Numbered from the whole stretch's first letter, positions 1 to 63,145 are shown. The stretch is 63,145 bases of DNA, filler included, from Diploschistes diacapsis (GCA_023645945.1; 15 parts of 15 records of this genome joined end to end with filler, not necessarily neighbours in it); one strand, 5' to 3'. Notes: generated from the sequence alone by a model not told the origin. Numbers and translations are program-made.

Positions 1-502
1 GGTTAGGAGGGGTTGGCGACGAGGCGAGAGCGGGGTGAGAGGAAATGCTGCTGAGGGTGGTGAATAGGGAGGGGAGAGTATTGGCTGGTGCATGAGGGGA
101 GGGTGGGACTTGTGGAGAGACGATGGTCGAGAAGAATTGCAGGGCCGGAAGCTGTTGCGACAGTATTGTTGTTTGTATACGGAGACGTGTTTTGGGTTTA
201 AAGAATCTTCCATGTTCTGGTGAGCTGTAGTGATTCTGGGACCCTCGGACCGATACCAAAGATGGAAGTTAGGACTGTTGTCTGCACGACGTGGAAAGTT
301 TGTGTTTTATTTCTAATAACAAACGTAGATATACACTCTGATCAAAAATGCTAGGCATCTCCTTCTCCTGCGCCTATCGAGGCTCGATAGAGAGGGCAAC
401 GTGCCATGCAAATAGGCTCGAAAATTACATGCCCGCGCTCTCATCGGTATTACTCTATTATATATCCGTATATTATATCATATGCAAGCGAAAGCACCTG
501 CT

Positions 503-2311
503 TCAAGCAACCTGTTTAATCCCACACTTCCACCCTGAATCCTGGCTCAGCAGCGGCAAACTACAGTCCTTCGGTCAGCGAAATCAAAATTGCAGAAAAG
601 AACCGGAACATACCTCGCGCCCAAACACCACCCCAACTCCTTGTTATTAATCTTCTTCGCAATCCTTACCTCCCTGTCTATCGGCATCTCGTACCCCGTA
701 TGCAGCAGAGCTATCATGAAATTCAGATCCAGGCAATGCTCCGGGCGATCTTCCAATTCCGCGATCGCGCCGTCGACAGTCTCGAAATTGCCCCATGCGG
801 CTTTCCCCTGGCAGACCTGCGCTGTGAGGTCGCGCATCTCGCGTAGTGTAAAGGACTCCGGCATACCGAGCGGTTGCAGGCGGTCGTAGAAGTAAGAGAA
901 GATGTAAACGTCTTCCCAGGCGAACGTTTTCTCGAGCGAGGGCTGGTGAACGCCTTTGAAGGAGCAGGGCGCTAGCTTGCACTCCGCTTCCTTCTGCAGT
1001 ATTTTCTCCGCTAGGCCCCGACACTGGGCGGGAGCAGCGACAGCAGGGCCGGTCATCCGCACGGTGTACTCAACATCGTCGAGCTTGACCGTAGTGTCCT
1101 TAGTGGTCATGTTGGGCGGGATGCACGGGTTCTCGATGGGCATGTCTGCCCAGGACTTGTCGCCCGGGTGGGACTCGCGCTTGGCGGAAACTACGAGCTT
1201 GTGGATAGCGTCGCGGGCGGCCATGAGCCCGTAACCGAGATGCGAATGCTGGTAGAGCTCGAAATCGCGGCCGCCAAAGCTGAGGCTGTATTTATGGTCG
1301 CCTTCGGCAAGCTTCTCGGGCATGCCCTTGGATGGACTCTTGAAAGTAGGTTGAAAGACGATTTGGGTGGAACCGCCGCCTAGGTCGAACACAGCTGCTG
1401 TTGGCGTGAGATCTGGGCCACCGATCTTCCCGAGGAGATAATTTGTGGTGATCCATGCGTAAACACCTTCATCGCTGCCGTCCATGATCACGACCCCGTT
1501 CTTTTCTTTAGACACCACGGGAAAGGGGTACATGGTCTCTAAACGGTTTCGTACCGCCTCTAATATCTTCGCACTCTTTTCCTCGCCTAGTAAGCGCAGA
1601 CCTGCTGTAGCCTTTACAGCTAGCGGCGAGCAGTTTTGGTACTTCTTGGGCACAAAATCTACTGCAACTTTCATTAATGGGTCCAAGCTCTTTGCTGCTC
1701 CCTCTGAATCCGTGTCGTATGAACTCAAACCGGCACCACCTGGCTTCTTTTCTGTCATAGCAAATTCCTCATGCTCCAATTCAGGTGTCGGACCGCAATT
1801 ATTAAAACGATAAACGTGTATGCGTGAGCCGGTACTCCCGGCATCGATCATCAGGGCATATTGTATTAATGGCTTGTCCGAGGAATATGATTTCGAGCAC
1901 TTCGTCACCCCATTGTCGGACGCAGAAGTAGAGGAACCCCGTTGGCCTGGATGGAGTTATCAGCAACATATTATGTTAATTCGAGAGGGTTAGTCTCTTA
2001 CTCCCAACAAGACCTGTAACCCGCGTGCGCTCATTCGGCGAAAGTAGGAAGTAAAGGAAAACGATAAACACGACCAATCCACCGCCCTTTACGTACCTGC
2101 TCCTCGCACTTTGATTCATCCAAGCGTCTTGTAGATTCTCGAGAAAACCAGAGCCTCTGTCGTCGTAGTTGTCTGTGTGCCTTTCGGCCTTTTCGTAGGG
2201 ATGCGTAATATTTTTTGTTGGAAGAGAAATAGATCGTCTTCGAGGGGTAGAGCCGAAGCTGATATACGACCAATAAGTTGGGCGCCGGCGACCGTCGACT
2301 GCAGTGGACAT
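503..2311 (-). CDS. GDA1: Golgi guanosine diphosphatase (GDA1/CD39 apyrase family), 3 exons: 2311-2002, 1946-614, 560-503
   Basis: Apyrase conserved regions DAGSTGSR, KATAGLRLL, MDGSDEG, DLGGGSTQ and GWCLGA; N-terminal TM helix (GGLVVFIVFLYFLL). Removing GT-AG introns 2001-1947 and 613-561 restores the frame, ending SLPLLSQDSGWKCGIKQVA*. Start codon is the best guess. Confidence 0.93.
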
Positions 2312-2724
2312 GGAAGAGGAAGGACGGATACTGTAAAGGCCTGGCTCAATACTTCTGCACCCAGCCGTCGAGAAGGTTATGGGTGCAACGTTCGCGGAGT
2401 ATGAAGTTACCCGCTGGTCAGGCAGTGAAACGAAACTGTTCGGTATAGAGGCCAATTGACACTAGGTAGAACTTAAGTGGTTAAAAGGAGCAAATCCGAG
2501 GTCTTGAGGAAGATTAAACATGCTGTCAATAACGGAAGCCTATGTTCGGATGTTCTTTCTTGAACTTAGATTTTTGCCGAAAGCCGCCTCTGGCTACTGT
2601 TGCCTACGACATTAAAAGCCCTCCGTTGAAATCAACACCTACACTTAACTTGTCTTTCAACATTCGATTTCAACGGCGTTAATACCATTGCTTAAACCTA
2701 TCAGCGCTCATCAAATATCACAAT

Positions 2725-3186
2725 ATGGTAAAGCTATCAACCTCCACTAGCGAAGCCCCCGCCTGCTGACATTCCAATAGTCAAAAGACTCATCCCACCA
2801 CTACATCCACTTCAAGTCCTCCCGCCTAGCCGACCTCTTTGAGGTCCGTCCTTTTCTCTCTTCCACCCTTGCTTCCTTATTCCTTAAACCTCTCCTACTT
2901 ACACTGCTTATAGGAATTCTCCCGCCCTCATCTTCCGCAGGAGGAGATCTACGTCCCGCCCCAGCACCAGCCCGTCAACCCAGAAGACGAGGATGATGTT
3001 GTGCCGGATCAGCACGCTGCTTTTGGGATTCAACGCGCGACGCAGACAAAGCGCGAACCGGCCTGGAAGGATCTTGGATTGGAGGACCTAATGATCAGGG
3101 GCCCGAAGGAGGAGGACTCGGGTGCGGTGACCAGGGTTGCGTTGGAGAAGACGGTGGGGAAGAGGACTGTTGGCTTACCGCGATGA
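2725..3186 (+). CDS. APC13: Anaphase-promoting complex subunit Apc13/Swm1-like protein, 3 exons (ATG-only first exon 2725-2727; 2781-2843; 2913-3186)
   Basis: Spliced product MSKDSSHHYIHFKSSRLADLFEEFSRPHLPQEEIYVPPQHQPVNPEDEDDVVPDQHAAFGIQRATQTKREPAWKDLGL matches the fungal Apc13p pattern (W.DLGL); both introns are GT-AG. Confidence 0.8.
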
Positions 3187-3362
3187 GACCGTTACTGCGG
3201 TTTGATTCGCGGTGCGCAACTTACGGTGGATAATTGAACAGTGAGAAATAATCTCCAATGTTAGGAAACGCTTTTGAGCGTGTGCATGCTCTAATCCATC
3301 AACGAACGTGGACCAAGCCGCTAATCCTCGATACCCTGTTATGCATCACTCCGAAAAGAGAT

Positions 3363-5430
3363 TCATATCCGCACAACATCTACTCTGGCTCTGTCATACA
3401 ACTGATTGCCGATAGCATTATCAGGAGTGTTCTGCTCCTCCGCTGTAAGCTTTCTTGGATGTACTGTCATTTGAGCATAGGTTCCTGGGGCCTTGCGTTT
3501 TGATAAAGTTCCAGGGTTGATAGTCAACACACCTTCAACGACCTGCTCTACAATTAGTCAGGTTCATGCAGCGTACGGTGCATTCAGGTTTTACCTTTGC
3601 AAAGGGAGGAAGTGCACTCGGTAGGATCAGAATATCAGGTCTCGTATTAGGCCACTCGCCGAGCTTCAAGTAGCTTATATCAAGCGGTGTGCCTGTGGCA
3701 ATTGCATCCTCAATGCTAGGCTTAGGCAACGAGGCGCGGTTGACAGGCGGGAATAGTGGGAAGAAATGGCTTTGTTGAATGATATGTCGGGAGAGCCTCG
3801 TGAGCATGTTGGTCTCTTTCTGTACCCCTACGGAGGCCTCCGATAGACGAAGATCATAGAGAATGTCTTGCGCGGTAATACCAATGACCATATCGTTGCA
3901 TGTGACTGCTACTGGATTTGGAATCATCCTTGCTTGTTTGGGCAGACCTAGCTCTTTCTTGGGCAATGCAGCCTGGGGCCAGGACAAATGCTTGCTGACG
4001 GCATCCCGAGCAGAAGGAATCATAAGAATCATGATGCCAGGAATACTCTGAGCAAGTCGTTGCAGCGGCTTACTGATTAGGATTCTGAAGATATCGTTCA
4101 TAGTTGCCCTATCCGGCTCGAGCTGAGGATCTTCTGGAAGTTCGAAATCACCCGAGGCAACAAGTGGATGCTCGGCATCAAGGAACGGACCTACTAATAT
4201 GAGAATATCGGCATAGCTATCTCTAGCCTTGCTACATAGGGCTTGTAAAGGCTCAAACCCAAGGTTGTCATCAGCCGTATATGGACCTGCCGATATCATC
4301 ACATTAAGTGCATGCGCCGCGCTTGCGTTTTCGACGTCTTCGATACCCAATCGCTCGTTGGCCGCTTCGATAATAGAAGGCGTTGAGACCGCAGGTGGCA
4401 ACATTGGTATTTCGAGTATCTCAGCAACCGTGAAGGAATCACCCGATGCATTTGTACCACGTAGAGCAACGATTTGGCCTGGAAAAAAAGCCCCGGATAC
4501 GCCGGCCATGAATTTCAGAGGCACTCTTACTCCAGCGCCTGCTCGACGTGACATCTCAAGCACAATGGAATTAGCGTTCATCTTTGCGTCTGGGGTATCC
4601 GAGGCTATCCTTCCGACAGTGATTATTTCGTTTGTGCTTTTGTTAGCAGCATTGCCGAATGCAGAGTCATCGAGGCTGTGATGCTTTTGCGCTGACATGG
4701 TGAATTCTTCTATTCGATCGTCTAGCACTTCCGATGCTTCCGACAAGTGCATGGCAAGTGGTCTATAATTGTATTTCGGAAGGTCTGTGTTGGCACGGAG
4801 CACAATTCTCGGCTCAGCGGCGGGCGCGACGATCTCGCAGGGGTTGAGATGGCCATTGAGTGTCTCGATGATCTGGCCAGCGTTTTGACGCTCGTTGAAC
4901 GGAATATTTGTGCCACCAGATTTCTTCTCTGAAGCAATGCCGTTCGTCGGCGAGCTTCTTCCTGTAGACTTGGCCGACTTTGGTGCGGGTGTTTCGAAAG
5001 CTGCTTTCCGCTTGCTCAACTTCGACGCAGGTGTCTTCGGCGTGACATTATCGAACCTAATTTCTTTCAGACAACGCTTCAATAAGAACCAAAGTGCTTA
5101 CAATCCGAAAACATCTTCAGTATTAACAGCCGCACGGGGAGTAGCATGTACAGTCCTCTTCTCAGAGCCGCGCATGTGCCCTTTACCTCTAGCTTCCCTG
5201 TCGAGTACTTCCTGTATATCCTTTTTGAAAGCCCTTGCCGTATCAAGATTCAACTTCGTCTCTGCCGCGCCCATCTTGATACAGTATGATTCCCATTTGT
5301 AGAAGAGCTCCTGTGGGGACATGGAGTGCAGCCGGATTATCGACTGTAACTCCCCAAGCACGTCCGGAGGCAGCTTGGCCTCCCCAAGCATCTGGAAAAG
5401 ATCATTGAGCTCTTCTTCGTGGTCAGCCAT
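3363..5430 (-). CDS. POL12: DNA polymerase alpha/primase B subunit, 3 exons (5430-5102, 5056-3595, 3542-3363)
   Basis: N-terminal ELFYKWESYCIKMG, OB fold (VGRIASD, FFPGQIVALRG), phosphoesterase-like SAGPYT/ILVGPFLD, PDILILPS; last exon VVEGVLTINPGTLSK...RARVDVVRI*. Confidence 0.95.
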
Positions 5431-5771
5431 ATTGAGTCTGCTTTAGTATGCTGCTAATGTGTTTTGGGTGAATCGTTGTTCTTGATTGTTGAATTTCGAC
5501 TTCGCGTAAATTGGAGGCTGAAGGAGACGTGACGAGCGCGTCGGCGTTATAATAGCGTGACAAGCAGCCGGCAATATCGGATCTTCTCCGTAGCGCAAAC
5601 ACAATTCAGGAACAAGGGGATCCACTACAGGGATGTTTTGGATTCCAACAAACAAAGATTTGGTTGTACTTTGCTATGGTTGTGAGCATCGCTGTTTGTC
5701 AACTTCATAGTGAGGAAGCTCCTTCTCGTTCAAATCAGCCAGATTTCGCTATCTCGTTATATCAATTCCCA

Positions 5772-7049
5772 ATGGCCGACGTTGCAGAAGCTCAAGCTCC
5801 TTCGCAGCCAGCAGAACCCGAGCTTCCACCCAAGATGGCCTCCACCGACTTCTCCACCTCCTCCAACTCCATAGTCGAGAACGACTCCATCATCAGTAAC
5901 CGCAAAACTGCATTCGCGCACCCCTCCAAATCCACCACCATACCTACAGCTCCAGAACTTACAACCGAGCAAGAAACAAAATACAACTCCTTGCACAACA
6001 CCGTCTCCTCATGGACCTCCCTACCCAATACCTCCGCCACCAACGCTTCATCTTCCCCGCTCACCGAAGCAGAACAAATGTGGCTATCACGAGAGTGCAT
6101 CCTCCGCTACCTCCGCGCCACGACCTGGAACGTCGCCCAGTCGGCGCAGCGGCTACGGGCCACGCTGATCTGGCGGCGCGAGTACGGGCTCTATACCAAG
6201 CTCACGGCGGAGTATGTGCAGGTCGAGAACGAGACGGGGAAGCAGTGGATTCTGGGCTACGACAACGCGGGCCGGCCGTGCCACTACCTGAACCCCTCGC
6301 GGCAGAATACGGAGAAGAGCGACAGGCAGATCGAGCATCTGGTGTTTATGATGGAGAGGGCGATCGACCTGATGCCGCCGGGTCAGGAGACGCTCGCGCT
6401 GTTGATGAATTTTGCGGAGACGAGTAGAGGGCAGGGCGCGACGCTCCAGCAGGGGCGGCAGACGATGTATGTTCTGCAGCATCATTATCCGGAAAGGCTG
6501 GGAAAGGCGTTGCTGATGAATCGTGAGTGGTGACCGCCCATGCCTGCCGTTTCTGGGAGGGTTCTAGTGAGTTGAGATGCTAACGAGGGGGGCATTCTAG
6601 TGCCGTGGCATATTTCGGCGTTCATGAAACTAGTGTTCCCTTTTATTGATCCACGAACAAAGGAGAAGATCGTTTTCAACGAGGATATGCGAAAATATGT
6701 CCCTCCGGAGCAGCTCCGCAGGTCGCATGGCGGCGATGTGGAGTTCGAATACGAGCATGGTGTGTATTGGCTATCATTAATAAAGCTTGCGGAGGAAAGG
6801 AGGAGACTGCAGCATGAAAGATGGGTTAATGGAGGTAAGATGATTGGAGAATACGAATTATATATGAAGGGCGGGCAGGATGAGAGTCTTTGTAGCACCA
6901 TGAACGTAGCCAATGAAGAGCTCGCTGAGAAAACGGCCGGCATATCATTAGACGGAAAGCAAGCAGAAACAGCCATGACGGCCAATGGCGAGGGTAAGAA
7001 AGCCAACGAAAATGCTTCCAGAGTGGATGCTGCTGTCTCAGAAATCTAG
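5772..7049 (+). CDS. PDR16: Sec14-like CRAL-TRIO phosphatidylinositol transfer protein (Pdr16/Sfh3 type), intron 6523-6600
   Basis: WLSRECILRYLRATTW, ENETGKQWILGYDNAGRPC, QHHYPERLG, PFIDPRTKEK, GGDVEFEYEH; GTGAGT...CTAAC...TAG intron joins the two ORFs. Confidence 0.9.
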
Positions 7050-7466
7050 TTTTTGATACCCTGGATTTGGCGTTTAGAAGTTAGACTTCATATTCTGTAA
7101 GATCTATAAACCATCGCCGCCATCAGATATAATGTATGCACTCTTCATACCTTTCAAAGATATTCCCGCATTGATAGACTTCACCCATTTATCTTTCTCC
7201 GTAAACGCTTGCGCGTATAACTCCGCCAAGTCTAGTTCCACAAGTGCAAATATCACGGATCGTAAAGTACACAGTCAGTTGCTTGGATGCAATTCAGGTG
7301 TCATGGCAACGTGTAGCGGTATCCTAGAGGATCTTGGACCAAGGCCTGATATGTGACTCTTCTCATCGAAGCGGCACGACGGTATCAAGCAGACTTGCGC
7401 TGTCGAGAGGCCGTGAGAAGCTTCATAGTTTATAAGCGATTTTTAAAGGGTGTTAAAAGATGTGGT

Positions 7467-8915
7467 TCAGGTATTTGTGCTTAAGCGATGGATGCTAGGA
7501 ACTGAGCTCGGGGGCAACGACCCATGCTCGGTAATGACCAGAGTGATGTACTCGGCTGGTGTCACATCGTACATGAGGTCGAGTAGCTGTAGACTTGGCA
7601 CGTCTTTCCAGCCGTTGAGGGGTGAGAATTTCTCGTGCTTCAAAGTCAGCTCATCTGGAGGCACTACCTCGTTGATCACGATAGAGTCTAAAGCTACTCT
7701 GTCGGTGAATTTGACGCTTTCGCAACAGACTATGACCGGAACATCAGCTTCTTTGGCCATCATAGCGACTATTGCTGTCCCAATGCGCGAGTAAAGTCTG
7801 CCGTTGCTTAACATCGAATGAGCACCCAGGAACACCTTTGTAGCGTCTTTCGTGAAATGCGCTAGAGCATGCGTAAACGAGTACTGCACCTCAATACCAA
7901 CATCTGCAAGTGCCTTTGCGAGATTCTTGCCTTCGAATAGGGGTCTGGAATCGACAATTATGACTCGGAATCTCACGCCTTGCCGGTAAGCCTTGATGAG
8001 GGTCTGTTGGACAACGTGGCTCTTGGCGAAAGTCAAGATTACATCTCCATCTCGGATCTTGTTGACGGCGGTTGAGGTTATGACCTGGTCGGCGACTGTA
8101 ATGCGCTCCCGGATGAAGTTGTCAATAGCCTCACAAAGGTCGGTTTTGGCCCTCTCCTCGGGCGTTTCGATATCTACATCGTTGATCTCAAGCTTTAGCC
8201 AGCGAATGGCGTTGCCCATGGACGCAGACATTGGTCGGCAAGACGTAAGATACTCGATCTGCGGAGACAGATGTGCAGTCAAGTTACGAGGTAAGGAAGT
8301 ACCAGGAGGCGTGACATAGGATTGGATGACCTATATATCAGCAATCAGAGCTAGCCTAAAACAATAAGACTGGTGTTCTTTTACCCTTTTAAAAGCGAGT
8401 AAAGTTCCAACACATCTTGCGCTGCTCCCACAGATCACGTAGTTGCTCATTTGCAAGCCCAGTGCTAACACTGCTGGATGCACATCCTTACTCGCCCCTG
8501 CTAAGGTGGTCCGATGCGACTGTCCATATAAATGTCCGAATAAGGCAACTTTCTTTACCTCCTTTGGGGGTTGCTCTGCAATAGCTTTCTCAGGCTTCTG
8601 GACTTGTCTTACCGGAAGTGGCTTTAGTGGCTGCTGAGGAACAACCTGCTTCTTTTCCTGGCTTTTCTTCTCTTGGGCTGCAGATGCTCCTTGTTTGGTT
8701 GAATTTTTCTTGCCCTGCTGTCCTTGGGCGGCTATCTCCGCACTCTGTCCAGAAGCAGTTTGAGGCTTCTCCTGTGCTCTCTTGGCTGCTTTTTCCGCTT
8801 TCTTTAGCTTTTTGCGCTCAGCGTTTGACAATTTCTGTATTTCTGCCTCAGACGCCTCCGGGTCAGTGTCTTGGGTGCCATTCGGCGTATTCTTAATTTC
8901 TTCTGCAACAGGCAT
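7467..8915 (-). CDS. GCD2: Translation initiation factor eIF2B delta subunit, intron 8384-8331
   Basis: Lys-rich N-terminus, VHPAVLALGLQMS...ICGSSARC, CRPMSASMGNAIRWLK, VIIVDSRPLFEG, YDVTPAEYI. Confidence 0.93.
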
Positions 8916-9431
8916 GGCAAATTCCTAAAGAAAGACAAGACATGGAGCTCTTTCCAAAGGATAGGTTACCTTTGCAGCACCAGCAGAAAACCTTTCTTCC
9001 GATCAAGAGATAATGTGAGTCACAAACCTAAAGAACAATGTTTGCTAAAATATCTTTATAGCGAGGATCGTCTATTAAGAAAAGTGGAAACGTCACAGCT
9101 AAGTGTCGTTGATGTGTACCACCTGGGGAAGGGGCTTGGAGCAACTAAGCTGCCGGGGTATTCTCCAGGCCTCGTTGCAATCACCCTAGAGGTTTACAAC
9201 CCGAGTTCAGTAGACGATATTTTCAGAATCCGAAATATTGGAAATTCAGAACTTCGGAACAAAAGCCTGGCGTTGCTGTCTGCATATCTGAGCTTTCGAA
9301 ACAAAAATCTGAAGGTAATTCATTTCGTTCCTACCGGAGCCTGCTGCCCGTATGTACAATATCGTGACACAAACACCAGCCGACAACGGCAACGCAAAGA
9401 GTAAAGCTATCACCGCTCGCGTCCTCGCCAA

Positions 9432-9807
9432 TCACTCCATCGACGAAGCTGCAGTAACCTGCGATTGTCCAGCCATAGTGCCCGCCGCGCTCCCCTGAGC
9501 TCCCTTCTCTCTCTCCTCCCTTCTCTGTCTCCTTTCTAGCAATCTGTTTCTCCTCTCTGCCAAATATGCGACCTGTCTATTCTCGACGCCCAACATCCAG
9601 TATCCAAAGCTTGCTCCTACCCCAGCGTAGACTGGCCAGGCCCAAAGGGACTCCTTATTGAAAAACGGACGCATCTCTATACCGAGCTGCCAGAAGCGCA
9701 CGGCAATGCCTTCGGAACATCAGTATATGAACCCGGTTTCATAAGAAAATTGCCTGTATTGAGGGAGGAAACATACCGAAGCCCGTCCAGAACAGAATCT
9801 TGTGCAT
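9432..9807 (-). CDS. NADH:ubiquinone oxidoreductase ~14 kDa accessory subunit (NDUFC2/B14.5b-like), intron 9776-9710
   Basis: Spliced MHKILFWTGFGIAVRFWQLGIEMRPFFNKESLWAWPVYAGVGASFGYW is the typical fungal pattern of this subunit. Confidence 0.82.
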
Positions 9808-10130
9808 GGCGTCGCAACGTAGTTTAACTTCTTATCAGTATCCCGATTGATTCGCCGTCCGGCTTAGTGTTGAGGATATATGGAGCTGAGGGTAAGTGTT
9901 TTGAATATCTCGAATGTAAACTTGTAGTGGAATGGCTGGTTATCGATCCGATCAGAAGGGTTGCTCACGTTGCTATGGCTTGTGATGTCGGAGAGCTTGG
10001 GCCGCTACTTGTAGGGCTGAGAAAAAACATAAGGATGTGCGAGTCGTTCTCTACAACACTGAAACGTAACTGATACCATTAGCACTGGACCTTCCAGCAA
10101 ATATTCTGCCCAGCATAAAACCTCTGATCC

Positions 10131-12548
10131 ATGCCAGCAGGTATGGCATCTGTGCATGCCGTTTCCGCAACAGCAGAAAACACCAGCCAGCCTCCGCGTA
10201 AGAAATTCAAGACATCCGAACTGCCACTCAATCATACCCAGCGTGCAGTCATAGATGGTCTTCTGCATACGCTTAAAAAGAAGGGCGAGTTTGACTCCGT
10301 TAGGAAACAGGCATGGTCAATGTTTGAAGGAGTTAGTTTTGATCGTCAGTATAGCAACGGTACCTTTCGCTTACTTTTTTTGCAATAGAATGGTAAAGAT
10401 GAGCTCAATCGGGCTTTGATAGAGTTTGCAGAGTCAGAGATTGAACGTGAACCACCGCTACTATCACGCGAGCCGCGTAAAGCGGCCACTTTGATCGAAG
10501 GCGCCGTTGACCGTAGTGGAATCTACAAAGATGTAGAAGCTCGACTTGACGCCTTCATCTGCGAGCATCTTGACCATATCGAATCTATTGCAAGATCAAT
10601 TCGTAGGCAAGAAGCGGGGGAGGAAACAGCTGCAGAAGAAGAACGACGTGGAAACAAGTCAGATGAAGTCTATGTTCAAGAGGTTGCAGAGCGGCGGGTC
10701 CGGCGAGAACAAATCCGCGCCAAAGAAGAAGCAGAGAAGAGAAAGCAGGAGGAGATTGAGAAGCTGCGTGAGAAAGAGAGAAAAGCGAAGCTAGAGATAG
10801 AGAAATTGAAGATTCAGAGCGAGAGAAAGAAAGAAGAGATTGCTCGGCTGGAAAAACGAAAGGCGGAGCGAGCAGCACGCAAAGAAGCTGAGAGGAAGCT
10901 TGCAGAAGAACGAAGAGCTGAGCAGCGCGCTCAAGAGGAAAAGCGGAGGCTCGAGGAAGAGGCAAGGCAGATGGAAAGAGAAAAAGAGAGGAGCGCTCGG
11001 AGAGAAAGAGAGAGCGAAAGGTACAAGAGCCACAGTAGAGAGCGGGAGCCTCGAAGACGTCGTCTCAGCGACGAAGGCGCGTCCAGGTCAGACGCCTTGA
11101 AACCGAAAACACTGACCGACAAAGAACTTGAAGAAGCAGCCCTCGAACTACTGCTTCAAGAAGGCCGAGATTTGGCTGCCAAGTCGTTGCCAAATCAAGA
11201 CACTGAAAGATCCGAGTCACTGGAGCCGCCGCTTCGCAAAAGCACTTCCACAAGACTGAAATACTCGGACATCAGCAGCAGGCCCAGAGAAGATCATCGT
11301 TTACCACCACGGGATCGTGATTCCAGACCGTCGTATCGAGATCATCGAAGTCGTAGCAGAAGTCCAGATCAAGATTCGAGGAGCAACCACCGCTCATCAC
11401 GAGACTGTAGGACTCGCTCTCGCTCTTCATCTCGAAATCGAACACCTTATCGTGATCATGCGAAGGATCCGGAGGAGAAGGCGGCATGGAAGCGAAATCA
11501 AGCTTTAAAACGCGAAGAAGCTGCTGCTCGTTACAAGCGCGAGATGTTGGAGAGAGGAGAGGGTTCGCAAACGGGTGGACCTCTTAACGAGCGATCGACC
11601 TCTGAGGCGAACATCTCAGTGCCTCGATCACGCGGCAGGTCTCGCTCACGCAGTCCTCATCCGGCTAGCAGGCAGGACAGATCTCATTCTCCTGTCGTTC
11701 GCAAGCAGCATGGTGAATTGTCAACACGGCAGAAATCACCCAGTGACATTGACCGATACGTTCCCAGAGCAACTCCGCAACAGAAAGACCCTGGTGAGTC
11801 TTCTACGCTCTTAAAACGGAAAGATGATCATCGAGAAAAGGTCAATGTTAGGGAAGCTGCTAGAGAGAAGGATCGGGTCGAAGATCGTGACAGGGATAGA
11901 GATAGAGGTAAGGACCGTGACCGTGACCGTGACCGTGACCGCGACAGGGAGAGGGACAGGGACAGGAATCGTGAGCGTGAACGTGACAAAGATGGTGATC
12001 GGGATAGGGAACGACCAAGCCACCACGACAGAGATAGAGATAGAGAAAGGACGAGAGACAAGGACAGAGACTGTCGCCGTGACCGCGACCGCGACTACAG
12101 AGACACAGAGAGAGATAGGGAACGTGACCGTGTTCGCGAGCGTGATCGTGACCGCGAACGAGAAAGGGATAGGGATAGGGATAGGGATAGGGACATGGAC
12201 AGGAATAGGGACCGCGACCGCGATCGTGACCGAGACCGAGATAGAGGTAGAGATCATGACAGGGACCGAGAAAAGGAGCGTGACAGGGATAGGGACAAAA
12301 GCCGCGAAAGACGGCGAGAACGCGATCGCGATGACCGCTCGGCCAGAGACAGGGACAGTCGTGATCACCGCAGTTATGACCATGACCGTCGCAAAGAAGG
12401 CGGAAGCCACCGCGACAAGGAATATCGGCCATCGGAGAAGAGTGATGAGAAGCGTGGATGGGTGGAGATCGATCGCTACGTGCCTGGCAGCAGCAGCTCG
12501 AAAAGAGTGGACAAGGAGAAGAAGCGGGAGCGCAGTGCGAGCAGATAA
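10131..12548 (+). CDS. BOD1/Shg1 (COMPASS-associated) domain protein with charged coiled coil and long RD/RE dipeptide tail, intron 10332-10388
   Basis: N-terminal LLHTLKKKGEFDSVRKQ resembles the COMPASS-Shg1 domain; GTTAGT...TAG intron joins it in frame to the 710-aa ORF; two IDRYVP motifs flank the RD tract. Confidence 0.78.
11870..12420 (+). repeat. Coding hexamer-periodic repeat (GACCGT/GATAGG/GACAGG) encoding the RD tract
   Basis: Directly visible tandem hexamers with synonymous variation. Confidence 0.9.
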
Positions 12549-13142
12549 CGTGCATACTACAGCATATAGGCAGGTATGTACGAGAGCACTATGATGCAAG
12601 TTTATTCCCACAAGATCATAGCGACAGGACAGAAAAAGAGTGAAGTGGATTATGAAATTTTTATTTAAAGTCTTTGGTCGGAGTTCGTGTCCTTCAGTGT
12701 TCCATACTCCTCCCCCAACATTTAATTCCCAAGCGAGAACAGCAACCAGAACAGGCCAAGCCGAAATAGAACACGAACGGCAGTTCTTCTTCCCAGATGC
12801 CCCAAAACGCCAAACGCCGGATGCCGAAGTCGAGGTGCGCCACTCCACAGCTGAAGCAGAAAACAGAGCCAAAGGCCTCGTCGCTATCGTCGTTCATTGT
12901 CATAGTGTCCAAGCACCCCAGATGCCCAACGCTGTCGAAGACCTTCCCAGTTTCATTACGACAAGTCACGATGCCCGAAAAAAAAAAGACCAGATCCCCA
13001 ACGATGCCGAAGACCCTCCCGAAAACCCCCATGATGGCAATGCTCAACGACGCTTCCAAACCCCAACCGCTGACAAGGCGAAGCTTGTCATGCTAAACTC
13101 TAGACTCCGCCAGCCCCCTCGGTTTACCTCCACTAACCAGAA

Positions 13143-13391
13143 TTACCGAGACGACAAGTGGGATGCTCTGCTGAGGAGCGGCTGGATCTCGGCGCGGTAG
13201 GCTCCGGCGCCGTACCTGGCACGCCCGCTCTCGAGGGATGAAGCAGAAGCAGCGGAGAAGTAGGAAGTTCCCGAACGGTAGTTGGAGGTGGTGGCGCGGT
13301 TCCGGGCTTGGGCGCGCTGGCTTGTGGGCAGAGGGCTCGTTGGCTCCTCCTTGCCCTTGTTCCTTCCGAAGAGTCTCTTGAAGAAGCACAT
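13143..13391 (-). CDS. Possible small hypothetical protein (MCFFKRLFGRNKGKEEPTS...)
   Basis: ATG in an A/C-rich context after a CA-rich leader; no recognised domain. Confidence 0.3.
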   Translation of the reverse strand: MCFFKRLFGRNKGKEEPTSPLPTSQRAQARNRATTSNYRSGTSYFSAASASSLESGRARYGAGAYRAEIQPLLSRASHLSSR

Positions 13392-14205
13392 GGTGTTAGT
13401 GATGCTAGGGGTGTTGGGAGAAGTAGGGGCAGAAGAGGTGGTGGCAGTAGGGGCAGTGGTAGTAGAGGTAGTAGTATTTGGAGTATTGCTGGTGGTGGTT
13501 GTGTTTGACTCAAGGTCTGTTGAGGACAATTGTCAGGATGAAGTAAGGAATAATAGGAAGAAGGGAAGAGGCACCGGTTAAATAGGAAATTGTAGCGAGG
13601 CAGATCATCAATCGCAGTCTCGACTACAGCATGCATGAATCAGAGCAGGTACCTACGATGAAAGCTTCCAGAGACCAGGGTGACATCTGATAAAAGACAG
13701 ATCGAAGCGAGGACCAGGGGGTGGTCGAGTCACAGCAATAATCTTCAAGGCGACTGCTTGGCAGGTGAACGGAAGAGAGCAGATAAAGGCCAAAGAAAAG
13801 CAAGACATCCGAAAGCGTGCACTTGAAATGATGCAGTCCGAATTGAGGAGTGGGACAGAGACTGAAATGAAACCACTATCTAGAAACCTTGCCCATAAGA
13901 TGAAAACACAGATCCAACTGATAAATGGAACCTGTATTGAAGTATTGGAAACGCCATAAAAATCAGGTTGATGATGTATTAATAGTGGAAACCAAGTTAA
14001 GGATCGAGACATCGCAATTGGACTGAATGCCTCACGATAGCGCAGGAGTCATTCCATTTCTCATGGCATACTCTTCTCGCATACTTGACATCTTGATATT
14101 CGTGGCCGGCCTCCTAACAGCACCGTCCTTGACAGGTAGCATAACCTAGCCCCAGTCCCCCAGATCATAGCACGCAAAAGCATCGCATATCGGGTCTATA
14201 GAGGT

Positions 14206-14706
14206 TTATCGGTGCTGTTTCGAACAAGTTAGCGCCAAGCTACACAGCTTTTTTTTGCACCAAGGGTAGAAGTGCGTAGGCGAGTGCGGGGCGGAGGGTA
14301 GCGACGCAACAAGAGCTGGTTGTTCGAATCCCTTTGGAGCAGAGCAGAGCGTACCTTGGTGAAGCCGATGTCTTGTGCTTTTTCCTAATGAAGGCGTGAG
14401 TCTCCGGCAAAGTCAGAAGAGAATTGACTTACCCTGAAACATTGACGACACACATTGAGTCCGTATTTCCGCACCAGACCCGCACGGTGTGTGCAGACAC
14501 GACTAGAATGAAGCAGCGCATCAGCGATGTGTTTTTGATAGATACGGTATTTGTGCAAGTGGCCCAGGCTCATCAACTTCGGGAATATGAGGTAAAAAGA
14601 TGCTTTGTTTTGTGTATGCACTTGGGCAAGGTATCTTTGCATACCATGCTCTGCTGCCTTTGCCATAGTTGCGCGGGCGCGAATACCAAACAGATTGGTG
14701 GGACAT
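14206..14706 (-). CDS. RPS29: 40S ribosomal protein S29 (uS14), 4 coding exons: 14706-14645, 14502-14433, 14384-14355, 14214-14206
   Basis: Spliced [56 protein letters not shown]; all introns GT-AG. Confidence 0.96.
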
Positions 14707-14732
14707 TGTTGCGATTTGGTGTAAAGTTGCTT

Positions 14733-14789
14733 CTGGGGAAGGGTATATCAGCATTCAAAAGTTTAGTAGATTGATCAACTTCTTCTTAC
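14733..14789 (-). other. Probable 5'-UTR intron of RPS29
   Basis: GTAAGA donor, GCTGAT branch site, pyrimidine-rich CCCAG acceptor 26 nt upstream of the ATG. Confidence 0.65.
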
Positions 14790-15693
14790 AGCTTTTACTC
14801 GAATCCTAGAGTTATGGGATGGGAGTATCGCAAGATTCGTAGATTTAATGAACAGAAAATTGGAGAGAACCGAAAGTTGAGGTCGACAAGTGTGAGGCTT
14901 GCGCCTGATAGGGCTAAACTACTTTTAACGAGAGGGCTATTGATTGGTGGACATACCGCCAACAGAACTTTTGTAGGCCACAACTTTAACTTCAATGTCT
15001 ATGGAAGCAGTTAACAAAATTCAATCGACTTCAATAACTGCGTAGGAGAGTGGGACTCCTGCAATTCAATACCACTTGTACATTCCAGGACTGGTCTCAT
15101 GATATCCGAGCCCCAACACTGATTTCATTTCGAAGCTTTGATTTAGCGCAGAGACTTTACAGATGAAAACTTCACCGAGGCTGGAGCCGATTATTCTCGC
15201 TGGTCAACAGCTCAGTCGACTTCCTGAATCAGACAGACAAGCAAACATTTAATTGAAGTTCCTCTCGCTACTGTAAGTAGCAGAGAGGTCAAAGATCAAG
15301 GGAGATATACAGAAGACACTGCACGTAGATCTTTTGAAAGACAAAAAGATGACCTTGACCAGAATACTATGACGCTTCGAAATTGCTAGAGCTTGCCGCC
15401 GCTTCTTTCCAAGGCGAGCAAGTGTGGACAGAGAAGCAAGAAAGATATATCTCAAATGGGATTCCTTCAAGACAACTCGCTTCTGTGAAGCGGAGGTTTG
15501 GCTATTGTGCCAAACCGCTGGGCTTGGAGGAGATATTCGCATTCGCTTGCTAATGAGTAGTGATTCTATAATAAGTTCCCTACTGAGAAGTTCGCGTGCA
15601 GCAGCCGAATCCTCTTTCGCTCTTGACTACCTCCGCAAATAGCCTTCATCCTGTATCAACTATCCTTATCCGAGCAAGGTTGAAGACATGTGG

Positions 15694-16541
15694 TCAGTTC
15701 TTCCACATGCTATCCGCATCTATTACACTATCAGCTTCTTCCCAGTCGACGACCTTAAGGGCTTTGGGTTGTCCTTACCTGGATGAATATCAGGCTTTTC
15801 GATGTATTCTCTCTGTTCTCGCTTCTTCGCCGAATCAACACCGAACCTCTTGTCCCTATCCGCCCATGCTTCCTTCGTCTTCTGATTAACAGTCTCCTCT
15901 CCGGTGAAGCTCATCATAAGTATCGGCTGGCCCATTGGCAGCTTGTCACCCCTGTCGACTTGCCAGAAGTGGTAAGTCTTTCCATACAACCCCACAACCT
16001 CTTCCATTTCCTTCATCTCAGCAGTATCCCATGCCGCTGACGGCACGAGAGAGGTGGAGGGCATAATCAGCATGCCAGACTTGACCTCATAGATGTGCGA
16101 ATGCCACAGCTTGCGCTCTTCTTCTGGTAGCGTCTTGTAGAGCCGAGCAGATATCATGTACTCGACCCCAATGAGACGCGCGTTGCGCTCAGTCGAGTCG
16201 TAGATAATGCATTGCCGGACATCTAAGATCGTCAGTTCTGGACGCTAGTGGGAAACCTCAGCTGTGCCAGAGCATGCCCTGTGCCCACCTTCGTTGATGT
16301 GAGAACAGTAGTGATTAGCCTCTACACATCTTTGTTTATCCGAAGCGTAGGCGTGAAAGGCGTTGAGGTGAGCACAGATGGAATGGGTAGGGCCAAATTC
16401 CTGTATCAGCTGTCAGCTCCCCATAATCTGAGACCCGCCAAATCTGCTTGCCTGTGAAAGGGAAGCTCCTGTCTCTAGAACTTGGCTTTTAGAGGACAGT
16501 GGATCCCCCTTAGCATCGTTGGTAGTGGCGATATTGTCCAT
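15694..16541 (-). CDS. DUF1264 / oil-body-associated protein (OBAP)-like, 4 exons (16541-16452, 16400-16289, 16222-15779, 15719-15694)
   Basis: [70 protein letters not shown]; the first intron has a GC donor. Confidence 0.9.
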
Positions 16542-17132
16542 TCTGATGGATAAGTAATTGAAAGCTTGTGAGTTCAGCTCGAAAGAGGTTGGAACAAAAC
16601 AAATAGGATGAGAGCAGGGTTTTAAATACTTGATTCTGCTCACTATATTCACTATATTCACTATAGTATTCACCAGGGTTAGTTACCCATGACCACTATA
16701 ATCGTCACTTCCGTACAGCATCGGTATACTCGACGTCATCATTACTTCCTCGCTCTAGAAAGTCTTTAATTGTAATAATACAGAGCTTCTATAGCGTTCA
16801 GATTTCCTAAGCCGTACTGCCTCTGACAAACAACATACACAGGGCAAACATGTAGTTCGAGGGATATCACATCAGCGACCTGAAGCGTTTGAACACTGAC
16901 GGCTCGATGTCATGCAGGTAAGAATGGGTTAGAACGTCCGCTGGGCATATTCAGTGGAACGAGCCGAGTTCGCAATGGTAAGGCAAGAACTTAAACGGAG
17001 CATATGAATCGCTCGAATTGATTTGACATCTGTGGACAAAGGTATTGCTTGAATACTTCTCCAGATATATTTTTCTCATATCTTGATGCTCCTCCGACGC
17101 CCCATTTATGAACTCCTTCTCTGAAGAAAATC

Positions 17133-18394
17133 CTACACCAAGACAGCCGCCTTCAGAATAACAGTCCTCATCCCCCAATTCGTTCCCTCGTTATTCCCAA
17201 ATTTGAATACAGCCGGAAAAACCACGCTTTGGACCTTCCTGCCCTTCAGCTCTTCCGACCTCTTCACTTGCAGCACGTCCTCCATCACGGCAGGATCAAA
17301 CATGGAATTCGTCGGCCTCTCGAACGTGAAATTCGCCCGCTGCTGAGCAAGATCAATGGCCAGTTGCTGCGCGCCAGACACGATCCGCTCGAGGCCTTGC
17401 AGACGGTTGCCGGACGCGGGAGCGTTGAGCAGAGTGGAGGCGGTATAATCGATGCGGTGAGCGAGAGCAGAGACTGCTTCGGTCTGGGAGGAGGTTCGGC
17501 CGCCGGTGGAAGAGGAGAGGAGGGACATGGTCAGAGACCGCCATTGGGAGATGGCGGCGGGATCCGCTTAGTTTAATTCAGTACGTGGAAGAGCTCCTGA
17601 ACGCTGTGATGGAGTGGGCGTGCAGCTTACCGTTTTTTGAGACGTTATCCTTCATACGCGAGTATTCTTCATTTCCAAATAAGGTACCATTACTCATAGC
17701 TTCGGCAAGGCTATCGGCTGCAATCGCTCGAAGGACGAGGAAACGTGTTCGAGGTTCCTGCATCAGGTACGAATAGTTTGGTTGCGTGCGGATCAGCGCA
17801 GATGTCAGTTCACGTGGCGGAGATGCTGCCGGTCGGCTGCTTTTGAAGTGAGTAAGAACCCAGTCACCAATTTCCTTATTAAGTCTTGAGAACCGGCTGT
17901 GCACAGTCTTGTCGTCCATGATGTGAACAGCATTCCCACCACGTCCGGACGTGAAGACTGCGCCTGGAGCTCCATGAGAGTGGGCATCTCCAGAGTTTAG
18001 GTCGTCCCGAGTGCTCTCTAGCTTGTCCTTCATGGCAAAAACCGCCGGATCGTTATCCGAGCTTGCTGCGGGGGCATATCGGCTTCCTGGGCTGGATTAG
18101 TATTTGAAGGGCTCGTTTGGGGGAGGTACGAACGTCGGTGGCGGAACAAGACAAATGCAAGAGCAGCGAGAGCTATTGCAGCTACGGCCGCTAGTACTGC
18201 AAGCCCTGCGATCAACCCAGATATTGATGGAGTTGAGGGCGACGAAGAAGCGGACGGAGACGAGGTCGGAGTTGTAGCACTGGGCCTCAATACTCCGGTA
18301 AAGGATGCACTCGAATTGCCTAGCCCTGGCTGCATTGTGGAAGGCAAGCCTGCGGATGATGAAGTTTGAACACTGGAGGATAGGGTCACTGTTC
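17133..18394 (-). CDS. Single-pass membrane protein: Ser/Thr-rich ectodomain, TM helix, cytoplasmic helical domain ending in a GrpE/MIEAP-like beta domain (5' end unresolved)
   Basis: Three ORFs join through introns 18133-18087 (GTTCGT..TACTAAT..CAG) and 17630-17567 (GTAAGC..AAG). TM helix ISGLIAGLAVLAAVAAIALAALAFVLF followed by RHRR; C-terminal motifs WRSLT, FDPAVMEDV, VVFPAVFKFG, VILKAAVLV*. Confidence 0.78.
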
Positions 18395-19153
18395 CTAGAA
18401 TGTTGCCGCCTACTCCTATAGCAAGATCCTCTGTCGTGTGAACAGGACCATAGCGTGAAATTTAAAGACTCCCGTCAGTTTCCGTTATGGTAACTGTTGT
18501 GGGTGTTGCACCACCAGGGAAGATTGTTAAAATTTGAATTGAGGTTGTCGCTATGCCCTCACAAAGTCAACGCAAAGTATGAATATGAGGATTAATTGAA
18601 GTAAAGCAAGTTTAGCACAACTTGGCGAAAAGGAGTCTATCCAGCAGCCGCAAAGCGAGAACAATCTCTAAGAGTAATCACCAGCACAAAGCAATAATAT
18701 GTTCTAACCTCCCTGGGTTCAGCTCCATCATGGATTCATGCACCATGCACCTCCCCGGTTCCTGTTTGCCTAGGGCAAGGCTGAGTGAGGTACAGTAGGT
18801 TCTACTGATTTTAATAGGACCGGATCTAAGATTGGTTCAGTTGAGGAAAAGCCAAAGCATGGATGGGGGTACAAGGGCTGTGTACTCCATGGGCTGTGCT
18901 GAGCCGAATCGTCGGCGTTTCTGTTCCCAGTAGTCAAAAACTAGAGAATATGAAGACAAGCTTGCAATCTAGTGGCTTTGATACAGACACGCCAGTCTCC
19001 TTTGCCTGACCGGTCTGACTCTCTTGCAGCACACACGGTTTGGCTAAGTTAAGGCCAGGACTCTCGCTTACACAAGGAAAAAGATGTCTTCATTCGCTGA
19101 AAGAACCTCGAAAAATCCCCTACGACCTCGTCACCGTGGTCAAAGGGGCAGCA

Positions 19154-20972
19154 ATGGCAGCATCAGTCTCAGCTTCATCGACAACGAACGGAAACGGAGA
19201 CCTGCATCGCATCGTGGTCGGCATCGACTTTGGCACAACCTTCACCGCCGTCGCCTGGGCGGAAACCTCGCGCCCTAGCCAGATCGAGCTCATCACCAAC
19301 TGGCCGACCGCGGGCGCGCTCGTCGGCGCACAGGTGCCCAGCGAACTAAGCTATCCCAACGATGGCGACACGACCAACTACTCCTGGGGGTACAACATCA
19401 GCCCGAAAGCGAAGAAAGTGAAATGGTTCAAGCTCGCCCTCGAGACGGACAGCGACATCTTCAAGCTCCCGCCCAACATCCAGCCCATCACGGTCGTCGA
19501 GCACTTCCTCACCGCCGTGTACACGCACACCATGTCGACCCTGTACCGGCGCTTCGACCGCAGCGTCATGGCCACCGCCTCGGTCGACTTCGTGCTCACC
19601 GTGCCCGCCATCTGGTCCGACGCGGCCAAGCAAAAGACCTTTGACGCGGCGCGGCGCGCGGGCATGGGCAACGAGCACAACCTCGACCTCCTCTCCGAGC
19701 CGGAGAGCGCGGCCATCTACACGCTCAAGAACATGGACTCCGGCAACTCGGCCGTCAGCGTGGGCGACCGCATCGTCGTCTGCGACTGCGGCGGCGGCAC
19801 CGTGGACGTCATCTCCTACGAGGTGCGCCAGATCCGGCCGCAGCTGCGCGTCGCTGAGGTCACCGCGGGCACGGGCGACTACTGCGGCTCGACATTCATT
19901 GACCAGGAGTTCGAGCGGCTCTTCCAGCACCGCATGGGCGCCCTGTACGCCAAAGTGCCTATGCAGAACAGGCAGCAGATCGTGAAGAACTTCGAGCTGT
20001 GCAAGATCGCCTTCCGCAACGACGCCAGCCTGCCGACCTTCTACGTCAACGTGCCCACCATGAGCGACGTGCCCGAGGCCGGCATCTACGGCGGCATGTT
20101 CGAGATCACGCGCGAGGAGATGCAGGCCCTGTTCGCGCCCGTGGTCGAGTCGGTGATCCGGCTCGTCAAGGCGCAGGTGCTCGCCGTCAGCGAGGGCACT
20201 TTCCGCGCCAACTCGATCATGCTGGTCGGCGGCTTCGGCGAGTCTGAGTACCTGTTCCAGCGCATCGAGAGCTGGGCGCGGCCCTACCGGATCCAGGTGA
20301 TCCAGCCGCGCGACGCGTCGACGGCGATCGTGCGCGGCGCGGTGATGCGCGGGCTGGAGCCGAAGCACGCGGCCGCGGCGGAGAAGACGGAAGTCCTGCG
20401 GCGCGCGCGGCGCAGCTACGGCGTGCCGACCAACCAGATGTTCATCCCGGGCAAGCACTACGACGCCGACCTGTATGTGGACCCCGAGACGGGCGAGCGG
20501 CTGGCGCGCAACCAGATCAGCTGGTTCATCCGCAAGAACCAGGTCATGGGGGACGAGGCCATATTCCGTACGTTTTTTTCGTGTAACCCCCACCCACACT
20601 TCCAATCTCCTATGCAAGGGACGAACCAAAAAAAAGAAATGTACAAGAACTAATTTTGTTTCGTGCATCCGTGTAGGCCACGCCTTCAAGCGCAACTTCA
20701 AGATCCTCACGCCCTGGAACGACCTGCTGGTCTCCTCGACCGACGACGTGCCGCCCACGTGCTGGGACGCCAGCGTCACCAAGCACTGCACCGTCGTCTC
20801 GGACCTCACGCGGCTGGACAAGAGCGCGAGCTTCGAGAAGCGCTGGCGCCGGTTCAGGAGGTACTACGTCGCCAACTACGAGCTCGCCATGGGGCTGCGG
20901 AACAATAATCTGTCCATTTGGCTGGAGTACAATGGCAAGCGGTATGGGGTCGCGGACGTGGACTTTGAGTGA
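19154..20972 (+). CDS. Non-canonical Hsp70 (HSPA12-like, actin-fold ATPase), intron 20568-20676
   Basis: GIDFGTT, LTVPAIW, SEPESAA, DCGGGTVD, LVGGFGES, IVRGA, RRSYG, WFIRK; short C-terminal domain with no helical lid and no EEVD. Confidence 0.93.
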
Positions 20973-21158
20973 GAGGCTGGGAGGAAAGAGGAGGAGATGG
21001 GAGATACGTAACGACCATCATGACGGGATCGTATGTATTTACGCAGCTATGTACATAAACGGGGGGGGGGTATCGTGTGTAAGTAACCGTTAATAGTCAT
21101 CGCTAGAGCCAATCAAGTCTTGAACACATCCTCCCCTCCCTCTGCACCGCACAGATCC

Positions 21159-21522
21159 CTAGTGTCCCCTGTACACAAACCCCGTCCGGGGATCCATATC
21201 CGGCTCGACACTACCAGACCGCTGCGCGCCGCTCTTCGGGCCGGGCACCTCGATCGACCGGCGCGGCGCGCGGGAGCGCGCGAGATGCCGCAGGTCTTCT
21301 TCGCACGGTGGCGCCTCGAAGCGGGGCTCGGGCTGCATCAGGGGGTACGCCTCGTCCGGCAGGGTGTTGTAGGCGGAGATGTCCGAGTGCTGGCGGTTGC
21401 GGCGGTACTTCTCGTCGGCGCGCGGCGCGCGGACTTTGTACTGGACGGAGAGCGAGGTGGAGAGCTCGACGGCGTGGCTGGGGGTGGGCGGCGTGAGGAT
21501 TTCTTTGTAGACGGGCATGGTT
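21159..21522 (-). CDS. 3' fragment of a hypothetical protein, truncated by the contig end
   Basis: Open frame with the same strong GC3 bias as the adjacent Hsp70, convergent with it, running to the contig edge. Confidence 0.5.
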
Positions 21523-21622
21523 NNNNNNNNNNNNNNNNNNNNNNNNNNNNNNNNNNNNNNNNNNNNTTAATTAATTAANNNNNNNNNNNNNNNNNNNNNN
21601 NNNNNNNNNNNNNNNNNNNNNN
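21523..21622. other. Artificial contig spacer N44-TTAATTAATTAA-N44. Identical spacers start at 23067, 24610, 26153, 27695, 29235, 50846, 52386, 53925, 55463, 57000, 58537, 60074 and 61610
   Basis: Identical 100-bp blocks with stop codons in all six frames. Confidence 0.99.
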
Positions 21623-22259
21623 ACGGTAAAATATCTATAAAATATATAGCTCCGGATATCAATCTTTTTATAATAAATATATATCTTACGATATAAAGCC
21701 GAGCTATAATACAACCAAGACGAATACCCGAGATAAAAATACGAATACCTATAAAAACCAAAAGATACATACATCTCCGACCGAAATATCTAGGCTAAAT
21801 AAAAATAACACTCCACGAAACACACGAGATATACATACCGAACAAGATAATTTTAATAATAAAAAACATCCTTTAGAAAGAATAGTCAAACCAACAACCA
21901 TACCTAACCCAGACATAAATAAATAGGATCAAACATCTACTAATGATCTGTAACAGCGGGGGTAGTGCCTAATAGGGTAGCGCTATCCCACTGAGCCAGA
22001 AGACTAACCACAATGCTTTCAGGAACCCCGAAGCACTGTTTCCCTATTACACTATATGTAGGTGCGTGGCTGTGGCAGCAGGCGGCAGATGTGTAACCCC
22101 GCAGGCCTTACATGATCCAACACCTAGACCTCAAACTCGCGATATCATACCGATCTTACGGACCTAAGATGCACGATTACGAAAACAATAATACCGACAT
22201 CGTGAAATTATTAAGCTAGTTAAACCACGTTTAGAAATAATAAACGCTAAAGACGTATT

Positions 22260-22602
22260 AACTATAATTAAGATTATTATAAAAAAAACCTACGATAAAC
22301 GTTATAAGACCTATTTTATAAAAATTAGAAATTATACTATATTACGTTTATATCGGAAATATAAGCTATCTATTATAATTAATATCAAGCTTTCCGTTTA
22401 ACTTACTAAACTTTTTAAAATCTTAAAACGTATTAATAAATTAATTTATAAATTATAATTATCGGATTATTATTATATTTATGATATTATTAATATTACA
22501 TATTTCGAGCCGGTATTAGATCCAATTAACAATCCTTATAACAAACGATTTTTACCGCCGCCGTCTATAACGATCGAAATCGACAAAAAATTCGAAATCG
22601 AA
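22260..22602 (+). mobile_element. RIP-mutated Ty3/Gypsy (chromovirus) integrase C-terminus and start of chromodomain
   Basis: Translates to LRLYRKYKL...KLSV*LTKLFKILKRINKLIYKL*L...IYDIINITYFEP...PPP...FEIE, a mutated form of GPFKILERVGxLAYKLELP...IHxVxxxxxLEP...EEFEVE. Confidence 0.75.
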
Positions 22603-23066
22603 TGTTATGATCTCTATCTATACAAGATATACACGAGTAGGATTAAGGTGGGTTTGGTCTCTGTTAGAAGAGGAGTGTGGTAGGAGAAGAAGATAGAGCA
22701 GTTATAGATCTTAGATTATTTCTGGAAAGAAGGTTCTTTAATGATAGAGGTAACGAATATAGATTAATTTCGAATAATCGTTAAAGATATTTATAAAAAT
22801 AAATACGTCTTTTTTTACGAAGGTAAAGTCGTGTTTATATATAATTAACTCGCTCGCCGTTTATCGTAAGCTTAACGAGCGGTATTCTCGAGGCTCGCCG
22901 TTCATAAGAATAAACGCGACCGTCGAGCGGTAGCGAAAGCTCGCTTATTTACTTACGAGAATAAGCGCGAGTAATAAACGCATCACGTGACCTCTGATCC
23001 CGTAATTAATCTATATATAAAGCTGGGATATGTTAAGTTTAGTATTTGGATCGTAATATTATCTTC
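22603..23066 (+). mobile_element. LTR of family A (starts TGTTATGATCTCTAT), inserted in the Gypsy relic, truncated at the contig end
   Basis: The same 5' sequence recurs at 56783, 60395 and 62414. Confidence 0.75.
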
Positions 23067-24449
23067 NNNNNNNNNNNNNNNNNNNNNNNNNNNNNNNNNN
23101 NNNNNNNNNNTTAATTAATTAANNNNNNNNNNNNNNNNNNNNNNNNNNNNNNNNNNNNNNNNNNNNGGGCGGGGTTGCTGGTGAGGGGCGGTAGGTAAGG
23201 GGTGATAGATAAGGATAAGGGTGCTTGAGGGGGTGCTTCACGCGGTCGATTGATTGTCGGTTTCGAGGATGCCGACGAGGTCGAAGGGGAAAGTGCAGGA
23301 CAAGGGAAGGCAAGCAAGTGGCATTCGAGCGAGGAGGTCGAGTCGGTCGGGGGAAGAATAAGGAAGGGGGGATACAGACGATTTTGTTTTTCGCTCGGCC
23401 TCTGGCTCCTGGCCTTTGGCATCGGCTTGGCTTGTTGTTAGAGAGTAATACGGGAGCGTCCCGTGCATTACGTGTATCCTCTGCATTAGATGCATCCTTT
23501 TAAATTTTGTGCATTCGAGATATATATCCTCAGTATCCTTTGTGTTAAAAAGGGTGGAAGGAATGATCCCTAATTAGGTAATATTGGGTAATGGAATAAA
23601 TGCTAGTGTGCTTGCGGTAATACAATAATAATATATTATTATTGTAGGAGGTAAAGAATGTAATGAAGATAAAGATAACGCTAATAAAAATAGAGAGGTT
23701 TAGTAACGCTGTCAATGCGCTCGCTGCGTAAGTCTGGGTGTGGCTGGCGCTTTTTTTGGGGCCGTAACAATAAACTAATCCAAATTAAATAATATATTAA
23801 AATATAATCATTTTACGTTTTTAAAGATATATTTTAAAGGGCCGTAAGGCCTTTATTATTTTTATTTTTTTGTTACTCCTAAAAACAAAACACGAGGCGC
23901 TAAAAAAAGCAAAGGGTAAAAAGATACGAAAATATCTGTCAGTATAGACTCAAATTGTAGTGTGTGTAGAAGATAGTATTTCAAAAGCTACTGAGGGCAG
24001 CGAGCCCTTTATAGATACCAGGTATGTGGATGCCTAAAGGCATCGTGGCCCATTGCGTCACAAGCGACAGCAGCGAGGGCAGGTGCAAGCGAACCCCCTA
24101 GTAACAATAGCAGTAGCAGTGGCAGTAGCAACAGCTAATAGCCATAGCAGCTACTACAATATCCACCGACACAAAATGCTTATGTCTATATAAGTAATAT
24201 CCCAAACAGATACCGAATAAGCGAGATAAAACCCTCGACATTTGTCCCAAAATATTTTAACAATATACCTAATATTACTATCCTTTTCTTCTATTATTAA
24301 AACAACTTTGCTCTTTTATCAAGATTATTTTTATAGCGTAGACATAGTCCCTATTTTATATCCCTTATAATCCTATATCTACGGCGTCGTTGTGCCTTTG
24401 TTTAAACTCGGCGATCCGGTTTATTAAATATTTCTATAATTCTCGATCC

Positions 24450-24609
24450 GTGATCTATATATTATTAATATCGTATATTTCGAGCCGGTATTAGATTTAA
24501 TTAACGATCTTTATCGCCGACGATCTTTGCCGCCGTTATTTATAATAATAAGAATTAAGAAAGAATACGAAATAAAACGGTTCTTTATTAAACGCCGTAT
24601 ACGTAAAGG
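24450..24609 (+). mobile_element. Second RIP-mutated Gypsy integrase/chromodomain fragment
   Basis: Homologous to 22490-22600 (TATTTCGAGCCGGTATTAGAT); encodes EYEIKRFFIKRRIRK (chromodomain start). Confidence 0.65.
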
Positions 24610-25362
24610 NNNNNNNNNNNNNNNNNNNNNNNNNNNNNNNNNNNNNNNNNNNNTTAATTAATTAANNNNNNNNNNNNNNNNNNNNNNNNNNNNNNNNNNN
24701 NNNNNNNNNATTATAAACCCGGATTTATATCTATTTTATTACGTTCAATCGTTTATTAAAATTACGTCTCCCGGTAGTTAATACGGACACGAACGCGAGC
24801 ATCGATTACGTTATTTAACGTAAATTAAATCGAAAAAATCTAAAAGTTTAAAATTTAAATTATAAAACCTTAAAGTAAACTGATTTAAAAATAAAAGTTA
24901 TATTACTTTAAAAGAACGCGAGACTTTAATACGCTGACCTAAAATAGACCTAAATAAGAAATAATTAGATCCAGATATCATTTATATAGGCCAACGAAAA
25001 ACAACCTTCTTCTCTTTCTCGCCAATATCGAAGTTTAATTAAATTATATTAAACCCTATCGATCATCTATTAACTATTGAAATCCAACCGAACCGCTATC
25101 TTCGTTATTAGATTTATTTAATCCCTTCGTTAATCATCGATATTCAATTATATGAAACGCCAGCGCAGGAAAGGATGCTACTCTACCGGGGGCTGAGCCT
25201 GATCCGGAAGGATTAGGTGTAGCTTGGGCATCTACAGGTAAAAGGTCTCGATTCGAAAAGCTGAAAAAGAAACTATTTAGATGGGAAAAAGGCACCGTTA
25301 AGTAGTATGGATGCTAGACCTACCGGGGTTCGGGGATTACCCATCTACACAGCCACCTCCTG

Positions 25363-25519
25363 ACCCTGCCGTATCTTGGTAAGCACCTGGGCATTAACCC
25401 TGCCGTGTCTTGGCAAGCACCTGGGCATTAATTCTGCCGTGGCTTGGCAAGCACCTGGGCACTAACCCTGCCGTGTCTTGGTAAGTATCTGGGCATTAAT
25501 CCTACCGTGGCTTGGCAGG
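25363..25519 (+). repeat. 34-bp minisatellite, about 4.6 copies (ACCCTGCCGTGTCTTGGCAAGCACCTGGGCATTA)
   Basis: Units start at 25363, 25397, 25431, 25465 and 25499, with no spacers. Confidence 0.92.
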
Positions 25520-25761
25520 CCCCTGAGCTGGGCTGTTTTACTACCCCTCTTTCTAGATACTTATATCTCTTATAAGCGCGATATTCTTTTTCAGTCAATC
25601 TCCACCTCGATCTTCATCTCTTTTTCTAATTTATTTAAAAGGATACCCGTTATTCTTTTGTAATAAATATTTCCGTCTCTTTAAACCCTTTTCAACGTCG
25701 TTTTTAATTAAATACGCTCCCAAATTCTATAAGAAAATATAATCGTCATAATAATCGATAC

Positions 25762-26152
25762 TGTTTGGCAACGTAATGGATATATTGAAGTCTAGAGGTC
25801 TTATCTAGGAGGTTATCCTACTTTACAGACTTTTATCCTCGTGGGATACACTAAGCCCTACTACCTACACTATTCCTTATTCGGTCTAGTTGGAATTCCA
25901 GGAAATTCAACTGAACTGAACCCCGGAATTCAGCTGAACTGAACCTCTTTCTAAAACTCAGTTGTATTCTCAACCATATCTTCTATCTATCTATTTAATA
26001 CTCCCCCACAGGCGGAATTACCCGACATAACTATATAATTTAATTAAATATCTTTTAAATTAAACCGAGTCCTTTAATAAAGGCGTCGTGCTTCGAATAA
26101 TTTAATGATTTCGTAAACCCGTTAACAATCATTTTATCGATAGGAACATAAG
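25762..26152 (-). mobile_element. Ty1/Copia 3' end: RNase H remnant, polypurine tract and ~240-bp 3' LTR
   Basis: Minus strand encodes YVPIDKMIVNGFTKSL (compare Copia YIPTxEMxADGLTKPL); GGGGGAG PPT at 26007-26001 abuts LTR 26000-25762, which ends CCAAACA. Confidence 0.8.
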
Positions 26153-26987
26153 NNNNNNNNNNNNNNNNNNNNNNNNNNNNNNNNNNNNNNNNNNNNTTAA
26201 TTAATTAANNNNNNNNNNNNNNNNNNNNNNNNNNNNNNNNNNNNNNNNNNNNGGATTTAACGGGGTTGACCAGGTACTATATATTGTCACGAAAATATTA
26301 AGAATGGCGTATTTTATATTACGTAAGCGTTGATATTCGCGGCGTGAGAGCTTTAGCGAGTTTTCAACGCTAGTTATCCGGCGCTAAATTAGCGGATTTT
26401 TTAATATTTTTTTCGAAAAAATAATTTTTTTAAAATATTAAAAAAATGCTTTTTTATTTTTTGATTAGGTAATAAAAATGATTGGCCTCGCTATCTTCGC
26501 CGGTTTCGCCAGTTTCGCCAGTTTCGCCAGTTTCGCCATGTTTCGCCAAACGTTTTGGCGAAAGCTGGCGAAATGGGCGAAACCCGCGAAACAGGTACTT
26601 TCGTTAGAAATTTTTTTTTGCTTGAAAAACTTTTCGTGATGTTTTCGTTATTTTAATAGAACAACTTTTCGAATATTTACTCGAGAAGCTAGCCCCCGAA
26701 TAAGAAATAACGAAAGTTTAATAAACGGTACTGATTATATATAAGTATAACGATAAATACCGTGCCGAGTAAACGGCGCGTGAAAAGAGAACAAAAGCGA
26801 AGACGGGAAAGATAATAACGAAACCGGCGCGCGAGGGGAGGGGTGAAAAGACGGCGGAAGAGAAATAAAGGAACGACGAGGAAGCGGAACGGGACGAGAA
26901 AGAAGTCGAAAAAGATGTTATCGAAAAAAAAGATATTAAAAGATGTTTTTTAATATTTTTAAAGGTTCTTAAATATATATTAATATA

Positions 26988-27694
26988 ACGTGTTTGACGG
27001 TGAGTCCGGCCACCCCCAGAGTCCGGCCACCTTAAATTACTATCGCCAACATTCTACGGTTTTTAGATATAACCTATTCGTCGCAATTAGAATCTAATCG
27101 ATCTAAATCGAATCTATTTTCTTCCTCTTTATCTTCCTCAATTTCAGAAATGCGACGACGTTTTTTACGCGTTATAGGTCGTTTTAAAATTATTTAACTC
27201 GATTTAATGTAAATTATTATTTTAAGAACTTCGTCTATATTAAATATAAAACGATTTTTTAATTCGATTCGTTTGTTTAATTTACGTTTTTTACGATTAT
27301 TAAGAAGCGTTTTTTGTTCTCGATTTTCTTTACGAAGCGTTGTGAACTTAGTATACGTAGATTTAAGCATACGGGTTATTCGACTCGAATAACGTCGAAT
27401 CGGATTAATCAGTTCTAGAACGGTTCGTAACGCCTAATTAAACTTTTTATTAACCTTTCGTAGTTCGGTCGTATTTAATAGAGAGCTATATAATAAAAAT
27501 AAATCTAAATCGAATTGATTCGAGGTTAAAAGAGGGCTATAAAATAGAGATAAAGGGGTCCGATAGATCGAATAAAGTTTATTAAACACGGTTATAAAAT
27601 TAATAAATTATAATTTAATATTTATAAAATTTGCTTAAACGTTTCGACTCGTAACAGCTCGATTCTAAATTATTAAAAATAATTTAATTTATTC
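26988..27694 (-). mobile_element. pogo/Fot1-type DNA transposon end with RIP-mutated transposase C-terminus
   Basis: TA|ACGT terminus with an internally duplicated GAGTCCGGCCACC; minus-strand basic coiled-coil remnant (LRKENREQK...RKKRK). Confidence 0.65.
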
Positions 27695-28008
27695 NNNNNN
27701 NNNNNNNNNNNNNNNNNNNNNNNNNNNNNNNNNNNNNNTTAATTAATTAANNNNNNNNNNNNNNNNNNNNNNNNNNNNNNNNNNNNNNNNNNNNCCCTGG
27801 TAGCCCTTATTGGGTTTTGCGTATTACAAATAACCTTTCGTTTCCGTCGCTTATTTATCGTAATAAGATTCGTTTCTTATGATTACGACGCGTTTTTTCG
27901 GTTCGATTATCGTTATTTTTATTATAGAAAATTAATCGTTATATTATTTATCGATCATTTATTAATTACGAATTATTTATTTAATAAGTCTTTTTTATTT
28001 ACGAAAAT

Positions 28009-28330
28009 TGTTTGGCAACGTAATGGATATATTGAAGTCTAGAGGTCTTATCCTAGGAAGTATCCTACTGTGCAGACTTTTATCCTCCACGGTGTGCGCT
28101 AAGCCCTACTACCCTAACCGGTCTAGCCAAAATCCCAGCAGGTTCAGGGGGAAGCTCAGCTAAACTGAACTTCCTAGTTCATCTAACCTGAATCTTCCAG
28201 AATTGGATCGAGCCTACCATACCTTCTACCTGTCCGCTCAACACTCCCCTTTAGGCGGAACCGTTCAGTATATCTAATCCAACTAGATCTTTTAACCTAG
28301 GCCAGTCCTAATAAATTAATAGTTTCGTAC
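28009..28330 (-). mobile_element. Second Copia 3' LTR (28243-28009) with PPT
   Basis: First ~42 bp identical to the 25762 copy; on the minus strand AGGGGAG|TGTTGAGC...CCAAACA. Confidence 0.78.
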
Positions 28331-29346
28331 GAAGTAACCCGTTTATTAAATAACTTATCTTTCATCTTATTGCTCTTTTTGATCGAATAGGTTCAACCCT
28401 AGTACAGCCGAACTTCAATAATTATCGAAGAATATCGAACAGGTTCAGTAATAGGTATAACTAAATTCTCGATAATTATCGAGGGTTTCGACTAGATTCA
28501 ACAACATAAGTAACGTGTAATACGCAGAACCCAATAAGGGCTACCAGGGGGTATGCCAAGCATATACCAAGGCCCGCTAACGTGTTCTTATATAAGAGCA
28601 GAGTTTTCGTAGATAAAAATAATTCTTTAAAAGTTATTTCATCAATATATCTATCGTCTAATAAAGGTCTAACCACCGAATAATTATTTATCTATCTTAT
28701 TATTATATTATAGTATTAATTTTTATAATTATAACTTCTTTTCTTTCTTAAAAATTACGGTTCAAAATATAGCAAATAATTCGCGATCGAAACGCAATAC
28801 CCGTCTATAATCATAAAATAAACAAAAATTAAAAAACGAGTTTAATAAATCGTAAACTTTTAATAACCGATTTATAAGCGAAATAATATCGAAAGAAGAA
28901 ATTCTTAACTCTATAAAACTAAAATAACTTCGATTAAAAGATATTCGACTATAAGAACGAATAAAAATACTAAAAATGAAAAAAAAATACTATAATCTAA
29001 AAGACGTTTAAAACGTATCGAAAACGACGTTAAACGATTAAAAATTAATAAAGAAATTTTCGACGTTAATATTTATTTCAACGTTAACGCGACGCCGTTA
29101 ATTCGTAAAAGACGAGCGAGCGAAAATTATTAAAATGCTAAAAATCATTATCTTAAATTTAAAAAACTTCTAAATTATTAAAAAAAATCTATCCGAAAAT
29201 ATTAAGAATGATTTTAGATCGCTAATAATTCTTTNNNNNNNNNNNNNNNNNNNNNNNNNNNNNNNNNNNNNNNNNNNNTTAATTAATTAANNNNNNNNNN
29301 NNNNNNNNNNNNNNNNNNNNNNNNNNNNNNNNNNAATTACATTATA

Positions 29347-29396
29347 ATGTAGTGTTCCGCTTCGTGGGGTGTTCCATTTCGTGGTGAAACACGTTA
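29347..29396. mobile_element. pogo/Fot1-type terminal inverted repeat (related copy at 61789-61832)
   Basis: GTGTTCCGCTTCGTGGGGTGTTCCRTTTC...ACGT|TA at both sites. Confidence 0.7.
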
Positions 29397-29430
29397 TTTA
29401 TATGCCATGCGGATAAACTACCCGGATATA

Positions 29431-29537
29431 CAGTACTGGGCCAAAAGTAGTTAGGTACACCATAAGCGGCAGTAAAGAAGATGACTGTCTCTTTACTGCC
29501 GCTTATGGTGTACCTAACTACTTTTGGCATCTGACTG
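29431..29537. mobile_element. 107-bp Tc1/mariner-type MITE (fold-back)
   Basis: TA|CAGT...ACTG|TA termini; perfect 39-bp inverted arms at 29440-29478 and 29490-29528; GCCAAAAG after CAGT resembles Tc1-family TIRs. Confidence 0.85.
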
Positions 29538-29730
29538 TATAACATTAGCCCACGACAAGTCAACAAGTCTTGACGTCATGGGCAGCAACGCCCCCGGAAC
29601 TCTGCTCTCCCTTCCCTTCTGGGTTTGGGGCCAAAAACGAAAGAGCTTGCTGGTGTTTCTGTTTATTTACCCCCTTCTGCTCCCCTTTTCCTTCCTCTGC
29701 ATCCAGTTTGCTGCTCTTCCTACGCGTCCA

Positions 29731-29763
29731 CAGTACAGTACAGTACAGTACAGTACAGTACAG
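29731..29763 (+). repeat. (CAGTA)6 microsatellite in the SOD 5' leader
   Basis: Directly visible. Confidence 0.95.
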
Positions 29764-29802
29764 CTTCAAATTCCGCTCGTTAATCAATCAAGCATGTGCA
29801 AT

Positions 29803-30711
29803 ATGTACAACAAGGCTTTCCTTTCCGCCTTGAGCGGCTTTGCCCTCGTTTCTGCACAGTCTTCGGCAACTAATCCCGCCGTGCCCAGCAGCGCCGCTCA
29901 GGTGCCTACTATTGAGGGAGCTCTGACCTATGATGGCCCGCCGGTCATCGGTTTCACTGGTCTGTCGCCTTTCTGTACTTAACCTGGGCGCATATTAACG
30001 TATTCAGGACCTGGCGGAAATGCCACTGTCCAGGCGAACAACCCACAGGCCACCTACCAGGCCATCTTGCCTTCGGCCAACTTTGACAGCGCCACTGGCT
30101 CCATCATCACTGGATCCGTTCTAGCCACGACTGGCGCGGGCGGAACTGGCGTCACTTTCAACATCAACTTCACAGGCTTCCCCTCGGTAGCCGAGTACGG
30201 CCCGTTCGGTAAGCATTACGGCACAAACAGCTACGGAACGTAACTGAACGTCTCCATAGTATATCACATCCACGAACTCGCCGTTCCAGCAGACGGCAAC
30301 TGCACCGCAACCCTGGGCCATCTCGATCCCACCCAGCGCGGCGAGCTCCACGCGTGCGAGGCGCAAGCTCCTCAGACCTGCCAGGCCGGAGATCTCGCTG
30401 GCAAGCACGGCAACGTCACTGCCCAGACCTGGACCGTCAGCTACACCGACAACTACCTCTCCACCGTTCAGGGCTCTCCCTACTTCTTCGGCGACAAGTC
30501 CATTGTCATCCACAGCAGCAACGCTACCCGCTTGACATGCGCCAACTTCGCCCTCGTTTCCTCGACCTCCACCAACGGCACCAACGGCACCGCTCCCACT
30601 GCCACCGGCACCCCATCCGTGAGTCCCTTCGCTGGAGGTGCTGCGGCTACTTTCGGCACTGCTGGTGCACTCACCGGCCTCCTTGCCGCCGCCGCCGCTT
30701 TCTTGCTTTAA
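29803..30711 (+). CDS. Secreted, probably GPI-anchored Cu-only superoxide dismutase (Sod4/Sod5 type), introns 29960-30007 and 30209-30259
   Basis: Signal peptide; spliced GPFVYHIHELAVPADGNCTATLGHLDP...CQAGDLAGKHG...SIVIHSSNATRLTCANF; Ser/Thr linker and hydrophobic C-terminus (LLAAAAAFLL*). Missed by the ORF track. Confidence 0.92.
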
Positions 30712-31200
30712 ATGTAACATATTTGATTCCGGCCCCGTATTTTGATGTACAGATAGCTAAGGCCCTAACGGTCTTCATAAACATAATGTCAATTACCCAG
30801 TCCAGCTTCTTTATTCGCGTGTTTCACGACGTTCTGGTATCGTGTACAGTGGTACCTCAATGTTTGCCAACCTTTTGAAGTGTGTAGATACCCTTCGCAC
30901 GATCACGAACGTTCAATTCATCACATTCCCTGTCAGAAAACGGCCCTTTCTGCAAGGCCCGCACCCTAGATGCGGCCTTGTTTCATTTCTTCTAGACCGA
31001 ACGAGCGTCTACCGGCTGAGATACAAAAGAACGACAGCACGTTACCCGTCCCCCCACATACCCCCAAAAACATCACGAACAATCTCGAGTCCCACCTGGC
31101 CACGAAAAGAACAGCCCAGCCCTCAGCAGCACAACACTGCGTTCCCTCCAATCAGTCGCCCGGCACCTGAACGAACATTTGCCCCCCCCATCCCGTTCTC

Positions 31201-31470
31201 CTACTTCCCTTTCCCTTGTCCGCCGCCCTGCTGCCCTCCCCGACCTCCACCGGTCACGTGGCTCGTTCCCGAAGAAGCCGCATACGCGGCCTTGTCCGCT
31301 GTGCTCTGGGCGCGGGTGTCGAATCCACTTTGGGCTGTTGCTGAGCCCGGGTTTTTCTGTAGCAAAGTCAACTGCTGTCGATTTTTTGGGGCCTGGGGGA
31401 GAGAGGGGATAGGTGATTGTGAGCTTACGGCGCCTGAGGACTGGATGCGGGAGGCGCTTGCTTTGTCCAT
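31201..31470 (-). CDS. Small hydrophilic SMP/LEA-like stress protein, intron 31428-31357
   Basis: MDKASASRIQSSGAKNPGSATAQSGFDTRAQSTADK: the A.RIQS...GF..RAQS.A motif of fungal SMP-like proteins, with a Gly-rich tail. Confidence 0.75.
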   Translation of the reverse strand: MDKASASRIQSSGAVSSQSPIPSLPQAPKNRQQLTLLQKNPGSATAQSGFDTRAQSTADKAAYAASSGTSHVTGGGRGGQQGGGQGKGK

Positions 31471-32895
31471 TATTGGAGCTTGAGGAACGGATAAAGAGTT
31501 TGGTGATCCGGAGGTTAATTTCGGTAGGAGTTGTCTGACGGTGGTTTGGGTCTGGTCTGGCTTGGCTTGGGAAGGTGATATGGGACGAGACGAGTCCTTG
31601 AAGGGATGTAGATTGAAAGGAAGGTGGGACTTTGACGGGCTATTTATGCTGTTCGACCTGCGCTTCTCCGGCTTGATCATTGTCCTACCATTTACTACGG
31701 CTCGAGACGGATGCAGCATTGCTGTCGACCAAAGGACCCGAATGTGCGTCGTTTACGACAGCGCACGACGCATCTAGCCTCTCACCCCCTCCTCACTTTT
31801 TGCTGACTTGCTAGAGAAAGAGGTCCCCCATATGACATGTCAAGGAAGCTGCCACCGTGCCTCACGCCGCAGGGAGCGAGTCAAAGCGTACTTCAACTGC
31901 GTTTTCCTGCAAGTGGCACATGCAGATCCCCCCCCTCTCAACTTCGAGCTGGCATGTACATCACCTGCTCGATCACTCCAGCGGTTTGTGTTCAACATGG
32001 TAAGCTCGCTGCCGCCCCCGCTCGCACCGCCGTCTCTTCCACTTCCACCTCCGCTTCGACTGTGAACTTCTTCTCGCCGCAGCAGGGGACAATGGTAGCT
32101 TGGGGCCAAACGAGACGTCCCTTCCATGCTCTCAACAGCGAGATCTGCAGCGAACCGCCATGCAGGCTGATGGTACGGCGCGTCCATCGTACCGCGTGTG
32201 ACAGCCAGATGAGCGGTCAGCGAGGAGCTTTGGCCTTGCTGCGGGCTGGTGCATTCGCTGCGACGCCCACTATCGAGCCCTGCAGAGTTCCGGGCTCCAT
32301 GTCCGTCGATAGGCAGGTAGGATGTATTTAATACTTGCTCGTACGGGCGCTGATATGGTATGCACGTGCTGTGATGGAAATGTGACACGTCTCTCTGCAA
32401 AAGTACGAGGTATCGATTCTGGTCTTGATGCGGGCGGGTACTTCCTTTTGTGCATCTGTTCGAGTGGAGGTATGTCAAAGCGTGGGTGAACTTGTAGACG
32501 GACATTGGTCCGAGCCATGGATGGGAGTATGTGAGGCTCGGGAGGCGTGATGCACATGCTAAGTCATGATGTTCATTCTTTTTGAAATGAACAAGCAGAC
32601 TTCCGAGAGATACATATGCACGTATTGGATTATACGGTAATATTATTGGGTATGTAATGCCCGCCCTGCACAGATCCGAGCGCCGTCCAGTGCCCATCCC
32701 CTGTCGCATACCAATAGTAACCAATCCAACATTGTTTGATACAAGTCTAATGTGCGTCAGTTACTTCTCGAGATCACTGTCTACCCGATTTATCATAGGA
32801 TCTTAACAGCTCTATGCGCATCCGCAAAGCTTTTCTACTAACTCCCACAAACTCCCAACATCAAATAGCCACTGCTACCCCACACTATTCACCCC

Positions 32896-35800
32896 TCAAC
32901 TTGCCGCCCAGTTCTGCCATAAACACCTGCACCCGCCCACGCCCCCATCGATCCCTCCTGGTCCTCCGTCCGCAGTAGACACATTCACATGCCCAAAGAT
33001 CCCCTCCGCAGCATTGATTAGTCCTGGTCCACCCGCCGCTCTGTTCTCGATATGGATCTGCTTCTCGCCGGAGATGATACGCTCGTTATCGTCCATACCG
33101 TAGCAGTAGATCATCTTCGTAGCTATGTCGCCGCCATGCCGGTCCAGGGTTATGGAGACAGGGTAGGGAAAGGAACCTGGGCGCGTGAGGTCATCGGCCG
33201 AGTCTTGAGTCGAAGAAGGGTTTAGAGCGGAAGTGGTGGTTGTACCAGTAGAGGAGTTTGTGGTCGAGTTGGAGTTGGATAGTAGCTGAACGGCGTTGCC
33301 GGCATTCGTCCAGATCTGGACAAGGAAGCGGGTTTGCGTCCAGGTGCAGCGGACGTTGGCGGCTGATTCGAGGGAGCCGCCGTCTTCGTCGCCCGGTACG
33401 TTGGGCTCTGAGGTGGAATTGAGAAGGTCCTGAGATCGTAGGAAAATGGAGCGATCAAAGTAGGTGTAGAATCCGTAGTGTTCGTCCGAGCGGCCCCGGT
33501 TGTAGAGTTGCAAAGGCTGCGCAGAAGGGAAAGGGTAGAGGTTCGCTGCCGCTGCTGTGCCATCAGAGTTCACTGAAGGTGGTGGTATCGCAATCGAGAT
33601 ATTAGGGAAAGGATTTGTTGCATTAGTGCCGAGGCTGGGATCCTGCCGCCTTATGAACTTGGCACTCGATACCGGTGTCGTGGGAAGGAAAGAGACAAAG
33701 AATGGAGTGGCCTCGCCTGCGAAGGGAGCTGTATTATTATCCGTGGTATTACCAAGAAAGTTCTGATCTTCCTCGCTTGGAGGTGCAGGGTTTGGAATGA
33801 AGAGTGAACTGGTGAATGAGTCTCGAGCTCGAAGAAGTTGATAGCGAACGAATTGTCCGGCCGATACTGGGTCGGCAGGCTGCAAGGATCGTCTGGAAGG
33901 GGTTGAGTTGCTGGAACTGATAGCAGCAGAGCCATTCTGAAAGCGTATCTCGATTCGGAAGTTTGGCTGATCAGGTTGATTTGGAGCTATTGACTGCTGC
34001 TGCTCCTTCGGCACTGCGCAGCTCCACATAGTCGTCGGTGCAACACATTGAGAATCCTCCACGGCCGCATTTGGTTGCGCAATAGTCGCGATACCGGTAG
34101 GTATCGGGGGAAATCCGGAGATGTTCAGCCACGAGTCTTGAATTGGAATGTCGCTGCGAGGTATTGTAAGGGTAAGGACCAGGACTAGGATCAAGAGGAC
34201 CATGGCAAACAGAGCTCCGAAAATGAGGAGACAAATCTTGCGCTTTCGCTTCCCGTCTTTGGTTTTCGCTTTCGGAATGCAACTTGTCAATTTCCATTTT
34301 GCTGCGCGATCCTTGCTGCCATTTCCTTGGACCTCCTTTACGCTGGCTGTGATAGACTTCTTGTCTTCCTTAACCGGCCAAGCCCACGGTGGGTGCTCAA
34401 AAGCCGGAGCGTGGGATCTTTCTCCTGAGACAGACCTTTCGAGGGAGTATCCATGTGGAGTCTCGTGATCATGATTGATAGCAGATGCTGGCAAAGGCTT
34501 ATCAGGAGATCTTCTATAAGGACCAATACCCAGGCCGTTTCGGGTTCCCACAGGGTGATCACTCAAAGGAGACCAATCAAAAGCACTGGGTTTAGTGGAT
34601 GCTGTCGGCGCAGGCTCAAGGTAACGGGCTTCTGGTGGTTGAGGGGCAGCTCGGGGCTCCTCGATCTGGAGCAGATCGCGCGATGGTGGCGTGGTCGAAG
34701 GTGGGGATGTAGTTGCATGCCCAAATGCTGGCGTAGGTTCCATGGGTATAGCGTTATGGTTAACAAATTCGCGTTGCAGACCTGGAGTCAGCGCCGGCGG
34801 CGAGGGAGCTGCAGTCTCACTTGGTGGAGATGCTCGTGGTAACTCTAGCGTAGCAACTTGTGCCTTGACCGGCGCGGGCTGCAGTTGTGTCGCGTTTGAA
34901 GGATTCAGCTCACGGGTATCTTCCGCTACAGGTTCTAAAGGAAGAATCTCTGCTTCGAAAGTTGGTGGTTCTCCTCGGGCTGTTTCTGTTGCTTCAGGCA
35001 CCGGGCAGACATAATTGCTGCTTGCTTGGCTACGGGCGTTCTGGATCTCTGAAGTAACGTCTGCTTCGTCAATGCTAGTACTGTCACTCAATTTTCTAAT
35101 ATGAGGAGATGTTGGTGAACTATGGGTTTGTGTCCAATCTCCATCTGGGGCCTTTGAAACTTCAACCGGACTGATGGCCATTCTCGGGCCTCCTTCGGTG
35201 TCTGTAGCGTGGTTTTTGGCCATACCACCAGGTTGATAAGCGTGTGCAAGGCTGCGCTGCTCTGCTTCGTGCGCAGCATCTGGTCCGCCAATGGCAGGCC
35301 CATGTCTGTAATACCAGAGTCTTCTGCAACTGTGGTTTTGACATTTGAAATACGGGGTTGGACTATAAATATCGTGCCAACAAGCTTCGAAATACTCCGC
35401 AGCTTCACCAAACCCTTTTTCTGGAATGAACTCGAGGCTCAGACCAATTTTGCCTCTATTGAGATCAGGCTGACGCTTCAAGTCTGTTGGACTGTCTGTA
35501 AAGAAAGCCAATGTATGACGATTTTCTTCCCACGGAGTGATGTCGGACCTTAAGCTGCCCCGTACCTCTGATTTCTCATCGCTTTTTTCAACAATAGGCG
35601 AACTAGCCATTTCTGGTTTCGACCTATTAGGAGTGTCGCTAGCCTTCTCCTTGGGGACTTTGATTGACTTCCTTCCGATTATAGTGCTCGACCTGTCCAG
35701 TAAGGGGGAAAGCAATGTGTTCCACCAACCTTTGGATCGATGACGTGTTGCAATGGTATCGACACTCTTGGTTCGTAGAATACCCAGCTGGCTTTCGTTG

Positions 35801-36555
35801 GAGTATCTCTTAAATAAAACGTCTCGATCTTCGTCCTCGCTGAAGTCTGTGTGCCACGAAGCTGCAGATACCGGTCGGACTGCCTTGTGTAAAGGGACAA
35901 GGGCATTGGATGGGATTGGCGGAACAGGAGGGACGTGCAAAGCCAAGGGTATGCTTCCAAATTGTGAGACTCCCCTAGCATGCTGAGTGGCTTGCGAGTA
36001 GACACTTGAACGAGGTCTAGACTTGTTGTCTGCTAGGTTCCATGGGTTTTCCAAAGCTGCGGGAGTAATTACAATCTCAGGCGTAATACCTTGGTGATTA
36101 CCGGCATGTTGAGTGACAACGCCTCCTCTTTGTGCATTGACATTTTCTGGCTGCAGAGCGATGCCAATCACCAAATCTCTGTCTGAAGGTGAAAGTCCTG
36201 ATAGCCTACTGTCTGCGCTCTTGATTGTTTCAACGCGACCTTTCGATCCTTCCACCCTGGCATTCCGTCGCCGCTCTTGTATGGACTCCTGCCGTCTATG
36301 GCCTTGCCCAGACGCTTGACTTATCCTTGGTCGAGTGAAGTTCGTAACGAGGTTCAGTTGAGGGGCTGTAGGACGTGATCGAGGTCCTGCAGATGCAGAC
36401 GCTTGACCTTTGGCTGGAGAATTAGCCTGCAATTTCTGACGTACTCTCTGCTTGAGTGGCGGCGATGAGGTTGATGAGGAGTCAGAGACATCGGTCATGG
36501 GTGAGCCAAAGGGCATACGATGAGCTGGCTCAGGGTCGACCGAAGCAGGCTTCAT
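32896..36555 (-). CDS. Large fungal type II membrane protein (disordered N-terminus, one TM helix, Cys-containing lumenal domain)
   Basis: Intronless 1219-aa ORF; basic patch KRKRK then TM helix ICLLIFGALFAMVLLILVLVLTL; C-terminal PPIPTG, WSCAVP, CTWTQTRF, PYPVSITLDRHGG, GCRCLWQN. Confidence 0.85.
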   Translation of the reverse strand: MKPASVDPEPAHRMPFGSPMTDVSDSSSTSSPPLKQRVRQKLQANSPAKGQASASAGPRSRPTAPQLNLVTNFTRPRISQASGQGHRRQESIQERRRNARVEGSKGRVETIKSADSRLSGLSPSDRDLVIGIALQPENVNAQRGGVVTQHAGNHQGITPEIVITPAALENPWNLADNKSRPRSSVYSQATQHARGVSQFGSIPLALHVPPVPPIPSNALVPLHKAVRPVSAASWHTDFSEDEDRDVLFKRYSNESQLGILRTKSVDTIATRHRSKGWWNTLLSPLLDRSSTIIGRKSIKVPKEKASDTPNRSKPEMASSPIVEKSDEKSEVRGSLRSDITPWEENRHTLAFFTDSPTDLKRQPDLNRGKIGLSLEFIPEKGFGEAAEYFEACWHDIYSPTPYFKCQNHSCRRLWYYRHGPAIGGPDAAHEAEQRSLAHAYQPGGMAKNHATDTEGGPRMAISPVEVSKAPDGDWTQTHSSPTSPHIRKLSDSTSIDEADVTSEIQNARSQASSNYVCPVPEATETARGEPPTFEAEILPLEPVAEDTRELNPSNATQLQPAPVKAQVATLELPRASPPSETAAPSPPALTPGLQREFVNHNAIPMEPTPAFGHATTSPPSTTPPSRDLLQIEEPRAAPQPPEARYLEPAPTASTKPSAFDWSPLSDHPVGTRNGLGIGPYRRSPDKPLPASAINHDHETPHGYSLERSVSGERSHAPAFEHPPWAWPVKEDKKSITASVKEVQGNGSKDRAAKWKLTSCIPKAKTKDGKRKRKICLLIFGALFAMVLLILVLVLTLTIPRSDIPIQDSWLNISGFPPIPTGIATIAQPNAAVEDSQCVAPTTMWSCAVPKEQQQSIAPNQPDQPNFRIEIRFQNGSAAISSSNSTPSRRSLQPADPVSAGQFVRYQLLRARDSFTSSLFIPNPAPPSEEDQNFLGNTTDNNTAPFAGEATPFFVSFLPTTPVSSAKFIRRQDPSLGTNATNPFPNISIAIPPPSVNSDGTAAAANLYPFPSAQPLQLYNRGRSDEHYGFYTYFDRSIFLRSQDLLNSTSEPNVPGDEDGGSLESAANVRCTWTQTRFLVQIWTNAGNAVQLLSNSNSTTNSSTGTTTTSALNPSSTQDSADDLTRPGSFPYPVSITLDRHGGDIATKMIYCYGMDDNERIISGEKQIHIENRAAGGPGLINAAEGIFGHVNVSTADGGPGGIDGGVGGCRCLWQNWAAS

Positions 36556-37225
36556 GCCGTGGTTTGCGGATTATAGAGCTTTGAGGCCCGGAAAGTGTAT
36601 ATGCAAGAGAATAGATACTTTTGCAATCCAAGGAAACATAAAAGAGCAACTGAGACAAACTATTAAGAGCCAGCTAAAGATTGATGATACAAACACTGTC
36701 GCACAGGAAACAAAGGGCAATAGGAAAAACACTTCAAAATTGAATGAATGTCTATCTCGACAGAACGAAAGATGAAGACACAAGGAAAACACATGGCTCG
36801 AGTTTTACAACTGACGAACATCAGGCAAGCATTGTATCGAGCGTCTTGGATCGCTCTCGCAGAGTTCTTGTCATGTTTTCCCATCTCCCCCAGCGCCTAT
36901 TGAGCAGATGACTTGCCTGGAAAGCCGATTGGGCTAAGTATAGCTGGTGCAGTAATAGTCTATTGACGGTTGGCGGAGGCTGTCCAGCGATGCTATTGTA
37001 GCAGATAAGCGCCGGGCACAGAGTTATATACAAATACAAAACAAGCCGTGGGCGGGCGCACTGGCCTACGTTAAACTACTACCAATCACAGAGGTCCTTA
37101 GCTTCTGTAAGCTAAAAATAACACACCCAGAAGTATTCGAAAAGTTTTGCGGCTCAAAAGTCAATTTACAGATCTCAAGGGACTAAGAGGAGGCAAGCTT
37201 CAAACTGCCAGTAGCTAATTGCATC

Positions 37226-37933
37226 ATGATCTGTCAAAGATGCATGTATCACTTGCGCCTTTCCCGATCCTCGTCCGCTCGACTCTTCTCCACCTCTCGC
37301 CCTTTCTACGCAGAGCCAGTCAAGGCACCTCGCGGACCTCCCTCTGGCAGCCATGAAGGTCCATCTGCAGCGACTTCGACTTCGGCAGCCCAGCCATTCA
37401 CCGCATCAACAACGCCCTTTGAAGTTCCGCAGAAACCAGCGTCACTGGCAACCGAAAGAGTGAAGAGCTCGGTACCAGCCGGCACACCCTTCAAGGGCTT
37501 GGGCTTCTTGAAGAACAAGGATCCGCCAGTCGCGATGGAGGATCATGAGTACCCAGACTGGCTCTGGAGCCTACTATCCGACGCTAATAAAGGTTCCGGT
37601 GACTCCACAGGACCGGAGAACGACCTTTACGGTATGTTGCACGTCTACGTGTCGCATTGAGCCATCGAGCTAACTTGTGCAGCAAAATCCAAAAGAATGA
37701 GGCGACTGGCAAGAAAGGCAGAGAGGAAAGCGGCACAACTCGCAGAGACAGACCCCAATGCCAATATGCCCGCGGTGCCACTCGAACATCAAACGATAGA
37801 CCTTCCTGCTGGAGACGGATCTGTTGAGGGCGCCGTGGACGCTTTGCAAGCGCGCGACGAGCTCACGGAAGCGATGAGAAGGGCAAGACGAAAGTCTATT
37901 AAAGAGACGAATTTCTTGAAGACAATGCGATAA
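37226..37933 (+). CDS. MRPL37: Mitochondrial ribosomal protein L37 (mL54), intron 37632-37682
   Basis: Mitochondrial presequence; SSVPAGTPFKGLGFLKNKDPPVAMEDHEYPDWLW; C-terminal RRKSIKETNFL. Confidence 0.92.
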
Positions 37934-39338
37934 TAACGCGTTCGTCGGTGGAGAATCTAAGGTCTTGTGTGCAACAGCACATTGTATCTATGTACATAAC
38001 TTTTCCGAATGGAGAGTCGAGGGCTTGTTGGAACATGTCGTTCCTGTCTATCGCTCAAACGCCTTTGATGCACATGTGGAAGAGACGACCGCCTTGAAAT
38101 ACCGTGCAACCAATCCTATCTGGAGGCAGCTACTGCCTGCTATTGAACCTCAAACCCATATCCCTTCATACACGCACGGTACTTCTGCACCATGCTCTGA
38201 CACTCTGACTGCGGATCGTTGCTGTTCGAGAAGAGCATGCACTCGTCTCGAGCCGCCTTTTCGTCTTTACATACGCAGCATGGCTAGGGAATGTCAGATT
38301 CCAGCCCATCTCATAGAAAGCTTTCAAAACAGCCAGGAATGATGACATTTGAAGAGAACCCAATTTTTTCTATGATACAAACTGGAAAAGGCCCTTACCT
38401 TCACCTTTGCCGCAGCCTCTCCAGCTGGCTTAAGCTCCGAGGCAAGATTTGATGTTGTACTTTCAGCTAGCGATGTCAGCTATTGAGTCGCTCTAAAGCT
38501 CAAGTTTCAAGCACGTGTTTTACCTACAGGAAGGCATTACAGTAGCCATCTGCAATAGTCAACGTTATACCTTCAGGTGCTCAAAGAAAAAGTGGAAGAA
38601 AGTTTCTGGCCAATAAAAGATTCAAAAAGGCATTGTTCTGCTGATAAATTATCTGTAGGGCTGAGCGTCTTTTGCCTGCTTCCTGTTTGCATCAACTTCC
38701 GTCAGCGCGCTGGGTATGAGGGCGCCTAGGACAAATGCTGTAGAAGGTTAGCTCCAAGATGTCTTCACACCAAAATTGGATTGAAAGGAAGACTCTTTGT
38801 GAAGCATGTTTTGATACTGTAAGGACTTACAACATGTCATCGGAGCATGGGCTTCTTCTTGTCAGGGAACCTCCAAAGAAGTTCTAGATATCGTGGACAT
38901 GAATTTTTTTTTGTTGCTCGTTCGTTTTTACAGGTTGTCTCTAATGCCAACTAATCATCTCCTCAATTCTCTTCTTGTTCTCAGTGATTTACTGCCTTTT
39001 GGAATTTGGATGGCCTGGAGGAGTACCCATAATGCCGTTGCGCCATAGGATTTCACTGTTGCAAAGTATGGCATGGCGGCTTGGACCAAGCAAGGGCCCA
39101 AGGATGGAGAAGCTTATTGACGGGGCTTCTCAGAGACTGATTTCAAAAAGTATCTAGCCAAGGATAACGACTGCAGATCTGAGACCAGAATGAAAGGTGA
39201 AGGATGAAGAAAGGTAAGGAATATCAGCTGCTCTTCTGCATATTGTACTATTCCTTCTCTTCCCCAATACTACGGCCTGAGGTTGGTCGTCGACTTCGAC
39301 ACGTCCACTTTATTCTCCGCTTGAATTTAAAAGCCAAC

Positions 39339-40498
39339 ATGGCAGAGATCTGGTTCGAAGATGTCGAACATCACAGCCGCGTTGCCAGAATTGGCTCCGT
39401 CAAGAATATCTCGTGACGTATTCAATGTATGCTTCTTCTAATTAGCTCAGCTCAGCTGAACATCCTAGCTAATCTATCTATGGCATGCCATTGCGGTCTG
39501 CATGGCCTTCGCAAGGACGGGCTTTCGATTCTATACCTTCCGCCGTGTCAACATTGACGATGCTTTCCTCATGCTGGCCATCCTCGCGACGACCGCTGCC
39601 ATAGTTCTGTCGCACTTCCTGGTTCCATTGGCATTCTTTCAGAACGAAACCTCGCTCGGACAGCTGAAGCCTGGATCGGATTTTGTCGGGAAGATGCTAA
39701 TGGCGAAGAACCTCGAAGAGGCAACGAGCGTCATGGTCTGGAGCACTATTTATGCTGTCAAGTACAAGCCATATGTTCTTCAAGAAGTTGGTGATACTGG
39801 TGAAGAAGGTCCAGGTTTGGTGGTAAATTGTCTTTGGTGTATTGGTGCCGGTGTCTATTTTCAACTCCATATTCGGTATTACCATCTGTCCACACTTCAC
39901 CACTAGTTTTTTGCGTGATTACTTCTCCGCTAAGCCCCATAACAGCACCGCTTTCTCAACAGCGCTCCCCATGCCCGCTTAGATAATGATATTGAACAGA
40001 ACAGTATCCCGTCCAGACAATGATACAAAAGGAAGGCATCTGGCTCGACGTAACCACCAGCCTCGACATCTTCACCGATCTCCCAAGTAACTCCCCTTCC
40101 CAAAAACCCCCCTTCCCGCACCCACCCACTAGCCTAACTCTCCACAGTCGTCTCCATCCCCGCCATCCTAATCTGGAACGTCAAAGTTCCCCCTGCGCGC
40201 CAAGGTCGGCCTCGGTCCAGCCCTCTGCCTCTCCTCCTTCATGATCTGCGTTGCCGTGGTCCGGGTCTCGCTCGGGTTCCTAACCACCGGCGTCGCCCGA
40301 CACTGTCTGGATCTACTTTCTGCTTCCTCCTCGAGGACGCCACGGCCGTCTTCACGGTCTCTAGGACCGCCTTCCGCTCCACCTTCGGCCACCACCAACA
40401 GAACGAGCCGGAGCGGGACCGAGGGCTGCGGCACCAGCACGATGACGCGCAGCCGCAGCCACACGCCGCGGTCAACGCCAGAGGAGTCTGAGTATTAA
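39339..40498 (+). pseudogene. Disrupted PTH11-like (fungal rhodopsin-domain) 7-TM receptor
   Basis: RRVNIDDAFL, WSTIYAVK, LDIFTDL, SIPAILIW, CLSSFMI..VR and TAFRSTF fall in different frames; frameshifts near 39770, 40190 and 40300, plus an in-frame TAA (WW*) near 39824. Confidence 0.78.
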
Positions 40499-41146
40499 GA
40501 TGGTGAACCAGAGCGTCTCGGAAGGTAGGCAGCGTGAGCGGGTCGAGGAGTATGAGCGTCGTGACGTCTGACGGTAGGAGCGTTGGGTGCGCCGAGGCGT
40601 ACGCCGTTGCCCGGGGACGAGGGGTTCGTCGCGTAAGATGGACAGGCCGCTCGTGGCGCATGCGGGGCTTGTGGGTTGTGAGAGAGCAGAAGGAGGGCGC
40701 GGAGAAGTAGCGGCCGATGGCAAGGAGAAGGGCGGTGGGGAAGTGGAATATGGTGTAGCTGAGTAGGATAGGAAATCCTCGGAGTTGGTGGGTTGGTATG
40801 GGAGCACGCATGGTTTGGTTTCTTGATACTCATGTGCCCATATTTATGCGGTTTTAGTTGGAGCAGCATGGTGCTCATATGACTCATGGTCCATTATCTG
40901 AGGATATCTTTCATCAACCAGACCCATTATCTTTTATCAAATCAAAAGCACCCCCAGCAACGAGCTCTGGACAGCTTTGCCGAAGCCATTCTGCCTTCAT
41001 CTTACTCAAAATTAGAACCAAACGGCTGGAGCAAAGCATCATTCCTCCCCAAATCTTTCAAAAGCTCAGAGACCATCATAGTAGCTAGTAATACAACCAG
41101 GAACTGTAGTCGCTTAGAAAAGCTCCACACAATCCTTTTCTTTTCT

Positions 41147-43639
41147 TCAAAGGTCGGGAACCTGATATCCCGAAAACCCACGCGGAAATATCTTCGACAT
41201 AATCTTCGCATGACCCGCATTCACCCTATTCATCCCAGGAACGACCGGGTCCGCTGCGTTTGCCGCCAATTGGATTCGTATATCTTCATCATTCAAAGGA
41301 TTACCTCCGTCCACCTGGGGCTTCTCTGGGATATCTTGATCAAGAGCCTGAGCTCCCGCAACATCGCCTTCCTCCGCTTTCCTCGAAGCCAGCTCAATCG
41401 TATCGCCGTCCTCTTCACGGGACTCTTGGCTGTACCCTCTCTGTTGCTCTTCCGATCCCTGCTTTCCTTGACTGCTATACTGCCCTTGCGATTGCGACGA
41501 GCTGGGCCTTGTCTTCCGCCGTGCACTCCTTCCATCTCGCTTACCATTGGCCATCAAAATGTAGCCTTCGGCATCCCGAAGCTTTCCTTCAGAGCGGAAG
41601 GAGGCCTCTGTCGGCTTGATTGGCGTCGCCCAGCTCTTCAACTGTGCATGCTTCTGGATCGGCGTAAGTTTTGCCAACCCGCCTCTGCTTACGCCACGGC
41701 GCGAGATAGCCTTCGACGGAGGCGGCTTGCCCTTGTATGGGGACCCGGAGTTCATCTTATATATCGGGTCGTTGATCTTTAAGGCATATGCATCCGGGTC
41801 CCAGTCTTCTCGCTCCCATTCTGGTGTGCCACGCCCGTCACCGATGACTAATGACTTGCGAGGGCGGCCAGGGCCGGGATGGCGGCCTCCGCGGCCGTTG
41901 TGGCGGGCTCGCTGGCTGAGAGACTCGATAGCACGCATTGGTGAAGAGAGTGGGTCCGTCTGCATCGCTAGGCCTTCCTGAGCTGCTTGCGTCTGCTGCT
42001 GCGATGTAGAGAGTCTGAAGGCGCCGCTGACGGATTTCAAGTTTATAGCGTTGTTATTGGTACTGATCGGCGCGGTGTCCTCTACCGTGGCTCTACTAGG
42101 TGCGTCCATAGTGCCCAAGCGCGAAGGGAGACCTGTCGTTGGGACAGTCGCAGAGAGGCTGTCGGGTATGAAGTCCATATCATTAGGATCATCGAAAACA
42201 GCCTTTTCTAGATATTCCTGGGTCTCTCGCGAGATCTGGTTGGACGGATTAGAAGAGACAGAATCAGGGCTTCGACGATTCAAAGCGTTGGCTGATGGGC
42301 CTATAGAAGCGCGCATGGAAGCAGAGCCCTGCGGAGGCCATTTACCATTACCAGTCGAGCGGACCGTCGAGAGAAAATTGTTCCTCAATTCATTGGAGTT
42401 AGAATAGCGTCGGTAGTTGGTCTCCGAAGCAATGCTGGACGGCACGGTATCAGCCATTTCATCCTGGGCATTGGCCTTTACTTGACTGCTATTTTTACGT
42501 TCTTCGATCCCTCTCAATCTCTGCATCGCCGCGGCTACTTCCTCCGAGGAGCGAATAGGACGTGCCGGCTTCAAAAACTTTGCTGGCCGTGCCTTGGGCG
42601 CTTCTCTTGGTTGTGACGACTCCCTGGAGCTGTCACTAACTTCAATCCCATCTTGCTCCCTTTTTCGTTTCAAGGTGTTCGGCGGTAGTATGAACTTAGG
42701 GGTAGATTCGTTCATGAAACTTTTAATCATATTCACATCCTTTTGCAGTGTCTCCAGAACGCCCATGACTTTCTCGATAGTCGCTGATTGGGCTGTCAGC
42801 AGAGACTTCAATTCAGAGTCTTGGCTAGATGTTTCTAGGATGTTATGATTTAAAGTAGCCCTGCTAGGATATGAGGGTTTAGGGACTCCATTTTGCTCGT
42901 TTGGGGACATACGGTCCTGTTGAGCGATGCTTTCGTTATCTGGGCCTTCGTCGTCCACGATGGTTTGGTCTTCATGCATGTCCTTCAGAACGGTCTCGGA
43001 CGTTGAGCACACTCTTTTTGGCTCCGGGGGTGATGAAACAGCACCGTCAAAGCTTTGAAAGATAGAATTACGATTTTCCGCACCGCCAAAGGCCCCCACG
43101 GCGAGTGTTGACAGTGTTGGCGATTCCTGAGTGGAAGTTGCCAGTGCAGCGCCTGCCGTGGAAGCTACAATATTCATAGGCACTACCTCCTTGGAAGGGC
43201 CCCCTTTTAGCAGGATTCTGCTGTCTTTGAAAAAGCAATTGTTTCTAAGCGAGTGTTAGTAGTGAAGAGAGCGCATGTAGCTGTAGCCAGTGGATCTCAA
43301 TCAAAAACTTCAGACCAACCTATGATGGGCTTTCTTATCTGGTGCTCTAACACACTTCACACCAAGTAGTCGATCACAGTTGTGGCATTTGAGGATTTTC
43401 AATAGACAATCCGACAACTCCCCAGAGCCGTCAAAATCTTCCGTTCCAACGACTAAGCCAGGTAGACCTTCCAGAGTTAAAGTCGCACCTTGATTATGGG
43501 TGTCGTCTTGGGTGTTGTCCTTGGGCTGATAAGTAACATGCGATTTGGTGACATGTTGCCACCTGTTGTGTAACGTTATGATTAAACTTTCGCATTTTGT
43601 GCAGATAACGTCGACTATATCGTCTGCCTGCTCCGCCAT
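41147..43639 (-). CDS. Mis18/yippee-like Zn-binding domain protein with long disordered tail and AT-hook, intron 43319-43245
   Basis: N-terminal CTKC...LKCHNC..LGVKC; the intron joins it in frame (RNNCFFKDSRILLK) to the 678-aa ORF containing GPGRPRK. Confidence 0.75.
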
Positions 43640-44002
43640 ACTTGCAGCAGGTTATCAGGTTGGCTCTTGAGTGAGTGCTGCTGTTAAGTTCAGCCTGGAT
43701 TGGCGCACCAAGACGCGACTAGGAATATGACAGGTTGCAGAGACGAGGTTAATGCTATCCAGCCAAGAACTGAAAGAACCGGTAAAAGGTCACGATGGAT
43801 TTGAAGGTGGGTGTTTATCTGCTGTGTCAAACAGAGGCGGGTGTTGAAATAATAAACCCTTTAACAAACGATTCATTTTACATTGACACGAGATATAGCA
43901 TTTTTATGTGGCCCTCTATTTGCTTACCTCCTATTGTAGCGCATCTCATTGTCACAGCAATCAATAGGCCAGTCGGTTCACATCGCCTGATCTCAGCACG
44001 AT

Positions 44003-45467
44003 ATGCCTTTCTCCTTCGCGCTTCCTACTACATCTGCGCTGAATTTAACATCGTTCCTTAGAAGTGATACACATCCATCACTCATAGCAGCAGCTACAAC
44101 ATACAGGAGCCTTCTCCGTAATGCACTCAAGCAGCACAGAAGGCTTCCCCCAAAGGAGCAAGGCCCAAACCTACAACGTTTAACGGCGGCTTTTGACGAA
44201 TATATGCCTTACCTCCTGGCACTAGACTCGGGCCTGTCAAATAAACGTGTCAACGACGAGGAGATAGATGTTATCCTCGAGAACGAGGTTGAGGTGGAGT
44301 GGCGGCCAACCATCGCTGCGTCCAGTTCCAAGAGGATCAAAGGCCGAGGCTTAGACCTCGAACTCTCCTTTGTTCTGAGTGCGCGAGCCTATCTGGAATT
44401 CGCTCTTGCTAGAAATGCCATGCAAATGTTCCATAGGCTACCCGCTTCTTCGGTCGAGCTAAGAAAGGAACCTATTAAGCAAGCCACCGATCATCTCCTG
44501 TGTGCCGCGTCCATACACCAGTACCTAGCTGCCAGAAATGCAGACATGCAATTCCCTCAAGCAGCGGTGGATATCGTAGCCTCTTCTCAAACGGCGCTTT
44601 TTTCCCTAGCAATGGCAGAAGCGACCTTGCTCAGCATCCTCCTTCACGACCCTTATCTGGCAATCATTGCGCAGGATCGAGATAAGTCGGATCGGGAATG
44701 GATGTACAAAGCGCCGGATATACCCAAGGTGCGAGCTGGCTTATTTGCGAGGCTTGGGATTCGCTCCTCAGAGCATGCCGAGAGAGCCTTCGCTCTACTC
44801 AGCAGCGGCCCAGACAAGGGAAAAGCTTTCGATGAGTCGTTGATGAAGTACATCAGCAATCTGCAGGTAGTGTCAAAAGCCAAAGGGTGTAGATTTTTCG
44901 GCATTGAGTCCGAACTTGGGGGTAAGATAGGCGAGGGAATTGGGTGGCTGATAGCTGGCAAAAAGATCTTGGGATATCAGCTGCACGAAGCAGATGGAGG
45001 AAAGGTGAAAGCGATTTCCAAGATGAAAATGGATTGGGCTCAGAAACGGGAGGATAAGAAAGTCGAGAAAGGGGGAGACTGGGGAAGCGATGCAGGTAGA
45101 ATAGAAGAGGGCAGGGTGTTCAATATGCTGCTGGGAAAATGGCACAAAGCTAACGATTTGGTTAGTGTTTCTTGTTGATGCAGTAAAGATGGTCCGCTGA
45201 TAATATGCATAGATAAGCACGCAGCCGATACCTATCTCGGACTACCTTGTAGCCAGAATGCCTTATGGTCGAGACTTCCACACACCGAAGCCGTATATTC
45301 CGCCCCAGCTAGACGCGGAGATCCTGAACAAGAAGCGCGCGCCGCCGGATGAAGAAGAGTTAGAAACTTTAAGATTCGGAATTGAGGGCAGCAGCGATGA
45401 TGAGACGACTACTGTGCCCGGTGCCTTTCCAGAGCAAAGACCAGAGGGTACCTCCACGTATTATTGA
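44003..45467 (+). CDS. palC: pH-response regulator PalC (Bro1 domain), intron 45161-45212
   Basis: MPFSFALPTTS, HPSL, DREWMYKAPDIPKVRA.LFARL, WGSDAGRIEEGRV, MPYGRD, C-terminal di-tyrosine YY*. Confidence 0.93.
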
Positions 45468-45633
45468 ACATTCAATCATGCTCGCCCAGCCCTTGATTTA
45501 ACTCGTTTCATTTCCTCACAGTCCTTTGTATATGTACAATATCCATGCCGTCGCGTAAATTCAACCCCCGACTATGTGTAGCCTCCAACTCCGTAAAGCC
45601 ATGCAGCCATGCTCTTTGAATTGCCGTTTGATC

Positions 45634-46000
45634 TCATTGCTCGTCTTTTGGCACATAGTTCTGTTGTTGGAACAAGTAACCTTTGACTTTCGCATCTTTC
45701 AAAAGCTCGAGATAGCGTTCTGTTGACGAGCATGTTGGCTAGTAAAGTATACCAGGGATTGTAGTGGTACATACCTCGCAGTTTGCCGCACTTTTCAAGG
45801 TGATTGACGCCTTCACGGTAATAGCATTTGCCCATTTCTTCTCTGACTAGTCGTGCCATCATGCTTTTGACCCATTGTTCTTTTATGATAGCATCCTGGG
45901 CGGCTTTCAACCGGTCTGTGTCGTTGTAATCGACACCATCGAATGTAGGAGGGACGGTCGGCTTCTTCGCTAGAAAAGCGGCCGATTCAGGTGTAGGCAT
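45634..46000 (-). CDS. NADH:ubiquinone oxidoreductase 12 kDa subunit (NDUFB10/PDSW-like), intron 45774-45720
   Basis: MPTPESAAFLAKKPTVPPTFDGVDY...EQWVKSMMARLVREEMGKCYYREGVNHLEKCGKLRERYLELL. Confidence 0.92.
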
Positions 46001-46238
46001 GACTGCAAGTGGGAAAAATATGAGTGGATCAAAGTCCTCGCAAGAGCTCCTCGAGGTTGGTGCAGCTTGAAGTAGTGATGCAGTGGGTTGCGAACTGCAG
46101 CTTGAGAGCTTCGTCGGCATCGGCCAGCTCGGGTTCAATTCCGTTTGGCTGAACGGGCTCCGCGCTTAGATCTTGTGCAAATGGCTTCAAGTCTTCGCTT
46201 GGTATACAACTTCTACTTATTCTTCAAGTGATCAGTCT

Positions 46239-46526
46239 TCAACATTCCAGTCGCAGAAGCGCTGCATACTTGACACTGGTACTACTTCGCTGCTTCGAGA
46301 TTTCCGCCTGGGCCACGTTACCCTCCACCACGATAGCTGCTAGTAGCTTGTACCGCTGTTGCTGGCATGCTAAGCAGAGCTCATGTAGGAACACAGAATG
46401 GAGTGGGTGATGCAAGAGACGCTGGCAACGCGACTCTAGGTCCCTTGTATCTTGACAGGCTGTGACAATGGTTCCAGATATGCTGTGGCCACAGAAACTG
46501 TACACATAGCGCTTGTGGAAACACAT
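46239..46526 (-). CDS. Small Cys/His-rich hypothetical protein
   Basis: MC.......CGH...C...C....HPL......LC..C spacing suggests a Zn-binding fungal family. Confidence 0.5.
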   Translation of the reverse strand: MCFHKRYVYSFCGHSISGTIVTACQDTRDLESRCQRLLHHPLHSVFLHELCLACQQQRYKLLAAIVVEGNVAQAEISKQRSSTSVKYAALLRLEC

Positions 46527-46825
46527 GCTGATACCAGCCTTATTATTCTATCTGCCTCTGGAACATGGTAGGTCTAGCACCTTAAGCTTAAGATACATGT
46601 GCAAACAGATCCAGTCACTAGGTCGCTCTTGTCCTTCTGACCATTCAGCGAAAACTGTGCCTTTGCCTACATTAAGAGCAAAGATGCTTCCATGCTTCCG
46701 CGTTGAGTAACAAAGAGAGTCCTTTCCGTGACCAGTGCTGACTCAATGCTACGGCATTTGATCATTCAATATCCTGAGTCTGTCATCGCATTAACAGATA
46801 GTGCCGATTGTGGTGTCATTGTCCT

Positions 46826-47526
46826 TTAAACCTCAGATAAGGGACTGCTTGCGCTGCTCAGTGCCCCAGGGCTGTTCAAAATGGAGTCTGCCGATATCGC
46901 TTCATTCTTGTCTAACTGCAACATTTTCTGCCAGGTCCTAATGTTCTCTGCACTGCCTCCATCAATCTTTAAATGCTTCTCCTCTGCGGGCTTTCCAAGA
47001 GCGGTTCCCTTGAACCTCGATTCTTCACCGGTCTTACTGTGCTTTTTCTTTAGAGCTGGGCAGGCATGAGCGCAGCACCCGCAACCTCGTAATTGACATA
47101 CTCACCAGTTAAGAAGTCTTCTCTGTATGCGCCAGCCTCAATATCAACCAGCTCGCCCGGTGTACGCAGAAGACCAGCAATTCTTCTCATCTCCTTGTGC
47201 GTGTCGCCTTCGATCCAGTTAATAAAGTTCTGCATTCCACGCATGTCATCGTCGTAGTGTAGTTGCTCTTCCAAAGGGCTTAGCTCTGGGTATAGCGCCC
47301 CCACCTCTTGCAGAGCCATACGCACGTCCGTAATCGTAGGGATCATGTCATCGTGATTCAACCATGCATTATCTGCTGTCCGTTGCGCCAAAAGACCAAG
47401 ATACCGTGCAGCGAGATCAACCAGCGCGTCGGCGGCAGCGGGACGCGCTGCATGAAATCCTGCAGCCCTCAGAATGTGTAGAACTGCTGGGCGCAAGAGC
47501 GACGCATGCAGTGGAGCTGAAGGCAT
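46826..47526 (-). CDS. TAF3: Bromodomain-associated (BTP) histone-fold protein, TFIID subunit 3-like, intron 47105-47056
   Basis: LLRPAVLHILRAAGFH...LVDLAARYL...TITDVRMAL; second exon ALKKKHSKTGEESRFKGTALGK. Confidence 0.82.
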
Positions 47527-47990
47527 GATCGCTGGGAAGGACGGTACGCGCCTAAGGACTTGTGAATGAGCTCCACGGAGCTCACAGCAGCTAGAACCTC
47601 ATGTGTAATTGTCTGGAGTCCTAGAACTCTTACCTTGTTATGTACAACAGGTTTAGCACAAAGCCGACACAAGCGACGAATGAGCGTTGTGCGGTTCACA
47701 TGTTCACGACGGTTGGACAAATAATCTCAGCTTTCGACGTCACTCCAGACAACCTTCTTACAGTAGGCAGACTTACCTGACAGAAATCTTTACGGAGTAG
47801 CGCCTCATTTCATCTCTAGAGCCTCCAGCGCATCCATGATGAACGAAGTGGTTCTTGTCAACAAATCCTAAGCTAACTTTATTTTTGAAGCTTACAAGCG
47901 CGAGGTTTAGAGCTTCGATGCTCTAGCTACTGGAACCAAAATAACTTTGCTCTACCGTCTAGCAGAAACTCTTCAATTCTTTCCGTAAAG

Positions 47991-49502
47991 ATGTCGGAGC
48001 CACCACGTCAGATGCTGAAACTTAAACTCAACACATCCGGTATCAAGGTAGAAGAATCGGCATCTACTCCGACGCCCAGCAGTGGCAAGATTAAGCTAAA
48101 GCTTGGGGCTCCGAAAGCCGAAAAGGCTGGGGAGAAAGCCACGGCAGCTCCCAAGAAAAGTATCATCAAGGCTCCAAACCCGAACAAAGAGAAGCTACCG
48201 AAACTCAAACTCGGCAAGAAGCGTAACCATGCTGAGTTCCAGGATAGTATCGCCGATGGCTCGGATACTCCAACCTCAGCCAAAATCCAGAAGCTGAAGC
48301 TCACGGCTAAGAATAAAAAGACTCCAGTCACACCGTCTTCTATTAAGCTGAACTTCAAAGGCAGGCCCCCACTTCGACCGAAAGGCCAAGGCTACGACAG
48401 TGAAGCTTCAGATGCAGAGAGGGACCCTCACATCGAGGAGAATTTCATACTACGGATGGTGCCCGGCGAAGACTGCGACTACGTTCGGCAAGCCATTCAA
48501 GATAAGAACTGGGGAAAAGAGGGCGCGAAGGTCCGCCTAAAGTTTTTGCAAAACGATGGACGACGAGCAGTTTTGACAGTACGGGGACGGATGTATGCAG
48601 CGATATTTGTCGACATGCCATGCATCGTGGAAGGAGTCAAGAGTTGGGACAAGAAGGCTTGGTATAAAGTGGCAGACATCTGTCAGATGCTCATGGTGCT
48701 TGGGTTGGTTCAGTCTGAGAACGAAGCTTCAACCTACCCCATCCCGGAGCGAGAAGTTGACAACAGGACGTGGGCCTATGCGCATGGCTTGACCCCACCC
48801 ATGCATTGGGTGCGAAAAAGGAGGTTTAGAAAGCGGATCAGCACACACACAATCGAAGAGGTGGAAGCGCAAGTGCAGAGGTTGCTAGCAGCGGATGACG
48901 CTGCTCAGGGAGGGGTCAGATACGAGGTCATAGATCCAAATAAGGCTAGGGCGCAAAATGCTCGTGAAGAGGGCGAGCAAAGCGACGTGGATGATGATAT
49001 GGATGGTGAAGGCGAAGCGGACGAAGGAGAAGCAGTATTTGAAGCCGAAGCGTTTCCGAATGCTGAGGACGAAGATGGGAATGTGGACGACCTTGAGGCT
49101 CAGTTCGAATCTTTCATGGCTCAAGACGAAGCTGAGGGTGGCATGGAAGTTGAAGAGGCGGAAACTCCTGCCTCCAGCGCAGCTGTAATGGAGGTACAGC
49201 AGATGGAGTCGTCCGAGGCCGAAACTCCTGCAGCTACTTCTAAGGAAGAGACCGAGGAGGAAGAATCGGAAGAAGAAGATGATGAAGACGACGTGGACGA
49301 AGACGAGATGGAGCAGCGAGTAGACATACAACGGCAGAGGGAGGAGATTGCAGATCTCGAAAACGCGATCAAGGACCAGTTGGCGGAAATGGATCGCGTG
49401 CAGAGCGGCATGCTTAAGAACAAGATTCAGAATAAGATCCAAAGTCTGAAAGCGGATCTTGAGCTAAAGAAGTCCGCCATCGGCGAGGGAGAAGAGGACT
49501 AG
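47991..49502 (+). CDS. TAF7: TFIID subunit 7
   Basis: TAFII55_N motifs IEENFILRM, DMPCIVE..KSWD, YKVADICQML, HGLTPPM..VRKRRFRK; acidic linker and C-terminal coiled coil. Confidence 0.95.
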   Translation: MSEPPRQMLKLKLNTSGIKVEESASTPTPSSGKIKLKLGAPKAEKAGEKATAAPKKSIIKAPNPNKEKLPKLKLGKKRNHAEFQDSIADGSDTPTSAKIQKLKLTAKNKKTPVTPSSIKLNFKGRPPLRPKGQGYDSEASDAERDPHIEENFILRMVPGEDCDYVRQAIQDKNWGKEGAKVRLKFLQNDGRRAVLTVRGRMYAAIFVDMPCIVEGVKSWDKKAWYKVADICQMLMVLGLVQSENEASTYPIPEREVDNRTWAYAHGLTPPMHWVRKRRFRKRISTHTIEEVEAQVQRLLAADDAAQGGVRYEVIDPNKARAQNAREEGEQSDVDDDMDGEGEADEGEAVFEAEAFPNAEDEDGNVDDLEAQFESFMAQDEAEGGMEVEEAETPASSAAVMEVQQMESSEAETPAATSKEETEEEESEEEDDEDDVDEDEMEQRVDIQRQREEIADLENAIKDQLAEMDRVQSGMLKNKIQNKIQSLKADLELKKSAIGEGEED

Positions 49503-50189
49503 CTATTGCCATACGCAGGGCCCGCAGAACTGCAAAGCGTCAGAATGCGGATACAGCTCCAATTCTAATGCTTATTATTGGAGACTACGAGCTTGCTCTC
49601 ACATCCTGCTGTATATCTCGACCTTTGCTGTTTGGTGATCTTGCGTTCGGCTTCGCAGAAATCTATCTCGAGCTTCTACCACAGTTGCAAAGGCGGCGAT
49701 ATGTGATTCCCACGGCGACAAATCTTTGCCACGGCCAATCAGACTTTTTTGTTGCAATATATGGCGCGGTCAGTGTTTTGAACGTTAACCTCAAATTTGT
49801 TGTTGCAGAATATATGGATATTAACAATCATACAGCTCGGGAGCGCAGAATCTACTACCACATAAACCTTGCTGAAACATCCGCTAAGCGATTGAATCAA
49901 TATATAGCCGGCAACAGATTCGATGCTTTTCTAGCCAGAAAGAGTTCACGGCACCACGAGCACCAATCGTTAAGAGAAGATCAGCACCTTGTGAGATTCT
50001 CCATGCCGCGAAAATCCACGGATGGACAGTCCCAGTATAGGGAAATCACGCCTTGAGATTCAATGCATAGAGTTCAGACTGCCTCATCCCCACGAATGAG
50101 ACCTCCAAAGGCCTCGTGAATTGCTTCCACCATATGAACTTGACGCCTTCAACATCCTTATAGGTCCCGTCTGCCACTACCGTAGCACT

Positions 50190-50845
50190 ATGTCGCCGCT
50201 CTCACCCCTCCTCCTCCATCTACTCTCCTCTCTCTCCCCCCTGCTCCCACTCGCCAGCACCAGCACCACCTCCATCATCCTCCCTCTTTACATCTACCCC
50301 GGCTCCTCCGCCACCAACTAGACCCCCTTCTTCACCACCCTTTCTTCGCATCCCAGCATCCCCATCACCATCATCATCGACCGCGACTCCGGGCCCGGCG
50401 CCTCCCACCTATCCCAACGCAAACCACATGACGGGCCCAAGCAAGCTCCGCACCTGCTCCAACGCGCGCCTGATCGGCCACGCACACAGCCTCTCTACGC
50501 CACGGCCCGCGCTGAGCGCCATGCCAAGCCAGCCAACGTGACAAAAGCACGCCGCCTGGGCCAACCAACGCGGGGGCACCGGGCATCTGCGTCTCCGGCG
50601 TGTTCGTCGACGGACCCCCCCCCCCGCGCCTCGATCGGCCCTGCGTGGGCGTCCGCCGCCGCCATTCGTGCAACGAACACCCTCGCCCGCGCGCCGCGGC
50701 GGGGCACGGCTCCCCTGCGCCGTGTGCAATCCTGGAGCGCCGACGTCGGCGGGGCGTGTTTGTCGGCCACGGCGCCGGAGCTGAGCGTGCGGTTCGGGGC
50801 TAGCTATGCGGCTGAGGCGGGGGCTGGCGCGGTGTGGATGAGGGG
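50190..50845 (+). pseudogene. Disrupted spherulin-4 (GH135-like) gene
   Basis: Signal peptide, then IILPLYIYPG; TAG at 50319 where Trp is expected; continues PFF..LSSHPSIPITIIIDRDSGPG; later SGVFVD in a shifted frame; runs to the contig end. Confidence 0.72.
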
Positions 50846-52485
50846 NNNNNNNNNNNNNNNNNNNNNNNNNNNNNNNNNNNNNNNNNNNNTTAATTAATTA
50901 ANNNNNNNNNNNNNNNNNNNNNNNNNNNNNNNNNNNNNNNNNNNNGGGGGTCAGCTAGCGGGGGTGCTTGGAGGGGCGTCCGCGAGCCCGGTACGGGAGG
51001 ACAGCGTTCGCGAGAGTGGTTCACGACACACCCCCCATGTACGAAACGGGGAAGGCTGCGGGAGGAAGCGGACAACAACGGGCAGGGGAGAAAAGAAGAG
51101 TGGAGAGCGGTGCGGTTGGTAAGGTTGGTGGATCGAGTCGGATCGAGATTTGTGTTTGGCGTGTGTATGTGGTATGTGTACGTACTACGTGTGGTGGTGG
51201 GCAGATGTGGCTCGTGTTACATTAGCCTCCCAAGAGCGGGGGCACAAGGAAAAACTGATGGCGGGGCGAAAGAAAGAAAGAAAGGAAAAGAAGGGCCGGC
51301 GAAGGTTGAGGTTGAGAGAGAGCTTCGACACCGGGTACACACGCCAACGCGGAGCGGAGGCAGGGGGACAGACTGGACTAGGCAATATATATATATCCAG
51401 AAGCTGCATGGGGGCTGTAAAAAAAGGGGCCCGGCAGCTTCTTGGGATGCATCCACCCCTGTTTTGTTTTTTTTTTCTTTTTTCGGTGTTTGGTTGGGAA
51501 TGGCGGTTTGATCTGCGTTGTATTTGCATTTGAATGGAAAGTGGTCCGAAGCCGGAGTGCGGGAACGGAAGCACAAAAAGATGAGGACGATGGAGACGAA
51601 AAGTATGGGAGGAAGAGGGGTGTGGAAGCAGAAGGACGGAGGCATACATGGCATACACTGCTGGGAGCACGGACCCAAGTGGGAATCACGCAGGGTAAGA
51701 TGAATTTAAAAGTAAAACCACACACGTCTGTCTGTCTGTACACAACCCCATAGCCGCTCCCATTCGTGTATACTTGTACCAACTCCTGTACCCACTCCCA
51801 CGAGTGTTCCCCAAAAGCGCCAAAACCCACAGAAATCGGAGAACGAGGACGGACAAGGAGCGGCGGGACGGGTGGCTTCTCTATGCTCTTGCGTTCCCCT
51901 TCTCCTCGTCTTGGCTGTCTTGACTATCTTGACAGTTTTGTGGCATAGCATAGTGCGTCGTTGCTAGCTGCTTGCAGTGCCTTGCACTTGGCCATTTCTT
52001 TGCGTGTGCTGGAGGGTAGCTGCGAGGTAACCAGGCAGGCAGCTAGTCAGCAGGCCAGCCGAGGATCTTGCCTTGCCACCCTGCTGTTGTCCGGCACGGC
52101 GAGGCGTTGAGACATGGGGGAGTCTGAAGATAAGACACGCTCAAAGGTCGGCGTAGAAGGGGTGCTGTATCGCTTTAGCTGGCGACAATCGTAATTTATC
52201 CATTTGTACGTACACAGGCCCAGACCGTAAAGTTTGAGACCATGCCATAGACCCAGGCCCGGCATTCCTTCTCTCATATGCCACCTCCGCGTCCCCGCGC
52301 GACGCACACCCTACCCCTCTCAAACTCCCTTCCGCACTTCCACGAAACCCCCTCACCCGTCATAAATACCATCACCCCTTCAAACNNNNNNNNNNNNNNN
52401 NNNNNNNNNNNNNNNNNNNNNNNNNNNNNTTAATTAATTAANNNNNNNNNNNNNNNNNNNNNNNNNNNNNNNNNNNNNNNNNNNN

Positions 52486-52912
52486 ATATTATAATTTATA
52501 AATATTCGTGATTTATATACCCGCGTTATACGTATCGGGGGATCGATATTAACCCGTATATTAATTAACCGAAATCGTATCGATAATTTTCCCGTTTAAC
52601 GGCGAGTACGTACCCGTTATTTTTTCGCGGAATTAACGGAAGTATATCGAGAATTTTACGAAAGTTTTTAAATAAATATAAATAACGACTTTAAAAATCT
52701 AAAACTAAAAAAGAAAAAAATAATTATAATAAATAATTATAATAATCTTCCGGGCGAGCGAAGGAACTTAATTTTAACGTCGCGCTAAAACCGCTTTAAG
52801 GCCGTAAATTATAAGAAAAGTTTTTACAGAAGGATCTTTTCTTTTCTTTTCTAGAGATTAGTTCATGAATACTATGACCATTACTATTACACTACTGCAT
52901 TTCATCCTTTAC
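52486..52912 (+). mobile_element. LTR-like repeat (family B) ending CCTTTACA; reverse-complement copy at about 61069-61460
   Basis: Shared blocks ATAATCTTCCGGGCGAGCG and CTAGAGATTAGTTCATGAATACTATGACCATTACTAT. Confidence 0.65.
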
Positions 52913-53924
52913 AGATTACCTAAAAGCTATAGAGAAAACGATAACGTAATGTTTATCCGAAAGTTACCGGGACGTCCAGTTAACGATCTAGTACCTGGTA
53001 TTAAAGGTATCAACGACGGGTTAATTATCCACGTCAACGACGGGTCAATTACGCACGTTAAAGACGTATCAATAATAAAGTTAAAGGTTCAGCTGAATCA
53101 TACTAAATCTTTATTATCTGTTCTTACCGAGGATCATAGCACCCTAAGGATTCCTACTTCTACTCTATATAATTAATTCGAGCTAGATAATAGTGATCGA
53201 CGGTTAGTAAGGAGGTTCTTACGGGTTGAAGTTTTAAGGAAAAGAATTGAATCTGAACTTAAATCTGAATTTATTGAACCGAATATATTAAAATTTATTA
53301 CGTTAATAACGGGCGTTATACACGTTATTAATAATTCGATTACGTATATAGTACCCGTTAACGTCACGTTAATAACGTTTAATATATAGGATTTTTAAGT
53401 AATGAACGATATAAACGACGTTTTAATAACCATAAACGTTTAAAGTATTAAAAAATTATATAACACGAGTTCCGTTATTAATAAACGATAACGGGATGTC
53501 GAACATTTTTTATCAATTAAAATATTAAGGAGTTATATAACGCTTATAATAAATAAATAGGAGATGATAAGCGACGTTGGTTTAAGATTAATACGTGTTA
53601 GCATCTTAAGGAATTATAAGGAAGCCGTGAATGATTTAATCTTCGGACGAGAATAAGAAGTAATAATAAAAAAAATCGATTTTTTATTACTAAATTAGAC
53701 CTAGATTGAATTACTTAAACCATCTAAACCTATCAATATTATAAGCTCAAAATAAGTTTTCGATATCAAGTATAATTTTAATAACGATATTAAAAGGTTC
53801 AAGACTAGATTAGTAGTAAAAAGGTTTTCGTAAAAATAGAATATCGATTTCGATAAGATATTTATTCCTATTATTCGAGCCGATTCGCTACGGATCTTAT
53901 TGGCGGTTATAATAACTAAAGATT
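52913..53924 (+). mobile_element. RIP-mutated Ty1/Copia pol (linker and reverse transcriptase N-terminus)
   Basis: About 53735-53924 reads NIISSK*VFDIKYN...RFKTRLVVKRFS*K*NIDFDKIFIPIIRADSLRILLA (compare KWVF..K...RFKARLVAKGFSQ..GIDF.ETFAP); 52915-53125 recurs at 56570-56780. Confidence 0.85.
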
Positions 53925-54362
53925 NNNNNNNNNNNNNNNNNNNNNNNNNNNNNNNNNNNNNNNNNNNNTTAATTAATTAANNNNNNNNNNNNNNNNNNNN
54001 NNNNNNNNNNNNNNNNNNNNNNNNCGATAAATCTAATCGAATATAATTTTCCGCCGCGATAAAACGATATACGCGATATAATTAATTTAATACGCGTAGT
54101 TCGAAATACGCCGCTAATCGAATCACGATAGATATAAAACTTCGTACGATAATAAAAAATGTTTAAAATACGTTATTAAAAAATATTAATTAAAGATTTT
54201 TAAATCGTATGAAATTAATTCGACCTCGTACGTAACGTGATTAATAAATATGGTATCCTCGATTCGGATATCTATAATTTCGACGAAACCGGCTTTCTTA
54301 TAAAAATATTAAGTTATATAAAGGTCGCAATTACTTTAAATCGCAACAATAAATTTCGTACG

Positions 54363-54566
54363 TGTTGAGCAGGCAGGCAGAATGCATGGCTGGGAAGTTC
54401 AGCTGAACCTACTGGAATTCCTGCTAATTTTAATCGGGAATAATGCAAGTCTATAGGGCTTAATAGATCCTATTGGTATAAAAACTTATGTATAGACTAT
54501 TCCTTCTAGTTAAATTTCTAGATATCTAAACTTCGATACATACGTTATTTAAAAGATTATGAGCCC
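54363..54566 (+). mobile_element. Copia 5' LTR with primer-binding site
   Basis: Starts TGTTGAGC like the 28243 LTR; followed by GATTATGAGCCC, a mutated form of the Copia half-tRNAiMet PBS GGTTATGRGCCC. Confidence 0.7.
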
Positions 54567-55562
54567 GAGTTAATTTACTATCCCGTCGCGTTTATGTATT
54601 AAAAGTAATGTTTCCGGGTAGGTATCACCGTTATGACTGCGGGATCCAATTACGCTACCTATTACAAATTAAATTAAAGAAATCTTAAAAGCCTAAGATC
54701 TGAATCATAGCATCCTGGAGTAATCAGATCCAAAATAGAAGTTAAATTACTTATTAATAAAACGCGGGCACCGACTACGCTGCTCTAGGAGAGCTAAATT
54801 GGCTGAACTAAGTTAAAGTTCAGGACCTAAGTTCAGGTTTACTTAATTGATATCCGAAAACCCTTCCTCCTCGATAATCATCGAAATCCAACGAAATTCT
54901 ATTATTACACTCATTCGACCACTTTAAACAAATATCGAAATTTAGCTAAACTCGTTAAACTTACTCGATTACCTTTACTTCTTTAACAAAAAACTCACAT
55001 TTTTCTGCTCTATTTATCAACAATTTATTAATTACGATTCATTCATTATACCAATCTTCTTTATTTACGAAAACTACAACCATAAAAGATATCATAAACA
55101 AAAAAAAAGTAGCTTCAATACTGAACAAAAAAACCACAAAGAATGATTCATATTAATCAAGAATTAACTCTAAAGTAAAAGAATAGACGACGTGTTAATA
55201 TACGAAACACCGTCTAATTATAACACCGATACTTCAATATCGAGCAATTAATTCAGTTTAACACCTAAATCTTTGTATATCAAGGATCAATGGCGAAAAT
55301 ACCAGATTAAAACTAATTATTAAATATATCTTTACACAAACGACGTCGATCACGAACGTATCGAAAACTTTAATATTTCTTACGTTAAATGAATATCTCT
55401 TAAGATTAAATACGAAAAGATTATTAAAAACGAATACCAATAATTACGACTCGAGTTTACTANNNNNNNNNNNNNNNNNNNNNNNNNNNNNNNNNNNNNN
55501 NNNNNNTTAATTAATTAANNNNNNNNNNNNNNNNNNNNNNNNNNNNNNNNNNNNNNNNNNNN

Positions 55563-56063
55563 AATTATGACGTTTATTTTTTACGTTTTTATTTATTTAA
55601 AAAAATTATACTGCGATATTTCGGTAGATTTACCGTAATATTTCGATAAATTTATTATAATATAATATCCGTGTTAATATCCGTACCGAGCAAATTTTTA
55701 TTACGGTATTCGTATCCGTGGATTCACCGAAACATTTTTAAATATTTTTTTAATTTTAATAATTCTAGAATTATTACGTCTATTTCTTACGCTTTTATTT
55801 TTTTTAACAATTTTTACCGCGATGTTTCCGTAAATTTATCGTAATATTTCGGTGGATTTACGGGAGTATAGTATCCGTGTTAATATCAATATTTTAAAAA
55901 TTTTAATTGTAGTATCCGTGTCCGTGCTTTTATTATAATATAATGTCCGTGTCAGTGTCCGTGTTTTAAATTTTTAGCTGTAGTGTCCGTGTCAGTGTCC
56001 GTATTTTGAAAATTTTTGCTGCAGTGTCCGTGTCAGTGACCGTGGCACGAAACGGCCAGCCTA
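55563..56063. mobile_element. hAT-like element end with subterminal (GTGTCCGTGTCA) repeats
   Basis: Terminus ACGGCCAGCCTA is the reverse complement of TAGGCTGGCCGT at 58442; both ends share the subterminal repeat. Confidence 0.7.
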
Positions 56064-56481
56064 GTACAAAATGGTAATTCTTGAAACCGAGGTCAAGACA
56101 TTTCGTACGGTAAATGAAGTATTTAATAAACGAAGAAGAATTAAAAAAACGCGCGTACGAGCTGAAGGATTATTTAACGTATTAGAAGTAATCGTATTAC
56201 AGCCTTTAAAGATCGAAATTCGTATAAAGAAGGTTGATATGTTTTAAAATAAAGATCGTACGAAGGAGATCGGATTGCGCGTACGACGTTATAATAAATA
56301 TAATTAGTTCGGGTATAATACGCGAACTTACGAAATAGAATCTATAACTTCTAAGGAAGATATTAATAATCAATATAATGAATTATCGTACGAATTGATT
56401 GCGTAAATGTAATTACACCTCGTACGAATCGAGAAGGGTGTCCGCTCGCTATGAGTGTCCGCTCGCTATGCATATACGTTA
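56064..56481 (+). mobile_element. pogo/Fot1 transposase C-terminus and right TIR
   Basis: LETEVKTFRTVNEVFNKRRRIKKTRVR...RRYNKYN*FGYNTRTY, a RIP-mutated RRCGxCGxxGHNARTC knuckle; TIR with duplicated GTGTCCGCTCGCTATG ending ACGT|TA. Confidence 0.82.
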
Positions 56482-56782
56482 TAAGATCTAAATATCTAAT
56501 ATTTAAAAGATTATTAAAACTAATTCAGTTAAGTTTAAAAAGAATAAGATACTTATTTTTTAAGAACTGAAATTACTTAAAAACTATAGAAAAAACGATA
56601 ACGTAATACTTATCCGAAAGCTATCGGGACGTCCAACCAACGATCTAATACCTGGTATTAGAGGTATTAACGACGAGTTAATTACTCACGTTAACGACGG
56701 GTTAATTACGTACGCCAAAGACGCATCAACGATAAAGATAAAGGTTTAACTAAATTATATTAAATTTTTATCATCTGCCCCT

Positions 56783-56999
56783 TGTTATGATCTCTATCTC
56801 TACAACGTAGACACGAGGTATCGATCAAGGTAGGTTTAGTCTCGTATAGGAGAGGAATGTAGGCAGGAAGAAGAAAAAGATCAAATACGAATCTATATTA
56901 ATCTCTAGAAGTATACTAAATAATAAAAAGTATTAATATTACATTAATCTATCTATCAAGATAATATAAGATCTAAACACGCCCGTCCTTATCGCTGTC
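56783..56999 (+). mobile_element. LTR family A, 5' part
   Basis: TGTTATGATCTCTATCTCTACAA...; interrupts a Copia-derived segment. Confidence 0.72.
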
Positions 57000-58441
57000 N
57001 NNNNNNNNNNNNNNNNNNNNNNNNNNNNNNNNNNNNNNNNNNNTTAATTAATTAANNNNNNNNNNNNNNNNNNNNNNNNNNNNNNNNNNNNNNNNNNNNA
57101 TATAATTCTATTTAATTAATTAATTTTTATACGATCCTTTTTCTTTCGTGTTCGTATTCGCGTAATTCTAATTAATTTATTTAATTTTCATCCGGTATCG
57201 AGTAATTCGAACTAATAATACCTATCGTTTCTAATATCGATAATCTTTAATTTTAATTCTTTCTCAACATTCCATCTGTTCGCAGCCTAACTTTCTAAAT
57301 ATATTTTAATTAAATTTTGTTTTTTCATTTTTCTAATACTGGCAGGCTATTTAGGGATAATTAGATATCCTTTTCCTTTCTCTTTCTATATTTTTATAAA
57401 TAATGTCTTCTTGTTATACCTGGAATTTTTAGATCGTAACCTTCTTCTTACCTTTCGTAAGATGTGGAAGGGTCCTTAAACAAATTCTTAGGTTGGCCCT
57501 CATTATAAATATAAGACGCGTTGTTTAGGGAGACTTCTTTTGCTATAGTAGGTAGATAGTCGTAGGTGGTGTAGTAAGGGAATGTAATGTGATTTCGTAG
57601 TTAATAGCATACCTAGGTAGGACATTTATGAGGTATAGGATGCATTGCTTGTCTAGAGCTACCTAGCAGGCCTCCTTAAATGGAGCTGCCCTGTGGGGAC
57701 CACCCCCACCAAGTCTGCGGCCTACTTTTATGTTTACATTATATAATCTCTTAATCATCGATTATGTTAATAGATTACGCGTTAAATCGAAATATCCGTT
57801 AACGATAATAATAAATATATTCATTATTTTCATGTATGACTTTATAATACCGTATATACCATTAAGGTATATAAAGATAGTAAGAATTTAACCTTATTAA
57901 ACGTCAGTTTATTCAATAGTATAATTAGCTCGTGTTAACTTCTAACGAAAGGTTTATATCAAGATTTTTATTATAGACTATTCTTCCTTATAATTTCTTT
58001 CCGATATCTTTACCGTTTTATATTTCCTTTTCCTTTATTTGTATTATTATAATCCCTAAGTAATCTGCGGTTAATATAACAGCTGCCGTTATTTTCCTTT
58101 TTACTTTATAGAACAAGATGAACTGCTCTTTTTCGAATTATTGCTTTATATATCTCATCAATCTATTGATCGTATTGAAACTTTTACCATCCTTTATCAT
58201 AATTAGAATTATATACTGCTATAGGTTTGCTAAGGGTTCCGGTAATTTTATTAACTTTCTATCTTCTAGTATTATTTTTATAATTATTTTAATTAGTTTA
58301 CTCGGGTATCGTGCGTCTATTAGTAAGCTTTAGTACGTAAACTTCCTGCGATCTTTAAGAATAATGGGTCTAGATACGCTATATTTTTTTTAAATATGAC
58401 TAATGTAAGTTAAAGCTTCTTAATGCTCGATTAATATATAC

Positions 58442-58536
58442 TAGGCTGGCCGTCACTGACACTGACACGGCCGTGTCAGTGACACGGACACTGACAGTGT
58501 CAGTGTCCGTGTTTTAGATTTTTTAGCTGCGGTGTC
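58442..58536. mobile_element. Opposite end of the hAT-like element
   Basis: TAGGCTGGCCGT followed by ACTGACAC/GTGTCAGT repeats in both orientations. Confidence 0.7.
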
Positions 58537-59909
58537 NNNNNNNNNNNNNNNNNNNNNNNNNNNNNNNNNNNNNNNNNNNNTTAATTAATTAANNNNNNNN
58601 NNNNNNNNNNNNNNNNNNNNNNNNNNNNNNNNNNNNCCCCCTTTCCATCCCCCTCTATCTAGCCTCCTGCCTTCACTATTCTATCGAGATCTTGGACAAC
58701 CGTGCCTTACCCCAACATGCTCTCTACCAACCCTTTTTCTACCCTCGTGTGTTGCCTTTCCGCATCTTTACCTCCCACCCTCGTAGGCAGCGACCCCCGC
58801 ACCTTTCTCGCTTACTGAACTCTCCCCTCTAACCCATTCCTTAAACCTCCGCTTCCCTTATCCCCAGCCCCGAATGCGTTCTGTGGCTGTGTCTATCTTC
58901 GTCCTCGTTCTCGCCTACCCTCTTAGGCGATATCAAGAAAAAGTCTGCACACCCCAGTACCTCTTGGACCACTCCATGCCCCCACGCCAAAGGCCTCGAG
59001 CCGCTTCAGACCACGAAACAAGCGCAAGATCCTCGAAGCCGCCCCTAGAGTTTCCAGGGTCCATTTCACGATCGATCCGAAAAAGCATCTTTAGAGCTCT
59101 TGCGCGGGGCCACGAAGTAGCGAAAGGGGGGTGCTGGGGCCGGGTGCAAATTGTTCTCGATACCGCCTGCCTCTCCACCGGCGTTACCGTACCGCCCCAG
59201 GCCGGCCGTGAAACGAGATCTTCCCTCGCCACCCTTTCACCCCTTGCCCGCTTCGGGGAGTCTTCCTTTCCAAGCTCTCCATTCTCCCCACCCTTCCTAT
59301 TCCCCATTCCCACCACGGTGCCTCTGCCTCCAAATCTTTCGCCCCCTAAAAAAAAACAAAAGAACCAAAAAAAAAAGCCACATATAATATCCCCGCTCCG
59401 CTATCACTCCCGAGTCGCCCCGTTCCCATCCGGGCCTCCGGCCGCCTTCCCCTCCGCCCATCTCCCCGCTCCTTGCCGTTCCTAGGAGCCTCTCGTATTC
59501 TCTCTCTCTCTCCCGTCTCCTTTTTCTCTTTCCTTTTCCCCCCTCGTCCCCTTTTCACCGGGGACTCCCGGGGAATATTCCGCTGTATTTCCCCCGTCCC
59601 CCGCATGCTGCCGCCGCCGGCACCGGGCCCTGTCCCTGGGCGGTCAAGGCAAAAAATAAAAGAAACCGCCAATAAATCGACAAAGGAGAAAAGAAAAAAA
59701 ACCAGAACGTAAAAAAGGGGGAGGGGGGGCTTCCCGTAAAGCTCTTTTTTTTTTTTTTTTTCGGCTACATGCATCCACCATTCCATCTGTCTGCATGCAT
59801 CGAGATGCATCGATCTGCTCCCTTTCTGCGCCCGCTCTCCCCCCGAATCCGTTCTTCTCGCCCTCTCCCCTTCAACCCATATGCTCCCCACCCGCCACTG
59901 CGTCTGCGT

Positions 59910-59953
<44 letters not shown>
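59910..59953 (+). repeat. (GA)n microsatellite
   Basis: Directly visible, with one interruption. Confidence 0.95.
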
Positions 59954-59956
<3 letters not shown>

Positions 59957-60394
59957 CGGCAGCAGCAGCGCTATTCCATGACGCAGTGGGGCAGAGCGGG
60001 GCGGGGAAGGGAAGGGAAGGGACCGGGAGTTGTTCCCCTTTCTGTACGCCGGCAGATCCGGATGCACATATATNNNNNNNNNNNNNNNNNNNNNNNNNNN
60101 NNNNNNNNNNNNNNNNNTTAATTAATTAANNNNNNNNNNNNNNNNNNNNNNNNNNNNNNNNNNNNNNNNNNNNGTTATAAAGTACCAAATAAACTACTAT
60201 TCAGTTACTTGAATCGTAATATTATCTCCTTTCTTTAACCTTATCGGCCCGACAAGTACCGAAAGATAAACATAAATATTAAATAAAAGAAAATCCTAAG
60301 TCGTGAAATAGCGATGTCTTTTTCTTCTTCGAAAAAAAAGAAACGTCTAAATTCTATTATTCGTCTTCGGGGTTATCTAAATATACTACCTTAT

Positions 60395-61022
60395 TGTTAT
60401 GATCTCTATCTCTACAATGTAGACACGAGGTATTGATCAAGGTAGGTTTGGTCTCGTTTAGAAGAGGAGTACAAGCAGGAGAAGAAGATAGAACAGTCAT
60501 AGGTCTTAAACTATCTTTAAAAAGAAACCTCTCTAATAATAGAAGTAACGAATATAAATTGATCCCGAATAATAACTAGGGATGTTTATAAAAATAAACA
60601 CATTAAGATTCACAAAAACCATAACGACGTTCTTATATAACCAACTGCTCTCTAACGAAATAAATTAATAGATAAATAAAACTACCGTTCTCCCGTTCTA
60701 TCTATAAAGGGTAAAATAACCTTCAAAACTTTCTATTCATCACGTGATTAATATCACCATAATTAAACTATATATAAGGAATAATTAGGTTAAGCCCGAT
60801 CAGCTATGAAGTACCAAGTAACTACCATTTAGTCACTTAGATCGTAATATTATCCTTTTCCTTCAGTCTTGTCGGCCCGACAAGCATCGAAGGGTAAACA
60901 GAAGTACTAAACAAAAAAAATCCTAAATCGTAAGACAGCGATATCTTTTTTATTTTCGAAATAAAAGAAACGTTTAAGCTCTATCATTCGTCTTCGAGGT
61001 TATTTAGATACATTACCTTACA
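60395..61022 (+). mobile_element. Complete ~630-bp LTR of family A (TG...CA), directly preceded by the 3' end of another copy (60174-60394)
   Basis: TGTTATG start, CCTTACA end; 60180-60394 aligns with 60809-61021. Confidence 0.78.
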
Positions 61023-62413
61023 ACCATTATCTATTCTTTTACGACTATATTAGAATATCTTCTATTTCTGTAAAGGATAAAATGCAGTAGTGTGATAGTA
61101 ATGGTCATAGTATTCATGAACTAATCTCTAGAGAAGAAAGTAGGAGACTTCCTACTGAAAACTCTTCTTATATAGGTCTGCGGTCTTGGCGCGGTGTTAG
61201 GACTAAGGTCTTCCGCTCGCCCGGAAGATTATCATAAATATTTATTATAATTATTTCTTTTTTTTTAGTTCTAAATCTTTAAAGTCGTTGCTTACGTTTA
61301 TTTAAAAACTTTCGTAAAGATCCCGCTATACTTCCGCTAATTCCGCGGAAGCGTAACGGATATTAATCCGTCGTTAAATAAAAAACTTGCCGATACGATT
61401 CCGATTAATTGATATACGGATCGATATCGGTTTTTAAATGCACGGGACGCGGGTATATGTAAGGCCAAGCAAGGAGCATGCCAATAGTCGGACAAGCGGC
61501 ACTCAGGGTCTTGGCTTGCGGGTACTTGAAGGGGGATTTTGCCCTTCTTACTTTCTCCTCTTCTTTAATAATTAGTCTTAACATGAATATACCCTACGTA
61601 CAACTATCTNNNNNNNNNNNNNNNNNNNNNNNNNNNNNNNNNNNNNNNNNNNNTTAATTAATTAANNNNNNNNNNNNNNNNNNNNNNNNNNNNNNNNNNN
61701 NNNNNNNNNAGCCCCACAACCACACATAAAATTATTTGTACGAAACTAAATCTGTTTTCAACTACATTATACGAAGGTGCAGGGATTGTGTTCCGCTTCG
61801 TGGGGTGTTCCGTTTCCTGGGGAAAGACGTTAAGCATTATTATAATTATAGACCTGTAGTGGTAAAGAAACATCATATGAGAAGTGAGTATAGATTGTAG
61901 CTAAGTCAGAGCGAAAATCTAGTTATGTACATGAGATGCAAGCGCCATCATCACGTGCCACCTGCAATCCGCCGGCAAGACCAGCGACTTACTACATACC
62001 CAATTTAATCACATAATAATTCATAAATAAATAATCGGTCCGATTAATCCATTTACATACCCGTACCCTGCCTTTTTATCCTTTTCTTCCTTTCTTCTAA
62101 TTCGATATGCCCTCCAGGCACAAATTTATAATCCAAAAAGAACGGGCGAAAAATCCGCTTTTTATTTTACTTTCTTTAGCCACCTATACTGACAGCTTTA
62201 AAGGGAAAACGCCTATTCGCGATAATCGTGTTTTTTTATTATAATAGCTGTAAATTCCATTCCGTTCGAGACATTTTAAAAGCCTCTTAAAATCTTTTGT
62301 AACGCCCGAAGTGTGCGCACCGGGGTTCAGGCCCCCCTGCTGCCACAGCCACGCACCTACATATAGTGTAATAGGGAAACAGTGCTTCGGGGTTCCTGAA
62401 AGCATTGTGTTAG

Positions 62414-62970
62414 TGTTATGATCTCTATTTATACAAGGTATACACGAGTAAGATCAAGGTGGGTTTGATCTCTGTTAGAAGAGGAGTGTAAGCAGGAGAA
62501 AAAGATAGAATAATTATAGGTCTTAGATTGTTTTTAGAAAGAAAGTTTTTTAATGATAGAAGTAACGAATATAGATTGATCCCGAGTAATAATTAAAGAT
62601 GTTTATAAAAATGAACACGCCCTTTTTTACGAAGGTAAAATCGTGCTTATATATAATTAACTCGTTCGCCGTTTATTGTAAGTTTAGCGAGCGGTGTTTT
62701 CGAAACTCACCGTTTATAAGAATAAGCGCGATTATCGAGCGGTAACGAAAGCTTATTCGCTGCTTACGAGAATAAACGCGAATAATAAACGTATCACGTA
62801 ACTTCCGTCTCGTGATTGATTTATATATAATAAAACTAAAACGTGTTAAATCTAATATTTGAATCGTAATATTATCCTTTTTTTTTAATATTATCGGCCC
62901 GATGATTCGCCGAAGGGTCTAATATAAATATTAAATAAATAAAAATCCTAAATCGTGGGACAACGATATT
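62414..62970 (+). mobile_element. LTR family A inserted into a TGTAAC-starting LTR (62298-62413)
   Basis: Colinear with 22603-23066 over about 450 bp, differing mainly by transitions. Confidence 0.78.
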
Positions 62971-63145
62971 TCTTTTAACTTCTCGTAATCGATCCGTCGA
63001 ACGAATTTAACTTTCCCGTTCTATCGCTCGTTACAAAATCTTTATTATTCTTTTTTATAAATATTGTTTTTTTAACGACAAGTTTTGATTCGTTATATTA
63101 TCTGGTTTTAAAATTTTAAAATATTCGGAATACGTACGTTATAAT

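Follow-up and report, generated by a model that had tools for sequence, protein, structure and literature searches.

Gene organisation at the locus

The window is a stretch of 63,145 nucleotides from Diploschistes diacapsis (GCA_023645945.1), made of 15 parts joined end to end with filler. Between positions 17133 and 20972 it carries two genes transcribed divergently, one on the minus strand for a membrane protein and one on the plus strand for an Hsp70-like ATPase, in the head-to-head layout described by the initial annotation. The intergenic region between both start codons (18336..19153) is presumed to hold a shared promoter. From one ATG to the other the distance is 818 bp, or shorter should an additional upstream exon piece prove real, and the overall gap between the genes amounts to 0.6-0.8 kb; the earlier figure of under 0.8 kb is therefore approximately right.

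The minus-strand membrane protein

On the minus strand, three open frames (18030-18461, 17578-18096 and 17133-17567), lying where the initial annotation had placed them, can be joined in frame through GT..AG introns read from the sequence, and would together encode one single-pass membrane protein, as then proposed. The frame 18030-18461 contains a Ser/Thr-rich stretch followed by a hydrophobic helix, LIAGLAVLAAVAAIALAALAFVLF, and then RHRR. The first exon provided with an ATG (18130..18335, minus strand, in-frame ATG at 18335-18333) would contribute ~40 Ser/Thr/Pro-rich residues, the transmembrane helix (18215-18144) and RHRR as a positive stop-transfer segment; Kyte-Doolittle maxima of 2.5-3.3 are found at the matching position in eight homologues. 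An ATG-less open frame at about 18465-18566 on the same strand (…ILTIFPGGATPTTVTITETDG) is a candidate extra 5' coding piece: it is similar to the N-terminal end of homologue P0017 (VILTIFYPDGAHFTTASIP) and may be part of a longer ectodomain, and a search by eye for a start codon of its own found none. The outer segment is short, of low complexity and little conserved, and neither the Pfam scan nor the alignment of homologues revealed a recognisable ligand-binding domain in the ectodomain.

Two in-frame models are predicted for intron 1: a short one of 38 nt (18092..18129) and a long alternative of 68 nt (18066-18133, GTTCGT...TACTAAT...CAG), under which the middle exon starts at 18065. The short model retains GSRYAPAA.SD.D, a stretch conserved with P0001. 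Either may be correct, conservation favouring the short model and splice signals the long one. The middle exon (17631..18091, minus strand) encodes a short coiled-coil remnant and a conserved helical region (DDKTVHSRFSRLNKEIGDWVLTHFK ... RTRFLVLRAIAADSL), 29-39% identical to that of seven homologues bearing a transmembrane helix (P0006, P0012, P0016, P0017, P0027, P0045 and P0091) and 24% identical to that of an eighth, P0056. Intron 2 (17567..17630, 64 nt, GTAAGC...AAG) is also predicted from sequence, and its junction gives a 20-residue spacing equal to that of the full-length homologue P0006. The last exon (17133..17566, minus strand; 144 codons and the stop 17133-17135) has a C-terminal end reading ...FDPAVMEDV...VVFPAVFKFG...VILKAAVLV, followed by the stop. 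In the predicted model, a small beta domain follows three helices; together with the helical hairpin, it makes up the GrpE-like part of the protein.

Judged from the sequences recovered, this domain is not a chance reading: it defines a family with neither a Pfam model nor a name, which gathers at least 150 cluster representatives at E<=1e-3, and the layout given initially (Ser/Thr-rich ectodomain, one transmembrane helix, helical region, C-terminal domain) is common to eight long relatives. These eight are the only anchored proteins among 72 long relatives, coiled-coil proteins prevailing in the family. Weak coiled-coil-type Pfam matches occur in many relatives, and two of 67 carry an AKAP7-type 2'5' RNA-ligase-like domain. 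An ESM Atlas search with P0006 returned only unnamed Ascomycota clusters, at 0.86.

The plus-strand Hsp70-like ATPase

The plus-strand gene consists of exon 1 (19154..20567, ATG at 19154, 471 codons plus one base), which encodes the full nucleotide-binding domain (NBD), a predicted intron of 109 nt (20568..20676, GTACGT...TAG), and exon 2 (20677..20972, stop at 20970-20972), which encodes the C-terminal ~98 residues. Exon 2 matches no Pfam family; in tblastn searches, its matches come after those of exon 1 in loci L153, L106 and L087. The likeness to Hsp70 is confined to the NBD: Pfam PF00012 is matched above its cut-off (E 3.4e-12), profile positions 5-395 align with residues 2-369 of the DnaK NBD (E 7e-21), and Hsp70 matches end at about residue 395 of ~568. 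At the sequence level, no canonical substrate-binding domain or lid is detected, and the C-terminus is DVDFE, EEVD being absent, which agrees with the Hsp70 without lid and EEVD that had been proposed. The ATPase motifs of exon 1 are intact (GIDFGTT, SEPEAAA, DCGGGTVD and VGGFGES). Across 62 relatives there is little or no variation at residues D25, G27, T28, T29, E182, D211, G213-T216 and G359-G362, which we take to be the Hsp70 phosphate and adenosine motifs.

The best solved relatives of the profile are the NBDs of DnaK and mortalin, which use GrpE (E 7e-21 to 3e-18), with those of BiP and Hsc70 close behind (~1e-17). Relatives are named by their sources "Heat shock 70 kDa protein 12A" (P0377, 36% identity) or "Actin-like ATPase domain-containing protein"; the HSPA12 label rests on these database names, and the ATPase is called HSPA12-like here. 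Proteins of the HSPA12A/HSPA12B type likewise have an Hsp70 NBD with its motifs intact and lack both the lid and EEVD. In the accessible part of a 2026 review (PMC13580251), the function of HspA12 is called unknown and no cofactor is named. To note, some fungi have multiple copies of such Hsp70-like genes, several lying, for example, on one Tuber magnatum contig.

A predicted GrpE-like fold in the C-terminal domain

The AlphaFold model of the 144-residue last exon has a pLDDT of 94.9, and the models display helices at 25-47 and 53-74 followed by six short strands. A VIA search with the whole model returned mostly unrelated helical hairpins (best Z 6.1), GrpEL1 being at rank 18; the beta domain (last 73 residues) was therefore modelled alone (pLDDT 88.1) and searched against 48,161 representative solved chains. 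Only 18 of them reach Z>=2, and the first three are GrpE chains: human GrpEL1 9bls_B (Z 4.8, rmsd 3.9, 52 aligned residues, 21% identity), E. coli GrpE 1dkg_B (Z 4.2, rmsd 4.5, 59 aligned, 19% identity), and T. thermophilus GrpE 3a6m_B (Z 3.8, rmsd 3.2, 49 aligned, 22% identity). The chain at rank 4 has a Z of 2.6, and a fourth GrpE, 4ani_A, is found at rank 7. With the 144-residue model, Foldseek places GrpE at ranks 1-5 of 350,542 chains (E 0.12-1.8). Hairpin and beta domain are both covered in alignments of GrpE chains only: 9bls_B (Z 4.9, residues 28-144), 3a6m_A (Z 4.7) and 1dkg_B (Z 4.5). None of the structural GrpE matches attains conventional significance, the best Z being 4.9 and the Foldseek E never <=1e-3. 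The two-helix hairpin followed by a small beta-sheet domain, as in the GrpE fold, is thus present on predicted models and with moderate scores, which supports a GrpE-like fold for the C-terminal domain.

Sequence comparisons give weaker signals. Two of 53 short family members match the Pfam GrpE family (PF01025) colinearly and below threshold, with 15.7 and 12.3 bits for a cut-off of 25.8: P0058 (E 0.013, residues 17-106 on profile positions 53-141 of 165) and P0014 (E 0.14). Pfam GrpE is matched neither by the membrane protein of the window nor by P0001, nor by any of 67 long relatives at E<=0.01. For the remaining comparisons, GrpE was represented by Enterobacteriaceae only, the sole source of the sequences (86-99% identity) that a homologue search with E. 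coli GrpE and a genome scan yielded, a set of low diversity. Enterobacterial GrpE obtains no more than 1.9 bits with the family HMM; with its profile, local hhalign gives a P of 0.013 and a probability of 3.3%, pairing FD..MED with LDPNVHQA, and global hhalign yields no alignment. In hhalign, the family profile against a single E. coli GrpE reaches a probability of 0.5%. When searched against PDB sequences, the family profile returns coiled-coil and low-complexity matches only, and phmmer with P0001 returns no match. In 401 genomes of Pseudomonadota, the fungal domain profile finds only six weak matches (E 0.0025-0.037), of which a single one falls on the beta-domain positions, in an unrelated protein of 182 aa. 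The GrpE-likeness put forward in the initial annotation is therefore supported by the fold, while in sequence it amounts to faint, sub-threshold signals.

The plant GIL1/IRKI proteins (PF24994) and the animal MIEAP/SPATA18 also combine coiled coils with a small, conserved domain at the C-terminus. In the beta-domain region, two of the 53 short relatives match PF24994, P0053 (E 0.019) and P0118 (E 0.076), with 15.4 and 13.5 bits for a cut-off of 27. All family matches to PF24994 lie below the Pfam cut-off, and the window's own membrane protein has none in Pfam scans; the suggested kinship with GIL1/IRKI thus retains a weak positive hint. MIEAP is not among the matches listed in the Pfam scans of the window's protein, P0001 and the relatives. 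In the literature searched, no link of GIL1/IRKI or MIEAP to Hsp70-type ATPases was found.

GrpE (PF01025; 1DKG, 3A6M, 9BLS) is the best and nearly the only structural match of the C-terminal domain, and has the same hairpin and terminal beta domain. In both proteins a helical or coiled-coil part precedes the hairpin, both are paired with an Hsp70-type ATPase, and F-D-x-x-x-M-E-D of the membrane protein aligns with (F/L)DPxxH(E/Q)A of GrpE. The two also differ. The fungal family contains no significant PF01025 match (best E 0.013, under the cut-off). The fungal partner is 2-3 times longer, with an additional conserved helical region, and is either membrane-anchored or fused to long coiled coils. 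It is presumably cytosolic in a eukaryote, whereas the known eukaryotic GrpE homologues are organellar. Its ATPase is an Hsp70-like protein devoid of a substrate-binding domain, and not DnaK or mortalin.

Conservation and co-divergence of the pair

A metagenome scan with the Hsp70-like alignment yielded 80 loci. Upstream DNA extends for 2 kb or more in 41 of them, of which 17 (two being near-duplicates of others) possess a GrpE-like domain upstream on the opposite strand, at 0.2-3.5 kb from the Hsp70-like gene; a downstream GrpE-like domain is found in two of 38 loci. Most of the paired partners lack an anchor and are soluble, with coiled coils. No upstream partner is present in the other 24 informative loci, half of which (12) form one Hsp70-like clade that evidently does without it. 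Not fewer than eight different flanking contexts and several deep clades of Hsp70-like genes show the pairing, which is head-to-head in every case, and the flanking genes vary among paired lineages. Neither a third conserved gene nor a J-domain gene was found among the 90 flanking ORFs of 15 paired loci or among the 27 large ORFs of the window. One paired lineage has the housekeeping genes CDC45 and Velvet around it, and housekeeping genes also adjoin the pair in the window; another locus, L094, adjoins a HET-domain gene.

Across 16 non-duplicate pairs, the identity matrix of the Hsp70-like proteins correlates with that of their partners (Mantel r 0.71, p 1e-4), one in 10,000 permutations being as high as the observed r. 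In both matrices, the nearest relative of the window is L153, which shares its transmembrane layout. Such co-divergence can reflect shared species history in part. It is strongly supported that the two genes are a conserved, co-diverging head-to-head pair. The initial annotation had named the absence of GrpE similarity and the lack of linkage in other fungi as grounds for rejecting its proposal; neither applies, because fold similarity (ranks 1-3 of 48,161 chains and 1-5 of 350,542) and pairing have both been found.

Proposed mechanism and alternative explanations

The recurrent pairing points to a dedicated cofactor for this chaperone family. By a little more than an even balance, we lean towards a fungal two-gene module in which an HSPA12-like ATPase is served by its own GrpE-fold cofactor for nucleotide exchange, tethered to a membrane in the subfamily of the window. 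The ATPase would consist of an NBD whose catalytic motifs are intact, neither a substrate-binding domain nor a lid being recognisable, and the divergent gene would encode a cofactor of its own for it. The hairpin and beta domain of this cofactor would have the fold of GrpE, which exchanges nucleotide for DnaK-type Hsp70s. Most copies of the module would have a soluble coiled-coil protein as cofactor. In the subfamily of the window, a single membrane helix preceded by a short outer stretch rich in Ser and Thr appears to take the place of most of the coiled coil, which would hold the GrpE-like part at the cytosolic face of the membrane. Tethered and probably dimeric, it would bind the NBD of its partner, open the nucleotide cleft and speed ADP release, and the ATPase would therefore cycle at that membrane. 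The common intergenic region would allow shared regulation of both genes. A complex prediction for Hsp70-like exon 1 and the GrpE-like exon, run without alignments or controls, gave a score of 0.00, from which no verdict follows.

A wider proposal, which we hold tentatively and find rather less probable than its opposite, is that HSPA12-type Hsp70s have their own ancient GrpE-derived exchange factors in the eukaryotic cytosol, whose genes fungi would keep head-to-head with that of the ATPase, and to which the plant GIL1/IRKI tail and possibly the animal MIEAP would also belong. These factors would have escaped recognition because they have diverged beyond sequence detection. No paper describing a GrpE-like partner of HSPA12-type proteins was found in the literature searched, and a review of GrpE-like nucleotide-exchange factors (PMC12987570) makes no mention of HSPA12, cytosol, Mieap, membrane-anchored, fungal or non-canonical.

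Linkage and co-divergence show partnership and say nothing on catalysis. It is conceivable, if unlikely, that the GrpE-fold domain docks on the ATPase as an anchor, an adaptor, an inhibitor or a client-delivery factor, and not as an exchange accelerator. The partner family indeed carries features absent from GrpE (the conserved helical region of ~130 residues, long coiled coils, the transmembrane helix, the AKAP7-type domain), and its sequence resembles GrpE too little to judge whether contact residues are retained. Against such docking without exchange, all the solved complexes matched (1dkg, 9bls and 8gb3) use the GrpE fold for nucleotide exchange, and we know of no other role for this fold.

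It is improbable that the likeness to GrpE stems from chance or convergence and the adjacency from a bidirectional promoter or inherited synteny, the two proteins never being in direct contact. The Z values of 3.8-4.9 fall in a range that the structure-search tool describes as common, the E values of Foldseek lie at 0.1-3 and profile methods miss GrpE, but chance hardly accounts for GrpE chains filling the first three ranks with a gap to the fourth, or the first five in Foldseek, nor for two independent sub-threshold Pfam matches falling on GrpE among 24,736 families. As to synteny, some paired loci (L138, L152 and L158) are orthologues in conserved neighbourhoods; the diversity of flanking contexts, the several deep clades and the asymmetry of 17 upstream against two downstream partners argue against inheritance alone.

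Very improbable is the surface sensor of the initial annotation, which would present a nucleotide-exchange factor to the ATPase upon an outside signal and act as a signalling or non-self/stress switch and not as a chaperone: the outward Ser/Thr-rich segment with its single transmembrane helix, the HET-domain gene beside L094 and the multi-copy Hsp70-like genes of some fungi would suit it, but the outer segment is poorly conserved and lacks a recognisable ligand-binding domain, the anchor is restricted to eight of 72 long relatives, most paired partners are soluble, and the neighbours are mostly housekeeping genes, as with CDC45 and Velvet or in the window.

Significance

Cytosolic Hsp70s of eukaryotes are thought to exchange nucleotide by means of Hsp110, HspBP1/Fes1 and BAG proteins, GrpE being regarded as confined to organelles and bacteria. 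A GrpE-fold partner kept beside HSPA12-like ATPases across many fungal lineages provides a concrete hypothesis that can be tested at the bench, for Hsp70s of a type that has no known mechanism or cofactor according to the accessible part of the 2026 review (PMC13580251). The weak matches to PF24994 hint that the fungal GrpE-like domain may have a counterpart of its kind in the plant GIL1/IRKI tail. The membrane-tethered form suggests that some HSPA12-like ATPases work at a membrane. If HSPA12-type Hsp70s do have such exchange factors, the anchored subfamily found in the window would localise an Hsp70-type ATPase cycle to the membrane.

Head-to-Head Gene Pairing in Fungal Loci

The gene pairing is the strongest result of the analysis. 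An alignment of 62 Hsp70-like sequences retrieved 80 metagenome loci, whose encoded relatives are 28-59% identical; a GrpE-like domain HMM was run on all of their six-frame ORFs. The domain is matched in 20 of these loci, and in 17 it occupies the opposite strand 0.2-3.5 kb upstream of the Hsp70-like gene, reproducing the head-to-head layout to which the initial annotation had drawn attention in the window. As only 41 loci extend 2 kb or more upstream, the pairing rate is 17/41 (15/33 with at least 3 kb), counts that are affected by short flanks hiding partners. Among the 38 loci extending 2 kb or more downstream, two have a match on that side, both ~4.7 kb off. Removal of near-duplicates (L155/L159 and L088/L094) leaves 15 distinct paired loci. 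The neighbours in these metagenomic loci are typical fungal genes.

Flanking genes vary by lineage (HET, palmitoyl thioesterase, sugar transporter, P450, proteasome subunit, Nha1, Zn-cluster factor); CDC45 is common to L138, L152 and L158 only, and Velvet to L138 and L158. No recurrent third gene or J-domain gene was found beside the paired loci. To note, a HET (heterokaryon incompatibility) domain gene adjoins one of them (L094:1712-2521, plus strand, E 2e-25), the sole hint of a non-self context among the 15.

Over 16 non-duplicate pairs, the identity matrix of one partner correlates with that of the other (r 0.71, a value reached in 1 of 10,000 permutations), a correlation to which relatedness of the source species contributes. 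Identical subgroups are visible in both matrices, and the window's closest relative in each is the same locus, L153 (48% and 37%), which carries a TM-bearing three-exon gene like that of the window. In the Hsp70-like gene tree, which displays 15 of the 17 paired loci (L149 and L152 fall below the length filter), pairing is scattered over several deep clades, while 12 unpaired loci form one tight clade (L112, L114, L109, L115, L117, L120-L122, L124, L136, L160, L161); outside it, the rate is 17/29. The upstream GrpE-like gene is absent from this clade, eight members having 7-10 kb of flank and L120, L124 and L161 2.3-3.3 kb; L121 exhibits a weak upstream match on the same strand (E 1e-4). This Hsp70-like branch may rely on a different partner, or on none at all.

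The Probable GrpE-Like Fold of the Membrane Protein Tail

The 144-residue last exon was modelled with 121 homologues (pLDDT 94.9), and the predicted structure comprises three helices followed by a small beta domain. Foldseek returned no match at E<=1e-3 among 350,542 chains; ranks 1-5 are nevertheless all GrpE (E 0.12-1.8), and ranks 7 and 21 are GrpE as well. In an independent structural search, helical hairpins dominate (best Z 6.1) and human GrpEL1 is found at rank 18. It is, however, among just four of the 50 chains listed whose alignment runs from the hairpin into the beta domain (Z 4.9, 94 residues, 28-144), and the only one of the four with more than 80 aligned residues. Re-comparison of the Foldseek list gave GrpE Z scores of 4.9 (human), 4.7 (Thermus) and 4.5 (E. 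coli).

Because the hairpins swamped the whole-model search, the last 73 residues were modelled separately (pLDDT 88.1). Only 18 of 48,161 representative chains reach Z 2 with this model, headed by three GrpE structures: 9bls_B (Z 4.8, rmsd 3.9, 52 aligned), 1dkg_B (Z 4.2, rmsd 4.5, 59 aligned) and 3a6m_B (Z 3.8, rmsd 3.2, 49 aligned), to which the tail is 19-22% identical. The score then drops to 2.6, with a fourth GrpE at rank 7; Foldseek places GrpE at ranks 2, 4, 5, 6 and 9. The absolute scores of these model comparisons are modest, and their weight lies in exclusivity, one small family topping two independent rankings. The tail very probably adopts a GrpE-like fold, and common descent with GrpE is plausible.

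For the GrpE likeness first read from the terminal segment, the support comes mainly from the fold; the evidence from sequence is weak. The family HMM gives no score against enterobacterial GrpE, and hhalign assigns a probability of 3.3% (P 0.013), with a colinear local alignment placing FD..MED opposite LDPNVHQA. Pfam GrpE was matched below threshold by 2 of 53 short family members, and the plant GIL1/IRKI C-terminal domain, likewise below threshold, by two others; the chance expectation of two matches to one named family (E<=0.14, 53 scans, 24,736 families) is ~3e-4, a comparison that helical composition could inflate.

Searched exhaustively, the last exon matches 150 or more cluster representatives at E<=1e-3, 34 of them at <=1e-10, and the domain is always C-terminal. 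No Pfam family covers it in the 67 long relatives, in the window's protein or in its relative P0001, and in the ESM Atlas the neighbours of a stored homologue are unnamed Ascomycota clusters only. A strong internal hydrophobic segment is present in 8 of 72 relatives of at least 300 residues, and these are arranged as in the window, with a Ser/Thr-rich N-terminus followed by a TM helix, a short coiled coil, the conserved helical region and the C-terminal domain. Most remaining long relatives display weak, below-cut-off coiled-coil matches in their N-terminal part and nothing more. Two relatives, P0117 and P0148, harbor an AKAP7-type 2'5' RNA-ligase-like domain ahead of the tail (E 1e-18 and 8e-25), and the GrpE-like domain also ends three very long proteins (1,781, 2,421 and 5,251 aa).

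Gene Models and Genomic Context

The three minus-strand open frames are present and can be joined in frame into one protein, as had been proposed. Intron 2 (17630..17567, minus strand, 64 nt) is spaced exactly as in the full-length homologue P0006. Intron 1 has either a 38-nt version (18129..18092, minus strand) or a 68-nt version (18133..18066, minus strand), both in frame: conservation supports the former, which retains the residues GSRYAPAA.SD.D conserved in P0001, whereas the donor, branch and acceptor signals of the latter are superior. From the first in-frame ATG, at 18335, the predicted product starts with ~40 residues rich in Ser/Thr/Pro, continues into a hydrophobic helix of 24 residues and then reads RHRR. 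The positive-inside rule is established for assigning topology; given RHRR after the helix, it places everything beyond the helix in the cytosol by prediction. The ectodomain may be longer, since an upstream ATG-less open piece (~18465-18566, minus strand) resembles the N-terminus of the relative P0017.

The Hsp70-like gene (19154..20972, plus strand) contains one 109-nt intron, and its product ends in DVDFE. The family profile aligns end to end with solved Hsp70 nucleotide-binding domains, DnaK and mortalin, both GrpE users, ranking narrowly above BiP and Hsc70. With phosphate- and adenosine-binding motifs that are invariant in the family, the protein is probably an active ATPase. No match to a substrate-binding domain was found beyond ~residue 395. 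The HSPA12-type label follows the names that sources give to relatives: some are called 'Heat shock 70 kDa protein 12A', others 'actin-like ATPase domain-containing protein'.

The window DNA is eukaryotic and fungal in character: its genes have short GT..AG introns and ~50% GC, they are placed between AT-rich blocks, and relatives of the Hsp70-like gene belong to ascomycetes, lichen-forming ones among them. A DUF1264 gene (15726-16244, minus strand; PF06884, E 8e-62) adjoins the 3' end of the membrane protein gene and is not a common neighbour of the pair at other loci. Housekeeping genes at 550-13197 and 40242-50053 encode a GDA1/CD39 nucleoside phosphatase, DNA polymerase alpha subunit B, a Sec14-like CRAL/TRIO protein, an eIF2B-family subunit, COMPASS Shg1, TAF7 (TAFII55) and a Bromo_TP protein. 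Two long minus-strand ORFs, 32899-36570 (1,224 aa) and 41150-43255 (702 aa), are without a Pfam family. In two AT-rich blocks (21523-29334 and 50846-61709, GC 0.28-0.36), N runs of 44 bases occur as 14 pairs, with 12 bases between the runs of a pair and ~1,540 bases from one pair to the next; they look like a masked stretch inside a ~1.54 kb tandem or dispersed repeat, possibly a RIP-degraded element.

A Probable Dedicated Cofactor-ATPase Pair

No paper on a GrpE-like partner of HSPA12-type proteins was found in the literature searched, a scope that largely excludes subscription journals. The function of HspA12 is described as unknown in a 2026 review (PMC13580251). In a review from 2025 devoted to exchange factors of the GrpE-like kind (PMC12987570), a word search had no match for HSPA12, cytosol, Mieap, membrane-anchored, fungal or non-canonical. 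The fungal profile gave no convincing match in 401 Pseudomonadota genomes.

The suggestion of a surface sensor serving as a signalling or non-self switch fares poorly: the ectodomain is short, of low complexity and poorly conserved, the anchor occurs in a minority of relatives, and genomic neighbourhoods are mostly housekeeping. A dedicated cofactor-ATPase pair is the best-supported reading. The GrpE-fold module would dimerize via coiled coils in most members, be membrane-tethered in the window's subfamily, dock on the nucleotide-binding domain of its partner and there probably promote ADP release. The partnership itself is well supported; that the GrpE-like part mediates docking directly is likely, and nucleotide exchange, reasonably suggested by the GrpE-like fold of the tail, is an activity for which the balance is close to even. 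The fungal pair would be a diverged, eukaryotic, HSPA12-type-specific form of the GrpE-Hsp70 cofactor pair, membrane-anchored in the window.
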